This document shows, piece after piece, positions 1-64,000 of a stretch of 64,000 nt of DNA. The position numbers and the translations under genes are program-made. Positions within the stretch are counted from its first letter, which is position 1. Every line of letters starts with the position of its first letter. The notes beneath the pieces were generated by a model. The model worked only from the letters and a program-made list of their open reading frames with translations, was not told the DNA's origin and made no database searches. Origin of the DNA: Candidatus Bathyarchaeota archaeon (GTDB lineage: Archaea > Thermoproteota > Bathyarchaeia > 40CM-2-53-6); the NCBI GenBank assembly GCA_963706285.1, contig CAVPLU010000010.1, positions 32,001-96,000 on the forward strand, read 5' to 3'.

Positions 1-2
1 AA

Positions 3-407
3 CGCGCGTTCTTCAAATTCCTTGGCAAGTACGGCGGAGCGGACGAAGTGTTCGCAGACTACGGATTCTTCACACACCTTTGGAGAATAGTACGTTTCCT
101 TCGTGTCATAGGGGACGCACGCATCAACTCGGGCAAGCAGGGTCTAATGGATTTCATTGACTGGGCGAATCAAGAAACCGGATTGAGCAAGAGTCTCATC
201 TATCATCAAGTATTCCCGGCTCACCAAGGCAACGGCCCAGGATACGCATCAACATACGCAATACTAGGTCAAAGCATTGCGAACATCCAGCAGGAAGCCT
301 TGGGAAACGGAAAGAATCTCTTGGACTTCAACACCTATGCCTGTTCGCTCGGATTTCCGCCACGTTCTGTCTTCGAGCAGAAGCTCAGAGACTATGCTAG
401 CAGTTAG
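3..407 (+). CDS. DUF885-like protein, C-terminal part (truncated by window edge)
   Basis: LWRIVRFLRVIGD...GPGYASTY...LLDFNTYACSLGFPP resembles the DUF885 C-terminus; frame is open to the window start. Confidence 0.5.
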   Translation, partial: RAFFKFLGKYGGADEVFADYGFFTHLWRIVRFLRVIGDARINSGKQGLMDFIDWANQETGLSKSLIYHQVFPAHQGNGPGYASTYAILGQSIANIQQEALGNGKNLLDFNTYACSLGFPPRSVFEQKLRDYASS

Positions 408-416
408 CTCAGGCTG

Positions 417-1679
417 TTAGCTTTCTCTAACTGCCGGCCTCAATGTTAGAATACAGCCTATGTAGAGAAGCGCAGTTATCACGAAAGTGACTGCATAGCC
501 GAAACTGTACGAAAGATAGCCCGACATGATTGCGCCTGCGAATGCGGCAGTGCCGGTCAAGGCGCTGTAGATTCCCAGAAGTTCGCCTTGTTTGCCTTGA
601 GGTAGAGTGCGGAAGAGGATAACTGATGACGACGTGTTGAAGAAGGCGAATGCAGTTCCAATCATAGCAATTGACGCAATACTCGCAATCATAAGCGTGG
701 AATTGTGAAGTGTCAGTAGGACCGTTACGAAAGCCGCAAGAATACCTATTGTGCGGAGCCACAGAGCCGAGACCGCTACGCGATCTTCTCCGAAACGGGC
801 GCAAGCACGACCAGTGATTGGGTAGATCGCGGCCTGAAGGATGTAAAGTGCTGTGAAGATGATAAACACTCCAGTGTCATCCATCTCACGACTCTTCAAG
901 AACGGCGTGTACGAAGTAAAGAAGAGATTGCTTGCAGTGAAAAAGAGAAAGAACGACATGTACAGCAGCGGCAGGTGTCTTGTGAACACGCTCCGCATCA
1001 TTTTTCCGAACGCCTTGATATCCTCCAACCTAGGAATTGTGATGAAGATCATGGTGACAGTTCTGAGTTTCGTCACGAAACTTTCCTGTGTCAAAGCGAC
1101 AACTTTTCGTTCAAACGGAAAATCGGGTTCTGCAAGGTATTTTGCAGCAAGGACTACCGAGACACCGGAAAAGATGGCACAGAGAAGGAAGTACGCTCCG
1201 AGTGGCAAATAGTCTGTCCAGAAGATGCCAGGAATTGTCCCAAGAGCTGTTCCTAGCAGGGTCAGGGCCGAATATCTTGCGAATATCATCGAGAGTTTCT
1301 TCTTCGGCGCAGACTCGATCAAGAGAATGCTGACGGCTGGGCTCGATGCGGTGGAGATGCCAGCATAGCACACGTAGAGTAGCAGCAGTGCGCCGACATT
1401 TCTTAGGAAGAACCCTATGACTAGCAGAACCGTGATTCCCAAGTAGCCGTAGATCACGAAGGGTTTACGCTTCTCTTTCCTATCAAGCACCATCCCCCAT
1501 AGGATCGACGACGGGATCAAGGCTAGACTGTAGGCGGAAACTACGTTGCCGACATCTATGACAGTTCCACCTATGTCGAGAATGTACAGGGGAAGAAGCG
1601 TACTGAATCCGCCTATAGCTGCGTTTATCGGAACGAAGATCCACAACCATTTCTGGCTGCTCTTTTTTGGAGATGTCAA
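417..1679 (-). CDS. MFS transporter
   Basis: 420 aa, about 12 hydrophobic helices, MFS loop motif WGMVLDRKEKRK. Confidence 0.85.
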   Translation of the reverse strand: MTSPKKSSQKWLWIFVPINAAIGGFSTLLPLYILDIGGTVIDVGNVVSAYSLALIPSSILWGMVLDRKEKRKPFVIYGYLGITVLLVIGFFLRNVGALLLLYVCYAGISTASSPAVSILLIESAPKKKLSMIFARYSALTLLGTALGTIPGIFWTDYLPLGAYFLLCAIFSGVSVVLAAKYLAEPDFPFERKVVALTQESFVTKLRTVTMIFITIPRLEDIKAFGKMMRSVFTRHLPLLYMSFFLFFTASNLFFTSYTPFLKSREMDDTGVFIIFTALYILQAAIYPITGRACARFGEDRVAVSALWLRTIGILAAFVTVLLTLHNSTLMIASIASIAMIGTAFAFFNTSSSVILFRTLPQGKQGELLGIYSALTGTAAFAGAIMSGYLSYSFGYAVTFVITALLYIGCILTLRPAVRES

Positions 1680-1867
1680 GGACTGTAGCCTTCAAGTGAC
1701 TTGCAGCATGTGAATAGTGATGACTGCTGTAGTTGCATTACGAAATGAGGAAGGTTCATTTGAAGTTTGACCACACAATGTAAGAGTGTGACGAGTTCAC
1801 GAGGTAGTTGTCTTACGCCCATAAACAATGCTGGACGAGGTCTCTCGAGAATTCCCTAACATGGAAG

Positions 1868-2831
1868 ATGACAGAAGGTATGCAGAACAGACGATTCCTG
1901 TACATGATTGCGTTCGTCATGATCATACTTACGGTGGGATCGATTCTTCTTTGGCAGCCAAATAGTCTTACTCAGCCTTCGAAGACGAGCACTAGCGAGC
2001 TTTTGAAGACGAGCACTAACCAGCTTTCGAAGACGACTTTTGATAGCAAACGAGCCTACCAAGATGTCCTCGCACAAGTGGAATTAGGGCCACGCATTAC
2101 TGGCACCGAAGGAAACCTGGAAGTGTGCTGAATACATCGCCGAACAACTCAGACAGGCCGGCTGGTCCGTTGAGTTCCAGAACTTCACATATCGAGGTAC
2201 TCAGGTCAGAAACGTGATAGGTCGCGCGAATGTTGGAAAAGGTTCCATTATCATTTTAGGCGCACATTATGACACCAGACGTTGGGCCGACCAAGACCCA
2301 GCTCACCCACGTGACCCGGTACCAGGCGCGAACGACGGTGCATCCGGCGTGGCAGTCCTGCTCGAACTAGCACGAGTCATCAATGTGGACAAAGTCCACC
2401 ACGAGATCTGGCTGGCCTTCTTCGATGCCGAAGATGATGGTCAAATCGACGGCTGGGATTGGATCGTAGGATCGACCTACATGGCCAATAACTTGTCAGT
2501 TCAGCCTCAAGCCATGATTCTCGTCGATATGGTTGGGGACACTGTGCAGAACTTCTATTTTGATGGCAATTCGGATCCCTCACTTTCACAAAAGGTGTGG
2601 GCGATTGCAGCACAACTCGGATATGGCGACTATTTCATCCCTCAAGTGAAATACTCGGTGATTGATGATCACACTCCCTTCGTACAACGCGGGATCCCGT
2701 CTATCGACATCATAGACTTTGACTACCCATACTGGCACACAATCGCTGACACCGCTGACAAGGTGAGTCCAGTTAGCCTAGAGCGCGTAGGCCAAACGTT
2801 GCAGGTCTTCTTGGAAACCATGGATGAGTAA
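1868..2831 (+). CDS. M28 family peptidase / glutaminyl cyclase-like, membrane anchored (frameshift near 2125)
   Basis: N-terminal TM and LGPRITGT in ORF 1808-2131; GAHYDTR, GANDGASG, FFDAED, LVDMVG, DDH and YWHT in ORF 2214-2831. Confidence 0.85.
1978..2037 (+). repeat. 2.5 copies of a 24-bp tandem repeat (SKTSTxxL linker)
   Basis: ttcgaagacgagcactagcgagct / tttgaagacgagcactaaccagct / ttcgaagacgac. Confidence 0.8.
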
Positions 2832-2876
2832 GCTGAAAGCGAATGCCATGAACAGCGGGGGCATACATGGAAACAT

Positions 2877-4151
2877 TCAGTCACGAGATCGGATCTTGGT
2901 CCAAAGTATGGAAGCGCCCGCTATTGCTAGTGGGAATAGGACATACTCGCGCACAAACACGAAAACGATAAGCGAGACTATGAGGGTTACATAAGGGAAC
3001 GCTCGTCCCAATCCTCGCAACTTCAACAGTTTAACCGCCGATCCTGCGCCCAAAATGTAGAGCGCAATGAAGCCAGCACCTGAAACCAGAAAAAGCTGAT
3101 CAAGCTGAGCATTCAGCACCGCAATCAAGAGCAGAGTCATCGCCGTACCGGCGAAAAGAAACAGAAGAGCCCTCGCGGGCGCAGCAAATTTGTTCAGTCT
3201 AGACAGTGAGAATGGCATGCCCTTATCGCGGGCCAACGCGTAGACGAGACGTGATACACCAATACTGTAGGCGTTCAAAGTGCCAAAGCACAGTGCTAAT
3301 GCCAAAAGCAAAGTCACAGCGACCGCACTAACGCCAACGAACTTCGAGAACATCAGGACGACAGGCGCGTAGAGGCTCTCCTGAAGATACATTGACGTTC
3401 CGATAACTGCGAACGACGTCAGAACATATAGCAGGCTCGTGATAGCCGCGCTAATAGCGATGCTCAGCTGGAAATCACGTTTAGGATTCTTGAACTCCTC
3501 AGCCATCTGCGGAACATTTTCATAACCCTGAAAGGACCAGAATATTATCACCGCAACTACGCCAACCGCGTACCAACCTTTCGGAGCAAAGGGCACGAAA
3601 TTGCTCTGCTGAATGTGCGGAATTGATAGCGCCACGGCAGCAAACAGCGCTACTATGACGGCTCCAAGAATGACGGATTCGGTCCGGCTGCCTATTCTGA
3701 TTCCTAAAATGTTGACCAGGATTGTTAGGGACATGAAGAAAAACGCGATCGGATACAGCAGGTTAGTTGATAGATTCAGTGATGTTATGATATACGACGA
3801 CGCTATGATCCCGACTATTGGCGCCCCAACAAAGAACGAGAAAACGAAGAGCCATCCTGCAACAGTACCAGCAGTCTGGCCAAACGCGCGTTTCACAAAA
3901 GCTGATAGCCCTCCAGCCTCTGGATAATTGGCAGCGAGAGCGCCGAAAGTATAGCCGATTGGATAGCTCAGCAACGAAAGCAGAACCCACGCCACCAATG
4001 AGGCAGGACCGGCTATGTTTGCCGCTATTGCCGGCGTAACAAGAATTCCGCCACCCAGAACGGAGCCAACGTACATGAAAATACCCTCTCGCAACCTGAT
4101 GCTCTTCCTGAGAGTACGAGGCTCCGAAACCAACGCTACCACGAATTTCAT
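2877..4151 (-). CDS. APC family amino acid permease (YjeH-like)
   Basis: GSVLGGGIL, PEAGG and FWSFQGYE..AEE motifs, multiple TMs. Confidence 0.85.
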   Translation of the reverse strand: MKFVVALVSEPRTLRKSIRLREGIFMYVGSVLGGGILVTPAIAANIAGPASLVAWVLLSLLSYPIGYTFGALAANYPEAGGLSAFVKRAFGQTAGTVAGWLFVFSFFVGAPIVGIIASSYIITSLNLSTNLLYPIAFFFMSLTILVNILGIRIGSRTESVILGAVIVALFAAVALSIPHIQQSNFVPFAPKGWYAVGVVAVIIFWSFQGYENVPQMAEEFKNPKRDFQLSIAISAAITSLLYVLTSFAVIGTSMYLQESLYAPVVLMFSKFVGVSAVAVTLLLALALCFGTLNAYSIGVSRLVYALARDKGMPFSLSRLNKFAAPARALLFLFAGTAMTLLLIAVLNAQLDQLFLVSGAGFIALYILGAGSAVKLLKLRGLGRAFPYVTLIVSLIVFVFVREYVLFPLAIAGASILWTKIRSRD

Positions 4152-4331
4152 TCCGCATCACAGTTCCTGCAGTTAAGAAGATTGCGAGCCCTGCAGGATC
4201 AGATGATGCCTCACATACAGCTGATAATCACATGGTTGCGGACCAGCCCACCGAGTCGAGCTTGTGACTTGGAGACGCGCTTATTACGCTAAGCAATCTA
4301 CATTTCTAAATGGAACACGAGGAAAGAGCGT

Positions 4332-4907
4332 ATGCTCCAACAGCAATTGCAGACACGCCCTCTGTCTCAAAGTAGAGAGATTGCCACACTCGCCGGCGGA
4401 TGCTTCTGGTGTCTGGAAGCAGTATACGACGAACTCAAAGGAGTTGAAGACGTGGTTTCAGGCTACGCCGGAGGCAGAATGCCGAATCCATCCTACGAAA
4501 TGGTCTGCACAGGAACGACCGGCCACGCTGAGGTTGTACAGATCACTTTCGATCCAGAGATCATATCATTCAAAGAAATTCTCGAAGTATTCTTCACAAT
4601 CCATGATCCGACAACACTGAATCGTCAAGGCTCCGACGTAGGAACACAATACCGCTCCGCCATATTCTACCACACTCCAGAACAGAAAGTGACTGCTGAG
4701 CAAGTGATCGCGGAACTTAACTCGGAGCACATCTGGGACGGCCCAATCATCACCGAGTTGAAGCCGTTCGAGGAATTCTATCCCGCAGAAGCCCACCATC
4801 AAGAGTACTTCAAGAAGAATCCCAATCAGTCATATTGTCGCGTCGTGATCGCGCCGAAAGTCACCAAGTTCCGCAAACAGTTTCTGGACAAACTAAGAAA
4901 GACATGA
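4332..4907 (+). CDS. msrA: peptide-methionine (S)-S-oxide reductase
   Basis: GGCFWC, SGYAGG, GTQYRS and AEAHHQEY motifs. Confidence 0.95.
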
Positions 4908-5027
4908 TCAAAAGTTGCCAGCCTGCCCTAGGAAGTCAGACTTTCGCCGGGGGCACCCTCTCAAGAAGAGGGCTCAGCACGATAGCTTCCTGTTCAGGCA
5001 GATTTGCCTAAGAATTCAACAGCGCAT

Positions 5028-5858
5028 TCATAATCGCGTGGGCTTTCCCGGATTGCCACGGGACATGTAGAAGTCGACAAACCCTGTCTTCATCAGGAAA
5101 GGTGCCAGGAGTATCAGGAGCGCCACGATGCCGACCGTTATGATTGAAGAAGCGAAGATCGGAGACATCGCGCTTCGATTGAGGGCAATTCCTATCGAGG
5201 CCCAGATTACGACAAGTCCGAAGGCGAAGTCTCTACGAGTCAATACCATGAAGCTACTGATCAATAGAGCGATTACAATTACCATGCCCGTCCAGAGCGC
5301 TTGTGTCGGCTCTGGGATACCGGGGAATAGAACGTTCAACACTGATGCTATGTTGGCAATGATGGCAAGCGAGATCCATCCGAGATAGACGCTGATCGAT
5401 AGATGCACAGCTAGCTTGATGTTTCGAGGCGCTTCCCTCCTTCCAATACCCAAGCGCTGGTAGATCGAAAGCAAGCAGAGGAGGAGGACCGCGATCGGCA
5501 CTAATGAAAAAACGAAGAGCTGCGGCAAACCGTACGAGTAGTGGAAGACGAGTAGCCAAGATATGTTAGCGACAGCACCAAAAAGGTACAGGAAACCTAT
5601 CTGCGCCAGGTAGCTTTCCTTACGTTGGCTGGGCCTGACCTGATAGACCATGAAGACGATTCCCAGAACGTAGATGACCCCCCAGATGGAGAATACGTAT
5701 CCTGGAGGCGTGAACAGGTTAGGATACGAGTCGGAGACCTGACCTGTTGTCACTCCATTGAATGGAAGAACGTTAGCTAACATATTCACTACAAGCGCAG
5801 AGGCAACCGCAGCCACATTCGCCATTTGATAGGTTAGCGAATTGGCACTCGTTGCCAT
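5028..5858 (-). CDS. TspO/MBR-related tryptophan-rich membrane protein
   Basis: VSDSYPNLFTPPGYVFSIWGVIY and SVYLGWISLA motifs; start placed at MATSANS, not the ORF-track start at 6344. Confidence 0.75.
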   Translation of the reverse strand: MATSANSLTYQMANVAAVASALVVNMLANVLPFNGVTTGQVSDSYPNLFTPPGYVFSIWGVIYVLGIVFMVYQVRPSQRKESYLAQIGFLYLFGAVANISWLLVFHYSYGLPQLFVFSLVPIAVLLLCLLSIYQRLGIGRREAPRNIKLAVHLSISVYLGWISLAIIANIASVLNVLFPGIPEPTQALWTGMVIVIALLISSFMVLTRRDFAFGLVVIWASIGIALNRSAMSPIFASSIITVGIVALLILLAPFLMKTGFVDFYMSRGNPGKPTRL

Positions 5859-5875
5859 TAGTGCTGACTTCCCTG

Positions 5876-6259
5876 TTACTTGAACTCCTTTTCTTCCCAC
5901 ATGTCGTAGGCAGTGGCTGTGGACGATGCTTGAGCAATCATGGCTAGTGCAACAACTAGATGGAGAACGGTGATCGCCCAATGAATTGTTCCTTCCGTAA
6001 ATACATAGAGGGGAATGCCGATGACCCCATTCAACCCCGCCATGGCTGGAATGGCTTTTGATATTCGCTTCACACGGTTCGGCGCAGAGGTCTTCATAAT
6101 TTCGCGATAGTTCATGATTGCCAAGACTAGAACTGCAAGCCCGACCACGGAATGAAGGTATAGGACACCGAATATTTCCGAAAATGCAGTTACAAAGAAC
6201 TGAATGAAAGCAAGCCAGATCAGAAGGTAAAGACGCGCCCACAACTTCAACGCGTTCAC
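5876..6259 (-). CDS. hypothetical 4-TM membrane protein
   Basis: 127 aa, four hydrophobic segments with intramembrane His, co-oriented with the downstream gene. Confidence 0.65.
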   Translation of the reverse strand: MNALKLWARLYLLIWLAFIQFFVTAFSEIFGVLYLHSVVGLAVLVLAIMNYREIMKTSAPNRVKRISKAIPAMAGLNGVIGIPLYVFTEGTIHWAITVLHLVVALAMIAQASSTATAYDMWEEKEFK

Positions 6260-6525
6260 CAGATGACGAGTCTACCTGTGACACCATAAGGCTTTGCATA
6301 CGGTGACGTGGTGGTCGGTCAATTCGCGTCCTAGTGGTCGTCAATAGGTTCTGACCTTCCTCGATCTGTATTGTTGGATCTGAGTGTGCACACGCAAGAC
6401 TGACGAAACCAAGGGACGACGGTGCATGACAACCCAGGGAGATATCCTAGCCTATTCTTGTCAGGATGGGGATTTGCGTCAGTCTTATTTCCATCCTATC
6501 CACGAGCGTTACTGGTGTGATTGTG

Positions 6526-7044
6526 TTGCCTTTCTGCCCGAAATGCGGCGCGGAATTACCTGCTGATGCAACATTCTGTATGAAATGCGGTAGACAGATG
6601 ACTGCTACGTCAGCAGTCGAAGAGCGAAGATATTCGAGAAGAGAGAAACGCGAGAAAGATGAGAAGCAAGAGAAGGACGAGAAGCGCGAGAAGGATGAGA
6701 AGTCAGGCGACAGGACTGGAGTCTTTGTTGGCGGTCTTATCCTGATATGGTTCGGTATCTCGTTCTATCTTGTGCAGGCACAATACATTGGCTGGAATGA
6801 ATGGTGGCCATATCTGCTCGCAGGAATCGGAGTGATTCTAATCGCTCAAGCAGCCGTGCGATACTCAACTGTGCATCGCAAAGGCCCGGTGATGGGCCCC
6901 TTGATCGGAGGCTTAGTTTTGCTGATGATCGGTCTCGCAAGCATAATGGGGATGAAGGATTGGTGGCCGTTTGTTCTAATCGCGATAGGCATAGTGGTGA
7001 TAATCGGCGGCGCGACAGCAAGAGCGCGGACGCCAAGAGCCTAA
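6526..7044 (+). CDS. zinc-ribbon protein with EK-rich linker and LiaF-like TM region
   Basis: FCPKCG..FCMKCG, EKREKDEK repeats, four TMs with WWP motifs. Confidence 0.8.
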   Translation: MPFCPKCGAELPADATFCMKCGRQMTATSAVEERRYSRREKREKDEKQEKDEKREKDEKSGDRTGVFVGGLILIWFGISFYLVQAQYIGWNEWWPYLLAGIGVILIAQAAVRYSTVHRKGPVMGPLIGGLVLLMIGLASIMGMKDWWPFVLIAIGIVVIIGGATARARTPRA

Positions 7045-8177
7045 ATGAACCATCGCGTGATTGCCCGATACAACACGTGCTCAGCGGTCGTGCGGAATCT
7101 AGCACGACCGAAGATCCTGAAGTACTGACCGCCCAAGCATTCAACCATATCGCCTATGTCGTACCTCGGCAACAGACAGGATGAAATGAGGAGTCTTCCC
7201 CACTCACCTCTTCTCATCTCATACAGCATCTTGACGCCATCTCCAGTGATTACTTCAAAGAAGTATGCGTCATAGTTGGGCGAAACGTAAGGCAGATCGT
7301 CTAGTTGCTGAGCGAAGACTCCCTCTGTTGCTGTGTACATCTCCACGACAGGCGCTTGACCATAGAAATACTGTAGAACAGGAGCATACTTCCAGTGTAT
7401 CTTCGGAACACTGGTGCAAAAGAACGCGCCGATCTTCCAGAACTCCTTAGGAAGCTTGTGGTGTTTGCGTTTCACATACCTGGCGAATGAGGTGATGATT
7501 GGCGCGACACCCATGCAGACTCTAACATCTTCGTCTTTGGCGAGCTGGTAAGCTAGCTCGAACCTTTCCTCCCAGGCCTTCTTCGTGACGCTGCTGCCAA
7601 GTGCGTCAATTTTCTCTTGAGGAGGAACAAGATTCGTTCCTGCAAAAGCTGGATTCAATCTTGCGTAGGTTCCCGAACTGAAGCCACATGTTTCAGCTCC
7701 GCTGGTGGCTGGCATCGATCGCGTGCGCGAAGGGAAGTTAAGGTTGAGGACTTTGCCCTGGAGAATATCGAATCTCCCAGTTCTAAGAACATGGTTTACT
7801 ATTGCACGTGCTCCGCAAGAGAGAATCTGATTCAGATGCTTGCTCGTGACGGGAAGGATTTTCGGTAGATCGGTGGTTCCTCTTGTCATAACCCAGGCTG
7901 CCGGTGGTTCAGGCAGCAACGCTTTGAAATCGCCTTCAGTCACTTTGGCTATGATAGGTTGGAAGTCAACATAGCTACTCGGCTGGAACACGCTCCGATA
8001 TTCATCAATAGAAAGAGAAGAGGCGACTTTGAGATTCTTACCATACTCGGTACTGCTGTAGTCCTTGAGAAGACTCTGCAGCGTTCTCTGTTGAGCTTCA
8101 GCTGGGTCGCGTAGTGAGTCATGCCATGGCTTCACTACGGCTTTCAGAGATTCTACCGCTGAAATATTCAGAGACAT
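7041..8177 (-). CDS. GH3 acyl-acid amido synthetase family protein
   Basis: TRGTT..PKILP, EMYTATEG and LPRYDIGDMV motifs. Confidence 0.8.
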   Translation of the reverse strand: MSLNISAVESLKAVVKPWHDSLRDPAEAQQRTLQSLLKDYSSTEYGKNLKVASSLSIDEYRSVFQPSSYVDFQPIIAKVTEGDFKALLPEPPAAWVMTRGTTDLPKILPVTSKHLNQILSCGARAIVNHVLRTGRFDILQGKVLNLNFPSRTRSMPATSGAETCGFSSGTYARLNPAFAGTNLVPPQEKIDALGSSVTKKAWEERFELAYQLAKDEDVRVCMGVAPIITSFARYVKRKHHKLPKEFWKIGAFFCTSVPKIHWKYAPVLQYFYGQAPVVEMYTATEGVFAQQLDDLPYVSPNYDAYFFEVITGDGVKMLYEMRRGEWGRLLISSCLLPRYDIGDMVECLGGQYFRIFGRARFRTTAEHVLYRAITRWFI

Positions 8178-8708
8178 CCAAGATCATCCGAAGGTTGGTC
8201 CCCAAGGGTTAACTTGGTTCTTCTTAACTCTTGATCACTTACAAACCAACCATCTTGCGCGTGACCGTCGTTCAATCTATCTCAGATGTGGTTTGGTCAG
8301 TAACATTAGTGACTGACTGAAGCTATATCGAGAATTCGATGACTCCTGAACGCGCAGCAATGAACTGTAGAACATCACTCGTGCCCAATGCCTGGATTCG
8401 AGAATATGACCTGTCTTGGTGCAGCACTGTAACGGGTTTCATGCGAAGACTAAGAACCTCACACCTTAACTATGAGCCAGAGAATAGGAAAATTGGAGAA
8501 TGGAGACGACTTCATGGAAGAGTACTATAGAAACAGCGAAGGCCACTACCAACCTAAGAAAACCACCAAACGAAAAACCAAGAAACTCAACCGGTAATTT
8601 TGTGCCTCTTGGTATCCTGCAATAATTCTGTGCGGGGCTAGTACGCACAAGCGCCAGCAAAACTAAATGGAATCTCTCCCAGCGATGCTTTGATGGAGCT
8701 GCATCAAG

Positions 8709-9368
8709 ATGAGATTCACGCACCTGACCTTCGATTGCTACGGGACACTAATAGACTGGAGAAAGGGAATCGAAATCAATCTCGGCGAACTTCTCCGAAG
8801 GCACGGTCTCAAATCAGGCGTAAGCGTCCATCCTCTCTATCTGAAGTTCGAGGCCGAAGAAGAAGGCCAATACAAGTCTTACAGAGAAGTCCTAAGAAAC
8901 ACAGCAATCAAGGTCGCGGAACATCTCAATCTCTCAATTACACAAAAGGAAGCGGAAATTTTCGCGGCCAGTGTCCCCTCCTGGCCTCCGTTCAGCGACA
9001 CAGTTCGAAGCCTGAAGGAATTGGGAAAGATTGGATACAAGCGAGTCATACTCTCAAATATTGACGAGGAAACATTGAAGGCGACGATTCATCAAAACCG
9101 TTTGGAAGTTGATGGCTACATCACTGCTGAAGATGTTGGGTCGTACAAACCCGCGTTTGGACACTGGAACAGATTCTATGAGGTCTACAAGGTTAGCAAA
9201 GAGCGAACTCTTCACGTGGCCCAGAGCATATATCACGACATCATTCCATGCAGTAAGCTCGCCATCTCTACAGCATGGATCAACAGATATTCTGAAGCGA
9301 CCCCACCGGGAATCAACCCAACATATGTCTTCAGCGATCTCAGGAGTCTATTGACACTTCCAAGTTAG
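8709..9368 (+). CDS. HAD superfamily hydrolase (haloacid dehalogenase type II-like)
   Basis: FDCYGTLIDW, LSN, GSYKP and HVAQSIYHDI motifs. Confidence 0.9.
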   Translation: MRFTHLTFDCYGTLIDWRKGIEINLGELLRRHGLKSGVSVHPLYLKFEAEEEGQYKSYREVLRNTAIKVAEHLNLSITQKEAEIFAASVPSWPPFSDTVRSLKELGKIGYKRVILSNIDEETLKATIHQNRLEVDGYITAEDVGSYKPAFGHWNRFYEVYKVSKERTLHVAQSIYHDIIPCSKLAISTAWINRYSEATPPGINPTYVFSDLRSLLTLPS

Positions 9369-9397
9369 AGTATTCGCGTGCCGCATTCGCACACGAC

Positions 9398-9925
9398 TCA
9401 AGAATGTCCTTTCGGCAGAATCTTCGGTTCTTTCCAATCTTCTTTAAGTATACTGTAGAGAGCCGTGTCTCTCCATACACCACGGCTGAAGAATGACTTG
9501 CGCAGTATGCCCTCCTTACTGAATCCCACTTTTTCTAGCACTCTCGAGGAAGCCTCGTTTTGCGGATGAATCTCGGCCTGAATCCGAACAATGTCTTTGT
9601 TGAGAAACAAGTAATCCACCATAAGCTGAACTGATTCACTACCGTATCCTTTGCCTCTCTCGTCAGGAACAAGCATGTACCCTACTGCAATGCATCCCTT
9701 CACGTTGAAGTGTGCAATGTAACCTATCTTCGTCCCATCCTTTTTCTCAACGAAGAACCATTGTCCTCCTGCCAAGTTGTCGTACTGTCTCTCAAGGTCT
9801 GCCAAAGTCTCCTGAGAAATAGGTTCGAATTCGCCCACGAAATGTAAATCGTTCACCCAACGCTTCAGCACCGGCAGTTCCCCTTTCTCAACAAGATTCA
9901 AGTTCACTTTCCTTCCCTCCAACAA
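9398..9925 (-). CDS. GNAT acetyltransferase, RimJ/RimL family
   Basis: ERGKGYG and NEASSRVLEKVGFSKEG motifs. Confidence 0.85.
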   Translation of the reverse strand: MLEGRKVNLNLVEKGELPVLKRWVNDLHFVGEFEPISQETLADLERQYDNLAGGQWFFVEKKDGTKIGYIAHFNVKGCIAVGYMLVPDERGKGYGSESVQLMVDYLFLNKDIVRIQAEIHPQNEASSRVLEKVGFSKEGILRKSFFSRGVWRDTALYSILKEDWKEPKILPKGHS

Positions 9926-10063
9926 TGGGATTCAATCCTCCTCGGTGCCATACCTGATTCGATCTGTTTTTGCACTTCACCTGCTCACATATAGCTAGTC
10001 CTTCACTCGTGTTCCTGATTCCGCTACGTCGCAAGAGCAGAAATTTCTAGCAATCGATCCTTG

Positions 10064-11155
10064 CTACTTCACGATAGTGACGATATCGCGGTCCTGAACG
10101 ACATGATCCACTCCGACACGCTGAGGGCTGAATCTTACACTCTTTCCGGAAACCAATGCGTACTTCGCTTCGCCCGCGAAGTTCCTATGGATCTTCTGAC
10201 AAACATCGGAAATCGTTGAACCCGCTGTCACTATCAGGGGCTCTTCAAAATCGGCAGGACCGTTCCGTGGCTTGAGGTAGATCTTGATCAATCTCAGCCG
10301 CTGATAGATTGCTACCTTCACCTTGTCCAGGTTGACGTCTCTATCTGCGGAGATTGGAATCAGATCTTCACTCACTCGCTTCTTAGCCTCAGCGACGTAC
10401 TTTGGGCTTACCAGATCAGTCTTATTCAAAACAGTGACCGATGGAATATATCGACGATTTCCGGCGATCAGGTCGATGAGTTGATCGTCGGTGATATCCT
10501 CCCTAATGATCACGCTACCTTGATTGATCTTGTATGTGTTCAATATTCCTCGAATAGTAGATTCGGACAAGTGGGTGAGCTTGCAGGTCGTTGTTATGCC
10601 AAGCCCGCCTTGAGAGGTTCGGTTGATGGTGACATTCGGAGGTCGAGTGTCGAGTCGGATTCCCATTTCGTATAGTTCGTTCTTCAACACGCTGATTTGA
10701 TCGGGTTGAAAAACATCCAGAACCAAGAGTATCAGATCGGCGTTCTTTGCGACGGATAACACTCTCTTGCCTCTGCCGGTGCCGGTTGCTGCTCCTGAGA
10801 TGATGCCGGGAAGGTCAAGGATTTGTATCCTAGCTCCTTGGTACTCAAGTAAGCCGGGAACAACCGTTAGCGTCGTGAAAGCGTATGCGGCGACTTTTGA
10901 TTTGGCGTTTGTTAGCCTGTTTAGGATTGTTGATTTTCCCACACTTGGCAGACCGATCAGTACGGCGGTGCAGTCGCCGCCTTTCTTCAGCTCGAAGCCT
11001 GCTCCGCCTTGTCTAGATCCTTGCGAACGCTCTTGTTCACCCTTCAGTTTTGCAATTTTGGCTTTGAGCAGACCAATATGGTGTTCAGTGTGCTTGTTGA
11101 TCTGTGTTCTTTTCATCTCCTCCTCTATTGCCCGTATCTTCTCTGGTAACCCCAT
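10064..11155 (-). CDS. DRG/Rbg-family OBG GTPase with TGS domain
   Basis: NKHTEHHIGLLKAK, GLPSVGKS, DLPG and NKTD motifs, C-terminal TGS. Confidence 0.92.
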   Translation of the reverse strand: MGLPEKIRAIEEEMKRTQINKHTEHHIGLLKAKIAKLKGEQERSQGSRQGGAGFELKKGGDCTAVLIGLPSVGKSTILNRLTNAKSKVAAYAFTTLTVVPGLLEYQGARIQILDLPGIISGAATGTGRGKRVLSVAKNADLILLVLDVFQPDQISVLKNELYEMGIRLDTRPPNVTINRTSQGGLGITTTCKLTHLSESTIRGILNTYKINQGSVIIREDITDDQLIDLIAGNRRYIPSVTVLNKTDLVSPKYVAEAKKRVSEDLIPISADRDVNLDKVKVAIYQRLRLIKIYLKPRNGPADFEEPLIVTAGSTISDVCQKIHRNFAGEAKYALVSGKSVRFSPQRVGVDHVVQDRDIVTIVK

Positions 11156-11566
11156 TCGCGTCTGCTCCAGGCAAAGGCGATAGAGATATCGGCAATAAAC
11201 CGAACGGTAGAACACGAAAGCTGGGAACAGAAGCCGTCATTTGGCCTTGCAAGGTAAACCAAGGAGTCACTCTTTGTTCGGTGCTTGATACACATCAAAA
11301 GAAATCGAGGCGACGGCGTGGTCAAGTATCTCTCAGTCATCCAAGCGTCGTTTCGCGGAAAAACGTGTCACAGGAGAAGCATCGCTTGGTACTCTAATTC
11401 TCATGCTCAGCCTCTTGGCATCAGTTGTCCGACATTTCTGCAGACAAATGTAAAGAATTCCGGAAATTAGTATCTATTTAGCATATATGGTCACACATAA
11501 AGAAAATACTATTTGCGAAGTTTCTTATAGTTTCCACACACTCTCGGTAGGTTTTGTGACCTCACC

Positions 11567-13341
11567 TTGACTTCTACCACTTCAGCCCTTGAGACAAAGT
11601 GGAATATGCCATTCATAACATTCGCTGCCTCTCTGGGCACGATGATTGATTGGTATGACTTTTACATTTTTGGTTCCTTGAGTGTTCTGCTATCTACCAA
11701 GTTCTTTCCACCGGGAGACCCTGTCATCGCGTTCTTGTCGACTCTGGCAGTCTTCGCAACGGGTTTTGCCGTAAGGCCTTTCGGAGCAGTCGTCTTCGGA
11801 AGGATCGGAGATCTCGTCGGAAGAAAGTACACGTTCCTGCTGACGATAGGCATCATGGGAACGGGAACAACAGCAATCGGCTTTCTACCCACGTACGAAG
11901 CAATAGGTATCTTCGCACCTCTGATACTGGTTCTTCTTCGACTTCTGCAGGGACTTGCACTAGGCGGAGAATATGGAGGGGCCGTGATCTACGTTGCGGA
12001 ACACTCCCCCGACGAGAAGAGAGGCTACTGGACCAGTTACATTCAAACAACTGCCACGTTCGGACTCTTTCTCTCATTAATGGTGATCCTTGGCACGAGG
12101 GGCCTTGTAGGAAATACCGTTTTCAATGACTGGGGCTGGAGAATACCATTCGCCCTATCAATCGTGCTAGTCGCGATGTCGCTTCTGATAAGATGGAGTC
12201 TAAGTGAAACTCCCCTGTTCAAACGCCTCAAGCAACAGGGCAGCCTTTCCAAAAGCCCAACTCGAGACAGCCTCGGCAACAAAAGAAACTGGAAACTCAT
12301 CCTACTAGCGTTGTTCGGAGCGACGGCGGGTCAAGGAGTAGTATGGTACACCGGGCAATTCTATGCGCTGTTCTTCCTGCAGACAGTCCTGAAGGTAGGT
12401 ATTGACATGTCGAGTATCATAGTCGCGGTGGCTTTGGCCGCGGGAGCCCCATTCTTCGTACTCTTCGGCTGGCTCTCTGACAAGATAGGTAGAAAACGAA
12501 TTCTTCTGGCCGGCAATCTGTTGGCAGTGATAACATACTTCCCAATCTACTACGCGATGCATGCTTTCTCGAACCCACCAAACTTTGCAGTCCTAACAGT
12601 CCTCGTTTGGGTTCAGGTGATATACGTCACAATGGTATACGGACCCATAGCAGCGTTCCTAGTGGAATTCTTCCCAGCGAAAATCAGATACACCTCTCTC
12701 TCAGTTCCCTATCACTTGGGAAACGGTGAGTTCGGCGGATTCCTCCCTCTCATAGCATCAACGATCGTCGTTGCTACAGGCAACATCTACGCGGGACTGG
12801 CCTACCCAATCGCCGTATCCGCAATGACCCTCATTGTAGGCGGGTTTTTCCTCAAAGAGACTCGGCACATCAAGATCTGGGATGAAGTCCGAGCTCCAAT
12901 GCCCATCGCAGTGCCAACCAAGAGAATCTCAAGAATTCTGATCCCAGTTGACGGATCAATAAACTCGGAAAGAGCTCTCGACTACGCAATATTCCTGGCG
13001 AAGAAATGCGAAGCGTCCTGGAAGCTGTCCACGTATGTCATGCTCCCCCACTTCCCACTTCAGATAAGGAGAGGGATTCCTTCCTTAGAATGCTCGACCG
13101 TGACGCAGACGCGATCTTGGATAAAGCGCAGAATCGAGCCAAGGAAGAAGGAGTTGTGATTGAAAAGCTCAAGGAAGTGGGTCACCCTGCAACTCGCATA
13201 CTGGAAGTCGCGAGCTCTCGCGAGCCCAGCCTCATAGTCATGGGAAGCCGAGGGATGAGCGGCTTCAAGGAGGCCGTTCTGGGGAGCGTAAGTCACAAAG
13301 TAAGCGAAGATGCCAAATGCCCAGTACTCATAGTACGCTAA
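11567..13341 (+). CDS. MHS-family MFS transporter fused to C-terminal universal stress protein domain (frameshift near 13015)
   Basis: DWYDFY and GLALGGEYGG; ILIPVDGS begins in the MFS frame and VMGSRG..LGSVS..CPVLIVR continues in ORF 13006-13341. Confidence 0.85.
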
Positions 13342-13716
13342 ACATCGACATGCTTTGAACCATATCCAGTGGATGCAATGGGTTAGTGCGAAGAGACTCT
13401 TGTAGGCATTACAGCTTCTCTCCGCTCTGAGACAAAAGCCAAGGTTACGGGTCCAGAACCGTGGATTCTCGACCTAACTAGACGACTCAAGTCGAATGAC
13501 AAGTAACGATTCCTGCCGTTGCGACCCTCGCAGTCATTTCTTGCCTCTGAAACAAACGCTCACGTGCGACTACCATCCAGATACTCGCGACATGTCTCGC
13601 TTCTTGTTGCGTGTTGTCAACGGTTTGAAAGAAGGCAACATCTATACATTCGGGCAGCATGACTCATCCTGAGATCTCCGAATCGAAACTGAGCATTGGG
13701 AGGCATTTGCGCAGAA

Positions 13717-14514
13717 ATGAGCCTAATCGGTAAGTCGATCCGACTAGAGCGGATAATGAACCGCAAGAACAGGAGGACAGTCATCGTTCCGATGGATCAT
13801 GGAGTCTCAGTTGGTCCAATCAAAGGCCTCGCCAACCTGAACGAAGTTGTTGACAAGGTTGCGGAGGGAGGCGCGAATGCTGTCCTCGGCCACAGAGGCT
13901 TACCCATGTACGGCCACAGACGATACGGTAGAGACATCGGACTGATCCTGCATCTCTCAGGTAGCTCCATGCTCAACCCGGACCCTAACAACAAGGTTCA
14001 GGTAATGACGGTTGAAGAAGCATTAGTGATGGGCGCGGATGCAGTGAGCGTCCACATAAACATTGGAGCAGACAATGAATCTGAAATGCTCAAGTCTCTA
14101 GGCACTGTTTCAAGGGACTGCGTGCGATGGGGCGTACCGCTCGTCGCCATGATGTACCCTCGAGGCAAGAAAGTCAAATCGGAGCACGATTTGGAGGCTG
14201 TGAAACTTGCGGCGCGGATCGGCGCCGAACTTGGAGCCGACATCGTCAAAACAAACTACACCGGCACCGTTGACAGCTTCAGAGAGGTCGTTAAGGGATG
14301 TCTAGCCCCAGTGATTGTCGCCGGAGGACCAAGAATGGAAACCAGCAAAGACGTGTTACAACTAATCTGGGAAGCCGTCGAAGCCGGAGGAGCAGGCGCC
14401 TCAATAGGTAGAAACGTCTTCCAAGCTCCTGATCCCACAAAAATGGTTAGAGCGATATCGCGAATCGTCCACGAAGGATACACTGTGGACGAAGCAATGA
14501 AAGAAATCGCTTGA
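13717..14514 (+). CDS. aroA': 2-amino-3,7-dideoxy-D-threo-hept-6-ulosonate synthase
   Basis: Class I aldolase motifs [20 protein letters not shown] and GRNVFQ; adjacent to DHQ synthase II. Confidence 0.9.
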
Positions 14515-14611
14515 GTAGTCAACCCTTGGACAATGTCAAGTTATTGACCGCATCGGCAAGCCTCACATGGTGTACAACAATTCCACTCGCCACAACAGCA
14601 GTGATCTCACG

Positions 14612-15612
14612 ATGATAGTGAAAGAAGTCTGGCTGCAATCAGAAACCGATCTCGAAGAGAACTCCGCCAGAGATCGACAATGTGATTGTGAAGGACAAGA
14701 CTAGAGATGGCAGGCGCGTGGTCAGACACAATATCCTAGAGGAACTCAAGCATGATCAGAAACTCATTCCTTGGATAACGATAGAATCTATGGGCGATGT
14801 GAATCTTGCCGCGAAGGCAGCCGAGCTAGGTGCAAAGGACATCATATTGTCAGGCAAGAACAACGCTTTCCCCGTAGGCATCGCTCTGGAGAAAGTAATT
14901 GCGGAGACCCAGAGATTCGGAACGAATCTGCATGCAAGCGTGAAGTCATTTGAAGAAATGCTAGCAGCTTCCCGAACATTGGATGTTGGAGTCAGCCTCG
15001 TGGTTAACGATGCCTCATTAGCTAGAATGTTCAAGGACTATTTTGCTCCGATGAAATTCGATCTAATCGCGACGCCGGTGAAGTCCGTGGATAGAGTTGG
15101 CGCCTGCTGGAGATCCTGCATCGACACAGGAGATATCATGAGCGTCGGCGAAGGAATGCTCGTAGGATCGACCTCCAGCGCATACTTTCTGGTTCATGCG
15201 GAAGTTCATCGGAACTGAGTATACTGGAAAAAGGGAATGGCGCTGCAACGCAGGCCCAGTATCGAACTACATCATCATCGACAAGCCCGCTGGGGCCGGA
15301 ATCAAGACGAAATATCTAAGCGAACTCAAATGCGGAGACAGCGTTCTCACCGTAGACAAAAACGGGAACGCTAGAAGAACAGTCGTAAACAGAAACAAGA
15401 TAGAGTACCGCCCCGCAGTCAAAATAACCACGGAAGTCGAGGGAAAGAGATACTCGGTGCTGCTGCAGGGCGAGAAGAGTATCCATCTCACCACGAAGGA
15501 TGGTAAGTGTGTCTCTGTTCTAGACAGCCTAGGCCAGGACGTCCTAATGTATCACACAAAAGGCGGAATGCATTTCGGAACCAAAGTTGAAGAAGGCATC
15601 TTCGAATACTAG
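14612..15612 (+). CDS. aroB': 3-dehydroquinate synthase II (frameshifts near 14660 and 15210)
   Basis: RSCIDT..GEGMLVGS..FLVHAE, NAGPV, KYLSEL, KIEYRP and GMHFGTKVEE across adjacent ORFs. Confidence 0.85.
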
Positions 15613-15678
15613 ACTAGTGCAGCACACTGTATCATAGAGCCTTCAGCAACACACACCTCATATGGGTCCCCTCGTTCT

Positions 15679-16254
15679 CTATCGCTTTTTGCCCTTCGCG
15701 GACTTCTTCGAGAAACCATGTATGCCTATTCTTTTGTGAAGATCCCAATATTCGCCCTGATTGTAAACGAATGGAGATACTTTCTTGAAATCGATTCGTC
15801 CCTTCTTGTCAAGCACCTTCTTGTCAACGTGAACACGGACGATCTTGCCAAGGAACAGATCGTGACTCCCTAACAAAATCTTCTCGCTAAGAAGACACTC
15901 CATATTCACCGGGCACTCTTTGATTAGCGGAGGTTTGACTTTCTGAGCACGTTCCGGTGTGAGCCCTGCTTCGGAGAATTTGTTCACATCTCTACCTGAG
16001 ACGAGCCCGCAGAAGTCCACCGCGCGAAGCATTTCCTTTGTTGGAATATTCACAACGAACTCTGCAGACCCTTCGATTAGACTGTACGATTGCCTCTCGG
16101 GCCTGATGCCTAACCCGATCATGGGTGGTACAGAACAGACTACCCCTGACCATGCCAAGCTGATTATGTCGGGCTTTCCGTCCGGACCCACGCAAGTGAC
16201 AAGAACGACCGGGCAAGGGAATAGAGCGGCCCACGGGGCCTTTTTCAATTTCAT
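15679..16254 (-). CDS. flavin reductase family protein (flavoredoxin-like)
   Basis: PCPVVLV, EFVVNIP, SGRDVNKF and GSHDLFLG motifs. Confidence 0.88.
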   Translation of the reverse strand: MKLKKAPWAALFPCPVVLVTCVGPDGKPDIISLAWSGVVCSVPPMIGLGIRPERQSYSLIEGSAEFVVNIPTKEMLRAVDFCGLVSGRDVNKFSEAGLTPERAQKVKPPLIKECPVNMECLLSEKILLGSHDLFLGKIVRVHVDKKVLDKKGRIDFKKVSPFVYNQGEYWDLHKRIGIHGFSKKSAKGKKR

Positions 16255-16478
16255 GAACGAACGCTGTGTAATACCTCTACTTGATCTTTACCTGCACATT
16301 CGTTCCAAGATTCGCGGCAAAACTGCCGGTTCTGGCGAGTTTGTCTCTGGATCTGGGTCTCTTGGTGCGCATCACCACCCCGGTTCTCAGGTCCTCTAAC
16401 ATTTATCGACTAGGAGAAGCGGCGATTCTCGCGTTCGCTCCTCCATGGGATGCTTAGAATGTTTCGCGGGGTGGTTGT

Positions 16479-16997
16479 GTGCTTAAGGGTACACATCTGA
16501 GAAGGGTGAATGCTTATTGGCGGTGCTCTGTTCGCGTGTCAGTTCTCATCATAGCGCATCTTGAGCGGATTGCTGTTAGGGAGCATTGGATGCTGTCAGA
16601 TCTGGCTAGGATGCTGATCTGCCTAGGCGCGGCTGGCACCTATCTGAGATTGGGAGATCCGGAAGTCTCGGACAGGTTCAAGACGTTGGCGAGCTTGGGT
16701 GGAGCACTCACCGCATTAGATACAACTTTGGGTCGAGTGAGTCGTCGCCATCACGCCTCTCGTGGGCTGGCTAGATCAGAATTGTTAGCTCTACGCCTAC
16801 CAACGGGTCTCACAAGCCTCATCACCACATATGCGAGGACTAGTGGGAGATCACGAAACGAAGCCTTGACGATGTTTCTGGAGCGCGGCTTAATCATCTA
16901 CCTGAAAGCAGAAAAGATACTACTAGAAACAATCCAATCAGTCGAAGCCGAGTCCGTCAAGAGAATGAAACCAGATGAAGCAGTCGCTGGTGTATGA
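16479..16997 (+). CDS. hypothetical protein with ribbon-helix-helix-like segment
   Basis: LALRLPTGLTSLITTYARTSGRSRNEALTMFLERGL fits the CopG/Arc RHH pattern; start uncertain. Confidence 0.5.
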   Translation: MLKGTHLRRVNAYWRCSVRVSVLIIAHLERIAVREHWMLSDLARMLICLGAAGTYLRLGDPEVSDRFKTLASLGGALTALDTTLGRVSRRHHASRGLARSELLALRLPTGLTSLITTYARTSGRSRNEALTMFLERGLIIYLKAEKILLETIQSVEAESVKRMKPDEAVAGV

Positions 16998-17459
16998 TTT
17001 GCAGGAGCCGTTCCGTTGGATAGCGGATGTTACTGTGATGGAAGCGTTCGAGTCCGGAGTGTTGGATTTGCCGGATTTCTATTTCACAGGTGACGATTAC
17101 AGGTACCGCTTTGAGCCTGAGGCTAGACAGCGATTCATCGATCTCATACGGACACGATTCAACACAGGCGTGAAGTACAAAGATCGAACTATGAAGCGGG
17201 ATACGGTCATCGAGAAGAAGGCAGTAGAGCTTGGCAGTCACCTTACAGGCAGCAACAGCAGGCTCGATTTTTCGGAACCTTCTCCCGATATGCATCGAGC
17301 AGACGATAAGGAGCTGCGGAGACGAATCCTCAGATCTATCTCGATCGAGACGCACGAACGCTTGGAATTGGAAGAAGCACCCTGCACTGCTTGAAACGTA
17401 GGGCGAATGAATCTCGTCCGTTCAAGATCTACAGGCCGGTTTGGAATATACTCGATTAA
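16975..17459 (+). pseudogene. cas1: Cas1-solo (casposase-type) C-terminal fragment with HTH
   Basis: KQSLVYDLQEPFRWIAD Cas1 motif; after a frameshift near 17340, ARTLGIGRSTLHCLKRRANESRPFKIY (HTH tail); N-terminal half absent. Confidence 0.85.
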
Positions 17460-18136
17460 TGGAGAAGAACCAAGTGAAGAGAAATCGCAAAAACGCATCT
17501 GCTCAAGGCAATGAGGACGAATAAAGCCACAGCATTAGTCGGACTCTGCTTCCGAGCACGATGTGGCGAAGATCTGTCTGGATTGACCAGAAACTATCAA
17601 GCGTCTGGCGGACGTCCGTGGTACATTCACGGTGTATCTGGCATATCTTCTTCAAAGGAGAATACATCAATGGAACGTCTAGAAGAATGTAACTTGCACA
17701 GCTGCGCAGAAATTGGTGCCAAAAACGCGCTGGAATGGCTCAGACGTACCAAAGGTCGAAAAGTATCTTGCGAGCTACGCAAGAGATCGCCAACCACAGA
17801 AGCAGCGCGACAGACGGTGCCGGCTAAACGTACGGATCTCGCCGTGAAGATCTGCATCAACTCATCAAGTGACTCGGCATTCGGCATACTGCTCGTAGCG
17901 TCAGTTCTATCGAACAGCGTTTGAACTCATAGCGAGCAAGGCAGGAAGCAAAACCGGGCTTGCGATACTTGACAAGAATCCGGTAAGACGGGACGGGAGA
18001 GATTCTACTTGAGCCGAAAGATCGTCGCGTGTGTATTGGACTCAGCGTCACGCTGCGAATCACTCGTTGGGTCACCCGACTTGCGGGGAGCAGGGATTTG
18101 AAACAAGGAGAACCGCTGGTGTGTGTACGAACTTGA

Positions 18137-18730
18137 TTGCAGGTAAACGGAATGTGGATCGGGAGCGGTCACTATTTGGACCTTAGGCTCGCTCATTGGC
18201 AGGTACAGGATGCTGAGAAGCTTGATCTTGCTGGACTCTCGGATGGTTTTCGCATTCGCGGTTTTCTTCATGCACTCGGAAGGATGGTCTATGACGTCGC
18301 ATACTCGATCGGATATCAATACGCCCTGGTACCCAGCAATTTCCTTTTCGACTGGGTGCATCGCGATTTGCTCTGTCTTATCTCCTGACATGGAGGTGGA
18401 TTGTCAGGGCATACCGAGACAAGTTCACGCGTTCTTTGCATGCTGACGGTGACCAGGATGAATCTGCCGTGGCAGATGTTGTCAAGGTCGCACACGGTAT
18501 CAAATCGAAGTGACTTCGTAGTTGGAATCATGCAGAACGTGGTCAACTCGAGCGAATTGCTGGTCTCTGTGGAACAATTTCCTTGGAAAGAAGATTCAAG
18601 ATTGGACGAACTAGTCAAGACCTTCTCAAACAACATCGCGGCAAGTATTCTACACTGGCGACGGCTATATCAGTCTCCGTCTCCATTATCACCCCAAGCA
18701 CCAATGCCGATCTGGAACAATCCAACGTAA
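18137..18730 (+). pseudogene. putative gene remnant with one in-frame TGA (18386-18388)
   Basis: ORFs 18137-18388 and 18401-18730 share a frame; no recognisable family. Confidence 0.25.
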
Positions 18731-18875
18731 AGTTCGTCAATCTTGTCCTAGAAATCGCAGCAGGCAAATATCTCTTTTAGGTCTTTGCCATCTAGGACGA
18801 TCATTCTGCGTTCTCCTTGCCAGGCTACCTTGACGGCCCCCAAGCACGCTGCAACCCATCCCCGGACAGGCGTTT

Positions 18876-19017
18876 TGTGTGTGGTACGCTTGGTGCGAGC
18901 ACCCGAATTTGAACCGTCGTGGTTGAGGTAGTGTGTGTGATACCCTTGGTGCGAGCATCGGAAATTGAACCCTTGATCGTCGTCGCCGCTCTTGGTGCGG
19001 TCATCCAAATTTGGACC
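18876..19017 (-). repeat. three degenerate direct repeats of a tRNA 3' end (25-bp core)
   Basis: TGGTGCGAGCACCCGAATTTGAACC (18891-18915), TGGTGCGAGCATCGGAAATTGAACC (18947-18971), TGGTGCGGTCATCCAAATTTGGACC (18993-19017); the first two also share an adjacent tgtgtgtgRtacSct. Confidence 0.75.
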
Positions 19018-19281
19018 GTCGTTCAGGCGTTGATTTTCAGTGCTTGCACGCACCAGTCAATGCAAACGCGACAACGAGTCGTTCATCTGGGTGGTGAGTG
19101 GAAATCCTCATTCTACTAGTCTGAGCTTTGAGTTCATACCAATACTGAGATTAACACCCGTGCTCCAATGCTGGCAATAGCTCTCTATCGCATGGAACAC
19201 ATCTTGCCAATGTCGCCCAGAAGTTTGTTAGGGATGGATGAAGGACTGACAGCGAGAGCCGCCATCGATGGGAGGTAGCCT

Positions 19282-20256
19282 ATGACACAGAGCGGTTCTA
19301 GAATAGCGGTCTTCGCGGCCATCATCGGCAACCTGATCATCGCGATCATCAAGTTCATTGCGGCGGCAATCACCGGCTCATCGGCCATGATTTCCGAGGG
19401 CATCCACTCGCTCGTCGATACGGGAAACGGTGTCCTCGTGCTGCTCGGAATGAACCGCGCCAAGCAGCCTGCCGATGAAACCCACCCGTTCGGCTACGGC
19501 AAGTCGCTCTACTTCTGGACGCACATCGTGGCGATCTCCATCTTCGGCATCGGTGGTGGCATGTCGCTGTACGAGGGCATCTCGCACATTCGCCACGTCG
19601 CACCGGACGCCGAGATGGGCGATCCCACGGCGGCCTACATCGTGCTCGCCATCTCGCTCCTGGTCGAGGGCGGATCATTCACGGTGGCCATCAAGCAGTT
19701 CCTGCAGGCCAAGGGCGATATGGGCGCCTGGCAGTTCATCAAGCAGTCGAAGGACCCGAGTCTCTACACGGTAGTGCTCGAGGACAGCGCGGCCATGCTC
19801 GGTCTCATCTTCGCGTTCCTCGGGATCTTCCTCGGCCACCTGTTCAACAATCCGTATCTCGACGGCGCAGCATCGATCGCAATCGGCCTGCTGCTGATGA
19901 GCGTGGCCGGGATCCTCGCGTCGCGGACCAAGGGTCTGCTGCTGGGCGAGGGCGTGAACCCCGACGAGCTCGCGGACATCCGGCGGCGCGTGGAGTCGGA
20001 TCCGGCGGTCGAGCGGGCCGGCGACATCCTCACCATGTACATGGGCCCGCACGATCTGCTCGTGAACATGGGGGTGTGCTTCGTTGCAGGTACCACGGCC
20101 GAGCAGATGCACGAGGCGATCCGCCGCATTGAAGCCGACCTGCGCAGCGCATACCCGGAGACCAACCGCGTCTACATCGAAGCCGAGTCGCTGCCGGTCG
20201 AGGAGACTGAGGGCTCTCTGAAAAAGCGTGAGGCTCGGTCATCTCAGATTGTGTGA
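19282..20256 (+). CDS. cation diffusion facilitator (CDF) family transporter
   Basis: SEGIHSLVD, HPFGYGK and VVLEDSAA motifs; GGAGGT Shine-Dalgarno at 19271-19276; high GC. Confidence 0.92.
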   Translation: MTQSGSRIAVFAAIIGNLIIAIIKFIAAAITGSSAMISEGIHSLVDTGNGVLVLLGMNRAKQPADETHPFGYGKSLYFWTHIVAISIFGIGGGMSLYEGISHIRHVAPDAEMGDPTAAYIVLAISLLVEGGSFTVAIKQFLQAKGDMGAWQFIKQSKDPSLYTVVLEDSAAMLGLIFAFLGIFLGHLFNNPYLDGAASIAIGLLLMSVAGILASRTKGLLLGEGVNPDELADIRRRVESDPAVERAGDILTMYMGPHDLLVNMGVCFVAGTTAEQMHEAIRRIEADLRSAYPETNRVYIEAESLPVEETEGSLKKREARSSQIV

Positions 20257-20540
20257 GGAATAGCCTAGCCTCATATGATTTCCATTTACAGTGCGTCGCT
20301 AGACTGATTGAATGAGATGTTTCTTCAATTTCCAAATTCAATAACGATATAGATGTAGAGGATTCTTCTACGCTTAGTTTTTTCACAAATCTATGTGCAG
20401 AAAGACAGGATTTGCGATTTCTAGTCTGTCTAATACTATTACACATATTTCTGGCGGAGAATTCTGCTTTCTAAGATAGTCTCTTCTGGCATCTAGGGGG
20501 CGCGTTTGGGAACAGAATTAGGAATTGTGTGTGAGTATGC

Positions 20541-20565
20541 TGGTGCGGGCGACCGGATTTGAACC
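20541..20565 (-). repeat. tRNA 3'-end fragment (att/TSD-like; Gly- or Leu-like acceptor)
   Basis: Minus strand GGTTCAAATCCGGTCGCCCGCACCA is T-loop, 3' acceptor strand and CCA; the tRNA 5' portion is absent. Confidence 0.8.
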
Positions 20566-20650
20566 ATAACGAATGGAGGAGCGTCATGCGTCTTCGCCGA
20601 AGTCTAGGTCCCGGACTAGGTGAAGCCGAGAAAGTGCAAGGCGTTCTGAA

Positions 20651-22192
20651 TTACCTAGCCAGTTCCACTAGGTCGCTCCAGACTTTAGCGGGCTTCCAGT
20701 TGTAGACGATTGTCTTCAGTCTCGTCATTTCTTCTATGCTGTATCCTATTCCTTCCCTACCGAGTCCAGAGTCTTTGTTTCCGCCGAAAGGATAGTAGCC
20801 GACGCCGTGGCGGGGAGCCGCGTTTATCGTTATCTCTCCTTCTTCAAGTCTCTTTGCGACTTTTCTCGCGAGGTTAAGGTTGAAAGTGAAGACACACGAA
20901 TCCAAGCCATACTTCGACTTGTTCGTCAGGTCAATCGCTTCATCTACATTCTTCACAGACATTATCGGGATTATGGGACCGAATGTTTCTTCCCACATGA
21001 TGTTCGCGTTTGTAGGAACTGGGTAGAGCACCGTTGGATAGTAGTAGTTACCTTCGAACTTCGCTCCTACAAGCGCCTTGGCGCCTTTGTCGATTGCATC
21101 AGTAACGAGGCCATGTACCCTTTCAACGGCGCCTGCGATTGATGAGTGGTCCAACTTTGACTGTGGGGTCGCGTGGGTCGCCAACCTTGTACGTTCCAGC
21201 CTCTTCCACGATCTTCTCAACAAACGTTTCTACAATATTATGCTCAACGAGGACTCGGCTTACTGCGTCACATCTCTGCCCGCTGTAGCTGAGAGCAGCC
21301 TTTCGCGATCTCTTTCACCGCAAGATCAAGGTCAGCGTCTCCGAGAACTATTGCGCATCCTTTCCCGCCCAATTCCATGTGCAGTTTCTTGATGCCTGCA
21401 ACTCGGGCCAGCCTCTTTCCGACTTCGGTGCTTCCCGTGAAACTGATCATGTCAATCTTCTCGCGGCCGGCTAGATACTCGCCGATTGGTCCCCTTCCTG
21501 TCACGACATTGAGTGTGCCCGCCGGAAGTCCAGCTTTTTCCAGAAGTCGAGCGAACATGAGAAAGGAGAGTGGATCTTGACTTGCTGGTTTCACAACGAC
21601 CGAATTTCCCGCGAGAAGTGCCGGGATCACTTTGGTTGAGGTAATGTAGAGTGGATAATTGAAAGGTGAAATCGCTAAGACGACCCCCAGCGGTTCTCTT
21701 AGTACGTCTGCGGAGGTACCTACGGTCTCGTCTGACCAATCGCCTGGGATGTGTTCTCCTCTGATCTTGCTGTAGTCCTCCGGGGTGAGCTTCAGGCGCT
21801 CGGCCGTGGATCTCACTTCACCCTTTGCATTAGCCAATGTCTTGCCTGCTTCCAGCGACAGAATATGGACAAAGGAGTCTTCGTTGTCGAGCAGCAACTC
21901 GCGCGTGCGCAAGGAAGATCTCGATCTTCTCGACTGCGGGGACGGTCCTGATGGCGTTTCTGTGAGTGTCTGATGACTCGACCGCTTGGTCCGCTTCTCG
22001 TTCTGAAGCGTTCGGGATGGTCGCAACTAGACCATTATCGATTGGACTCCGGACTTCGATACGTTGCTCCAGCGAGGTCCATTTTCCATCAACTAGCATT
22101 TTGAATTCCGGACAACCGGACGCCGCAAGTGAGTAGATTGGGTTGAAGATATCTCCGAGTTTGTTCGCTTTCGCAACTTCCGTCGTATGCAA
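20651..22192 (-). CDS. gapN: non-phosphorylating GAPDH / aldehyde dehydrogenase, GapN type (three frameshifts)
   Basis: ISPFNYP, FTGSTEVG, MELGGK, SYSGQRC, EETFGP and PFGGNKDSG across ORFs. Confidence 0.8.
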
Positions 22193-22317
22193 TTCCTCAT
22201 CGTACGGACGGTGGGTGGTCGATATAGGTGACTCCCTACAGCACATGCTCTCAAGGTTGAGCTCGGATCGGAAGTCAGCGACCTCCGAGAATCTTCCTGC
22301 CTCTCCCTGAGAGGTAT

Positions 22318-23244
22318 CTAGGCCTGGTGGTTGCTTCTCGATGATCCTGTCAGATAGACTCCGATGATGACGAGAGCTCCGCCGAGGAGTAGGAAGTATG
22401 TCATCTTCTCCCCGAGGAATAGGTAGGAGAGAATTGCTGTTGGTATTGGTATGGCGTACATTGCGACGAGGAGTTTAGTGATATCGATCTCTTTTATCGC
22501 GCGGTTCCAGAGCATGTAAGCGATCACGGAGCTCGGTATCGCTAGGTAGACGATGCTAAGCCACGTCATCCATGATGAATTCAGAACGAGGTTTGTGCGG
22601 CCTTCAACGAGCGCGAATGGAATCAAGTACAACGTGCCGAGCAGAAACACGCAAGACGTGGCAACGGCGCTGGAGTAACCATGGAGTATTCTCTTGCCGA
22701 GAATAGAATAGGCTGCCCAGCAGAAGGCAGCGGCAACCATAAGCAACACTCCAACTGGCTCAAACAAGTTCAGCGACACCGTTGAAGCGTTTCCTATCGT
22801 TATCACCGTGACTCCAACAAATGCTAGGAGGACACCAGCTGTCTTCCCTCGAGTGAGAGGTTCTCTGAGAAACAATGCAGAAAGTAGCATGGCGAATATG
22901 GCGTGGAGATTGATTATGATAGAGCCCTCTGTAGCTGAGATGAGTTGCAGCGAGTAGAACTGGAAAACGTAGAGAAGCGTGACGCCTGTCAGAGCGAGAG
23001 CTGAGAACTGCACAAAATCGCTGGTCAGAGCGATTCTCATTGCTTCTCTTGAGGATCGAGCGTATACGGTGGGTATGATCAGAATGGGGGCGGCTACTGC
23101 GAATCTTGCTAAAGCCAGCGTTACTGGTGGAATCTCCTCCAACGCTATCCTGATGAAGATGAACGACGCTGACCAGATGAATACGATCGAGCTAACTAGT
23201 GCGAATGAAACGAGGTTTCTGTTGGCCGACGTGTTTCTTCCCAT
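22318..23244 (-). CDS. EamA/DMT family transporter
   Basis: About 10 TMs in two EamA repeats (LFLREP, LFLGEK). Confidence 0.88.
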   Translation of the reverse strand: MGRNTSANRNLVSFALVSSIVFIWSASFIFIRIALEEIPPVTLALARFAVAAPILIIPTVYARSSREAMRIALTSDFVQFSALALTGVTLLYVFQFYSLQLISATEGSIIINLHAIFAMLLSALFLREPLTRGKTAGVLLAFVGVTVITIGNASTVSLNLFEPVGVLLMVAAAFCWAAYSILGKRILHGYSSAVATSCVFLLGTLYLIPFALVEGRTNLVLNSSWMTWLSIVYLAIPSSVIAYMLWNRAIKEIDITKLLVAMYAIPIPTAILSYLFLGEKMTYFLLLGGALVIIGVYLTGSSRSNHQA

Positions 23245-23356
23245 TCTTTGCTTACTGTGATCGATGCAAGCGACAAGCAGGCCTCATATTCTATGCGGTA
23301 ATGGTCAGATCCTAGCGTATCAGTGAAAGCTTGTGCTCTGCTCGGGAGTCGCTCGG

Positions 23357-25262
23357 TTACTCTTCGAGTGTCGAGACATCTCCGATTGGGAGGCCTAGTT
23401 CTTTCGCTCTGAGAAGTCGCCTCATGATCTTGCCGCTTCTAGTCTTCGGGAGCGAGTCCACTATGTCGATCTCAGCAGGCACCGCAATTGGGCCGACGGC
23501 TGTTCTCACGTGTTTCTTCATCTCGTCAATTATTGTCGGTGACTTGTGGTATCCGACGCGCAGAATGACGAACGCCTTGATGATTTCGCCTTTGAGTGGG
23601 TCTGGTTTGCCAATGACTGCTGCCTCAGCCACTGCGGGAAAACTGACTAGTGCGCTTTCAACTTCGGCGGTGCCAATTCGGTAGCCTGAGGTTTTGATGA
23701 CGTCGTCTGATCGTCCTTTGACCCAGAAGTATCCATCCTCGTCCTTGCTCGCTATGTCGCCTGCCTGGTACCATCCCTTTATGGTGTTCCAGTAGACTTC
23801 GTATCGAGCTGGATCCTTGTTTATCGTCTTCATCATTGCAGGCCATGGAGTCTTGATCGCTAGATATCCGCCCTTGTTTGGTGGAAGCACATTGCCGTCT
23901 TTGTCGATGATTTCGGCGACTATTCCAGGGAACGGTTTTGCGGCTGAGCCAGCCTTGAGAGGTAGGCAAGGCAGCGGCGTAATCAGGATCATTCCTGTCT
24001 CTGTCTGCCACCATGTATCCATGATCGGGCATCTGTCGTCGGCCGATGTTATTGTGGTACCAGAGCCACGCTTCGGGGTTGATTGGTTCTCCAACTGTTC
24101 CGAGGAGTCTAAGGCTACTCAGGTCGTATTTCTTCGGAATCTCGTCACCACATCTCATCAGTGCGCGTATGCCGGTTGGTGTGCTGTAGAGTATCGTTAC
24201 TTTCTTGTTCTGGACGATCGACCACCATCGTCCGGCGTCAGGCTGATCTGGAGCGCCCTCGTAGAAGACTTCTGTGGCGCCGTTGATGAGGGGTCCGTAC
24301 ACGATATAGCTATGGCCGGTCACCCAGCCAGGATCGGCAGTGCACCAGAACACATCGTTGTCTTTCAGATCGAATATCCATTTCGTAGTAATGTAGAGTC
24401 CGACCATGTATCCGCCGTGGGTGTGGACGACTCCTTTGGGACGTCCGGTGGTTCCTGAAGTGTAAAGGAAGTACAACGGATCGTCTGAAGCCATTCGCTC
24501 GGTCTCACACTTCTCCGATGCTTTATCCATCAATTCGTCCCAGTACAGTGCGGGAGCCGGTGACTTCGTGATAGGCGTGTTAACTCTTCTCACATAGACT
24601 ACGTTCTTGAGGGTTGGAACATCAGTCATTTCGCCGACGATACTCGCAAGAGCGAGAATCTTTCCATGATAATGAGAGCCGTCAGCTGTTACGAGGAGTT
24701 TAGCTTCTGAATCTCTGATTCGCTCCTGAAGAGCACCTGCGCTGAATCCAGAATACACGACGGTGTGGATTGCGCCGATCTTAGCGCATGCAAGCATTGT
24801 CACGAATTGCTCGGGAATCCTGGGCAGGTAGATTGCTACTCTGTCTCCCTTTTTGATGCCTAGGTTCTTGAGAGTGTTTGCGAACTTGCATACGAGCGTG
24901 TTGAGTTCTCCGTAAGTGATGGCTCGATTCTCACCCTTCTCGCCTTCCCATAGAATAGCGACCTTGTTCTTTGTCGGCGTGTTCTGGTGTCTATCCAGTG
25001 CGTTTTGGATGATGTTGCATTGTGCGCCAACAAACCATCTGGCCCACGGATACTTCCATTCTAGGACTTTGTCCCACTTCTTGTACCAGTCTAATTGATT
25101 TGCAATGCCTTCCCAGAATTTCTCGACATCATCGATCGACTCCTTGTAGATAGAGTCGTAATTCTTGATCCACGCCTTCTCGACAATTGACTTCGGCGGA
25201 GGAAAGATTTCCTTTGTTCGAGACAGAGTTTCGACAGCGTCAGGGCCGCTCTCCTTACTCAT
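23357..25262 (-). CDS. acs: acetate--CoA ligase (frameshift near 24045)
   Basis: [36 protein letters not shown] and [12 protein letters not shown] motifs. Confidence 0.93.
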
Positions 25263-25400
25263 TGGAACATCTCTTCGGAGTTCGGCTGGGTCCACGGTTA
25301 TGAGATTTTCGGCCTGTAACGATTTGGCAGGAAACTATGATCTAGCTACAATCATGACTGTGACCATAACTCTGCAATTGTGACTCTATGCAGTTGGAAC

Positions 25401-25589
25401 TCACGTTCGAGTCTTTCTTGATTTCAATTCTTTCGTGTCAGGGTTGTACTCCCAAAGCCCATGTTCGACGCACCAATAGTCGCAGACCGCAATGCGCATC
25501 CCGTCAGTTGTTACCTTTGACCTTTCGCGAACAAACGACATGGGAATAGCACAATCTGGGCATTTCACTTCTGGGCGATTAGTCTTCAA
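25401..25589 (-). CDS. small putative zinc-binding protein
   Basis: 62 aa, CPDC...WCVEHG. Confidence 0.5.
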   Translation of the reverse strand: MKTNRPEVKCPDCAIPMSFVRERSKVTTDGMRIAVCDYWCVEHGLWEYNPDTKELKSRKTRT

Positions 25590-25635
25590 TCTTGAAATCC
25601 CGCTTCTTGACCAACGAGCACTTGCCTCTTCACTG

Positions 25636-26742
25636 CTATCTGATTCTTCGTCCGGTTTCTCGTAGGAATGTTATGCCTGGCGTAGAGGCTTCGACTTCTT
25701 TCTGGAAGCGTTTTGATCTTAGGATATCGAAGAACTTACGGGTGTAGGGGTTTCTCAGTCTCTTCTCAACAAGGAAGTCATAGATCTCCTCTGCGAATGG
25801 GATAGAATCCAAGTTCGTTTCAGTGGCGATTGAGGTGAGGCCAACGCCCACATCCGCTCGCCTCGAAGCAACAGCCATGGCGACCTCTCTGTGAGTCATC
25901 ATCTCTGACCCATACCCTCTTATCCGCTTTGTCAGCGCATCAAAATCTATTCTCTTTCTTCTCGCAAGTTCTCGCAGCTTTGTGTCGAGCAAGATTCTGG
26001 TTCCGGATCCGATGTTACGGTTTGCCAATTTTACGTCGCTTCGGAGAAGATCGCTGAGATCGTTGATCTTCTTCGGGTTTCCTTTCTTTACGATGAGGCT
26101 TTGTTGTCTCTTGTAGCCGCGCACTAGGGCGCACGTTTGTGATAGCCAATATTTTGAGAGCAGGGGTTCATTGTATTTTGATTCCGTTTCATCGTAGATG
26201 TGTATCCCTGCTATGTCTGCGTCTCTCAGCATCATTGCGGTCATGCCTCCCCAGGAGCCAACATTGACCATCTGGTAGGTCATTCTCGGGTTTGTCAAGT
26301 GTAGTGAGTGTAGTATCTTCTCGACTACTATGCAGTGACTGCCAACGAAGGATAGGTTTGGACGAACGCGCCCGGTTTCGGGCAGGTATCCTTTCGCGGG
26401 CGTGTCTCCTTCGAGAAAACGGTGCACCTTGGAATCAAGCTCAGTGTAGGCCTGGAGCAGCTGTTTTCCTTGGCTTGTCAGTTCTGCTCGTCCTCCTTTC
26501 TGTCCTCCGCGTTCTCTGGTCACGAGCTTCCGGTTTGTGGCCCGTTCAATTCGAGAGATGGTGTTCCAGAGGAAGGGATAGGATAGGTCGAGCGTACGCG
26601 CGGCGAGCGAGAGGCTTCCTGTTTGATCGATCGATCGTAGCATGCGGACTTCGAGTTCACCAACAATCTTCCGATTCTCGATGCTGAGCCAGACAGCATA
26701 GGTCGGTTCGAGTTTTGGGAATCTCAGTGCATCCTTATTCAT
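25636..26742 (-). CDS. ModE-type winged-HTH regulator fused to PBP-like (MoeA C-terminal type) domain
   Basis: GSLSLAARTLDLSY..RERGGQKGGRAELT (ModE HTH); GSHC, GSWGG and NRNIGSGTR (PBP-like domain). Confidence 0.85.
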   Translation of the reverse strand: MNKDALRFPKLEPTYAVWLSIENRKIVGELEVRMLRSIDQTGSLSLAARTLDLSYPFLWNTISRIERATNRKLVTRERGGQKGGRAELTSQGKQLLQAYTELDSKVHRFLEGDTPAKGYLPETGRVRPNLSFVGSHCIVVEKILHSLHLTNPRMTYQMVNVGSWGGMTAMMLRDADIAGIHIYDETESKYNEPLLSKYWLSQTCALVRGYKRQQSLIVKKGNPKKINDLSDLLRSDVKLANRNIGSGTRILLDTKLRELARRKRIDFDALTKRIRGYGSEMMTHREVAMAVASRRADVGVGLTSIATETNLDSIPFAEEIYDFLVEKRLRNPYTRKFFDILRSKRFQKEVEASTPGITFLRETGRRIR

Positions 26743-26760
26743 GCTGACCGCGAACCGAGC

Positions 26761-27475
26761 CTAGAACTGGAGCTCTCCATTAATGAAAAGCTTCGTTCTT
26801 TCGTCGCTCGGGCTCGCAAAGAAACGTGACGGTTCACCCTCCTCGACCACTCGTCCCTTGTAGAGATGAATTACGTGGTGGGAGAGTCTTCGAGCCTGAG
26901 CCAGGTTGTGTGTGCTGAGCAAGACTGCCCTGTCTTGAGCAGAATTCTTGATCGCCCGCTCGATGATCATCGCATTGGCAGGATCTAGATTCGCGGTAGG
27001 TTCATCGACAAGCAGAAGATTCCTATCCAGCGCGAGCGCTCGTGCCATGGCGACTCGTTGCTGTTCGCCACTTGAGAGTTTCCGCGCCTGTTCTTTTCTC
27101 GAAGCCGTCTAGGTTGACGAGTGCAAGTGCGTCTTTGACTTTTGAGGAAACGTCTTGATTGGGCATCCCGTTGATCCTAAGGCCATAGGCAACATTGCTG
27201 AAGACACTGGAGCCGAACATCACACTCTTCTGGAATACCATTGTGGAATTCTTTCTAAGTTGGTTTGAATCGACCTCGTTGCCTCTCATCAATATTCTGC
27301 CAGAATTCGGCGAGTCTAATCCAGCCAAGATCCTGAGCAGGGTAGTCTTGCCGGATCCGTTCACTCCTACGATCGACGTCACATTTCCTTGACGTGCTGA
27401 GATGCTTACGCTGTCTAATGCGCGGATGCTGTCGTATTGTCTAGTGAGGTCGATGGTTTCCACAAAAGGTGTCAT
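26761..27475 (-). CDS. tupC: tungstate ABC transporter ATPase (frameshift near 27085)
   Basis: GVNGSGKT; LSSGEQQR/DEPTANLD in the second frame; follows tupB. Confidence 0.85.
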
Positions 27476-28164
27476 TTCGATGATTTCCTGGCGAGGTTAA
27501 CCACTATGCTCAGCGACATCACTATGGCCAGCAGAATGAAACTTAGAGCGATGCTCAATGCAATATCTCCACGCGCAGTCTCTAGTGATATTGCTGTCGT
27601 CAGAATGCGTGTCAGGTTTCGTATGTTCCCGCCGAGCATCATTGCCACTCCCAGCTCCGCGAATGCTCTGTTGAAGGCGGCTATGATCGCGAGAGTGATT
27701 CCCCAGAATGCTTCTCTCGCTATGACTTGGTATGTCTGAATGTCTGAGGCGCCGAGCGTTCTCGCGAGGGTTCTCAAGTCGGGATCTACTGATTCCAATG
27801 CGCCAGTGGCAAAGCTGACGATGATTGGCGTCACGAGTGCAGACTGGCCGATGATGATGGCGTTTGGAGTGTACAGGAACTGGAAATACCCTAGAGGTCC
27901 GGCCCTTGAAAGTAGCAGGTATAGATACAATCCCAATGCGACGGTGGGAATTCCTATCAAGGCGTTGAATAGTCCCTTGATGATTCGTTTTCCGTGAAAG
28001 CTTCGAAGAGCTAGCGCTACAGCAGCGGGGATGCTCCATGTACACGCGAGGAGTGTTCCCACTATCGAGACGTACAGTGACAATGCAGCTATGCTGAATA
28101 CTTCAGGATCGCCAGTGATTATTAGATTGATAGCGCGGACTATGCCTTCAATGATTGGATCCAA
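27472..28164 (-). CDS. tupB: tungstate ABC transporter permease
   Basis: RAFAELGVAMMLGGNIRNLTRILTTAISLET motif. Confidence 0.9.
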   Translation of the reverse strand: MDPIIEGIVRAINLIITGDPEVFSIAALSLYVSIVGTLLACTWSIPAAVALALRSFHGKRIIKGLFNALIGIPTVALGLYLYLLLSRAGPLGYFQFLYTPNAIIIGQSALVTPIIVSFATGALESVDPDLRTLARTLGASDIQTYQVIAREAFWGITLAIIAAFNRAFAELGVAMMLGGNIRNLTRILTTAISLETARGDIALSIALSFILLAIVMSLSIVVNLARKSSK

Positions 28165-29261
28165 GACGACGCTTTCCTCTGCTCAGGTCCCGTTAGGATG
28201 CTTATGACCATGACAAGTACGGGGGTCTGTAGCAGGTAGAGGTCGTCTGCTTGATACCTAAACTGCGGGGGACATTCGGATCCTTCAAGGAACGCATAGT
28301 CGCTTATCCACTGGATCATTTGGGCTGGGTCGTTGCCCAACGGGTCATTCTTAGTCTGGAGTAACTTGAGGTAGGGCCCGAATGCCGGCTTTCCATCCGG
28401 GCTAACGGCGTAGTCTGCGAAGAGCTGTTGGCCCTCGTCTGAGACGAAGTACTTGATGAGCTGCATGGAACCTTGAAAATTCGTCTTCGTCATGTTTGCA
28501 TTTCTAGGGTCGTCTGCAATGGCACTGTACACGTTGAGCATGCTCTTCTGACCATTTCCAGCCATTTCCATCAAGTCGATGTTGTGATTCTTGAAGTTAA
28601 GAAGGTATGACGCTGAATCGCTGAGCGTGTAGCCACGTTTCTCGTTGGCAAGCTTCAGTGTGGCGGTCATACCGCTACCAGCTTCAACATACCATTTCTC
28701 TTGTCGTAGCTGCTTAACATCTAACCCAGCTGCCTTCCAGAGGCTCATCTCTTTCGTGTAGGTGCCTGAATTGTCGCCTCTAGATACCCAAACTACTTTT
28801 CCGTCAAGTCCGGCAGCTCTAATTGCCTTCAACGCGTCCGAAGGAGACTTGCCCTTGATTCCAGCCGGATCCTCTGACGGGCCTACTATCAGGAAGAAGT
28901 TGTATGCAACAATTTTCCGGTTCACTCCATATCCCCCGTTCAAGAAGGGATACTCCTGTGAGGGAGCATGTACAAGGAGCATGTCAGCGTCACCACGCAT
29001 CGCTGTCTGTATTGCCAGTCCGGTTCCTTGGGAGATGAAGGAGACGTTCATGTTGGGATACTTTAGTTCAAATTTGGTCTTCAGAGCATCAAGAAAGCCA
29101 GTCTCGTAGAGGCTGGTGGTTGTGGATACTATTAATCGCATTTTCTCGGGCTTGTTCCAGACGGTGTAGCCGTATATTGCGAGGGCGGCTCCGGCAAGTA
29201 TGACCACGATTATTATCGAAGCCTGAATTCTTGTAAGAGCTGATCGAGATACGAATGTCAT
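28140..29261 (-). CDS. tupA: tungstate-binding protein
   Basis: STTTSLYETG, VHAP and SRGDNSGT motifs; N-terminal TM anchor. Confidence 0.9.
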   Translation of the reverse strand: MTFVSRSALTRIQASIIIVVILAGAALAIYGYTVWNKPEKMRLIVSTTTSLYETGFLDALKTKFELKYPNMNVSFISQGTGLAIQTAMRGDADMLLVHAPSQEYPFLNGGYGVNRKIVAYNFFLIVGPSEDPAGIKGKSPSDALKAIRAAGLDGKVVWVSRGDNSGTYTKEMSLWKAAGLDVKQLRQEKWYVEAGSGMTATLKLANEKRGYTLSDSASYLLNFKNHNIDLMEMAGNGQKSMLNVYSAIADDPRNANMTKTNFQGSMQLIKYFVSDEGQQLFADYAVSPDGKPAFGPYLKLLQTKNDPLGNDPAQMIQWISDYAFLEGSECPPQFRYQADDLYLLQTPVLVMVISILTGPEQRKASSWIQSLKA

Positions 29262-29270
29262 GCGCGTGCA

Positions 29271-29300
29271 ATGTATTCGACCAAATATAACGCTTTTCCA
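29271..29300 (-). promoter_or_regulatory. BRE/TATA promoter of tupA overlapping a ModE-box-like site
   Basis: Minus strand GGAAAAGCGTTATATTTGGTCGAATACAT, TATA about 25 bp upstream of the ATG. Confidence 0.5.
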
Positions 29301-29559
29301 AACCCGTGGGCTCAATCCTTTCCGCTGGACTGACAAAGGCGGACATAGTCACTCGTGCGCCGACCAGCAGAGCAGGAGCGTTCAATCTGTCGTGGCAGCG
29401 TGCCTTCTGTCATCCAGAGAAGGCAAGTTGGTCATTGGGATCGTGGCGGCATGACGGGTTTCGGATCGAGCTTGAAGGCATTCCCTGATCGGAGGGACAC
29501 ATTCAGGATTTTCGGCAACGAGGCGGAACCGTCATTTCTTCTGAACCGGGCAATTGCAG

Positions 29560-29613
29560 CTATAGAATTGAAAGTATATAGGTGAGCGATATTACCGTTC
29601 AGTAATATTACTG
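29560..29613 (+). promoter_or_regulatory. modA promoter with ModE-box-like site and 14-bp palindrome
   Basis: CTATAGAATTGAAAGTATATAG; CAGTAATATTACTG at 29600-29613. Confidence 0.5.
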
Positions 29614-29630
29614 GCTGATAATATCGAGGG

Positions 29631-30662
29631 ATGAAGCAATCATTGAGACGGACATTGAAACTGTTCGTAGCGATCCTGATTGTGGTGCTTTCTGTCGGCG
29701 GGTACACGGGCTACCTCTATTACACGGGGCTCCAGTCCCAAACCCAAATCGTGGCAACTGTTACTGCGACGCAGACCACAGCAACTGTGAGTGCGACCCA
29801 GACACACCCTCCTCAGAGCCCAACTGAAGTACGCGTTTTTGTAGCGGCGAGCATGAACACAATCGTGACGGAGAACAAAGAACCATTCCAAACAGGCAAC
29901 AACGCTAGACTCCTGTTCAATGCAGGAAGCTCGGACGCCCTCTACGCACAGATAGTTGCAGGATCGCCGGCTGATGTCTTCATGGCTGCTGACTTCAAGT
30001 GGCTGAATCAACTAAAGGCAGGAGGGTTGCTCTACCAAGACAAGTACTGGAACTTCACGACCAACATTCTTGTTGTTATGCTACCCAGTGACAACCCAAA
30101 GAACATTACATCTCTGCTAGACCTCGTCAAGCCGGGTGTGAGGATCGTAATCGCTGGCTGGACCGTTCCTGCAGGAAAATATACCAACACCACGCTGAAC
30201 AAGATAGACAGCACATGGGGAAATCCGACCAGCTCGAAGTACAAAGGAGCGCAGTGGGAGAACTACAAGACCCGATTCATTCAGAACATAATCTCCTATG
30301 AAACCACAGTTGAGCAAGTGGTAGGGAAAGTTGTACTCGGCAATTGTGACGCCGGAGTTGCGTACGTTTCCGACGCGAAAACCTTAGGCGGATCCAAACT
30401 GAAACAGGTCCAGATACCTTCCGAAGTGAACACACTAGGGATCTACGCGATAGGAGCCATCAAAGCCTCAAGCCATCCAGATCTAGCCATGAAATATGTG
30501 AACTTCTGGCTTTCAAACGAAGGCCAAGCCCTGCTGGCAAGATACGGTTTCGGACAAACTCTATCTATGGTATCTTCACCAATCTGGGCGGCTTGGTCGC
30601 CGAAGGCGCTCACTATCAATTGTCACACATCCCCTCCGAGAATGCCGCAGGATCTGGTATAG
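29631..30662 (+). CDS. modA: molybdate ABC transporter substrate-binding protein
   Basis: VAASM, AGSS, ADVFMAAD, VPAGKY and DAGVAYVSD motifs; TM plus Thr-rich linker. Confidence 0.9.
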   Translation: MKQSLRRTLKLFVAILIVVLSVGGYTGYLYYTGLQSQTQIVATVTATQTTATVSATQTHPPQSPTEVRVFVAASMNTIVTENKEPFQTGNNARLLFNAGSSDALYAQIVAGSPADVFMAADFKWLNQLKAGGLLYQDKYWNFTTNILVVMLPSDNPKNITSLLDLVKPGVRIVIAGWTVPAGKYTNTTLNKIDSTWGNPTSSKYKGAQWENYKTRFIQNIISYETTVEQVVGKVVLGNCDAGVAYVSDAKTLGGSKLKQVQIPSEVNTLGIYAIGAIKASSHPDLAMKYVNFWLSNEGQALLARYGFGQTLSMVSSPIWAAWSPKALTINCHTSPPRMPQDLV

Positions 30663-30672
30663 GCGCAGAATA

Positions 30673-31554
30673 TTGTCCTGTCGTGAGACATGTATCACAT
30701 TGAGAGGGAACGGACGGGTCAGTTTGAATCCAACAAGGCTGTCCAACCGAAGAGTTTTCCCCGACGGAATGGTCGGAAACCTTCTCTTGGGCTCAATCTC
30801 CCTCGTCTTCATCCTATTCATCCTACTCCCCCTAGCGGCGATATTCGTCAACCTCAGCCCTGATGCCGTGTTTAATGAACTGCATAATCCAAGTGTGCTT
30901 GACGCCATGAAAGTGGGTTTGGCAACATCCTCGCTGGCCACGATCATGTCTTTCGCATTTGGAGTCCCAACCGCCTACTTACTAGCAACAAGAGATTTTC
31001 GCGGGAAATCGCTCGTGGATGCTTTGCTGGACCTCCCGATGGTGCTTCCGCCAGCTGTTGCCGGCTTGGCCCTACTGCTGGCTTTTGCGCCAAGAGGCCT
31101 TCTCGGACCCGCGCTACTGCAACTCGGCATAATCTTGCCCGGTAACGTATTCGCCGTCGTATTGGCTCAGCTCTTCGTGGCATCGCCCTTCATTCTGAGG
31201 TCAGCGAAAACAGCGTTCGAGAATGTTCCGAGAAAGCTGGTGGACAACGCCAGAATACTCACTCCTTCAGGAGTCAGAGTCTTCCTAACGGTCACTCTGC
31301 CCCTTTCCATGTACGGAGTCATGACTGGACTAGTGATGACTTGGGCGAGATCAATGGGCGAGTTTGGGGCAACTCTCATGTTCGCAGGAAACCTGCCCGG
31401 AGTTACTCAGACTATGCCGCTGGCGATATACATGCTAATGGCCCAGGATCCCTTTGCGTCGAATCTGCTCTCAGTCATCCTGGTTGTCATCTCATTCTCT
31501 GTCCTTGCGCTCTTCAAAATATTCGATCGAAAAAGGTACGGTGTGAGATTATGA
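30673..31554 (+). CDS. modB: molybdate ABC transporter permease
   Basis: DLPMVLPPAVAG and WARSMGEFGAT motifs; start uncertain. Confidence 0.9.
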   Translation: MSCRETCITLRGNGRVSLNPTRLSNRRVFPDGMVGNLLLGSISLVFILFILLPLAAIFVNLSPDAVFNELHNPSVLDAMKVGLATSSLATIMSFAFGVPTAYLLATRDFRGKSLVDALLDLPMVLPPAVAGLALLLAFAPRGLLGPALLQLGIILPGNVFAVVLAQLFVASPFILRSAKTAFENVPRKLVDNARILTPSGVRVFLTVTLPLSMYGVMTGLVMTWARSMGEFGATLMFAGNLPGVTQTMPLAIYMLMAQDPFASNLLSVILVVISFSVLALFKIFDRKRYGVRL

Positions 31555-32666
31555 TTCGCCTCGACTTGATCAAGAAACGTTTCGGAGAAAGAGAAGTTCT
31601 GAAAGGAGTCACATTACAGGTTGAGAAAGGTGAACTTCTTTCTCTCGTCGGTCCCAGTGGCTGCGGAAAGACAACAACCCTCAACATCGTAGCCGGGCTC
31701 TGCCAGCCAGATGATGGATCGGTATTGATCAACCAAGTTCTCGTTGAAGGAAGATCCGGGAAGAAGCGAGTCCACGTTAAGCCGGCAGACCGCAGGATAG
31801 GATATGTCTTTCAAGATTACGGACTCTTCCCCAACATGAAGGTATACGACAACGTCTCATATGGACTCAAGGGCAGGCATCTGCCGGAGGACGAAGTCAA
31901 GAAACGAACTCTGTCATTGCTTGAGTTTGTGGGGCTTTCTGATCATTCTGAACATTACTCTCATGAACTGAGCGGAGGGCAGAAACAACGAATCGCCTTA
32001 GCCAGGGCTCTTGCAACAGACCCTGAGGTTCTCCTTCTCGACGAGCCCTTGGCTGCGCTGGATAGCAGAAGAAGAGCGAGTCTACGGACGGATTTCAAGA
32101 ACATTCTAAGGACTCTTCGAGTAACCTCGATTTATGTTACTCACGACTTGGCTGAGGCATGTACGGTTTCTGATAGGATAGCAGTCATGGGATCCGGTAG
32201 GATCGAGCAGGTGGGTCATCTTGATCATATTCTTGAGAAGCCAAATTCGAGCTATGTCGCCGAGTTTCTCGGTTTGAATGTCTACAGCGGGAAAGTTGAC
32301 AGTATCTCAGGATGCCATGCAGAGATCGCAATCAACGGGACCATGATCTCAGCTGGTTCAGTTCCGAACCTGCAAGAAGGGCTTGTGTTGGTCACGCTCA
32401 GGCCAGAAGACGTGATCTTGTCATCTGAACCAACTAGCGACAATCCGAAGTGGTGCAAGTGCAAATACAATAGCCTCGTCGGAACGATAGTTGAGATCAT
32501 CCGAATGAAATCCAACGCCAAAGTGACTGTGGACGTGGGCTTCTCGATTGAGTCCGAGCTGACGTTGAGCTCCTTTGAGGAATTGAGCTTAGAGACTGGG
32601 AGAAAAGTGCATGTGCATTTCAAAGCGGACTCAGTGGGCATCTCCCAAGGTGCAAACCAATGTTAA
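31551..32666 (+). CDS. modC: molybdate ABC transporter ATPase with TOBE domain
   Basis: GPSGCGKT, LSGGQKQR and DEP motifs, C-terminal TOBE; ATG overlaps the modB stop. Confidence 0.88.
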   Translation: MIRLDLIKKRFGEREVLKGVTLQVEKGELLSLVGPSGCGKTTTLNIVAGLCQPDDGSVLINQVLVEGRSGKKRVHVKPADRRIGYVFQDYGLFPNMKVYDNVSYGLKGRHLPEDEVKKRTLSLLEFVGLSDHSEHYSHELSGGQKQRIALARALATDPEVLLLDEPLAALDSRRRASLRTDFKNILRTLRVTSIYVTHDLAEACTVSDRIAVMGSGRIEQVGHLDHILEKPNSSYVAEFLGLNVYSGKVDSISGCHAEIAINGTMISAGSVPNLQEGLVLVTLRPEDVILSSEPTSDNPKWCKCKYNSLVGTIVEIIRMKSNAKVTVDVGFSIESELTLSSFEELSLETGRKVHVHFKADSVGISQGANQC

Positions 32667-32809
32667 CCAAACTCCAGTGTAACCGCAGTCTCTTTTCGAT
32701 AGGTGGAGTAGCTGCGCGGACGCAATGTGCACATGCCAGCCGACATTATCTTGCAGCGATGTTCGCACCAGATAGCATCCAGATATCGGACACTCTGGAG
32801 GGTTAGAGA

Positions 32810-33844
32810 GTGGACGGACCTCAAGCCATCGATGAGGAACGCGCTATCTACGACAGATACCACCGTCCAATAGTCTGCCTAAGGATATCCGTCACAAGCG
32901 AGTGCAGTCTCCGATGCTTCTATTGCCACAAGGAAAACCAGGAACCACAGAAGAGACACCTGACAATTGAAGAGATCGGACTAATCTGCAGAGCCGCCAG
33001 CGGAATCGGAATAAGAAAGGTGAAGATCACTGGCGGAGAGCCATTACTTCGACATGACATCGACAAGGTTGTCCTTGCAATCAGTTCGACCCCAGGCATC
33101 GAAGAAGTGTCGATGACGACCAACGGCATCTTGATGGCGCCTAGAGCAGCTGACCTCGTTAGAGCGGGCTTGAAGAGGGCGAACATAAGCCTCCCATCAA
33201 TCAACCCCCAAACCTACCAGAAAGTGACTGGGACCGCGCAACAGGACGAACTACTGGGAAACTTGAACAAAGTCTTGGGCGGCATTGACGCGGCAGTCGC
33301 GGCCGGACTCTCGCCGGTCAAGATCAACATGGTCGTTCTGAGAGGACTCAACCATCACGAAATACCCAAAATGATCGAGTTTGTTCAAGAGAAGGGAGCC
33401 ATCCTACAACTGATTGAGCTTCAGAACTTAGGCATCGATCGCGATCTCTACAACAGATACCACGACAACCTACAATCAACTGAGAAGTGGTTGACCGAAC
33501 GCGCAAGCAAGATAGAGACAAGACATCACTCGCAAAATCGCAAGAGATACACGATATCTGGGACCGAGGTAGAGGTCGTTCGGCCAATGGATAATGAGAG
33601 CTTCTGCGCCGCTTGCACCAAGATCAGAGTCTCGGCGGATGGCGAAATAAGGCCCTGCCTTATGAGGACAGATAACAGCGTCCGAATACCGACCGAAGTT
33701 CTAGCGACTCGAAGCGAGGAAGCTATCCGACAACTCTTCGAAGAAGCTATCAAACGCAGAGAGCCCTTCTTTGTTTCCTCGAAGATGAAGCCACATCCGA
33801 TGAGAAGCGACAATCACGTCACAATTCCAGGTGCTCCAAAATAA
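32810..33844 (+). CDS. moaA: GTP 3',8-cyclase
   Basis: CSLRCFYC, TGGEPL and FCAACTKIR..PCL motifs. Confidence 0.93.
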   Translation: MDGPQAIDEERAIYDRYHRPIVCLRISVTSECSLRCFYCHKENQEPQKRHLTIEEIGLICRAASGIGIRKVKITGGEPLLRHDIDKVVLAISSTPGIEEVSMTTNGILMAPRAADLVRAGLKRANISLPSINPQTYQKVTGTAQQDELLGNLNKVLGGIDAAVAAGLSPVKINMVVLRGLNHHEIPKMIEFVQEKGAILQLIELQNLGIDRDLYNRYHDNLQSTEKWLTERASKIETRHHSQNRKRYTISGTEVEVVRPMDNESFCAACTKIRVSADGEIRPCLMRTDNSVRIPTEVLATRSEEAIRQLFEEAIKRREPFFVSSKMKPHPMRSDNHVTIPGAPK

Positions 33845-33905
33845 TCCCTGGACACGTTAAGGAGAAAGTTGATTCGTATCACAGAATAGGATTGGAGAGG
33901 TCTTC

Positions 33906-34151
33906 GTGAAAGTAATGGTCAGGTACTTTGCAAGCATGCGCGATGCGACCGGTGTCAAAGAAGAGGAAATTGAACTGCCTGATGGAAGCACGATTGAAAC
34001 TCTCATCAAAGAGGCGAAGAAGCGTCACAGTATGCTGAAATTACAGAATAGGGCAATCATCGTCTCCGTCAACGGAGAGTTCGGCGAGGCAAGCAGGCAC
34101 CTAGAACCCACAGATGAAGTTGCCATGTTTCCACCGGTGAGCGGAGGATGA
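33906..34151 (+). CDS. moaD: molybdopterin synthase sulfur carrier
   Basis: C-terminal FPPVSGG. Confidence 0.92.
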   Translation: MKVMVRYFASMRDATGVKEEEIELPDGSTIETLIKEAKKRHSMLKLQNRAIIVSVNGEFGEASRHLEPTDEVAMFPPVSGG

Positions 34152-34155
34152 GACC

Positions 34156-34578
34156 TTGATTAAGATCACTCACAGCGACTTCAACGTCGACGAGGAAGTG
34201 CGACAGATGAAGGCATCCTCAGTCGGCGGCATCGTCACCTTCATTGGGACGGTACGAGGCGAGTCCGAGGGGGAAGCGATCGAACGCATGGAGATCGAAA
34301 TCTACCCGGAGATGGCGGAGAAGCAGCTTCGCACCATAAGAGACGAGGCAATCAAGAAGTTCAACGTCAATGATGTGAGGATCATTCACCGTTTCGGAGA
34401 CCTCCACTTGGGCGACAACATCGTGCTCATCGCCGTCTCGGCCGGGCATCGCGCCGAAGCCTTTGACGCATGCAGGTACGCCATAGATGAACTGAAGAAA
34501 CGAGTGCCGATATGGAAGCGAGAACACACTAGTACCGGTGAACGTTGGGTTGAGGTGGGCAAACATGAAGACAGTTGA
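34156..34578 (+). CDS. moaE: molybdopterin synthase catalytic subunit
   Basis: FIGTVR, HRFG, HRAEAF and PIWKRE motifs. Confidence 0.93.
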
Positions 34579-35014
34579 TCCGTTCGGAATGGTAGACATC
34601 TCGGGAAAAGATACAGTTCTTCGGAAAGCCGAAGCAGTCGGACGAATCATCCTCAAGAAAGAGACCATCGAGGCGATCAAGTCAGGTAACATCAAGAAAG
34701 GAGATCCCTTAGCCGCAGCTGAGATCGCCTGCATCCATGCAGTGAAGCAGACCCCCGATCTGATTCCGATGTGTCACAACATACCTATCGGCAGTGTGGA
34801 CGCGGACTTCACCATCGGTGTCGACTGGGTGGAAGCGAGATGCAGAGTCACAGCCACATACAAGACAGGAGTCGAAATGGAAGCTCTCACTGGCGTCTCA
34901 GTTGCCTTACTTACCATCTGGGATATGGTGAAGTATCTGGAGAAGAACGAGAACGGGCAGTACCCTTCCACGAAAATCGTGGATATCAGAGTCACGGAGA
35001 AAATGAAGAAATGA
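34565..35014 (+). CDS. moaC: cyclic pyranopterin monophosphate synthase
   Basis: [19 protein letters not shown] and WDMVK motifs. Confidence 0.93.
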
Positions 35015-35511
35015 GCAAGCATGACCTGAACCGGAAAACGAAAGCAGCCTTCGCCCTCGTTATTACAAGCGACGAACGCAACACTGAAGATGACGAGACG
35101 GGCATCGCGGCTAAGAAGTTGATCGAAGCCGAAGGCCACAAGGTAACCAGCCACACAATAGTCCCCAACGACGCCGAGAGAATCAGAGCGAATGTGGAGA
35201 AGCATCTAGATGACCCTACCACCCAAGTCATTATCACAAGCGGTGGCACTGGAATCGGCTCCAAGGACAAGACCGTTGACGCATTAAGGCAACTGCTGGA
35301 AAAAGATCTCCCAGGTTTCGGAGAGCTCTTCAGGCGTCTCAGCTACAAAGACGTCGGCCCCGCCTCGGCCCTAAGCCGCAGCACTGCCGGCATCGCGAAA
35401 GGAAAAATCATATTCTGTCTTCCAGGTTCCAAGAACGCTGTCAAGCTTGCATTAAGCAAGATCATCCTTCCCAGCATTGGCCATATGCTGTGGGAGCTGA
35501 AGAGACAATGA
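35011..35511 (+). CDS. moaB: molybdopterin adenylyltransferase MoaB/Mog
   Basis: [14 protein letters not shown] and LPGS motifs. Confidence 0.9.
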
Positions 35512-36724
35512 CGATGAAACCTTTCGAAAAACTAGTGTCTCGGATTGATGCCGAACGCATCATCGACGCAAATGTGAAACGTATCAGCAGAATGGAGGAT
35601 GTGCCGCTGGAAGAAGCAGCGGGAAGGGTGCTCGCAGCCAACGTCACCGCCGAAATCAACGTACCTCCCTTCAGAAGAGCTATCGATGGACGGCTACGCG
35701 GTGAAGGCCAAGGACACAGTGGATGCTTCCGAATCAAAACCGAGGAGACTCAGGCTGATCGGAGCAAGGCACGCAGGGGAATCTAGCGACATCAACGTCC
35801 GCGACGATGAGTGTGTCGAGATAGCTACAGGGAGCCCTTTGCCGAAAGGAACTGACGCCGTCGTGATGGTCGAGTACACCAAACTGTCTGGAAACACTGT
35901 TGAGATAATGTGTGAAGCAGAGCTCGGAGAAAACGTTGCCGACGAAGGCGAGGATATCAAGAGCGGCGAGATTGTCGCTAAGGCTGGCGAAGTTATAACG
36001 CCTGGCAAGCTCGGGGCTGCGGCCGCATTAGGGCTTGCCACTCTCAAGGTATACGCTAAACCTCGGGTCGCCATCTATAGCACAGGTAACGAGATTGTCC
36101 CGCAAGGCGGAACTGCCAAACCGGGGCAAATATACGACATCAACAGCTGCACGCTGACCAGCATCGTGCAGATGAGTGGCTGCATACCCGTAAGGAAGGA
36201 GCTTGTTGGCGATGATCCTCAGGAGGCTTCTGGCGGCCGTGAAAGATGTCGCCGCTTGCGATATTGCAGTTTTCAGCGGCGGAAGTAGCGTCGGGAGCAA
36301 GGATCTCCTCGCTGCAACTGTTGAGGAGGTCGGTGTGGTACACTTTCATGGCCTTCGGGTTAAACCTGGTAAACCAACCCTCTTTGGGACTGTGCAGGGA
36401 AAACCGGTTTTCGGAATGCCAGGGAATCCTACAAGCTGTCTGACCAATGCCTACGTATTCCTGATTCCAGTCCTTAGGAAGATAGCTGGATTGCCTTCGG
36501 TCGAGATGAGAAGAGTAAGAGCAACCCTGAGCGGCGCCATCAATTCAGATGGCAAGCGCGAAGTGTTCTATCCTGTGAGAGTTGAGGGGGAAAGTGCCGT
36601 TCCGGTTTTTCGGCAGGGTAGCAATATCACAAGCATGAGTCATGCCAATGGGCTCGTCATCATTCCCATCGGGACGAAGAGGATCGAGAAGGGCGTCGAG
36701 GTAGAGGTCAAACTACTCCCGTGA
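35508..36724 (+). CDS. moeA: molybdopterin molybdotransferase (frameshifts near 35680 and 36225)
   Basis: VPPF, MDGYAV, IATG, STGNE, SGGSS, KPGKP and PGNP across three ORFs. Confidence 0.9.
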
Positions 36725-37163
36725 ATCGTTTCCTCATGCAACAACTCAAGTTCTGCCACTTCGTATCACACGATTGGTCTGGAATGACAAAGATGTGTGC
36801 TGGCATGGCGTCGAAAAACTGTCATACCGCAGAAAGCCACAGTAACAATCTTGAATTCATTTACCGCGAGGAGTTGTGCTGGGTCATTCCGATACTGTCA
36901 CTTCTGCTGCCTTAGCAGTGAACCCGCACTCTCTATGAGTCCCGTCACAGTATGGCATGGTCTTGGATTGACCACATCTACAAAGAGCTGTAATTTTCTT
37001 GTCATCAACCCAGATCTTGTTAGGTCCGTTTTCTGAGCTCTTGACAACTACCTTTACCATGACCTATCAAGGCCCAAGGATGAGCTAATGTCACCCAAAA
37101 ACACTGCTCTCTATCCCACGGAACGTCCCGTAGGGACCTTACTCTGAATCACACGCATGTTTG

Positions 37164-37397
37164 TCAATCCGTGCCCAGTATGACGTTGGATGCCTTGATG
37201 ATGGCGTAGGCCTCTTTGCCTTCCTTCAATCCCAAGTTCTGAGCTGCGGTCTTGGTAATGATTGAGACAATCTCAGTTCCGCCGGGTAGCTGCAGGACGA
37301 CTTCAGAATTCACGGAGCCATGTTCAACGCTTTTCACTTTGCCCTTCAAGACATTCCTTGCACTAATTTTCACTATCTTCACCTCACAACCAAGCAT
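37164..37397 (-). CDS. mop: molybdenum-pterin-binding protein (Mop/molbindin, single TOBE)
   Basis: ISARNVLKGKV...SIIT...IKASNV. Confidence 0.9.
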   Translation of the reverse strand: MLGCEVKIVKISARNVLKGKVKSVEHGSVNSEVVLQLPGGTEIVSIITKTAAQNLGLKEGKEAYAIIKASNVILGTD

Positions 37398-37589
37398 GTT
37401 TCAAATGAGTCAGTCAAAGACAGGCCTGACTCACGAGTTTAGCAGTAGCTTCAACTCTTTAACTATTGGTTGATGATCTCTAGGAAAAGAGGTACCTAGC
37501 TACTTCCAATGATTGGGGGTTCACAGGTCTGGCTCCTTATCTGCTCGCCATTTTCTCTCTTTATTTGTGTTTGTCTTTCGACGCGCGAT

Positions 37590-39244
37590 TCACGTCTTGA
37601 ATCTCCGCTTATTCTTCCGTTTGGCTGATCCGGAACCAAGAGCCACTCTCTGCTTTCTATCCTCCATCCACAAGAAATACTGGTAGCCGTCGACGAGGGC
37701 TCTGAGGCTCGCGTCGAGGATGTTGGTTGAGACAGCGGCTGCTGTCCAGTCAGTTTGGGTGTTACTGTAGTCGATGTGGACAGCAACTTTTGCTGCTGTT
37801 GCGCTTTCAGGGTCAAGTTCTCTGACCCGATATGCAGTCAGTCTCATCTTCGAGATCTCGGGGCATCTAGACGACAAGGCTTTCCTGAGTGCAAGGTCGA
37901 AAGCGTTGACGGGGCCATTTCCCACTGCTGATCTCTCAACTGTGTGTCCTCTCACGTTGAGTTTGATTGTGCATCTAGCGGTTGATGCTTTGCCTCGTTC
38001 TGATATGTCGGCCTTCCACGAGACAAGCTTGAAGGAGTTTCCAAGCTCGCGCAACTTCTGGGCGAAGACTAGGGACAAGGTTGCGTTTGCTACTTCGAGC
38101 GCCACACCTTGGGCTTCCAGCTTCTTCACCGTGTTGAGGATGGCGGAGACTCTTGGATCATTCCTTTCGAGGTTGAAGCCGAGTTTTCTTCCTGCTTGTA
38201 CGACACTGGCTCTTCCTGCCTGTGCTGATACGGTGATGTCTCTCTGATTTCCAAAGATGGCGGGATCTACGTGCTCATACGCTTCAGACGTTTTCGCTAC
38301 GGCATCTCCATGAAGGCCAGCTTTGTGAGTGAAGGCGTGTGCGCCGACGAAGGGTTTCTGGGGGTTCTCTCGCACGTTAGTAACCTCATAGACGAAGCGT
38401 GATAGCCCCCTCAGTCCGGCTGTGCTGATTCCTGTCCGGACACCTAGCAGCTCGAGGTTTCCAACAACCTCTATCAAGTCTGCGTTGCCGCATCGTTCGC
38501 CTATCCCGTTGACGGTCACCTGAACTTGCGTCGCTCCAGCCATCACCGAGGCTATGGTATTTGCAGTTGCTAATCCTCGATCGTTGTGGGCGTGTATCCC
38601 AATCGGCTTGTCTAGTCGCTCCACTGCTGCCTGAGTCATTCGAGAGATTTCGTGAGGATACGCGGAACCTCGCGTATCGCAAAGCACAATTTCTTCAGCT
38701 CCGGCGTTTGCAGCAACTTCGATAGTGGAGAATGCGTAATCTTCGTCCTCCTTGACTGCGTCAAAGAAGTGCTCAGCGTCGTAGATGACTCTGCGACCCT
38801 GTTTGGAGAGAAAGTTGATGGAGTCACGGATCATCTCCAGATTCTCGCCCAGAGATGTCTGTAAGACATTCTTCACGTGAAAGACTGAAGACTTGCCAAC
38901 GAGCGTGACTATTGGTGTCCCGCAGTCCACGAGGTTCTTCAAGTTGGAATCGTTTGAGGCTTCAATTGCAGGTCGACGCGTCATTCCAAAGGCGATGATG
39001 TTTGCCTGTAATCTCTCTTTCATTACTTTGCGAAAGAACTCGTTCTCCGCTCGATTTCGTGGATTAGGCCACCCTCCCTCTACGTATTGAACACCCAATG
39101 TGCTCAGGTATCTGGCGATCCTCAACTTCTGAGGTACCGTCAGGCTTACTGCGACAGACTGGTTGCCGTCTCTAAGGGTCGTATCGTAGACTCTAACGAA
39201 GCTGGGGTGCTTAGTCTGGTCTGTGTTCTGGGGTGGGGAAACAA
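37590..39244 (-). CDS. cimA: citramalate synthase (LeuA family)
   Basis: YDTTLRDG upstream of the ORF-track start; YDAEHFFD, HAHND, GERCGN, HKAGLH and GNGPV; true start uncertain. Confidence 0.85.
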
Positions 39245-39524
39245 GATGCGGCGATAAAGCGATCCCTCAATTTCATTGTCTCTCCCGTAGGCGTGACGCG
39301 GCCGCGATTAAAGCCTTGCTTAGGAAGCTGATCGTAACGCCATTCTGCGGAAATATCCGAGTAAGCCCCAAGAAACCTGCGTCGCCACTGCCCTCCCACG
39401 AACATCAGGCCGAATTTCCGTACCGGTCCTCTGGATCCGATTCGCCTGACCTCTCTCAACAATCTCGTGGCATAACCAACTGACTCTCAGAGTTTGTTGG
39501 ATTTCATGTGAAGATGCGGATTTT

Positions 39525-39959
39525 TCAGATGAAACCTGCCATTTGCACATACAATGAAATGCCGAGAGCGATATTGCCTAGCCACAACGCAAGCAGTAGC
39601 CGCATCCAGCCATTCATATTCATTGGAGAATTGTTAGTGAAGAACAGCCATCCGAGAGATACGACCATTATTGCGACGAGTCCCCCTAGTGCCGCGTGTG
39701 GCAAACTCGTGACTGCCCACATGCTCGCAAAGTCGGGCTCATTGAGAATGAAATCCAACAGCGCCGGTGCCATCACGGACATAAGTCCGGCGACATTAAG
39801 AAGGCTAGCAGCTCCCATGATTGACCAGTGTTTCCAGACACTGCCGGACGTTCTTTTCCTTGCGTACTTGACACCCACGAGAAGGATGCCCAGTATGCTC
39901 AGCTGAAGCAGAAGATTGAGATCGCATCCGAGGTCAGCAGCTGTTCCGAGAATTGCCAC
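39525..39959 (-). CDS. DUF420-like 4-TM membrane protein
   Basis: Four hydrophobic helices with His in TM2 and TM3. Confidence 0.55.
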   Translation of the reverse strand: MAILGTAADLGCDLNLLLQLSILGILLVGVKYARKRTSGSVWKHWSIMGAASLLNVAGLMSVMAPALLDFILNEPDFASMWAVTSLPHAALGGLVAIMVVSLGWLFFTNNSPMNMNGWMRLLLALWLGNIALGISLYVQMAGFI

Positions 39960-40142
39960 AGTAGGAGCCTCCTAGTACCCAATTGGAACATTCATGTGGA
40001 TAGATAAGCCCCGCGGAGAGGACTCGTCGGAACTTCAACGCATTTGTCAGCAAACGAGGCGGACTTGTCTGTACGCGAGCGTCTTGGTCAGACGCAATCT
40101 TACTGTGAGAATTCAAATCCGAGTGACGGATCGATATTCTTC

Positions 40143-41324
40143 TTAAAGCACCGAGAGGGCCTCATTCATGTCAGCAATCAGGTCTTCAATATCTTCAATT
40201 CCTGCTGAGTAACGGATCAAGCCTTCAGGGATTCCGGCCGCTCGTCGCTCTTCCTCTGTGCACTCAACATGGCTTGTCAGTGAAGGTGGCCCAACGACTG
40301 TATCGACCTGACCCAGGTTGGCAGCCATGTAGGCGTACTTCAGACGGGGTAAGACGCGGCTAACGGCCTCCAAGCCACCAACAATCTCGAAACTGAGGAC
40401 TCCACCGTAACCGCCGGGCATCTGTTTCTTGGCAACATTGTGCATGGGATGACTTTCGAGGCCTGGATAATTCACTTTCAGAACTTTCGCGTGCTTTTCC
40501 AAGAACCGGGCCATGGCTAAGGCGTTTTCATTCTGGCGCTCAACGCGCAAAGCTAGAGTCTTCAAGCTGCGAAGGAGTAGGCTTGCTCTGTGAGCATCGA
40601 GGGATGGACCGACAAGCTCCCGGTAGCGATAGATCTTGTTCACAAGTTCAGACTTGCCGCACACGACTCCGGCTAGGAGGTCATTGTGTCCACCGATGAA
40701 TTTCGTGGCACTGTGAACGACAAGGTCTGCTCCCAGATCAATTGGATGCTGGTTGATGGATGTTCCGAAAGTGTTGTCAGCGATCGTAATGGCACCCTGC
40801 TTGTGAGCAGCACTGAACATCTTTTCCAAATCAACCACACGCAACAATGGATTGGTTGGAGTCTCTAGGAAGAGGACATCACAACCTTTGGCAATCGCCG
40901 CTAGGATCGATGCTTCATTATCGGTGTCGCAAAGTTCGCAGCGGATTCCAAAGCGAGGCAGAATCTCTGTGAAATGGAGGTATGTTGCTCCATAAGCGTC
41001 CTTGATGGTCACAGCGCGCTGGCCCGGGCTTAGGAGAGCAAATAGTGTTGCACTAATAGCTGCCATTCCGGTGGAGAAATCCGTTGCTGCCTCTGCGCCC
41101 TCAAGTGCGGCGATTTTCTCGTTGAAAGCTCGCACGGTGGGGTTGGAATTTCGGCTGTAGATGTCTCCGGGTTTTCTCCCTAACGCTACCTCTCGCCATG
41201 ATTCCAGATTCTCGTAGGCAAAGGCCGCGTTCTCCATGATCGGTATGTTCATGGTGTGTGTTGACGGGTCAATGGATCTACCATAATGGACGCAACGTGT
41301 TGATGGGCCTTCTTTGGGGAGCAT
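40143..41324 (-). CDS. Cys/Met metabolism PLP enzyme (cystathionine gamma-synthase family)
   Basis: YSRNSNPT, ETPTNP, DNTF, HSATKFIGGH and LIRYSAGIE motifs. Confidence 0.9.
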   Translation of the reverse strand: MLPKEGPSTRCVHYGRSIDPSTHTMNIPIMENAAFAYENLESWREVALGRKPGDIYSRNSNPTVRAFNEKIAALEGAEAATDFSTGMAAISATLFALLSPGQRAVTIKDAYGATYLHFTEILPRFGIRCELCDTDNEASILAAIAKGCDVLFLETPTNPLLRVVDLEKMFSAAHKQGAITIADNTFGTSINQHPIDLGADLVVHSATKFIGGHNDLLAGVVCGKSELVNKIYRYRELVGPSLDAHRASLLLRSLKTLALRVERQNENALAMARFLEKHAKVLKVNYPGLESHPMHNVAKKQMPGGYGGVLSFEIVGGLEAVSRVLPRLKYAYMAANLGQVDTVVGPPSLTSHVECTEEERRAAGIPEGLIRYSAGIEDIEDLIADMNEALSVL

Positions 41325-41425
41325 GATGATCTCCTCGTTTAGGAAGACGGGAGATCATTTAAGACAATTTATCCTTCGGGCTGATGTCAGCTGTTTTTCT
41401 GTCTCTCGCCGTGGTCGAGCGGGGG

Positions 41426-41710
41426 TTACAGGCTTTCGATGGATCCCTTCAGCTGATTCGTGGGATACTTCAGTATGACGGCATCCTTGATGCTCTCTAT
41501 CAGCTGAGTAGAGACTCTACCTTTTGCGTGACGAATCACGATTATCTTACCGAGAAGATCTTTCGCCACTTCCTTCTCAAACTCAACAACAAAATGAGTC
41601 ACCTTCATTTGCGTCGGGTCAAACTCCAGATCCTTAACCTTACCCAGCATTATCATGTTCTTACTGTAGACCGTTTTGTCCTTGATATCGCTGGATAACA
41701 AGCTAGTCAC
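41426..41710 (-). CDS. PRC-barrel domain protein
   Basis: SDIKDKTVY...LGKVKDLEFD...IKDAVIL. Confidence 0.8.
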   Translation of the reverse strand: MTSLLSSDIKDKTVYSKNMIMLGKVKDLEFDPTQMKVTHFVVEFEKEVAKDLLGKIIVIRHAKGRVSTQLIESIKDAVILKYPTNQLKGSIESL

Positions 41711-41921
41711 GATCTTTGACTAGCCGCCTTCATTCATAAATCATGACCTCGAAGACGAGAAGAAACCCCCTCGCGTTCGTATTCCGCCCGATGCTATGCT
41801 CGACATGACGCGGTATTCAAATTGCAGACTGTGTAGGCAACTTTTTTATGCTGTGAACAGAGTCAGCAGGCCTATTCCTATCTCGAAGAGGCCTACTAGA
41901 TCGATGAGTTGCAGAACAAGC

Positions 41922-42905
41922 ATGGCACAAGTCAGTCTATCTGAAAGAGCAATGAATGTTTTCGATCGTAAGGTGCAGGAGATTTCAGGATCGGTCCTGA
42001 ATGCACGTGATGTTACGACAATACAAGTGAACGTAGGGCTTCTCTGCAGCAATTCATGCATGCACTGCCATCTCGAAGCCAGCCCAGCGAGAAAAGAAAT
42101 GATGGGTTGGGAAACGATGCAGCTTGTGGTAGGTGTCGCCGATAAGATCCGCCCCAAATTGGTGGACATAACTGGAGGTGCACCTGAACTGAATCCTCTT
42201 CTCGCGAAGTTCGTTAATGCGCTGCGAAAGGGCAGTCATACCGTTCAGGTGAGGACGAACCTTGCGGTTCTACTTCAACCGAAAATAGAAGAGATGATGA
42301 CGTTTTACAGGAACGCTGGCGTCAGACTCGTTGCTTCGCTTCCCTGCTACACGAAAGCGAATGTTGATGCTCAGCGAGGAATTGGCGTCTACGAGAAGAG
42401 CGTTGAAGCTCTGAAGCGTCTGAACGCGATCGGCTATGGATCAGATGTCGACCTCAAGCTCGATTTGGTGTACAATCCAGGAGGAGCGTTTCTGCCTGGT
42501 GAACAATCCTCACTGGAATCTGATTATCGGGAGCACCTGCAGAAGGAACACGGCATCGTCTTCAGCAATTTGAGAACAATCACGAATATCCCGATAGGGC
42601 GGTTCCAGAACTGGCTTCGCCAGCAGAATCAGTATGAGGAGTACAAGCAACTTCTCAGGGATTCATTCAATCCTGAGACTCTTGAGGGATTGATGTGTCG
42701 ACATCAAATTGAGGTAGCTTGGGATGGACGAGTCTACGATTGTGACTTCAATCTGGCGCTACGAGCCCCAGTAGTCGCCGGTGTCTCGTCACATGTTAGG
42801 GACTTTGATGTTGACGCGTATTCTAAGAGGAGAATTGTCACGGGCGAATACTGCTTCGGCTGCACGGCCGGGCATGGATCATCATGCGGCGGCGCACTAG
42901 CCTAA
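41922..42905 (+). CDS. arsS: ArsS-family radical SAM protein (DUF3641 C-terminus)
   Basis: CSNSCMHC, DITGGAPE, ASLPCY, YDCDFN and CFGCTAGHGSSCGG motifs. Confidence 0.85.
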   Translation: MAQVSLSERAMNVFDRKVQEISGSVLNARDVTTIQVNVGLLCSNSCMHCHLEASPARKEMMGWETMQLVVGVADKIRPKLVDITGGAPELNPLLAKFVNALRKGSHTVQVRTNLAVLLQPKIEEMMTFYRNAGVRLVASLPCYTKANVDAQRGIGVYEKSVEALKRLNAIGYGSDVDLKLDLVYNPGGAFLPGEQSSLESDYREHLQKEHGIVFSNLRTITNIPIGRFQNWLRQQNQYEEYKQLLRDSFNPETLEGLMCRHQIEVAWDGRVYDCDFNLALRAPVVAGVSSHVRDFDVDAYSKRRIVTGEYCFGCTAGHGSSCGGALA

Positions 42906-43150
42906 CTCATCAGGCTCGCCAAGTGCAACATATCTGCATGCTCGTTGCGCACGCACACGTCACACATCCTCTGAAAATTGCACTGTGGAATCAATGGTGC
43001 GGAATTCTGGCGCCCTAGAACTATCAAGCAAGGGGACCCATGGCGCTTGTCCAGTTCCTCAATCGAGACATAGTGACGACATGAGCTACTGGGAAACCAC
43101 GCAGTGCGGATATTTGTCAATGAATCAGAGTCGGAGTGAGCTGTAAGTGT

Positions 43151-43534
43151 CTACAGCTGGGCTCCGCACTTCTCGCAGAATTTGCTCTCGAGCGGTATCT
43201 TTGTTCCACAGCTGCGACAGAACTTGGTTGAGCCAGCGGGTTGCGTGCTGGGCTCAGCTGGTTGGGGTGCTGGAGAGGTCTGTTTTCCTGCAGCTACGTA
43301 GACTGTTTCTCCGTTTTTCGTTTCCTTCTTGACAACACCTTCTTCCACAAGGCCTTCCATCATTTCTTCGGCTTCTTGTCGGGATACGCCCTCTCTCGCT
43401 GCAATCGCTGCAAGTGTGACACCGCCAGCCGCCACGGTCATCGATAGGACTGTGGCTCTAGTGAGGCGTCGAAATCCTCTTCGGACTCCTCTTCTGACCA
43501 TTCTTCTCGCTCGAAACATATCGATAATCCTCAA
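43151..43534 (-). CDS. hypothetical protein with HTH-like middle and C-terminal zinc ribbon
   Basis: Arg-rich N-terminus; FCRSCG..FCEKCG. Confidence 0.7.
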   Translation of the reverse strand: MRIIDMFRARRMVRRGVRRGFRRLTRATVLSMTVAAGGVTLAAIAAREGVSRQEAEEMMEGLVEEGVVKKETKNGETVYVAAGKQTSPAPQPAEPSTQPAGSTKFCRSCGTKIPLESKFCEKCGAQL

Positions 43535-43724
43535 ACAGGAATCGTTCTATTGGGTCATTACGATTGTTCAGAATTTAAGACATGTCCTGAGTGTTCGCAT
43601 AGCTTGGGCCCGTAGCTAGAATTGCACTCTGATCTCGTGATAACTGTTAAATTAACTGAGCTTGATGGTCTGGTTGAGGATCTGTGGAATGTGGCGTGTT
43701 CGTAGAGCGAGAGCGAGAAGATCA

Positions 43725-43814
43725 ATGTGGGGAATCTGGTTAGTCATCTTCATTTTCATCATCATTATAGTGGCCCTCGCCGCGATGCGATGGCGATGGT
43801 TACTGTTGCGCTAG
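43725..43814 (+). CDS. putative 29-aa single-TM peptide
   Basis: MWGIWLVIFIFIIIIVALAAMRWRWLLLR; below the ORF-track cutoff. Confidence 0.4.
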   Translation: MWGIWLVIFIFIIIIVALAAMRWRWLLLR

Positions 43815-43829
43815 CGGAATGTGTTCAGC

Positions 43830-43991
43830 ATGGCTAATCTTCTCATTCTCCTTCTTGTGCTTGTGGGAGTCTTCGTTCTTTTTGCTGTTCTAGGATTCGC
43901 ATTTAGAGCATTGAAATGGCTTATCTCAATCGGCATAGTCGTCGTCGTTATTCTACTCATACTTTCGCTGATGAGGTTAATGCCACTGTAG
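43830..43991 (+). CDS. putative 53-aa two-TM membrane protein
   Basis: MANLLILLLVLVGVFVLFAVLGFAFRALKWLISIGIVVVVILLILSLMRLMPL. Confidence 0.55.
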   Translation: MANLLILLLVLVGVFVLFAVLGFAFRALKWLISIGIVVVVILLILSLMRLMPL

Positions 43992-44009
43992 TCTGATAGC
44001 GTTTAGACG

Positions 44010-44834
44010 GTGATAATCATTATGGCGTTTCTAGCACACGTATCATTGAAAAGGTCGGAGAGACTAGGCCTATTTTTTGTAACGTTGTTTCTATCTGGCC
44101 TGATATTTCCCTGCGAGACAGCCTTAGCAGCTGATGTCGCATCGAGCTGGAGAGGTGAGAGCGAAGTCACAGTTGATGGTATGTGGACTGCACGAGACGA
44201 GTGGTGGAACGCCACGCAGATGCAAGCTTATGGACGCGCAGGCTATTTCTGTATTCAGAATGACGATAAGTTTCTGTATGTTCTCATCGACTTCGTCTCG
44301 GACACGAATCTAGATGACAGGGACATGGCTAGGATAAGGATCGATGTGAAGAACGACAAGTCAGATCTCCCGCAGACAGATGACTTGATGATCCTTGTCG
44401 ACTGGCTGGAAGGTGCCCCTGTGACTAGGGCTGTCCGTGGTAGTGGAACTAGTTGGGTCCTGACGCAGGATGATCTGGGCGTGCGTGTTGCTCTCTCTGC
44501 CAATTCTCGAAACGATCGCTACTCGAAGGAGCATCATCTAATCTACGAATTTGCCATTCCGAGACAGATCTTCGGAGATAGATCCAAGATAGGATTCTCG
44601 GCTATGGCTGGAAGCCAGATGGGGACATCAGACGCCAATTTCATGAACCTTCCGAGAAGACACCATTTCATGAGACCATCTACGTGGGTCACGCTTCTAT
44701 TCGCAACTGAATCTGGAACGGGAACGGTGATCCCGTGGGGATTGATCGCTGTAGCGGCTGTAGTATTTGCCATTGTCGCAGCCATTGGAATCTACTATCT
44801 AAGGAGAAGAGAACGAAAACGAAGGTCGAATTGA
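44010..44834 (+). CDS. exported protein, CBM9/DOMON-like, C-terminal TM anchor
   Basis: Signal peptide; TVDG..DEW, NDDKFLY and YEFAIP; TM followed by RRRERKRR. Confidence 0.7.
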   Translation: MIIIMAFLAHVSLKRSERLGLFFVTLFLSGLIFPCETALAADVASSWRGESEVTVDGMWTARDEWWNATQMQAYGRAGYFCIQNDDKFLYVLIDFVSDTNLDDRDMARIRIDVKNDKSDLPQTDDLMILVDWLEGAPVTRAVRGSGTSWVLTQDDLGVRVALSANSRNDRYSKEHHLIYEFAIPRQIFGDRSKIGFSAMAGSQMGTSDANFMNLPRRHHFMRPSTWVTLLFATESGTGTVIPWGLIAVAAVVFAIVAAIGIYYLRRRERKRRSN

Positions 44835-44929
44835 TTTGGATGATCAAGAGAGCTTCAATTTGAATGGTTACAGATACTGCGTTCAATCCCGAAAAGTTGG
44901 AACAACCGTCAGTGTTGATTATCCAGGAG

Positions 44930-46876
44930 ATGGAAGAGATGAGACTCGATTTGAATAGCCGCCTATTTGCCGTTCTCTTGGTAGTCGTGGTTCTAAGCCC
45001 GACGTGTGTTGCCGCGTTGGCACCGCTTGACACGGCGTATTGTGGTGACGCTGTGTGCGCACCCTACGCCACAATAAAGAGTGTTGGATCCGTGAACCCG
45101 TATGTTTTGAAAGGCGTTCCATTCGAAATCTCCGTCGAGGCAGATGTCATTGCCTCAGAATATGCTACCTATGGATTCTACATTACGTATGCAGCAGCAG
45201 GGAAGTATGACTCTTGGCCCATCACAGGGGGGTATATGTCCAGCATACTGTATGGGTCCGGGTGGTTTGCGCAAACCGGCCCGGGTTATGGATCGATGTA
45301 CTATTGCCCTACATCAAAGAAAGTCTCGATCACGTTAAATGAACTCGGCCGCGTACCGCTTCATCTAGTCTTCTTTCATATGTCCAACATAGACTGGAAC
45401 AAAGACGGTGGTTGGCATCAGTACGTCTATGGTTCAACCCTTGGTAAACCTGTACCTCTGGGCAATACTCTGGCTACACGAGATTTTGAAGTTAATGTGT
45501 TGGCTTCTCTGCCGTCTGTTTCGATCTCGGATGTTCAGTATGTGAAGCCTCCGGATTCGATCACGGAGGGTGAGACTACGCCTGTAGTGGTGAAAGTAAG
45601 CTACAATCTTCCTGAGGCTATGACGTTGCAGTTTGACATTAATGATCTGGCTACGGGCGGAACTGTGGGTTCATGGGATTCAACGCAGAAGCTTTCCGGA
45701 ACAGGCGTTTTCACTTCATCGCCCATAAAGATCACATCTTTCGCGCCAAGTTCGATGGATGCGAGTAGGGCAGGTGACTGGAACCTTAGGGTTCAAGTAA
45801 GCGCAGAATCTACGCTAGGTTTGGCGGCGAAAGACACTGAGGACTTCACGATCAAGGTCGTTGCGAAGGCTTCGGCTACTCCGCCTGATGTGGACATAGC
45901 AAAAGTTGAGTATGTCAAGTCACCTGAAACAATCACTTTGGGCGAACCCACACCTGTGATAGTGACTGCAGAGTACCGGAACCTGCAGCCGAGTTCCAAG
46001 CTTCTGCTTTGGTTCAAAGATGTGGATACAGGCCAGGGCATAACCGGGGCGGTAGCATCGACAATTCTACCGGCGAGCGGAACCTACGTTTTCCCTCGGG
46101 CACAGTTGACGGCTTCAAAGACAGGTGACTGGCATCTGCAAGCTGTTGTGGAAGTGAACGCAGTTGGCGAAAGTACGGCAACGAGTAGCTTCACGATTAA
46201 AGTTGTTGCACCCACGGCTAGTGCACAGGCGCAGATCACGGACGTTGACTATGTGGCGTCGCCTGAAACTGTTTTGGTGGGAGAATCCACACCGGTGGTG
46301 GTTACTGTCAAGTACCAGAATCTTGTTCCAGGAACCAAACTAACCTTGAACATCATTGACCAAGCCTATACGTTCTACAGCCGAATCTCGGACCAGATAG
46401 TAGGTTCCACGACCTCAACCGCTCTCACCGGAAGCGGAACCTACACATTCCAGCCTGTATCCATCAAACCCGTTAGGGCCGGTGACTGGAGTCTGCAGGC
46501 TGAAGTACGTTTAGGAGATCACATGCTTATCTCAAATGGTTTCACCATCAAAGTTGTATCTGCAACGTCGACTTCGGCACCTAAGGTGAAGATAGTTGAT
46601 GTCAAATACGCTGAGCCTCCCGAGAAAGTCAAGGTCGGCAGACCCACCTCCGTGCAGGTTGCTATCCAATACTATGACCTAGCTCCAGGCACCAGGTTGA
46701 CTCTTGAGATCACTGAAGAAGGCAGAAGCCTCGCGACGTCTTCCTCCCCGCCTCTCACCGGAAGCGGGACTTACGTCTTCGACGTCGACATCATGCCGAA
46801 GAGGACTGGTGAATGGCGCCTTGTGGCAGAAGTTTCCGGTGAACGAGCCACCTTAACGATCTTAGTCGTATCCTAG
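44930..46876 (+). CDS. secreted protein with four Ig-like repeats
   Basis: Signal peptide; four repeats of I.DV.YV..PE...GE.TPV.V...SGTY.F...GDW.L...FTIKVV. Confidence 0.8.
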   Translation: MEEMRLDLNSRLFAVLLVVVVLSPTCVAALAPLDTAYCGDAVCAPYATIKSVGSVNPYVLKGVPFEISVEADVIASEYATYGFYITYAAAGKYDSWPITGGYMSSILYGSGWFAQTGPGYGSMYYCPTSKKVSITLNELGRVPLHLVFFHMSNIDWNKDGGWHQYVYGSTLGKPVPLGNTLATRDFEVNVLASLPSVSISDVQYVKPPDSITEGETTPVVVKVSYNLPEAMTLQFDINDLATGGTVGSWDSTQKLSGTGVFTSSPIKITSFAPSSMDASRAGDWNLRVQVSAESTLGLAAKDTEDFTIKVVAKASATPPDVDIAKVEYVKSPETITLGEPTPVIVTAEYRNLQPSSKLLLWFKDVDTGQGITGAVASTILPASGTYVFPRAQLTASKTGDWHLQAVVEVNAVGESTATSSFTIKVVAPTASAQAQITDVDYVASPETVLVGESTPVVVTVKYQNLVPGTKLTLNIIDQAYTFYSRISDQIVGSTTSTALTGSGTYTFQPVSIKPVRAGDWSLQAEVRLGDHMLISNGFTIKVVSATSTSAPKVKIVDVKYAEPPEKVKVGRPTSVQVAIQYYDLAPGTRLTLEITEEGRSLATSSSPPLTGSGTYVFDVDIMPKRTGEWRLVAEVSGERATLTILVVS

Positions 46877-47253
46877 TGGATTGTCTGTGCGTACTGCCTT
46901 GCAGTGTTCGAATAGCATTACTCCTTGGTGGGTCTCGTGGTGCACATACACGTAGCCCCGTCGCGAATTTCATCACCCAATCATTTGCCTGTCCCATGAG
47001 CGAAGATCTTAGGCCTTCGTTTCGCATGAAACGCTGTGTGATAGGCGCTGACCTGAATTTTCGGAATGGCGCCGGGAGAGGACTCTGCCCAGAGAGTTCA
47101 GCGTGGAGTCAGTGTGTGTGGTTTCGTTGTTGCGCGTGTTCGGGGGAAGGTCCGGACGGACGAGCGTCAAGCAGTGTAATGTCTGAATGGGAGCATGATC
47201 CAACACTTGCTTACAGATTTGTCTTTGTTCGGGCGCCTGTCACACGATAGGCC

Positions 47254-47466
47254 CTAACAACTCACTTCCTTGTCAACTTCTCCTTCGGCGTAGAAGACAA
47301 CCAAGGCGTCAGTGTCCTTGTAGTTGCAGTGAACAACTGCGACGTTGCTGACTACCTTTGGAGCTGGACCAGAAGGTGGTTTCCATGGCTCCTCGACAGG
47401 TCCACTTCCGCCACTCCCAGGTGGTCTGAACGGCTCCTCGATAGGCACATTATTCTTTTCCACCAA
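47254..47466 (-). CDS. small protein with repeated PxEEP(F/W)xPP motif
   Basis: PIEEPFRPP / PVEEPWKPP; AGGTGA Shine-Dalgarno-like site upstream. Confidence 0.5.
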   Translation of the reverse strand: MVEKNNVPIEEPFRPPGSGGSGPVEEPWKPPSGPAPKVVSNVAVVHCNYKDTDALVVFYAEGEVDKEVSC

Positions 47467-47783
47467 TCTATCTCACCTGAACAGAACAAGACACGTAGCC
47501 GCTTATCAAAGCGGGCTATCCTATGGACGACTTGCCATACACAGCTCCGAGAAGAGACTCAGCTTCAACTCCACAGCCTACTGCTCGTGGATTCGAACCC
47601 TTCCAGATTCGAACCTCTCTCAATCTTGAATCCATCTCCAGCAACAGAATCGTCGCCGTCTCTCGCGTCGAGTACACCACTCCAGGCTAGATCGTCCAAG
47701 TTGAGAGTCATGTGAGCGTAGCTGAAGTGAAAGGAGATACCCATCCGGGGTTTGTGTGAACTGCGTCGAGCAGTAGAGAGCGA

Positions 47784-47820
47784 TATCTGCCCCTAGTTAG
47801 GGGCAAGTACCACCGGGCCC
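47784..47820. repeat. 33-bp hairpin repeat, copy 1 (copy 2 at 54259-54291)
   Basis: tatctgcccctagttaggggcaagtaccaccgg vs tatctgcccctagtgaggagcaagtaccaccgg, 31/33 identical. Confidence 0.85.
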
Positions 47821-47900
47821 GCCGTTCTGATCTGACTAACAGAGTCTGGTGCCATCTTGGGGAGACCTTGACAAAGACGAAAGGACCCAGACAAGGTCTA

Positions 47901-47913
47901 TGGTGGACCGGGC
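47901..47913 (-). repeat. tRNA-Ala-like 3'-end fragment (GCCCGGTCCACCA)
   Basis: tggtggaccgggc; 12/13 match to 54176-54188. Confidence 0.55.
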
Positions 47914-48148
47914 CATTTCCGTCCTAGCGTAGAAGCCCGCACCCGATAGCTCCGTAGTGATGTCGGGGTTGAGTCGGGTTCACAAGATATGACCCACGAC
48001 GCTAGGAGGATGCTCGGTGAGCCGACCCTTCACAACGAAAGATAGCCTTCTCAGCCTGACATCAACGTAAGGTGTCAATGAGCCGTGGTACGATACGAAG
48101 CTGAGCTCACGTATCTAGAGTAGTTGGGTAATCCCCTCTCTGGCCGCG

Positions 48149-48962
48149 CTACCCCACCGGTACGTTATCCACGCGAATCGCTCTTCGTCGCGTCACGATC
48201 AATGCCAGCAAAACGACTATGGGAAGGAGAAGAAAAGTCGCGGCGAACTCGGGAACCACGCCATATTCGACGGTGCTGTATTCAATGCTTTGAGCGTACA
48301 GAGTGTAGCTATCCACAAGCGTTACGCGTGTTTTCTCGAGTGTTATGATTTCGAAAGACGCTAATCTGGTTCCGACGGCGATGTCTGTTGGATCGCAATA
48401 GCTCATGGCTGCGTCCACAACCTTGCCTCCTGAATCATATAATGTCGCGGCGACCTTCGTTTCGTGAGCAATTCCTGAACCACTGTTCCTGATCTTTCCG
48501 CTGATGTGAAGAAATCCAGCGGCGTCTACGCTCTTGCTGCTTGAGACTATCTCTAGGAAAAGAGGTAGATTCGTAGACTGTTCGTAGGTCACGACAAGCG
48601 TCATAGTGGTCCGTCCTCGCCGATTGCACAAAGTCAATAACAGTCATGTCGAAGGGAGCCTTGCGACCAGGCTCAAGTATTGTTATCATCGTCTGACTCG
48701 ACCTCGTGCCGAGGAGAGTATTATTTGAAGTGTAGAACGTAGCCGTGATCATGACTGCCGTTATTGCAGTACTGCCAGTATTCTGGACTTCTCCAACCAC
48801 ATGATAGAGTCCCACGCTGTTGAGGTATCCGCTACTGCTCAGAACCGTTGCTTGCCCTTGAGCGGCAGCTGGAATGACAAACTGAAGGGGCAACAGCAGA
48901 AAGAGGCCAATCATGAGGCACTTCCTCAATGATTTCACTCCTCGGTAGACCGGGCTGTTCAA
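48149..48962 (-). CDS. FxLYD-domain surface protein with PEF-CTERM sorting signal (frameshift near 48600)
   Basis: Two FxLYD-like repeats (VGEVQNTG..ATFY; SGKIRNSG..ATLYDSGG), then VPEF + TM + RRR. Confidence 0.8.
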
Positions 48963-49076
48963 GCATTTGAGTTATTGGTATGGATTCTCATCCTCGCTCA
49001 TGTCAGACTAGGTGAGAACGTTAAGAGGGAATCACCTTGTCTCGGTCAAAACGACTCCTGACGTTTCAGCCGATTT

Positions 49077-51293
49077 TCATCGCGCTCCTTTCGCGTCTTG
49101 CGCTAATAGTGCGTGTTTCATCTCAAGTCTCTTTGGAGCTCTGTTCGACGAAGTGCGGCCCGACGCCAGTTTCACCTGCCTCTTTCTTGAAGTTCTCTTC
49201 GTAGCTAAGTAGATGCAGACGGCGACAACTACGATTGCTCCCCCTGCCAATCCGTAGAGATAGGCGGATTGGCTGACGGTGGATTGGCTTACCTCAATTG
49301 TGAATTTGTCAAGACCATACGGTGCTGCGTTGAACTCACAAGCGTACTCGCCTGAGCCGATCTTTCCGGTGTCGATACTTGCGGTGTAGAGACCATTCGA
49401 ATAGGAGGTGGGTAGATCGAGAAGGATCTTATCGTCCTTGCTCACGATCAATCTGAACGTTGCCTGGGGATCACTAACCACGCCTCTAGTATAATTCAAC
49501 ACTTCATACTGCACATTAACGAGTTGGCCGGCTGACGCGTTCAGAGACCCCAGCTGCCTTTCGACAAGCCCCGGTTTCTGAGGGTTCTTTCCGAAGTACA
49601 GCGGGTTCCATGCAAGAGTCACAGATTTCTTGAGATCCCCTTGCGCGAAAATGAAAGGTCCCTGCCCCACCAGCTTAGTCAGCCCTTTCACGGATGGGTT
49701 AGGTTCCTCCCAAGGTTTGAAGTTCTTGTAGTCTTTCACATTGCTCCAAACATGTTCGGGCAGGAAAGTCATCCATGCGAAATCATAGACATGCCTGTAT
49801 CCAGTGCTGCTAATGTAGATCTGTAAGGTCGTAGGATCAGGAGCTTCCACCCTCATGACGTCGCTTAGGACGGCTAGATACTGCGGAACCTTGTTCGATT
49901 GCAGGTATTCAATGGTGAACTTCACGTCACTGGCTGTGAAAGGTTGACCGTCCTGCCATCTTACATCGTCTCTCAACTTGAAAGTGATCTTCATTCCTTC
50001 CTTTCCCGCAGCATAGCTCCATGTTTCAGTTACCCACTCTTTGGCGAGAACAGGGAGGTCATGTGATGTGACAGGGTCTACGCTGAAAAGGGGGCTGTAG
50101 AGAAGCTCGAGAACGCGCCACTCCTGCGTGCGACTGACAAGTGCAGGATTCAGAGTTGTAAACGGTCCCTCAACGCTCTGTGTGAACTTGCCACCAAACT
50201 GTGCTCCAGCCCTGCTCAAGTTGAGGTAGGTCCATGGGTTTACCACTCCGTACCCCCGCATGTTGGCGACGCCAGTCCAATCCGAGGAGACTGCGGTGAG
50301 TGTTGGGATCGAGTATATTGGCACATATGGTAGCAGGTAGGCGAGTCTCGCTTGCGCATCACGAGCTCCCCTAAGTGCCTCAGACTTGGTTGTTCCCGAC
50401 CACAAGGTTTCAAGTGCCCTGTCAAGAATCAGATCATGTATTCCGGAGTAGGCCAACGTCCAATTTCCGTCTCGTGAGGAATGAAACAATGCGTATAGTC
50501 CGAAAGGAGCAGCGGCCAGAGCAATGTCAGCAATCAATATGTCGTAGTCTCTGTCTCTCATCGTTCTCGCAACAAACAGATAGTCCGGCATTGTTGCATG
50601 CGTCGTCTGAATTCCAGCAGCGTTCGCATAATAAGCTACAACCTCCCCCGCGGCCCAGAGATCAGGATTCTCTGAACGCGTTGGGGTCAGCAGCGTAATC
50701 TGTCGCAGAGGTGCCCCGGTTCTTGGGTTCAGTCTCGTGCCCGTCTGACTGTCAAGTGCGTATCCAGCCTTATCAAACATCGTTGTAGCGTTCCGAAAGC
50801 TGAACTGAGGTACAGAAGCATCATAATTGGTCCATTCATCGGAGGCAGGGGGGACGAACGTTGTCGAAGGTTCCGCCCATCCATCTAACAGAACTTCAGC
50901 TATGTATTTTCCGTTAACTAGATGTGAAAACGCGTTTCGAAACAATCCATCATCAAAAGGCGAGCGCCTGCAGTTGAAGAAAAGAGATGCAAAGTGGAAG
51001 CTCCCTGCAGGAGACTTGTACACTCTGATATTTGGATAGGTGGCAAGGTTCTCCGCATCTTTGATGCTCCTGATGTTTTGGATCATGTCAATTTGATGAT
51101 TCTTGAGGTATGCTACTTCCTGATCGTAGCCCAAAAGTGGCGCTACAGAATAGACGATCTGATCAACATTCGGACCACACGGCCCAAACGCACATGGTTG
51201 TCCGCTGCTCGATTGTGCTACTGCGGGGGGGAAGCTCGGTATCGTTGCCAGCAGAAGGAGCATTGTCACGTAGGCCCATCTTGAGCCAGGCAT
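49077..51293 (-). CDS. ABC transporter substrate-binding protein, family 5 (OppA/DppA-like)
   Basis: PFDD..FRNAF, LRDDVRWQDGQPFTASDVKFT and GQGPF motifs; signal peptide and C-terminal TM. Confidence 0.85.
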   Translation of the reverse strand: MPGSRWAYVTMLLLLATIPSFPPAVAQSSSGQPCAFGPCGPNVDQIVYSVAPLLGYDQEVAYLKNHQIDMIQNIRSIKDAENLATYPNIRVYKSPAGSFHFASLFFNCRRSPFDDGLFRNAFSHLVNGKYIAEVLLDGWAEPSTTFVPPASDEWTNYDASVPQFSFRNATTMFDKAGYALDSQTGTRLNPRTGAPLRQITLLTPTRSENPDLWAAGEVVAYYANAAGIQTTHATMPDYLFVARTMRDRDYDILIADIALAAAPFGLYALFHSSRDGNWTLAYSGIHDLILDRALETLWSGTTKSEALRGARDAQARLAYLLPYVPIYSIPTLTAVSSDWTGVANMRGYGVVNPWTYLNLSRAGAQFGGKFTQSVEGPFTTLNPALVSRTQEWRVLELLYSPLFSVDPVTSHDLPVLAKEWVTETWSYAAGKEGMKITFKLRDDVRWQDGQPFTASDVKFTIEYLQSNKVPQYLAVLSDVMRVEAPDPTTLQIYISSTGYRHVYDFAWMTFLPEHVWSNVKDYKNFKPWEEPNPSVKGLTKLVGQGPFIFAQGDLKKSVTLAWNPLYFGKNPQKPGLVERQLGSLNASAGQLVNVQYEVLNYTRGVVSDPQATFRLIVSKDDKILLDLPTSYSNGLYTASIDTGKIGSGEYACEFNAAPYGLDKFTIEVSQSTVSQSAYLYGLAGGAIVVVAVCIYLATKRTSRKRQVKLASGRTSSNRAPKRLEMKHALLAQDAKGAR

Positions 51294-51314
51294 TGTGCGG
51301 TCAATCCTCCAAGC

Positions 51315-52070
51315 CTAGGGGCCGCCAGAGGAGGGAGGGGGGCATTCCTCGGTGATTACTGAGTTGAAGAATGCGTTCAGATTGCTACTTACCTGCTCTT
51401 CGATGGGAGCGAAATTGCCTCCCCAGCCCGTGACTTGGTTTGTGAAAACAACATTCCCTTGGCCGTCTTTCACTGTCACGGTGACCAGTCCAACTGAGTT
51501 CGGAGAGCTCTGATCTCCACTCACATGCTCTGTTACCGATACCGAGTAGCCGACACCGTATCCTGCGTATGGAGTATAGCTAACCGCAGTGGCGGGATCG
51601 ATTTCACCCGCATTGATCAGCTCATTTTCCTGATTCAAGAAGGGCAAGGTCGAGACATCGACGATTCCTACCGACTGTGATTGTCCGATACCATTGACCA
51701 AGTCAAAAGCTATCAGGTCAGTGCTGACCGGCTGCGGAGGGTTGGTTCCCTGTGAGAATTCGCCAACATCAACAACAATCACAATGACATTGTCAGTCGC
51801 GCCCCCTCCACAGCCACCGCCACCGTTACCTCCTTCATCTGGGGGCGGAGTCGGTGGAGGAGGATCCCCATCTGGAGGAGGCGGCGGGGGCGGAGGTGGT
51901 GGAGGCGCTGCGAATGTTCCAGAACCAAACCCAACTTGCACCGGTTCGTTGAGTGATCGGGATAAGGAGTGTGGCATAGAGGCTTGGGCACTAGACTCTA
52001 CAGAATAAGAATGGGTGAGGAGTAGGAAGAATAGGAGGATTAGTAGACCGATGCTAGATCGAGTTCTCAA
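51315..52070 (-). CDS. secreted polyproline/glycine-rich hypothetical protein
   Basis: Signal peptide, long poly-Pro run and Gly-rich linker. Confidence 0.65.
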   Translation of the reverse strand: MRTRSSIGLLILLFFLLLTHSYSVESSAQASMPHSLSRSLNEPVQVGFGSGTFAAPPPPPPPPPPPDGDPPPPTPPPDEGGNGGGGCGGGATDNVIVIVVDVGEFSQGTNPPQPVSTDLIAFDLVNGIGQSQSVGIVDVSTLPFLNQENELINAGEIDPATAVSYTPYAGYGVGYSVSVTEHVSGDQSSPNSVGLVTVTVKDGQGNVVFTNQVTGWGGNFAPIEEQVSSNLNAFFNSVITEECPPPSSGGP

Positions 52071-52208
52071 CTATCCTCCAGAACAAATCCGTCTCGCACA
52101 TCCTTAAATGACTAGTGCCCAGACTCGAATCTAATCTTCTAGACAACGGAGACGCTGACGGCAAATCGTCTTATAGGCACGACACGGAGTGTCAGCGGTG
52201 AGAGGAGG

Positions 52209-54101
52209 TTGGGCATTCTGAGGTGCCCCCATTTCCGTTTCTTCTGCCTTTGCATTCTTGTCGCGTTTAGTGTTACAGGTGTCCGTGTTCCTGCCGTGGG
52301 GGCAACCTACGCTGAGACAAGCTGGACTACAGTTACAGTGAACGTGAGCCCTTCTACGCCTATTGACATTCATGCTTCAAGCGGCTACGTGAGATCCTAT
52401 CCACGTGATCTAATTGTGAATTATAGCTATGCGATAATAGCATCTGGAAAGAGTTTCCAAATATCGATACACGTCGCTCAATCATTCGCATTCGCAAACG
52501 TAACTGGTACGACGATCCTTGTGAATCCGAAGAAGCCGTTCACGCATGCTATGGGCTTTGATGAGTTGGGGAACGACGTCTTGACCATCAACTTCGACTC
52601 TGAGAGTCCTCTGGGACAGTTCTATTTGACTGTGCTTCAGTATGTGACTGTCTACTCGATCAAGTACACTATCGACCCAGCCAAGGTCGGAAGCTATGAC
52701 AGGAGTTCAGAGCTCTACAAGGTGTACACGAAACCAGCCGAGTTCATTCAGAGCGATAACCCAGAGATAATGGCGACATCGCGGCAAATTGTGGGGGAGG
52801 AAAAGAACCCGTACCTGGCCGCGCTGAGAGTACAGAACTACGTTGTGCAGCACATGACCCGTGATGACGCTTTGCTCCCATGGAGTGCTGAACACGAGGG
52901 CGCGTTGTTCGCTCTACACTCGGGCAAGGGAGTCTGCCGACACTTTCCCGCCTTGTTCACAGCTCTCGCCAGAGCGGCTGGAATCCCCACCATTGACATC
53001 TGGGGATCTACACCAACTGACGGAGGCAACATGGCGGACCCCGGCGATTTGAAACACAACTGGGTGCAATTCTATGTGCCCAACTATGGGTGGATCCCTA
53101 CAGACCCGTCTGATGAAAACGGCCAAGGCGTTGACCAATTCGCTCGGTTACAGGACAATTCACGTGTTCCCGTCATGTCCGTCAACTATTTGGTCCAAAC
53201 AGCGTGGTGGTCAGGAGGAGATGCACAAGCCATCTCAGAGAAGGGAACAATCCTCTTAGGAGAACAGCCGACGATCTCAATACCGCCCTCAACTGTCACG
53301 GCGAGCCTACCGCAGGGCATATCATGGAATACTCTATCCGATGCCAAGGGGGATTTGTCTGATCAGAACGGCAGATCCGTGGGCGATCTGGGCCTGCCGT
53401 ACTTAGACATTAGCAGCCTAGCCGCCGGGTTCGCTGGAGAATCACTATTTTTCCGCTTCGATCTGAACGGCAAAGTTCCCAGCCAGATTGATACCACGCA
53501 CGTTGGCACGATTTGGTATTCGGTGCTTGTTGATGTTGATCCCGATTCCCGCACAGGATACCAGTGGAGCAGCGATTTCACGCCGGACTACACGTTGAAT
53601 GTCGGCATCACGTCGCGAACCCATAGCGTACTCTACTCCTCGATCTGGAAATATGCAGGCAACGGAACAAGTTGGAGCTGGATAACCCTCGACTATAACA
53701 CTCAGCAACCTGTTGTCGCTGGCGGAAGCGGACAAGATTCCTTTATCCTAAGTTGTCGGTATGGAGATATTTCGGTTTCTGGAGGATCGAAGATCCGGTT
53801 GTTTGCTCGAAGCGGCATTATGTACGATGGCAAGACATACAATGACTTGGTTCCTGACAAGGGCACCCTCACCGTGACCATGCCTTCGTCCACAGTGACA
53901 ACAATGTTCTCCGGAACCGCTGTAGCGACGACGACGCCATCCACCGTAACCAGCACGACGGGAAGCGCTGTCTCCGCTCCTCCCACTGCAGGCGTAGACA
54001 TGAGCCTAACGCTGCTTTTCGCTGTACTCGGCATAGCCGTCGTTGGAATCATCATATTCGTGATCAGAAAACAGCGACCAAGCGCTAAAAGCGAATCCTA
54101 A
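52209..54101 (+). CDS. transglutaminase-like domain surface protein
   Basis: GVCRHF..ARAAGIP, HNWVQFY and GWIPTDPS (Cys-His-Asp triad); Thr-rich linker and C-terminal TM. Confidence 0.85.
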   Translation: MGILRCPHFRFFCLCILVAFSVTGVRVPAVGATYAETSWTTVTVNVSPSTPIDIHASSGYVRSYPRDLIVNYSYAIIASGKSFQISIHVAQSFAFANVTGTTILVNPKKPFTHAMGFDELGNDVLTINFDSESPLGQFYLTVLQYVTVYSIKYTIDPAKVGSYDRSSELYKVYTKPAEFIQSDNPEIMATSRQIVGEEKNPYLAALRVQNYVVQHMTRDDALLPWSAEHEGALFALHSGKGVCRHFPALFTALARAAGIPTIDIWGSTPTDGGNMADPGDLKHNWVQFYVPNYGWIPTDPSDENGQGVDQFARLQDNSRVPVMSVNYLVQTAWWSGGDAQAISEKGTILLGEQPTISIPPSTVTASLPQGISWNTLSDAKGDLSDQNGRSVGDLGLPYLDISSLAAGFAGESLFFRFDLNGKVPSQIDTTHVGTIWYSVLVDVDPDSRTGYQWSSDFTPDYTLNVGITSRTHSVLYSSIWKYAGNGTSWSWITLDYNTQQPVVAGGSGQDSFILSCRYGDISVSGGSKIRLFARSGIMYDGKTYNDLVPDKGTLTVTMPSSTVTTMFSGTAVATTTPSTVTSTTGSAVSAPPTAGVDMSLTLLFAVLGIAVVGIIIFVIRKQRPSAKSES

Positions 54102-54175
54102 CTTGGACTTGAGTCGAATCTCAAGTTGTCAAAGGGCTGACCAGGACGCGGAGAGAGGGACCCGCTCAAAGCTCA

Positions 54176-54295
54176 TGATGGACCGGGCGGGATCTGGACC
54201 CGCGACCTTCAGAGGCACCTGTCTAGGTCCTAATCTTGATCGATTTAGTGAAGAACGGTATCTGCCCCTAGTGAGGAGCAAGTACCACCGGACCT
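54176..54295 (-). pseudogene. degenerate tRNA-Ala-like element
   Basis: Minus strand GGTCCGGTGG...GAAGGTCGCGGGTCCAGATCCCGCCCGGTCCATCA; intact T-stem, mutated T-loop and CCA, oversized middle. Confidence 0.5.
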
Positions 54296-54412
54296 CACCT
54301 TCCATTTCGCTGTTACGCACCACTAGACATATCGCACACGCTAAGATAGTTCGAAGGTTCAGGGGGCTTCAGTCTGCAGCGACCAGCAATTGAGTCAAAG
54401 ATCCAATCCATC

Positions 54413-55423
54413 TTGGACAAGGCGTTAGCAGGCGATGAAATAGATCGTGAACAAGCGTCGCAGCTTCTGAAGACAGACGACAAGTCACCCGAAATGTATG
54501 CCATCATTTCAACGGCAAATACCCTGACGAGGAGACAGTATGGTGACAGAGGCGAAGTCTATGGTACGGTTGGGATAAACCTCTGGCCTTGTCCCAGGAG
54601 TTGCGCTTTCTGCTCCTTTGGAGCAAAGTGGAACTTGATCGAGGCACCGGTCGAATTCACTCTCGAAGAAGTTGTTGCTAGGGCAAAGTCGCTGGAAGAC
54701 GATGGCGTGAATGCTATTTTTCTGATGACCACTGCAGACTACCCGTTTGACCGCTACGTCGAGATCGCTAAGGCCGTGAGGAGAGCTCTCTCGGCGAAGA
54801 TGCCGATGGTGGCGAACGTAGGCGACTTTGGATCCGACAAAGCCAAGGATCTGGTCGACGCAGGATTTCAGGCCGTATACCATGTCCACAGATTGGGAGA
54901 AGGCAAGGACACTGGAATAAGCACTGAAGAGAGACTGCAGACCATAGGTGCTGCGCGAGATGTAGGACTCGACCTCAGCTACTGCGTTGAACCCATTGGA
55001 CCTGAACACACTCCGGCAGAATTGGTTGCCGAAATGTTTCGAGGAAGAGAGTTCAATGCGGTCAACCTCGCTTGTATGTGGAGAGTTCCTGTGCCAGGGC
55101 TTCCGCTTTCGAAGTTCGGGAGAATTTCTGAGGTGACCTTGGCCAAGACTGTTGCAGTGACAAGGATAGTGGCTGGTGATTCCATCAAGGCAATGGGTGT
55201 TCATGAACCCAGAATTCTCCCTCTAATCGCCGGTGCCAACCAGATCTATGCACAGACGGCCGGCTTTTCGCCCCGAAGGCGCCCCATTCTCAAAGACTCG
55301 GACGAGGAATCGTCGAAGAGAAAGGGTTACTCTGTTGAAGACTGTAGGAACCTGCTCAGAGAAGCAGGCTACGTCCCTCTCGAAGGCCCTACGAAGGTGT
55401 TTCGGGGCAACTGGTCGTCCTAG
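54413..55423 (+). CDS. BioB/HydE-like radical SAM protein
   Basis: CPRSCAFC, YHVHRLGEG and AGAN motifs; biotin-synthase-like architecture. Confidence 0.75.
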   Translation: MDKALAGDEIDREQASQLLKTDDKSPEMYAIISTANTLTRRQYGDRGEVYGTVGINLWPCPRSCAFCSFGAKWNLIEAPVEFTLEEVVARAKSLEDDGVNAIFLMTTADYPFDRYVEIAKAVRRALSAKMPMVANVGDFGSDKAKDLVDAGFQAVYHVHRLGEGKDTGISTEERLQTIGAARDVGLDLSYCVEPIGPEHTPAELVAEMFRGREFNAVNLACMWRVPVPGLPLSKFGRISEVTLAKTVAVTRIVAGDSIKAMGVHEPRILPLIAGANQIYAQTAGFSPRRRPILKDSDEESSKRKGYSVEDCRNLLREAGYVPLEGPTKVFRGNWSS

Positions 55424-55672
55424 GGCCGAACAGGTCGATACAAGGTCATGCGCGTGGCTGGTTGACTTTGGGATGTCACGCCGGCAACGCAAAAAAACCA
55501 TTGGAATAGCGAAGAATTTGATCCCGTCGTCATACCCTGGAATCGAAAATGACATCCGGGCACTTGCAATTCCCGAGATAAGACAAGTTGAATGAGAGAC
55601 CTCACATCTTCAGTCCAAAGCGCTATAATCCCTGTTGCTGCCTCTACTCAGTTGATTCATGTTGGATGCAAA

Positions 55673-56041
55673 ATGCGAATAGCAACAGCCGAAGACGCAG
55701 AGAGCCTAGTGAGGAAATACTTACTCGGCACCAGAACTTCTCACGGGAAAATCTCCACTTTGTCGGCCGAAGAGAAGACCGAGGGCCCGGACAATCAGGG
55801 CACGTGGAGAGTCAAAGGAACATACCTCACGGAGGCAGGCATCAGATCAAAATTCTCGGCCAGCGTCTCGTCGCGCGGCGAAGTGTTGATCACTAGCTCA
55901 AGTTCCACTAAATCGAAAAGGCAATCCGGCAGAAGTGATGTGGGACGTAAGTTGACCAGCACAGAATACGCTGCAAGAAGGCGGCGAAGAAAGAAACAAA
56001 CCCCTGGGAAGCGCACCAAACCACGCAGAAATATTGCCTGA
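55673..56041 (+). CDS. hypothetical protein (PepSY-like N-terminus, basic tail)
   Basis: TAEDAESLVRKYL...WRVKG...VSSRGEV, Arg/Lys-rich C-terminus. Confidence 0.5.
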   Translation: MRIATAEDAESLVRKYLLGTRTSHGKISTLSAEEKTEGPDNQGTWRVKGTYLTEAGIRSKFSASVSSRGEVLITSSSSTKSKRQSGRSDVGRKLTSTEYAARRRRRKKQTPGKRTKPRRNIA

Positions 56042-56518
56042 CACAGAGACGGCAGCCTTACGTCGGTACGTCTACGGTGCCTACAATCTTCGTTCCCTGA
56101 ACAGTCTTTCAAGAAGCACCGGCAAGTCCTCATGATTCTTTGTAGCTTGGTCATCCAAGCTTACTTGCTGTTCTCGAGTAAGTAACTGCCAAGAGTGAGC
56201 GATCTCGTCAGTAGTCTCGTATGTGTGAACTCCACCCGGTCTTCTATCATGCCGGCGAACGGCCGCGCTAATCCTTGCCATAGCGCAAAGATGGTCCGGC
56301 GGCTACAATAAGGTCTCGGTTCAGGTCGCGAAGCTGTGTTCCGTTTTTCCTATGATATCATGTCCAGGGATATTCAGTGCTTCTTACGCTGACGGGCTTG
56401 ACGGGCCTTCGCAATCGATCGAAAACGAGTCTATTCATGGCGATTGGTTGGCCAAAACGAGTGTTTGGTCTCTTCCTTATAGCTCGCAATGCAGCTACTG
56501 GTAATGAAGATCGTAGTG

Positions 56519-56650
56519 ATGACGTTTCCAGCAAGATGCAAGAAATGCGGCGGTCCTATATTGTCGGTGGGATTGCTTTCTGGAAGCGACCTTTGTATGG
56601 GTTGTGCCAGAATCGTAACTGCTAGGAAAATGAGCCTCACTCTAGAGTAA
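56519..56650 (+). CDS. putative 43-aa zinc-finger protein
   Basis: MTFPARCKKCGGPILSVGLLSGSDLCMGCARIV...; directly upstream of hflX. Confidence 0.5.
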   Translation: MTFPARCKKCGGPILSVGLLSGSDLCMGCARIVTARKMSLTLE

Positions 56651-56677
56651 ACTGCGTATGTTCTGCAATCAAAGTTC

Positions 56678-57793
56678 GTGCGGGATTTGAAAGCGCTTTT
56701 AGTGGAATGTATTCTTCCTCGAAGCAAATCGCGAATCGATGAAGTGAACGACATAGCGAAAGCTGCTGGCTACGATGTGGTCGGTCAAGTCACGCAGCAT
56801 CGAGACTCGGTGGATTCAGCCTATTGTGTAGGCAAAGGGAAAATTGATGAGATCAAGGAGACTGTCACGGAAGACTCGATCGAGGCGATAATATTCACGC
56901 GACAACTTTCGGCAGGTCAAATATTCCGAATCCAGAGGAAGCTTGGTGATGTTCTCGTTCTCGACAGAAACCTGCTCATTCTGGAAGTTTTCGAGAAGCG
57001 CTGCGCCACGACTGAAGCTAGGCTGCAGATTGCATTGGCGCGGCTCCGATACACGTTCTCTTGGGGCAGAGAATCAATTCGAATGCACGGTATTGCAAGT
57101 GAGCAGATGGGAAGGGGAGGGCCGGGTCAGTATCCATATGAAGTCTATGAAGCGGTGTCGCGCAAACGAATAAGCAAGATCGAAGGGGAGCTTCGTGATA
57201 TTAGATCGAAGAGCAACCGTCTTCGTGAACATCGAGGAAAGGCTGGCTTCCAAATCGTAGCGTTGACAGGGTACACTCAAAGTGGCAAGACCACGCTGTT
57301 CAACAGACTCGCGTCGGAATCGAAGGAAATAGGTTTGGGACCATTTACGACGCTCTCTACATTTGCACGTAAGGTCTCCCCAAATGGGAGAGGGGATTCT
57401 TCTGACTCCTTCATCATGATTGATTCTATTGGGTTCATTGAAGATCTTAGTCCTCTGCTGCTAAGCGCTTTCCACACCACGCTGAATGAACTTGCAAATT
57501 CTGATCTTGTTCTCCTCTTCGTAGATGGTAGCGATGACCTGGAAACGGTGATACGAAAGATCACGGCTTCTCATGAGATCATGAGTAAGGAAATGCACGG
57601 CGTTCCTGTTTTGATCTGCATCAACAAAGTGGACCTTGTGACTCGTGAACATTTAGACAAGGTGCTCGCGGAGACTCGCAAGATATTCGCGGAAGATGAA
57701 ATACTCGAAATAAGTGCGAAGACTGGAGCTAACGTACCAAGTCTCCTGCAGAAAGTTGCTGAAAGGTTAATGCCGACGGTTCAGGCAACGTGA
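56678..57793 (+). CDS. hflX: GTPase HflX
   Basis: GKGK, LDRNLLILEVF, EARLQIALA, GYTQSGKT, DSIGFI, NKVD and SAK motifs. Confidence 0.92.
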   Translation: MRDLKALLVECILPRSKSRIDEVNDIAKAAGYDVVGQVTQHRDSVDSAYCVGKGKIDEIKETVTEDSIEAIIFTRQLSAGQIFRIQRKLGDVLVLDRNLLILEVFEKRCATTEARLQIALARLRYTFSWGRESIRMHGIASEQMGRGGPGQYPYEVYEAVSRKRISKIEGELRDIRSKSNRLREHRGKAGFQIVALTGYTQSGKTTLFNRLASESKEIGLGPFTTLSTFARKVSPNGRGDSSDSFIMIDSIGFIEDLSPLLLSAFHTTLNELANSDLVLLFVDGSDDLETVIRKITASHEIMSKEMHGVPVLICINKVDLVTREHLDKVLAETRKIFAEDEILEISAKTGANVPSLLQKVAERLMPTVQAT

Positions 57794-58056
57794 TCTCTCC
57801 AGTCTAGGTGCACACGCTCTCTGGTGCGCACACAGGTCATCACTGCAGAGAGGATTCTGGGAGAATAGGAGGATTTGTGTGTGCGGACCACGAGAGCACA
57901 CAACTTCAGAATCGCTTCTGCATGCTACGGCATAGGATCACTTGGATGGATTTGCAGAGATCCATGGCGTGATAACAGAATCTCATATATGGAGCGAATA
58001 GCTCCGCCCTCGGAATCAGTTGAATTCAGGGCTAGTGGGCGATATTACTGAAACTC

Positions 58057-58971
58057 GTGAAGCATGAGCGTAATCCGATCATTGCTCCTAGACCATCTCA
58101 CAATTGGGAGGTTAATGGAACATTCAATCCTGGGGCAATTGTGGATGGTGGAGCTGTTCATCTTCTTTACCGGGCAGTGGATCAAAACATGATATCGCGC
58201 CTTGGCTACGCACGGACCGTCAACGGAACAGAAATAGGCTTCCGCTCTTCGAGTCCAGTTCTTGAACCGTCTGCTGATTGGGAGGAATTCGGTTGTGAGG
58301 ATCCTCGCATAACAGCACTTGATGGGATATTCTGCGTAACATACACTGCCTATTCGCGACGCGGCCCCCGAATCGCTTTGGCCTCAACCGAAGATTTCAC
58401 TCACTTCCAGAGGTATGGGCTAGTTGGACCAAAACGCGACGACAAGGACTGTGTCCTTTTTCCTGAGAGAATGGATGGAAAGATCGCTCTGTTGCATCGA
58501 CTCGAATCCAAGGTTCAGATCGCTTACTTTGATGATCTCAGCTCTCTCACTGAATCTCAGGAGTTTTGGAGGAAATATCTGAATCATTACAATGAATATG
58601 AGGTTCTGAGGGGAAGATTTCCGTGGGAGGTAAGGAAAGTTGGCATAGGTCCTCCCCCGATAAAGACAGAACGCGGCTGGCTTGTAATCTATCACGGAGT
58701 CAGCATCGAACGTATCTACCGTGCCGGAGCGATTCTGCTTGATCTCGACAAGCCGACGAAGACCCTCGCTCGCACTAGTGAACCGATCCTAGAACCCGAG
58801 ACCGAGTTCGAAAAGCACGGTATCGTTCCAAACGTGGTGTTCCCAGACGGAGCTGTGGTGCGAGACAAACAACTACTCGTCTACTATGGTGGAGCTGATC
58901 GGGTCTGCTGTGTCGCCAGCGCCCCCATCGATGAGTTCCTAGATGAGCTAGAAAAAGAGGCCGAGTCGTGA
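58057..58971 (+). CDS. GH130 glycosidase/phosphorylase (PH1107-like)
   Basis: FNPGA, GCEDPR, DKD..LFP, YHGV and PNVVFP motifs. Confidence 0.88.
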   Translation: MKHERNPIIAPRPSHNWEVNGTFNPGAIVDGGAVHLLYRAVDQNMISRLGYARTVNGTEIGFRSSSPVLEPSADWEEFGCEDPRITALDGIFCVTYTAYSRRGPRIALASTEDFTHFQRYGLVGPKRDDKDCVLFPERMDGKIALLHRLESKVQIAYFDDLSSLTESQEFWRKYLNHYNEYEVLRGRFPWEVRKVGIGPPPIKTERGWLVIYHGVSIERIYRAGAILLDLDKPTKTLARTSEPILEPETEFEKHGIVPNVVFPDGAVVRDKQLLVYYGGADRVCCVASAPIDEFLDELEKEAES

Positions 58972-58978
58972 TCCAGAT

Positions 58979-60061
58979 TCATTCTTTACTGAAATTCTCG
59001 ATGAGAGCCTCTGCTGCAAGGAGAAACGCTAGGGTGGACTCCGCTCCCTGGTTTTCATTCAGACCTGCCTCATTGATTCCGTCGGAACATGCGCCTGTCG
59101 ACTCGTCATAGACCTTAACCGTCTTGGTGTTATTACCAAAGAACCAGCCCAAAGCTTGCTGTATGGCTTGCTCATATGATTCAGACTCAGTGAGTCTGTA
59201 GGCAATCGCTGCAGTTTCAATCATTCCGCCGGCTTCAATCGGCTGCTGATCGTAGGAGGCTCTTCGTGCACCTTTCACGTACCAGCCTTGGTTTCCGATC
59301 GGTGCGTGCATTCCATCGATTGTTGTGGCCTTCATTAGGAATCGAAGGGACTCCTCTGCCACATCAAGATAGACTCGTTTCCGTGTCGACTGATATGCGA
59401 CGAGCAACGCCTGACTCAGCCGCGCGTTGTCATAAGATAGAATATTCTCGAACCATTGCCAATCCGTGACTCGATTATTGTTGTATAATGCAACTAGACT
59501 GTCAGCGATTTCCTCTAGATTGGTCATGAGATTAGCCTCTTTTGTTTCCGAGCAGAGGCGCTCATGGAGGCCTAAGCAAGCATACGCCTTCGTTCGCGGG
59601 GATGTTGACTCTCTGACCCAAGGTAACGCTCTATCAAAGATGAGTCGTGCAGAAGCTCGCATACCACTTTGAAGATCGGAATTGATGACTCTTCCAGCCC
59701 CCCAGATAGCCCGACCGAGATGATCGCCTACTGTTGGTTCATCGGCAATCCTCTGGGAGAAGTCCATGAAATTGTGAAACTTTCCATTTTCCTCTTGCAT
59801 GAGGAGTAGGAAACTCAGTAGCTTGCGCTGCAACTTCGGAAGCCTCTGATCCGGCCAGAGTTTGATCGCTTTGGAGGCGAACACGAGCGCACGGGCGTTA
59901 TCGTCTACCATGTACCCTTCCTTTCTCACCATGACTGAGAACTTTGCGTGCTGGAGGAGCGCGATGTGGTCGGTTATGGAAAGGAGATGGTCAAGCTTCA
60001 CTGACTGTCGCAGTTTCATGCACTGCTCTTCGAGACTGCGTCGCAGGTTTGGGGATGTCAC
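58979..60061 (-). CDS. six-hairpin glycosidase-like protein associated with GT4
   Basis: LLQHA..GYMVDDNARAL, WFENILSYDNA, DQQPIEA and NENQGAEST motifs. Confidence 0.8.
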   Translation of the reverse strand: MTSPNLRRSLEEQCMKLRQSVKLDHLLSITDHIALLQHAKFSVMVRKEGYMVDDNARALVFASKAIKLWPDQRLPKLQRKLLSFLLLMQEENGKFHNFMDFSQRIADEPTVGDHLGRAIWGAGRVINSDLQSGMRASARLIFDRALPWVRESTSPRTKAYACLGLHERLCSETKEANLMTNLEEIADSLVALYNNNRVTDWQWFENILSYDNARLSQALLVAYQSTRKRVYLDVAEESLRFLMKATTIDGMHAPIGNQGWYVKGARRASYDQQPIEAGGMIETAAIAYRLTESESYEQAIQQALGWFFGNNTKTVKVYDESTGACSDGINEAGLNENQGAESTLAFLLAAEALIENFSKE

Positions 60062-60145
60062 TGCATTGGTCAGCTGCCTTTCTCCATACCATTTATTGCC
60101 AATACTTGAAGTCGCTCGATTCTTTCAGATGACTCTACACGGACT

Positions 60146-61756
60146 TCAGAGACCAAGGGCGTGGTAGAATACATTGACGTAACTCATGGCTACGTTTGGC
60201 CATATCATAGCTCTGCTGTACTCATAGGCCGTTCTGCCAAACCTCTGTTGAGTTTGATTGTCTTTGAGGAGCATATTCACCTGTTCAGCTATGGAGTCCG
60301 GATTCTTGAATTCGCATTTCAAGGCTGCACCATTAGATATCACTTCTTCGGCTTGAAGAAAGGGAGTTGTGGCAATGGCTCTGCCTGTGCTTAGAGCGTA
60401 TGAGAGTGTTCCGCTGCTGATCTGTTCTCGATTCGGGTATGGGAGAATATAGATGTCGGTCGCTTGAAGGTACCTTATCAACTCATTTTCTGCCAGAAAC
60501 CGATTTACGAATCTGACATTCTTCTCCAATCCAAGTGACTCGACCATATCTAAGAGCAGTTGTCGGTACGATTCGCCTTCGATTTTCCTGACTTCTGGGT
60601 GCGTCTCGCCGATAATGAGATACAGGATGGATGGATGCTCTTTCACTATCTGTGGGAGCGCTCTTATCGCATATTCTATTCCCTTTCCGCGACTCAGCAA
60701 CCCGAAAGTCGAGAGGACGACTCGATCGTTCAACCCCAGGCTTCGTTTTGTCATTTCAGTTCCAATGAAAGGCACATTTGGACATCCGTGAGGTATGTAT
60801 CGGATTCTATCCAAGTGAGTGCCATAGTGTTGTTCCAGTATTCCTATACCGGCCTTTGCCATCACAACAACAAAATCACTGTGTTCAAGAATTTGTTCCA
60901 ATACTGTCTTTGCATCGGGAGCCGGCTCCTCAAGGAGCGTGTGAAGAGTGGTAACAACGGGTTTCTCAATTCGTCCTAGGAGTTCAGTAACGTACTCGCC
61001 CCATTCTCCGCCGAATATGCCGTACTCGTGCTGCAGGTTTACAACATCTATGTCTGAAGCGTTGATGTACTGAGCGGCCTTCTCGTATGATTCTATGTCT
61101 ACGGCATCGATCTGAGACTTCACTCGAATCTCATAGTCATAGTGTCCGCCTCTATCGTTGACTGCAATGACAGCTGGAGATGTCACGGCTCGTGCACAAA
61201 ACGTGGAGCTAGCGTCGACTAGATGCTTAGTGTACGTTGCTATTCCACATTCGCGGGGGGGATATGTGCTCACGTACGCGACTCGTATTCTGTGGAGTTC
61301 ATGACCATCTTTCGTTTCAAGAGAACCTAGAGCTTTCGTCATGTAGTGACCGTGGGCGATCTCCAGCAATCTTCTTTCTGTGGTGAGGCCAACTAGGGCG
61401 CCCTCTTTTGTAATAATCAGCTTTCTGATGTTGTGCCTATGTAGCGTGTCCAAGGCATCTGCTATCGTTCGTTCAGCGTCAATCGTTACAAGATGTTTTG
61501 TCATTACGTCTCTGGCAAGTGTTAGTTCAGGGTTCTTCCCAGCTTTGATGACTCTTTCCAGCATGTCTTTTTCGGTGATTATCCCCACGGGTTGGTCGTT
61601 CTCAACAACCACAATGGACCCGACATCTTCCCTTGTCATCAAATCCATTACTGTTGAGGTTGTGTCCAGAGGAGAAACCGTGGGTGGTTCAGTTCTCATA
61701 TTGGTTTCTACAGATAGGCCAAGAATTTCCTTCAAGTATGAGCCTGATTCACCCAT
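60146..61756 (-). CDS. CBS-pair / GT4 glycosyltransferase fusion
   Basis: Two CBS domains, then STYPPRECGIATY, QHEYGIFGG, KGIE and SGTLSYA. Confidence 0.88.
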   Translation of the reverse strand: MGESGSYLKEILGLSVETNMRTEPPTVSPLDTTSTVMDLMTREDVGSIVVVENDQPVGIITEKDMLERVIKAGKNPELTLARDVMTKHLVTIDAERTIADALDTLHRHNIRKLIITKEGALVGLTTERRLLEIAHGHYMTKALGSLETKDGHELHRIRVAYVSTYPPRECGIATYTKHLVDASSTFCARAVTSPAVIAVNDRGGHYDYEIRVKSQIDAVDIESYEKAAQYINASDIDVVNLQHEYGIFGGEWGEYVTELLGRIEKPVVTTLHTLLEEPAPDAKTVLEQILEHSDFVVVMAKAGIGILEQHYGTHLDRIRYIPHGCPNVPFIGTEMTKRSLGLNDRVVLSTFGLLSRGKGIEYAIRALPQIVKEHPSILYLIIGETHPEVRKIEGESYRQLLLDMVESLGLEKNVRFVNRFLAENELIRYLQATDIYILPYPNREQISSGTLSYALSTGRAIATTPFLQAEEVISNGAALKCEFKNPDSIAEQVNMLLKDNQTQQRFGRTAYEYSRAMIWPNVAMSYVNVFYHALGL

Positions 61757-61897
61757 TTCTCTCGCTTAGCCTGTGGGGGATCTTGCTATTATCATAGTAG
61801 CCCGACTGGACAGAGGAAGATCCATCCCGGTTGCCTACCGTGTGTATGGTAGCTTGGTGAGCTCACACAAAACGGAGGTCTAAATCCGGTAAGTGCT

Positions 61898-62272
61898 CTA
61901 TTTCGAGCTATTCGCAAATCCTATCCCAAATCGCTCATGTAGCTTGTTGAGAACATTGGGTATTCCCTTTGATCCAAAGGTCAAGATCACTAACAATTCA
62001 TCCACATAGAACGCCATGAGATACAAACGTCCGTACGCGACAACAACAGACTTGAGATCTCCAATTCCCGCACCGACAGGTCTTCCCCAAAGCAAGCCCA
62101 TTATGGTCGGGAAAATGTGCAACGTCAGCTCGTCAGTGTTCTTATCCGTGAAACTTTCTACATCAGGCCGCTGAGCATTCTGCAATATGTTTCCTTGTTG
62201 ATCTGCTATCCCTACCCAGCGTATGTCTTCGTCAAGTCGGAACAGTTCTTCTACGAGTTCCTTGGCGTCCAA
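61898..62272 (-). CDS. roadblock/profilin-like fold hypothetical protein (DUF6659-like)
   Basis: DEDIRWVGIAD..G...GDLKSVVVAY pattern. Confidence 0.55.
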   Translation of the reverse strand: MDAKELVEELFRLDEDIRWVGIADQQGNILQNAQRPDVESFTDKNTDELTLHIFPTIMGLLWGRPVGAGIGDLKSVVVAYGRLYLMAFYVDELLVILTFGSKGIPNVLNKLHERFGIGFANSSK

Positions 62273-62371
62273 GACTCTCTTCTCTCACATTCTGGTCACG
62301 AAAGACGGATAATGATTGCGCAACTCAGGGATGCTTTACGTCAAGCTTCGATACGACACGAAGTTGGGTCG

Positions 62372-63268
62372 TTAGGGATTCCCATTAACACTGATCGTTC
62401 GTCGCTCTTCAGTCTGGTGTCTGGCACTTCTCCCTGTCAGCTTCTCATGGGAGCATTTCTTTCTTCGCCTAGATGACTTGCTTCGTTCGTATGCTGCCCA
62501 AATGGCCTTTGAGATGACTGTGCGCAGACTTCCCTTCTCCAACTCGTATAGGGCCGCGGCGCTGGTTCCTCCTGGTGAAGTGACCATGTTACGCAATTCG
62601 GCTGGATGTTTGCCGGATTTCACCGCGAATATGATGGAGCCCCGCATGGTCTCAGTAACCAACTCGTAAGCGATGTGGCGAGGAAATCCGAGGTGGACCG
62701 CCGCATCGATCATTGCCTCCATAACCAGAAGAACATAGGTGGGGCCTGTGCCGCTGACGGCGGTAGCCATGTCCAGGAACTTCTCATCATTCACGTAGAT
62801 TTCTTTGCCCAAAGCTTGTAGAATGGTTCTCGTTTGGGCGAGTTGATTTTGGTCTACTTCGGGTGTGGCAGTCCATACGCTTATGCCTTCACTGATCTGT
62901 GCTGGTGTGTTAGGCATCACTCGCACGACAGCATTGTGCGCTAGTCCTTCGCTGATGGTGCCGATTTTGGCCCCGGCCACGATGGATATCACCATTTGTC
63001 CACGTTGCAGCAAGCCTTTCAGTTCGGCAAGAACACTGCCTAGGTCCTGAGGTTTCACTGAGAGGACTATAATCTTGCAAGATCGGGCAGCTTCAGGATT
63101 CTTTGCGGCGACATTGACGCCATGCTTCTGCTGCAATTCCTCGCGACGTTTCTGGCGGGGTTCGCTGACTGTTACATTCTTGGGGTCCACTAGCTTCTTT
63201 GAAAGAAGTGCCTGAATCATGGCCTCGGCCATGATTCCTCCACCGACGAATGAAACGGAGTCTAGCAA
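62372..63268 (-). CDS. proC: pyrroline-5-carboxylate reductase
   Basis: GGGIMA, SVKPQ, RVMPNTP, SGTGP and VTSPGGTS motifs; C-terminus probably extended by a frameshift (likely stop near 62437). Confidence 0.93.
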   Translation of the reverse strand: MLDSVSFVGGGIMAEAMIQALLSKKLVDPKNVTVSEPRQKRREELQQKHGVNVAAKNPEAARSCKIIVLSVKPQDLGSVLAELKGLLQRGQMVISIVAGAKIGTISEGLAHNAVVRVMPNTPAQISEGISVWTATPEVDQNQLAQTRTILQALGKEIYVNDEKFLDMATAVSGTGPTYVLLVMEAMIDAAVHLGFPRHIAYELVTETMRGSIIFAVKSGKHPAELRNMVTSPGGTSAAALYELEKGSLRTVISKAIWAAYERSKSSRRRKKCSHEKLTGRSARHQTEERRTISVNGNP

Positions 63269-63425
63269 TGTGCTTCCTTCCCGTCTTCGATGGTTGCTAG
63301 AAGGGCGCGGAGCCTGCACATATGGATGACGCTGTCACGATTGAGAATCGGGCAAAGCCCACTGGAATCCAGCGTCAGGGGTGAGGCGATCATAGAAGTC
63401 CAATTCTGCTTACAGGAGGTGTATG

Positions 63426-64000
63426 TTAGAGGTTGATCAGTACGATACCGCCGATCGCTAGGATCGCCCCTAAGATCACTCTCTTGTTCATTCTTTCTGA
63501 CGTTGGTATGACCGCGTATGCGAGAAGCACGGTGACAAGAGACTTCAGGTTGTATGTTGGGACAACGTAGATTGTGGGTGCAAGGGACAACGCGGCAAAA
63601 AGTGTCACTTGACCGACGGCGCTAAGAAAGGATCCGCTGACAAGCTGTCTACTTCGTCTCATGTCTACGAGCATGCTCGCTCTCTTATCCCTCGGTATCA
63701 GATAGAAGGCTGTTAGCAGTAGAGGAATTCCGCTTGCGATGGATAGTGCCGTCATCGGGAGTCTGATCGTGGCGAAACCAAATCGCGTCAAGAAGTTGGT
63801 TACGGACCATCCTAAACCCGCAAGGAGTGCATACGCGATGCCCTTCCGCCATATCCATTCGCCGCTTCTGATCTCGGATGTGGACACAGTGAATATGCCA
63901 GCCCCAGCCAAGATGACTCCTGCAGTCACGGTGATAGTGGATGGCTCGCCCAGCAAAGCCATCCCCAGGAAAGGAGTCACAACGACTGAGATATTGGACA
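63426..64000 (-). CDS. EamA/DMT transporter (5' end outside window)
   Basis: Hydrophobic helices with EamA-type LLGEP motif. Confidence 0.75.
   Translation of the reverse strand, partial: SNISVVVTPFLGMALLGEPSTITVTAGVILAGAGIFTVSTSEIRSGEWIWRKGIAYALLAGLGWSVTNFLTRFGFATIRLPMTALSIASGIPLLLTAFYLIPRDKRASMLVDMRRSRQLVSGSFLSAVGQVTLFAALSLAPTIYVVPTYNLKSLVTVLLAYAVIPTSERMNKRVILGAILAIGGIVLINL

Follow-up and report, generated by a model that had tools for sequence, protein, structure and literature searches.

A truncated casposase beside a tandem ribbon–helix–helix gene in a Bathyarchaeota genome and its probable source in polymerase-less casposons

In the genome of a Candidatus Bathyarchaeota archaeon, we found the 3′ part of a casposase gene running on from a tandem ribbon–helix–helix (RHH) gene. 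Very probably, to judge from the sequences, it is the 3′ casposase remnant of a casposon without a polymerase, left by a deletion that fused cas1 to the RHH gene, by the spread of that fusion and by decay. In the literature, a casposon is by definition a self-synthesizing transposon, and casposons have been proposed as ancestors of the CRISPR adaptation machinery. The copy described here adds one dead element, an example of decay in which 5′ truncation leaves the neighbouring regulator surviving; the main interest lies in the lineage from which it came and in the live RHH gene at its locus, rather than in the copy itself. The window, meaning the whole 64,000-nucleotide stretch analysed, is on contig C10 of an assembly (G000) of 21 contigs that is 89% complete with 7.5% contamination. 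The original prediction took a Bathyarchaeia host as probable, which is supported purely through relatives: all 19 genome loci with homologues of the fragment are titled Bathyarchaeia or Bathyarchaeota.

The Cas1 remnant, its affinity and its damage

The remnant is an open reading frame (ORF) of 139 amino acids at 16975..17394 on the plus strand, which opens with MKQSLVYDLQEPFRW. It matches the Pfam model PF01867 (Cas_Cas1) over profile positions 226-280 of 283 (E 2.3e-6; 27.4 bits, cut-off 22.3) and TIGR00287 over positions 230-323 of 327 (E 6.8e-9), the latter score being under the cut-off that TIGR00287 sets for whole proteins, which is to be expected of a fragment. These matches bear out the Cas1 motif that had been predicted in 16975-17459. 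A helix–turn–helix (HTH) tail had been predicted beyond a frameshift, and it too was recovered, at 17349..17459 on the plus strand in another frame (aligned part 17349-17435, stop 17457-17459). The open frame at 17310-17456 is identical to residues 367-395 of an intact homologue, P0003, at 16 of 29 positions (E 3e-9) and also aligns with residues 366-397 of a second one, P0009; the tail by itself has no match in the PDB at E ≤ 10. Window positions 16972-17346 encode residues ~241-365 of a ~405-amino-acid casposase, and remnant and tail together account for residues ~241-400, with one +2 frameshift break.

Pfam and NCBIfam label the fragment merely Cas1, and databases call its relatives 'CRISPR-associated protein Cas1'. 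Such labels favour descent from a CRISPR–Cas locus, since lost, of whose CRISPR-associated Cas1 this would be the remnant; we regard that origin as extremely improbable in view of structure, phylogeny and gene content. A PDB search with the fragment returned 6OPM as the sole meaningful match (E 1.7e-18) and no CRISPR Cas1 at E ≤ 1. 6OPM is the family-2 casposase of Methanosarcina mazei, according to PMC6977970. The intact relative P0009 (405 amino acids) aligns with 6OPM over residues 6-402, the C-terminal HTH included (E 5.7e-77, 262.5 bits), whereas its best CRISPR Cas1 structure, 4N06 from Archaeoglobus fulgidus, scores 86.8 bits, ~175 bits lower. CRISPR Cas1 and the casposase have in common the Cas1 fold and the Asp-bearing DLxEPFR motif; by contrast, CRISPR Cas1 has no HTH, and the sequence described here has no Cas2 partner and no array. 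A C-terminal HTH is typical of family-2 casposon Cas1, and the tail of the window copy matches this HTH through P0003 and, by way of P0009, the C terminus of 6OPM, as had been proposed.

In a 22-row maximum-likelihood tree, the fragment falls within a clade (support 95/99) with four intact Bathyarchaeia proteins of ~405 amino acids. A 100/100 branch sets the 15 casposase-type rows apart from seven Cas1 genes of 272-379 amino acids from the same order, of which all five that were checked have a Cas2 neighbour. The tree was built without reference casposases of families 1-5, and the family-2 link comes from 6OPM and the HTH. Homologues of the fragment number 521 at E ≤ 0.001; the best 120 of the 521 align with 74-99% of the fragment at 63-78% identity and are mostly 390-430 amino acids long, and one of them bears an NCBI Bathyarchaeia label. 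Together, these comparisons indicate that the fragment is a casposase-type, not a CRISPR-type, Cas1, in agreement with the original prediction.

Gene content points the same way. Cas2 had no match in the assembly, under a control that gave matches in 6 reference genomes, and no CRISPR-like array was found among the 25 tandem-repeat rows of the window. Family B polymerase (PolB) is absent from contig C10; the protein-primed PolB model PF03175 had no match, but its control likewise gave none. The predicted lack of cas2, array and polB thus stood in the assembly, the window and contig C10, respectively. A search of the genome for an intact paralogue with a family B polymerase and terminal inverted repeats (TIRs), which the original prediction had envisaged, came back empty.

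The predicted loss of the N-terminal half, with its Glu and His region, was seen twice over: a six-frame reading upstream of the remnant gave no Cas1 N-terminal half, and tblastn with P0009 against the whole assembly gave nothing ahead of residue 213/214. This tblastn found six casposase pieces in the genome and zero intact genes, and matches to the Pfam Cas1 model across the assembly were confined to positions 222-280. The pieces include residues 214-259 at C10:248702-248837, residues 247-270 at C21:6415-6488 (at the contig end) and an HTH tail alone, residues 351-396, at C4:293563-293700. An intact copy could sit in the missing part of the 89%-complete assembly. The remnant begins at residue ~241, past the LEGECR (Glu) and GFLHE (His) motifs of intact homologues, and retains the Asp motif VYDLQEPFRW. 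LEGECR, GFLHE and YDLQEPFRW are called catalytic here by analogy with residues E141, H208 and D221, which PMC9939771 gives as catalytic in Escherichia coli Cas1. The window copy thus lacks the N-terminal domain and the full set of Glu, His and Asp motifs, the Asp motif alone being left. Without this domain or the motifs that carry Glu and His, the remnant would be unable to integrate DNA, and we class it as non-functional.

The frameshift lies at 17345..17352 on the plus strand, where a DNA alignment finds 2 extra bases relative to a paralogue on contig C9 and to the intact genes of two other genome loci, L007 and L009. Four public runs give essentially no coverage of 17136-17600, a single run reaching trace depth at 17180-17267. 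The core gene for 3-dehydroquinate synthase II, 2 kb upstream, is split as well, so the casposase frameshift may be an assembly indel. In the 22-row tree, the terminal branch of the fragment measures 0.36, compared with 0.08-0.18 in its four intact clade-mates, and this lengthening is consistent with relaxed constraint. As far as its sequence tells, the window copy is a dead, 5′-truncated, frameshifted casposase relic.

Two local features accompany these breaks. A perfect 12-nucleotide palindrome, TCTCGATCGAGA, occupies 17340-17351, and the casposase frameshift is in or beside it. The 3-dehydroquinate synthase II gene (14682-15612) consists of two overlapping ORFs that cover Pfam positions 61-216 and 217-343, and its split point is a near-tandem duplication of 11-12 nucleotides at 15192-15214; the core gene may truly be frameshifted there, or the assembly may carry an indel.

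The tandem ribbon–helix–helix gene and its junction with cas1

The tandem-RHH gene occupies 16479..16997 on the plus strand and is 172 codons long here; the upstream part of the repeated module to which it belongs covers 16393..16478 on the same strand. Homology of ~94% with a copy on contig C14 begins at ~16392-16393 (the blastn alignment begins at 16372), and one metagenome contig also diverges ahead of 16393. An AlphaFold model of the ORF has two strand–helix–helix units in one chain (pLDDT 82.8). Its top fold matches in Foldseek were F-relaxosome chains, which we take to be TraY (probability 1.0, E 5e-3), along with VirC2 and single-chain Arc; the likeness to these proteins is in fold, through weak matches, none of them at E ≤ 0.001, and the Pfam Arc model matches the ORF at E 0.085. 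The native stop codon, TAA in the copies on C14 and C9, is CCA here (16968-16970), so that the frame reads on through 9 more codons, into the cas1 remnant. This loss of the stop accounts for the overlap between the RHH ORF and the break that the original prediction had pointed out, which amounts to 23 nucleotides from the ATG of the fragment.

The module and its junction with cas1 recur in the genome. Window ~16392-17051 recurs at C14:88924-89602 (94% identity) and 16470-17389 at C9:1-933 (84%). The RHH frame is open in all three copies, with dN/dS of 0.04-0.23 over the two domains, and the gene appears to be alive and under selection. The cas1 part is damaged in each copy: by the frameshift on C10, by three or more shifts and stops on C9 and by a cut after 27 codons on C14. 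At this locus, the live RHH gene has taken over. The junction falls at the same nucleotide, in cas1 codon ~241, in the C10, C14 and C9 copies. Contigs from three runs belonging to three studies bridge it with at least 38 nucleotides on each side; it is therefore not an assembly chimera and is present in related populations. The public runs included no RNA run and none that matched half of the query words.

Past the junction, identity to the window copy is 93-100% for 55 nucleotides (C14) or 165 nucleotides (C9) and then collapses. Beyond ~17140, the cas1 parts of C10 and C9 have their best matches in other genomes and not in each other. As these parts are not nearest relatives there, one deletion with plain duplication afterwards would not suffice, and recombination is needed. 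In the history that we favour, a polymerase-less casposon would have inserted at a reusable target, and a deletion would have cut out the sequence that ran from the 3′ end of a tandem-RHH gene, lying upstream, to cas1 codon ~240. The junction so formed between RHH gene and truncated cas1 would then have spread to C14 and C9 by recombination or duplication, in a conserved stretch of cas1; the RHH gene would have stayed under selection and the cas1 pieces would have decayed independently.

A different history, in which an RHH cassette inserts site-specifically in the conserved QTKQSLVYDL-coding stretch of casposase genes and hit three casposases independently, would suit a junction that falls on one and the same nucleotide in all three copies despite the divergence of their cas1 parts. 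It would also suit the synonymous divergence between C10 and C9, which is 17.5 of 33.8 sites in the first 54 cas1 codons (the last ~4 of which are misaligned after an indel in C9), as against 10 of 52 and 7 of 55 in the RHH gene. Yet no N-terminal casposase half was found across any copy or elsewhere in the assembly, and high identity for 55-165 nucleotides past the junction followed by a drop is the pattern of a recombination tract. Of the order's 105 genomes, 17 have RHH homologues, and these stand beside casposase sequence in none of the 23 loci of other genomes, with ~1.5 kb of flank each. We therefore consider independent cassette insertions highly unlikely and prefer a single deletion with later spread by recombination.

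Intact relatives and known casposons

Relatives of the fragment are encoded at the 19 Bathyarchaeia or Bathyarchaeota loci, seven of them at full length, with the protein of L007 covering residues 22-398. Among eight full-length or near-full-length loci examined for ends, four elements of 4.9-11 kb were delimited. The L012 element (8496-15640; 7.15 kb) has a TIR of 50 nucleotides at 92% identity and a perfect 15-bp target-site duplication (TSD). The L013 element (14-4911; 4.9 kb) has a perfect 17-nucleotide TIR and a TSD that agrees at 10 of the 10 bases available at the contig end. The L025 element (6902-17865; 11 kb) has a 16-nucleotide TIR and a perfect 14-bp TSD, and the L007 element (390-9059; 8.7 kb) has a perfect 14-bp TSD and a weak terminal match only (local-alignment score 33), so that TIRs are present in three of the four. 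Local alignment gave no TIR partners for L009-L011, and L008 has no downstream motif to anchor a terminus. The TSDs of the delimited elements consist of CGCACCA plus 7-8 bases and abut a motif resembling a tRNA 3′ end, GGTTCAAATT-N-GCYCGCACCA. After the TSD, the element ends are of at least three types, CACACACA, CCGCCGCC and CCCCCC; the CCG-type end accompanies the more divergent casposases (L012, L013 and L025).

A scan of 30 ORFs in or beside the four delimited elements found neither PolB nor HNH, and a comparison of 40 ORFs of ~100 amino acids and up with Pfam, again in or beside elements, gave no HNH family. The largest interior ORF of the four elements is at most 487 amino acids. The single PolB met, at L010 (3549-6158), is 3.8 kb upstream of cas1 and, with the terminus predicted at ~9090, falls 2.9 kb outside the element. 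When ORFs were clustered across loci, Cas1 was the sole widely common family, and neither the casposase nor the RHH gene had a conserved partner gene in the loci compared. Upstream neighbours of cas1 are winged-helix regulators, and downstream neighbours vary among a DNA methylase, a TIR-domain protein, a weak VRR-NUC match and unknowns. The right end of the window relic, at 18876-18915, bears the same signature of terminus, TSD and motif as the delimited relatives, and the lack of PolB and HNH in these relatives suggests that the window relic came from a polymerase-less casposon lineage. Thus, of the predicted casposon relic, the casposon origin held up, and the canonical self-synthesizing type did not.

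Of the order's 105 genomes, 48 contain matches to P0009 (138 rows); 122 rows are at least 40% identical, 18 of them full length and 104 partial. Of these 104, 55 extend to residue 385 or further, 76 begin at or past residue 200 and 5 lie within residues 1-200. Their start points are scattered over residues ~100-365 with no fixed breakpoint. Some of the 23 tail-only matches are small HTH genes in their own right that neighbour an intact cas1 (for example, L009 11764-12042); such genes make up part of the tail-only excess, and the rest is a bias towards 5′ truncation. If the truncated casposase, with its Asp motif, helical domain and HTH, were a retained functional gene, which might inhibit incoming casposons in a dominant-negative way or repress them and be co-expressed with the RHH gene, the stop of which overlaps the casposase ATG, this C-terminal bias across the order would be in its favour, as would the fragments that are stop-free ORFs (such as a 169-amino-acid frame in L051) and the recurrence of the junction, seen at three loci of this genome and in metagenome contigs of three studies. 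The damage to all three genome copies, the lengthened terminal branch of the fragment, the variation of breakpoints across genomes and the small HTH genes among the tail-only matches all count against retention, and we give it very little chance. Decay of the cas1 pieces beside a maintained RHH gene remains our preferred reading.

The gene splitting that accompanies integration of SSV-integrase-like genes was also considered as a source of partial genes and set aside: the assembly holds no N-terminal halves, and the breakpoints spread over residues ~100-365.

The stop-free frame of 169 codons in L051 (3229-3741), from a genome of the same genus (G029), covers casposase residues ~240-403 at 40% identity to P0009 and is another truncation near residue 240, in a divergent casposase lineage. 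It sits between ORFs that, named by eye, resemble an enoyl-CoA hydratase and a peroxiredoxin.

The elements of Bathyarchaeia resemble family-2 casposons, such as those of M. mazei (MetMaz) and Aciduliprofundum boonei (AciBoo-C1), in the fused C-terminal HTH and the full-length match of P0009 to 6OPM. They also resemble them in having TIRs and a 14-15-bp TSD that starts with 5′-CGCA after a tRNA-3′-like sequence: the M. mazei casposon target is described as a 14-bp TSD starting with 5′-CGCA at the end of a tRNA-Leu gene, with ~30 bp of upstream tRNA sequence needed (PMC6977970). A tandem pile-up of insertions at one site is a further likeness, tandem casposon insertions being known in Methanosarcina (PMC6563490). 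By contrast, Cas1, PolB, HNH and two HTH proteins are given as the universal genes of family 2 (PMC9939771), and the four delimited elements here have neither PolB nor HNH; the target motif here has no detectable tRNA gene and ~45 sites in the genome; and the window copy is a truncated, frameshifted relic. A proposed 'family 5' of casposases from hot-spring metagenomes is described as mostly without a neighbouring PolB and with variable hypothetical cargo, and its authors propose non-self-replicating transposons (PMC9755687). The elements described here are like family 5 in both respects but differ in that family 5, by the same description, has no HTH and stands beside subtype I-A Cas1, whereas ours have a family-2 HTH and a family-2-like target.

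We found no description of Bathyarchaeia casposons in the literature, and the supplements of surveys (for example, PMC9755687 and PMC9966878) may list some. There is about an even chance, in our estimation, that these elements form an undescribed, widespread and recently mobile lineage of polymerase-less Bathyarchaeia casposons that retains the family-2 casposase, its HTH and the CGCA target, and in which the fusion of RHH gene and truncated cas1 spreads by recombination and displaces working casposases. If this is true, casposase-only transposition would be the norm in a Bathyarchaeia lineage, and 'self-synthesis' would not be required. A lineage with casposases of family-2 type, present in 48 of the order's 105 genomes, that transposes with perfect TSDs and no PolB would show that an integrase and its ends suffice as a mobile unit. 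A mobile unit of integrase plus ends would be nearer to the state of Cas1 plus a repeat that is imagined for CRISPR origins.

Ends of the relic, target sites and neighbourhood

The right-hand end of the relic is on the minus strand. Read from 18915 to 18876, it consists of a leader motif resembling a tRNA 3′ end, GGTTCAAATTCGGGTGCT (18898..18915), just upstream of the insertion point; a 14-bp TSD-type site, CGCACCAAGCGTAC (18884..18897), which starts with 5′-CGCA like the TSDs of M. mazei casposons; and the element terminus CACACACA (18876..18883), the commonest end type of this casposon lineage. In this order of motif, TSD and CACACACA, it is a right-hand element end that faces the cas1 remnant. 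On the left, a possible TSD copy, GGTCTCTTGGTGCG (16356..16369, strand unassigned), has 11 of 14 bases in common with the right copy at 18884-18897 and is followed by a degenerate CA-rich terminus at 16370; this left end is tentative, and the search for a TIR partner for the relic gave weak pairs only. If the left end holds, the relic would be ~2.5 kb long. The rest of it, 17460..18875, has no recognisable gene: the ORFs at 17511-17924 (+), 18005-18391 (−) and 18401-18730 (+) match no Pfam family significantly and lack relatives at the other loci. The relic is flanked by a flavin reductase gene (15679-16254, minus strand) on one side and, on the other, by a repeat array and then a cation-efflux gene (19282-20256). 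The unit at 18876-18915 is the first of three in tandem, spaced by 56 and 46 nucleotides; the other two, each with leader, TSD and short end, cover 18928..19026 on the minus strand. A further unit of leader, TSD and CACACACA lies beyond the cation-efflux gene (20522..20569, minus strand) and suggests a neighbouring relic cassette.

Units of this kind, each made of the 18-nucleotide motif resembling a tRNA 3′ end, a 14-nucleotide CGCACCA-N7 site and a short end of CACACACA type, are found throughout the genome, where ~45 motif sites stand alone or in rows of two or three (for example, C9:3991-4146 and C16:58001-58110). Over this assembly and the 19 loci, 12 tandem rows have spacings of 46-87 nucleotides. 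Units in one row are no more alike than units of different rows, and it is the whole motif that is repeated, not the 14-bp TSD alone. The 40-nucleotide repeats were also considered as tRNAs and rejected as such: ARAGORN found no tRNA in the window, and Rfam had no match there at gathering score or at E ≤ 1. Run with introns allowed on the whole genome, ARAGORN made 26 calls, none of them at motif sites except a true tRNA-Ala 3′ end at C4:162402.

The cation-efflux (CDF) transporter gene at 19282-20256 lies between the end units at 19026 and 20522 and may be cargo of the neighbouring relic rather than a resident host gene. From the further end unit onwards, window 20527-22848 is 93% identical to C3:43462-41146, in reverse orientation; this duplicate starts at a casposon end unit, includes a C-terminal piece of an aldehyde dehydrogenase gene (20651-21223, minus strand) and resembles a duplicated cassette with casposon ends as its borders.

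Follow-up and report, generated by a model that had tools for sequence, protein, structure and literature searches.

Four same-strand copies of a 25-bp sequence resembling a tRNA 3' end lie in the genome of a Candidatus Bathyarchaeota archaeon, downstream of a remnant of a cas1 gene. The CRISPR adaptation machinery has been proposed to descend from casposons, and the arrangement raises the question of whether the array is a CRISPR array in the making, as an earlier note on this DNA had suggested, or the residue of another kind of insertion. The question was addressed in the 64-kb stretch that holds the array (the window), in the source genome as a whole (G000, an assembly 89% complete with 7.5% contamination), and in relatives. 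The window locus is probably a decayed hotspot at which elements of a known type have inserted, rather than an incipient CRISPR array. The behaviour of Cas1-type integrases in genomes is documented by few natural examples, and many occur in this lineage. They include elements in tandem that have an identical duplicated 14-bp site in common, next to a leader-like fragment of tRNA, as well as ends carrying a copy of the target, solo ends in stacks, and small elements that lack cas1 and carry ordinary genes.

The repeat array and its surroundings

Both strands of the window were scanned with the consensus 25-mer of the earlier note, with up to three mismatches allowed. There were exactly four matches, all on the + strand, at 18891-18915, 18947-18971, 18993-19017 and 20541-20565; the pattern was absent from 100 of 100 dinucleotide-preserving shuffles, so that the chance expectation is 0. 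The scan thus bears out the four same-strand copies reported before, and both their identities to copy 1 (22/25, 20/25 and 21/25, i.e., 3, 5 and 4 mismatches) and their spacing (31, 21 and 1523 bp) were reproduced. The flank said to be common to copies 1, 2 and 4 is also present, a GT-run plus 7 nt preceding each; copy 3 has CGTCGTCG where the others have the GT-run. ARAGORN found 0 tRNA genes in the window and Rfam, at the gathering threshold, 0 families, in agreement with the earlier statement that the locus holds no tRNA. The full repeated unit is a module of about 50 nt that consists of a GT-run, a 14-mer ending TGGTGCG (in tRNA sense, CGCACCA + 7 nt), an 18-nt tRNA-like core, and GTCGT. 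The features of the locus are as follows.

16295..20603, no strand: variable 4.3-kb block, with the flavin-reductase gene on one side and the 3' end of the aldehyde-dehydrogenase gene on the other
16356..16369, + strand: 14-mer ending TGGTGCG, then a degenerate CA-rich start (nhmmer only E 0.09)
16393..17389, + strand: repeated segment, ORF 16479-16997 joined to the cas1 remnant (blastn/tblastx, own genome)
16969..17441, + strand: casposase (Cas1-family) C-terminal remnant, about residues 241-400 of about 405 aa
17442..18868, no strand: 1.4-kb stretch without conserved content, between the cas1 remnant and the terminus
18869..18883, + strand: element terminus, GGCGTTT + GT-run (reverse complement, CA-run + AAAACGCC)
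18884..18939, + strand: module 1 (nhmmer E 5e-17), with 14-mer 18884-18897, tRNA-like core 18898-18915, spacer and GT-run 18916-18939
18940..18985, + strand: module 2 (nhmmer E 4.9e-15), with 14-mer 18940-18953, core 18954-18971, spacer and CGT-run 18972-18985
18986..19048, + strand: module 3 (nhmmer E 4.2e-10), with 14-mer 18986-18999, core 19000-19017, degenerate spacer and terminus 19018-19048
19049..19062, - strand: inverted 14-mer (its + strand begins CGCACCA) at the end of the stack
19282..20256, + strand: cation-diffusion-facilitator transporter gene (PF01545, E 1.1e-34)
20527..20565, + strand: module 4 (nhmmer E 4e-12), with GT-run 20527-20533, 14-mer 20534-20547, core 20548-20565

The whole 4.3-kb block is missing from the closest relative, G001, whose contig C38 (~92-93% identical) has just 68 unrelated nt between the equivalents of window positions 16294 and 20604. 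This absence is an insertion-type polymorphism and counts for a casposon origin of the block. At its left side, the 14-mer at 16356 is a possible, weak candidate for the left junction of the cas1-remnant element; its first 7 nt are unlike those of the 14-mer at 18884. The segment at 16393..17389 has further copies in the source genome at C14:88.9 kb (94%) and C9:1-933 (84%), and its ORF 16479-16997 matched nothing in Pfam or NCBIfam. In the 1.4 kb that follow the cas1 remnant, the ORFs gave no Pfam match, and tblastx gave no match to the relatives' cas1 loci or to the source genome; a single element spanning the cas1 remnant to 18883, with this stretch inside it, is putative. The right terminus at 18869-18883 is the only recognisable element terminus in the window, and it fits the (CA)n-GAAAAC(G) consensus drawn from both ends of the duplication-flanked elements of relatives described below.

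Several parts of the stack recur elsewhere in the source genome: the CGT/CGA-type terminus of module 2 at C10:139.8-140.8 kb, and the layout TGGTGCG-core-spacer-CGCACCA, as at the end of the stack, at C3:29560, C16:58077, C14:93347 and C9:27691. A fifth, inverted unit at 19020-19062 was considered and rejected, since nhmmer did not report it even with filters off. G+C is raised in the transporter region (0.587 in 19001-20000 vs ~0.50-0.52 nearby), and we read the transporter gene between modules 3 and 4 as carried or trapped cargo. Module 4 sits 85 nt beyond the aldehyde-dehydrogenase stop codon and, together with the 3' part of that gene, is shared with a paralogue at C3:42495-43462 (92.6%), the homology ending at the GT-run. 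Contigs from four metagenome sequencing runs (among 20 listed runs, each with a share of 0.12 or less and none recorded as RNA) diverge exactly before 18876, before 20526 and after 20564. In these four runs contig cover is missing at 17309-18715 and 20324-20524. Joints between units are each seen in one contig, with less than 40 nt on a side, which is too little to establish variants of array length.

The Cas1 remnant is derived from a casposase

The match of ORF 16975-17394 to PF01867 (E 2.3e-6) is confined to profile positions 226-280 of 283, and the earlier identification of a Cas1 remnant 1.4 kb upstream of the array holds: it is a Cas1 C-terminal piece. In tblastn the full-length relative P0009 covers the remnant at aa 242-361 and 366-397; full-length relatives of the remnant are ~400-410 aa long. 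The best solved match of P0009 is PDB 6OPM, the M. mazei casposase-DNA complex, with E 5.7e-77 over residues 6-402, i.e., full length. The second-best is a CRISPR Cas1, at only 1.3e-23. The 172-aa ORF upstream was entertained as a frameshifted Cas1 N-terminus and rejected, as it has no Pfam or NCBIfam match and the remnant starts at residue 242 in tblastn.

All cas1 pieces in the source genome are remnants, and full-length copies are found in relatives. The locus is probably immobile now, because the assembly lacks an intact casposase and everything has decayed. Three of the five cas1 remnants lie within 4 kb of a module, vs 9.4% of the genome, a naive binomial P of 0.007 that overstates independence, since the remnants are paralogous and the modules are clustered in islands. 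Modules were also present within the fetched stretch at 9 of 10 full-length cas1 loci from relatives. A tie between the units and casposase-type Cas1 is supported. The full-length cas1 loci of G064, G055 and G059 have only cas1 in common, at 67-82% DNA identity; the elements are diverse, because these loci share the gene and not the flanks. The idea that the units are the ends of recently active, conserved casposons was rejected on the same ground, there being no common flanks at these loci.

The modules form a genome-wide family

With nhmmer, 53 module copies were found at E<=0.01 on 9 of the 21 contigs of the source genome. Matches to an IUPAC pattern for the unit occurred in all 9 further genomes of the genus, and to a reversed control pattern in none. 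Modules are often stacked two to four deep at a spacing of 46-58 bp. At 16 sites in the source genome a GT- or CGT-run is followed by a 14-mer and then by a CA- or CGA-run; judged from the sequence, these can be read as two elements whose termini abut one 14-mer from opposite sides. The histogram of GT-run to CA-run spacings peaks at 14 (7 cases), a test that is not clean, as the GT-to-GT control gave 6 at 14. The search beyond the locus that the earlier note had proposed showed the unit to be scattered and not local, and linked to cas1. Likewise, the note's association of the units with Cas1 stood, and its placing of a proto-CRISPR at this locus did not, the family being genome-wide and genus-wide.

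Compared over 48 nt, the window units show a similarity of only 56-77%, and the closest relatives of each are units at other loci rather than its neighbours. Module 1, for example, has its nearest relatives at C9 and C16 (0.85), vs 0.71-0.77 for its window neighbours. The sequence that separates the window cores also belongs to the conserved family unit (GT-run and spacer). The first 7 nt of the 14-mers differ among 16356, 18884, 18940, 18986 and 20534, no pair of window 14-mers agreeing there, and the copy at 19049 is inverted.

The likeness of the units to tRNA is limited to a fragment. No tRNA gene was found at related loci (13 loci by ARAGORN, 6 by Rfam), and the closest true tRNA 3' end in the source genome matches the units at a mean of 18.1 of 25 positions. 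A 5-bp T-stem together with CCA was found at 20 sites in the source genome; only 2 are at or near unit matches, and both belong to real tRNA-like genes. The units lack the paired T-arm and acceptor stem of a functional tRNA or tRNA-like RNA. An intact or intron-split tRNA at copy 4 was rejected, because the 85 nt before the dehydrogenase stop contain no 5' acceptor strand and because ARAGORN and Rfam were negative.

Relatives carry elements flanked by 14-bp duplications

In relatives, identical 14-mers flank elements of 1.9-8.6 kb, some with a full-length casposase. In G055:C3, three identical 14-mers delimit a tandem pair of elements, 8.0 and 8.6 kb long; the 8.6-kb element has a full-length cas1 inside and an end that adjoins a core. 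Other identical pairs bound elements of 6.2, 5.6 and 1.9 kb. In the source genome five 14-mer pairs differ at 1-2 of 14 positions. Inverted CA-run or CGA-run ends were seen at 9 of the 9 duplication-flanked elements inspected, several with GAAAAC beside the run. Elements without Cas1 but with the same ends carry ordinary cargo genes, which gives substance to the earlier description of the locus as cassette-like. Also upheld was the appeal to casposon integration next to a tRNA 3' end, whose expected anatomy is present in the units: a 14-bp site, duplicated in relatives, that starts CGCA in tRNA sense, inverted termini, and an upstream tRNA-like stretch.

Of the 19 ORFs in the G055:C3 tandem elements 10 were tested, and none of these gave a PolB or integrase match; no PolB was found among the window ORFs tested either. 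Matches to PF00136 and PF03175 in five relatives all lie outside bounded elements. One PF03175 match, in G064:C4, is 11 kb from cas1 fragments, and among 11 listed full-length cas1 genes only 1 has PF00136 within 10 kb, again outside a bounded element. The tyrosine-integrase profile PF00589 had 0 matches in the source genome; nor did it match any of the ORFs tested in the window or within duplication-flanked elements. Integron-like cassettes were rejected, as no tyrosine recombinase is present in the source genome.

Origin of the array

The array is probably a fossil stack of casposon-like end-and-target junctions at an insertion hotspot. A casposase of ~405 aa with a C-terminal extension would recognise the core, which resembles a tRNA 3' end from the T-loop to the acceptor strand, and would join inverted (CA)n-GAAAAC ends to two strands 14 bp apart; with such staggered joining the 14-mer would be duplicated. 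Many elements carry a core and a CGCACCA copy just inside their ends, and because of this each insertion would bring a new landing site. Later elements could then insert into earlier ends, giving module stacks at 46-58 bp spacing and islands of small cargo elements. In the window the newest piece would be the truncated-cas1 element with its terminus at 18883, adjoining three older solo ends, modules 1-3, and module 4, by the dehydrogenase gene, would be another target or end. Such nested insertion requires loss of the bodies of three older elements; we infer this loss, the insertion order and the binding of the core by the casposase. Because no pair of window 14-mers matches as a duplication, we infer integration in the window from the relatives. 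For stacks and tandem elements the best reading is that integration took place repeatedly, as the earlier note had proposed under the name of iterative integration; tandem casposons and solo ends beside CGCA motifs are already described in the portions of the casposon literature consulted.

A different source for the units would be tyrosine-recombinase islands inserted in a tRNA 3' end, the units being left-over attL and attR sites after collapse. Such scars are real in the genus. At G008:C2 an island of 5,067 bp, which encodes a PF00589 integrase, is flanked by an exact 26-nt repeat running from T-loop to CCA, the same extent as the 25-mer of the window; relatives hold 2-9 integrase matches each; and in the excerpts consulted, M. 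mazei casposons and integrase elements have a common tRNA target. The G008:C2 repeat, however, copies the tRNA-like end exactly and lacks GT- and CA-runs, while the window units are diverged and carry GT- or CGT-runs and a conserved 14-mer. Further, the elements that members of the family delimit have inverted termini, a feature not produced by att recombination, and the absence of PF00589 noted above applies both to the source genome and to the ORFs tested inside duplication-flanked elements. The att-scar origin, which had been named as the alternative, is therefore most unlikely for the window units. Nor do the data favour a dispersed intergenic repeat of the REP or MITE type, mobilised by something other than a casposase or by slippage, with nearness to cas1 as a by-product of variable islands; we regard this as very unlikely. 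The ~53 copies are indeed clustered in islands, as expected of such a repeat, and this clustering weakens the statistic for association with cas1. Many units lie at gene 3' ends (module 4 and its paralogue, for example), hairpins could form at some, which are paired with an inverted CGCACCA, and the lack of an intact casposase in the source genome favours spread by other means. Against this, the identical 14-bp flanks, the inverted CA-run ends and the CGCA start agree point for point with casposase biochemistry as given in the published excerpts, a full-length cas1 lies inside duplication-flanked elements, and the nearer kinship of window units to units elsewhere than to their neighbours speaks against slippage.

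That the stack works as a proto-CRISPR, transcribed and processed to guide-like RNAs with the cores as repeats, is scarcely credible. The regular 46-56 bp period, the single orientation and the Cas1-family gene nearby invite the idea, and solo casposon ends have been speculated, in the literature excerpts consulted, to be an early step towards CRISPR arrays. But there are only three units, their low mutual similarity is not that of CRISPR repeats, the would-be spacers are family sequence, and Rfam matched no family in the window. The cas1 gene is a remnant, as are all others in the source genome, and PF09827 (Cas2) had 0 matches in that genome at 89% completeness; the CRISPR-intermediate reading of the earlier note is not supported at this locus. 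A bolder form of the casposon reading, which we think rather unlikely, holds that the stacks are true casposase-made arrays. Each end would carry a leader-like landing site (core + CGCACCA), so that integration would be self-targeting and would produce ordered, same-strand, end-derived repeats with a period of ~50 bp and cargo genes strung into islands. This would be a PolB-less, Cas1-only system between transposon and repeat array, and it may be active in relatives with an intact casposase. If true, self-targeting casposase arrays would be an intermediate of the kind that the casposon-to-CRISPR scenario calls for.

Comparison with known systems

Family-2 casposons, as described in the sections consulted of Krupovic et al. 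2016 (PMC4779613) and Hickman et al. 2020 (PMC6977970), make a 14-bp duplication that starts 5'-CGCA and overlaps a tRNA 3' end, need <=30 bp of upstream tRNA, and occur as tandem elements and solo ends. The elements reported here resemble those of Methanosarcina mazei and Aciduliprofundum boonei in an integrase homologous to 6OPM over its full length, in a 14-bp target, duplicated in relatives, that starts CGCA at the 3' end of a tRNA-like sequence, and in a conserved upstream tRNA sequence, inverted ends, tandem sharing of the duplicated site and solo ends. They differ from published casposons in that PolB, a defining casposon gene, was not found in the elements examined, and in the tens of modules per genome. 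Unlike in family 2, the ends are short CA-runs, many with an internal target copy, the targets are tRNA-like fragments and not detectable tRNA genes, and there are small cas1-less cargo elements. No prior description was found of casposons in Bathyarchaeota or Bathyarchaeia, or of PolB-less ones, though supplementary tables of casposon papers may list related elements or TIRs; a search of the literature on MITEs and non-autonomous casposon-like elements gave nothing relevant. If confirmed, casposase-driven elements could spread without a polymerase gene, build genomic islands and generate short-period repeat stacks.

Archaeal tyrosine-recombinase elements, in the portion consulted of Krupovic et al. 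2019 (PMC6563490), likewise duplicate 3' parts of tRNA genes and form arrays or islands at one site, but they have exact direct repeats, no inverted termini and an integrase inside, and the window units lack these. Like CRISPR arrays, the system involves a Cas1-family enzyme, inserts that come to lie next to a leader-like sequence, and a site of fixed length that is duplicated; it differs in having no near-identical repeats, no set-length unique spacers and no Cas2, and its inserts are transposon ends or whole elements. A parallel is also offered by the solo-TIRs of M. mazei, isolated ends beside a CGCA-bearing site that are read, in the published excerpts, as remnants of degraded elements. 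Those number one to three per genome at separate loci, whereas here there are ~50, often stacked two to four deep at spacings of 46-58 bp.

The repeat stack and its variable block

The earlier note had described four same-strand tRNA 3'-end repeats close to a Cas1 gene, at a locus with no intact tRNA. A 25-mer pattern search of the window placed the + strand cores at 18891, 18947, 18993 and 20541, and sequence comparison bore out the claimed positions, identities and gaps; at ≤3 mismatches the 25-mer had four matches in the window vs none in 100 shuffles. ARAGORN found no tRNA gene in the window and no Rfam family reached its gathering threshold there, which upholds the lack of an intact tRNA, and a neighboring ORF matched the Cas1 family. 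The features of the locus are:

16975-17394, Cas1 piece, an ORF matching only the last 55 profile positions of PF01867 (E 2.3e-6)
18869-18883, element terminus, agreeing with the end consensus
19049, inverted 14-mer led by CGCACCA, which closes the stack
19282-20256, cation-efflux gene (PF01545), between copies 3 and 4

The terminus is followed by three modules, the ~50-nt units that hold the cores, one of them carrying a CGT-type run. The G+C content of the cation-efflux gene is raised (0.587 vs ~0.51). Module 4 lies 85 nt beyond a seemingly frameshifted dehydrogenase gene and, up to its GT-run, is common to the window and an intact dehydrogenase paralogue in an island on contig C3 of the source genome, G000. 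Contigs from four wetland metagenome runs broke at 18876, 18920, 20526 and 20564, the module limits. In the closest relative, G001, with ~92-93% identity on both flanks of the block, window position 16294 is joined to 20604 through 68 nt of unrelated sequence, so all 4.3 kb represent variable DNA at a hotspot.

The aldehyde-dehydrogenase and acetyl-CoA-synthetase-like genes (20651-22246 and 23357-25295, both - strand) are each split into overlapping ORFs by what look like frameshifts. Possible explanations are decay of duplicated copies, errors in the assembly, or the presence of a second strain (contamination 7.5%). The intact paralogue (507 aa) is at G000:C3:41819-43342.

The module family

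The common sequence of aligned copies extends beyond the tRNA-like part: a GT-run (or CGTCGTCG), 7 nt, TGGTGCG, an 18-nt core ending ATTTGAACC, then GTCGT or GTCAT. Fuzzy searching of G000 (2.13 Mb, 21 contigs, 89% complete, 7.5% contamination) gave 36 25-mer matches over 10 contigs, several of them in small clusters where neighbors lie 46-58 bp apart. An iterated nhmmer profile (E≤0.01) found 53 module copies on 9 contigs; they cluster in islands, with 15 copies in C3:23.8-65.4 kb and 11 in C9:4-36.7 kb. The unit's IUPAC pattern matched all nine other genomes of the genus, 2-64 times each, as well as some genomes of other genera, while a reversed control pattern had no matches in the same genomes. 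The repeats are not confined to the window locus. Named homologues of the housekeeping genes carry the label Candidatus Bathyarchaeota, at 75-80% identity, and the lineage is assigned on that basis. Ten ORFs between modules of the C3 island, picked by length, were tested; the genes found there (catalase-peroxidase, ketol-acid reductoisomerase, rhomboid, MFS, SDR, flavodiiron protein and glycosyltransferase) are ordinary accessory genes.

This 42-kb, module-rich island starts (G000:C3:23655-23858) 47 nt downstream from a tRNA gene that Rfam detects, with its first module in the same sense as that gene. In sister termini, CGA/CGT triplet runs replace the CA/GT runs, with the adjoining GAAAACGCC unchanged:

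G000:C10:139812-140796, CGA/CGT-type terminus
G000:C14:93347-93420, CGA/CGT-type terminus
window 18978-18985, CGA/CGT-type terminus

The Cas1 remnant and its link to modules

Among 1214 candidates, 521 proteins were related to the 139-aa Cas1 ORF at E≤0.001, the longer ones being mostly 400-410 aa. The full-length relative P0009 matched PDB 6OPM, given as the casposase-DNA complex of M. mazei, over residues 6-402 (E 5.7e-77, vs 1.3e-23 for the best CRISPR Cas1). Judged by sequence similarity, the window Cas1 is a casposase, present only as a remnant. P0009 tblastn found no full-length casposase in G000, only pieces, three of which start at residue 242 (window, C9:515, C14:89523) and a fourth, on C21, at residue 247. 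Further copies of the ~1-kb segment that holds the remnant exist in G000, 94% and 84% identical to it. Casposase matches occurred in 21 of 59 genomes of the family, including 13 in G064, with full-length genes in G009, G055, G058, G059, G062, G064 and G065.

A 172-aa ORF without a family match (16479-16997, +) is joined to the cas1 remnant. The breakpoint, residue 242, is identical in the window, at C14:88.9 kb and at C9:1-976, as if a single deletion derivative had given rise to all three by copying.

The suggested link of repeats to cas1 is supported: three of five G000 remnants lie ≤4 kb from a module, vs 9.4% of the genome. The naive P of 0.007 overstates the association, since the remnants are paralogous to one another and modules occur in clusters. 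Modules were also present in 9 of 10 full-length cas1 loci fetched from relatives, in mixed orientation relative to cas1.

Elements bounded by 14-mers

Sites in relatives that read GT-run / 14-mer / CA-run or core can be paired. In G055:C3 one 14-mer occurs three times, bounding a tandem pair of elements that measure 8.0 and 8.6 kb; a core follows the last copy, and a full-length cas1 lies inside the second element. Other identical pairs bound 6.2 kb (G059:C1), 5.6 kb (G059:C3) and 1.9 kb (G062:C45), and five pairs in G000 mismatch at 1-2 of 14 positions. Element ends were inverted in all nine cases inspected, with CA-runs, or CGA-runs in the sister form, often followed by GAAAAC. Bounded elements without Cas1 carried hemerythrin, flavodoxin, an EamA transporter or a solute-binding protein. 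The 8.0-kb tandem element, which has a cas1 remnant, carries genes for an AAA-type ATPase and a DUF4365 protein (L015, the G055:C3 locus, 257-1882 and 5529-7343), possibly defence-type cargo.

Family-2 casposons are described as having a 14-bp target duplication with invariant 5'-CGCA that overlaps a tRNA gene end, as requiring as much as 30 bp of tRNA sequence upstream, and as losing integration on mutation 12-17 bp upstream; tandem copies and solo ends beside CGCA are also described (PMC4779613; PMC6977970). Here, likewise, the 14-mer in the tRNA sense is CGCACCA plus 7 nt, tandem elements occur (G055:C3), and the core plus GTCGT covers about the same upstream footprint. Unlike known casposons, the bounded elements include some that have cargo genes but no Cas1, and neither PolB nor tyrosine integrase was found in them among the ORFs tested (10 of 19 in G055:C3; elsewhere picked by length). 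Supplementary files aside, we found no literature description of casposons of this lineage, or of PolB-less ones.

Five relatives have PolB matches, which lie outside bounded elements save for one in G064:C4, a PF03175 match of protein-primed type (E 1.9e-14) 11 kb from cas1 fragments (match and fragments together occupy 956660-957331 and 967881-968892). It is possibly a casposon of the classical, PolB-bearing type, in a genome that also holds PolB-less elements.

Proposed origin of the stack

Many ends are long, running from a CA-run through ~15-25 nt and an inverted core to CGCAC(CA), as in the 8.0-kb element (at both ends), the 6.2-kb element (at one end), and C16:58077 and C14:93347 in G000. 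Within such an end lies a copy of the target. An array of two modules would then be an element end adjoining its target, and a deeper stack would arise when a later element landed at the site within an earlier end. We infer this course of events from sequence, with support from the modules' closer kin elsewhere: window modules are 0.77-0.85 identical to modules at other loci and 0.56-0.77 to their neighbors, which argues against local slippage. Speaking against a tidy reading of the locus, no two window 14-mers agree as a duplication, no conservation was found in the 1.4 kb separating the cas1 remnant from the terminus, and older element bodies are missing from the stack.

The earlier note's alternative, collapsed att scars of tandem islands from a tyrosine integrase, describes something real in the genus: in G008:C2 a 5,067-bp island (locus L025, 282207-287299) with an integrase gene inside is flanked by an exact 26-nt repeat running from T-loop to CCA. 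Those repeats, however, are devoid of GT/CA runs, and no integrase was matched in G000; this source is unlikely for the modules. A working CRISPR-like array at the stack is not supported either. What stands of the note's interpretation is a casposase-linked, iterative, cassette-like structure; what falls, given units spread through genome and genus, is a singular CRISPR precursor, and we class the window locus as a probable variant of casposon-type elements. Two kinds of mobile element use the same tRNA tail: the casposon-like family and the type that the G008:C2 island represents.

Among true tRNA 3' ends of G000, the one closest to the modules is that of an intron-rich gene (C4:162292-162426), which we read as Gly-like from its acceptor and CTGCCAA loop. 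It matches the modules at a mean of 18.1/25, and 19 other ends scored 13.7-16.2. All 16 Rfam tRNA matches of G000 span 57-129 nt, mostly with introns; ARAGORN gave only three doubtful tRNA genes genome-wide, and at least two further Gly-like multi-intron tRNA genes were missed by both.
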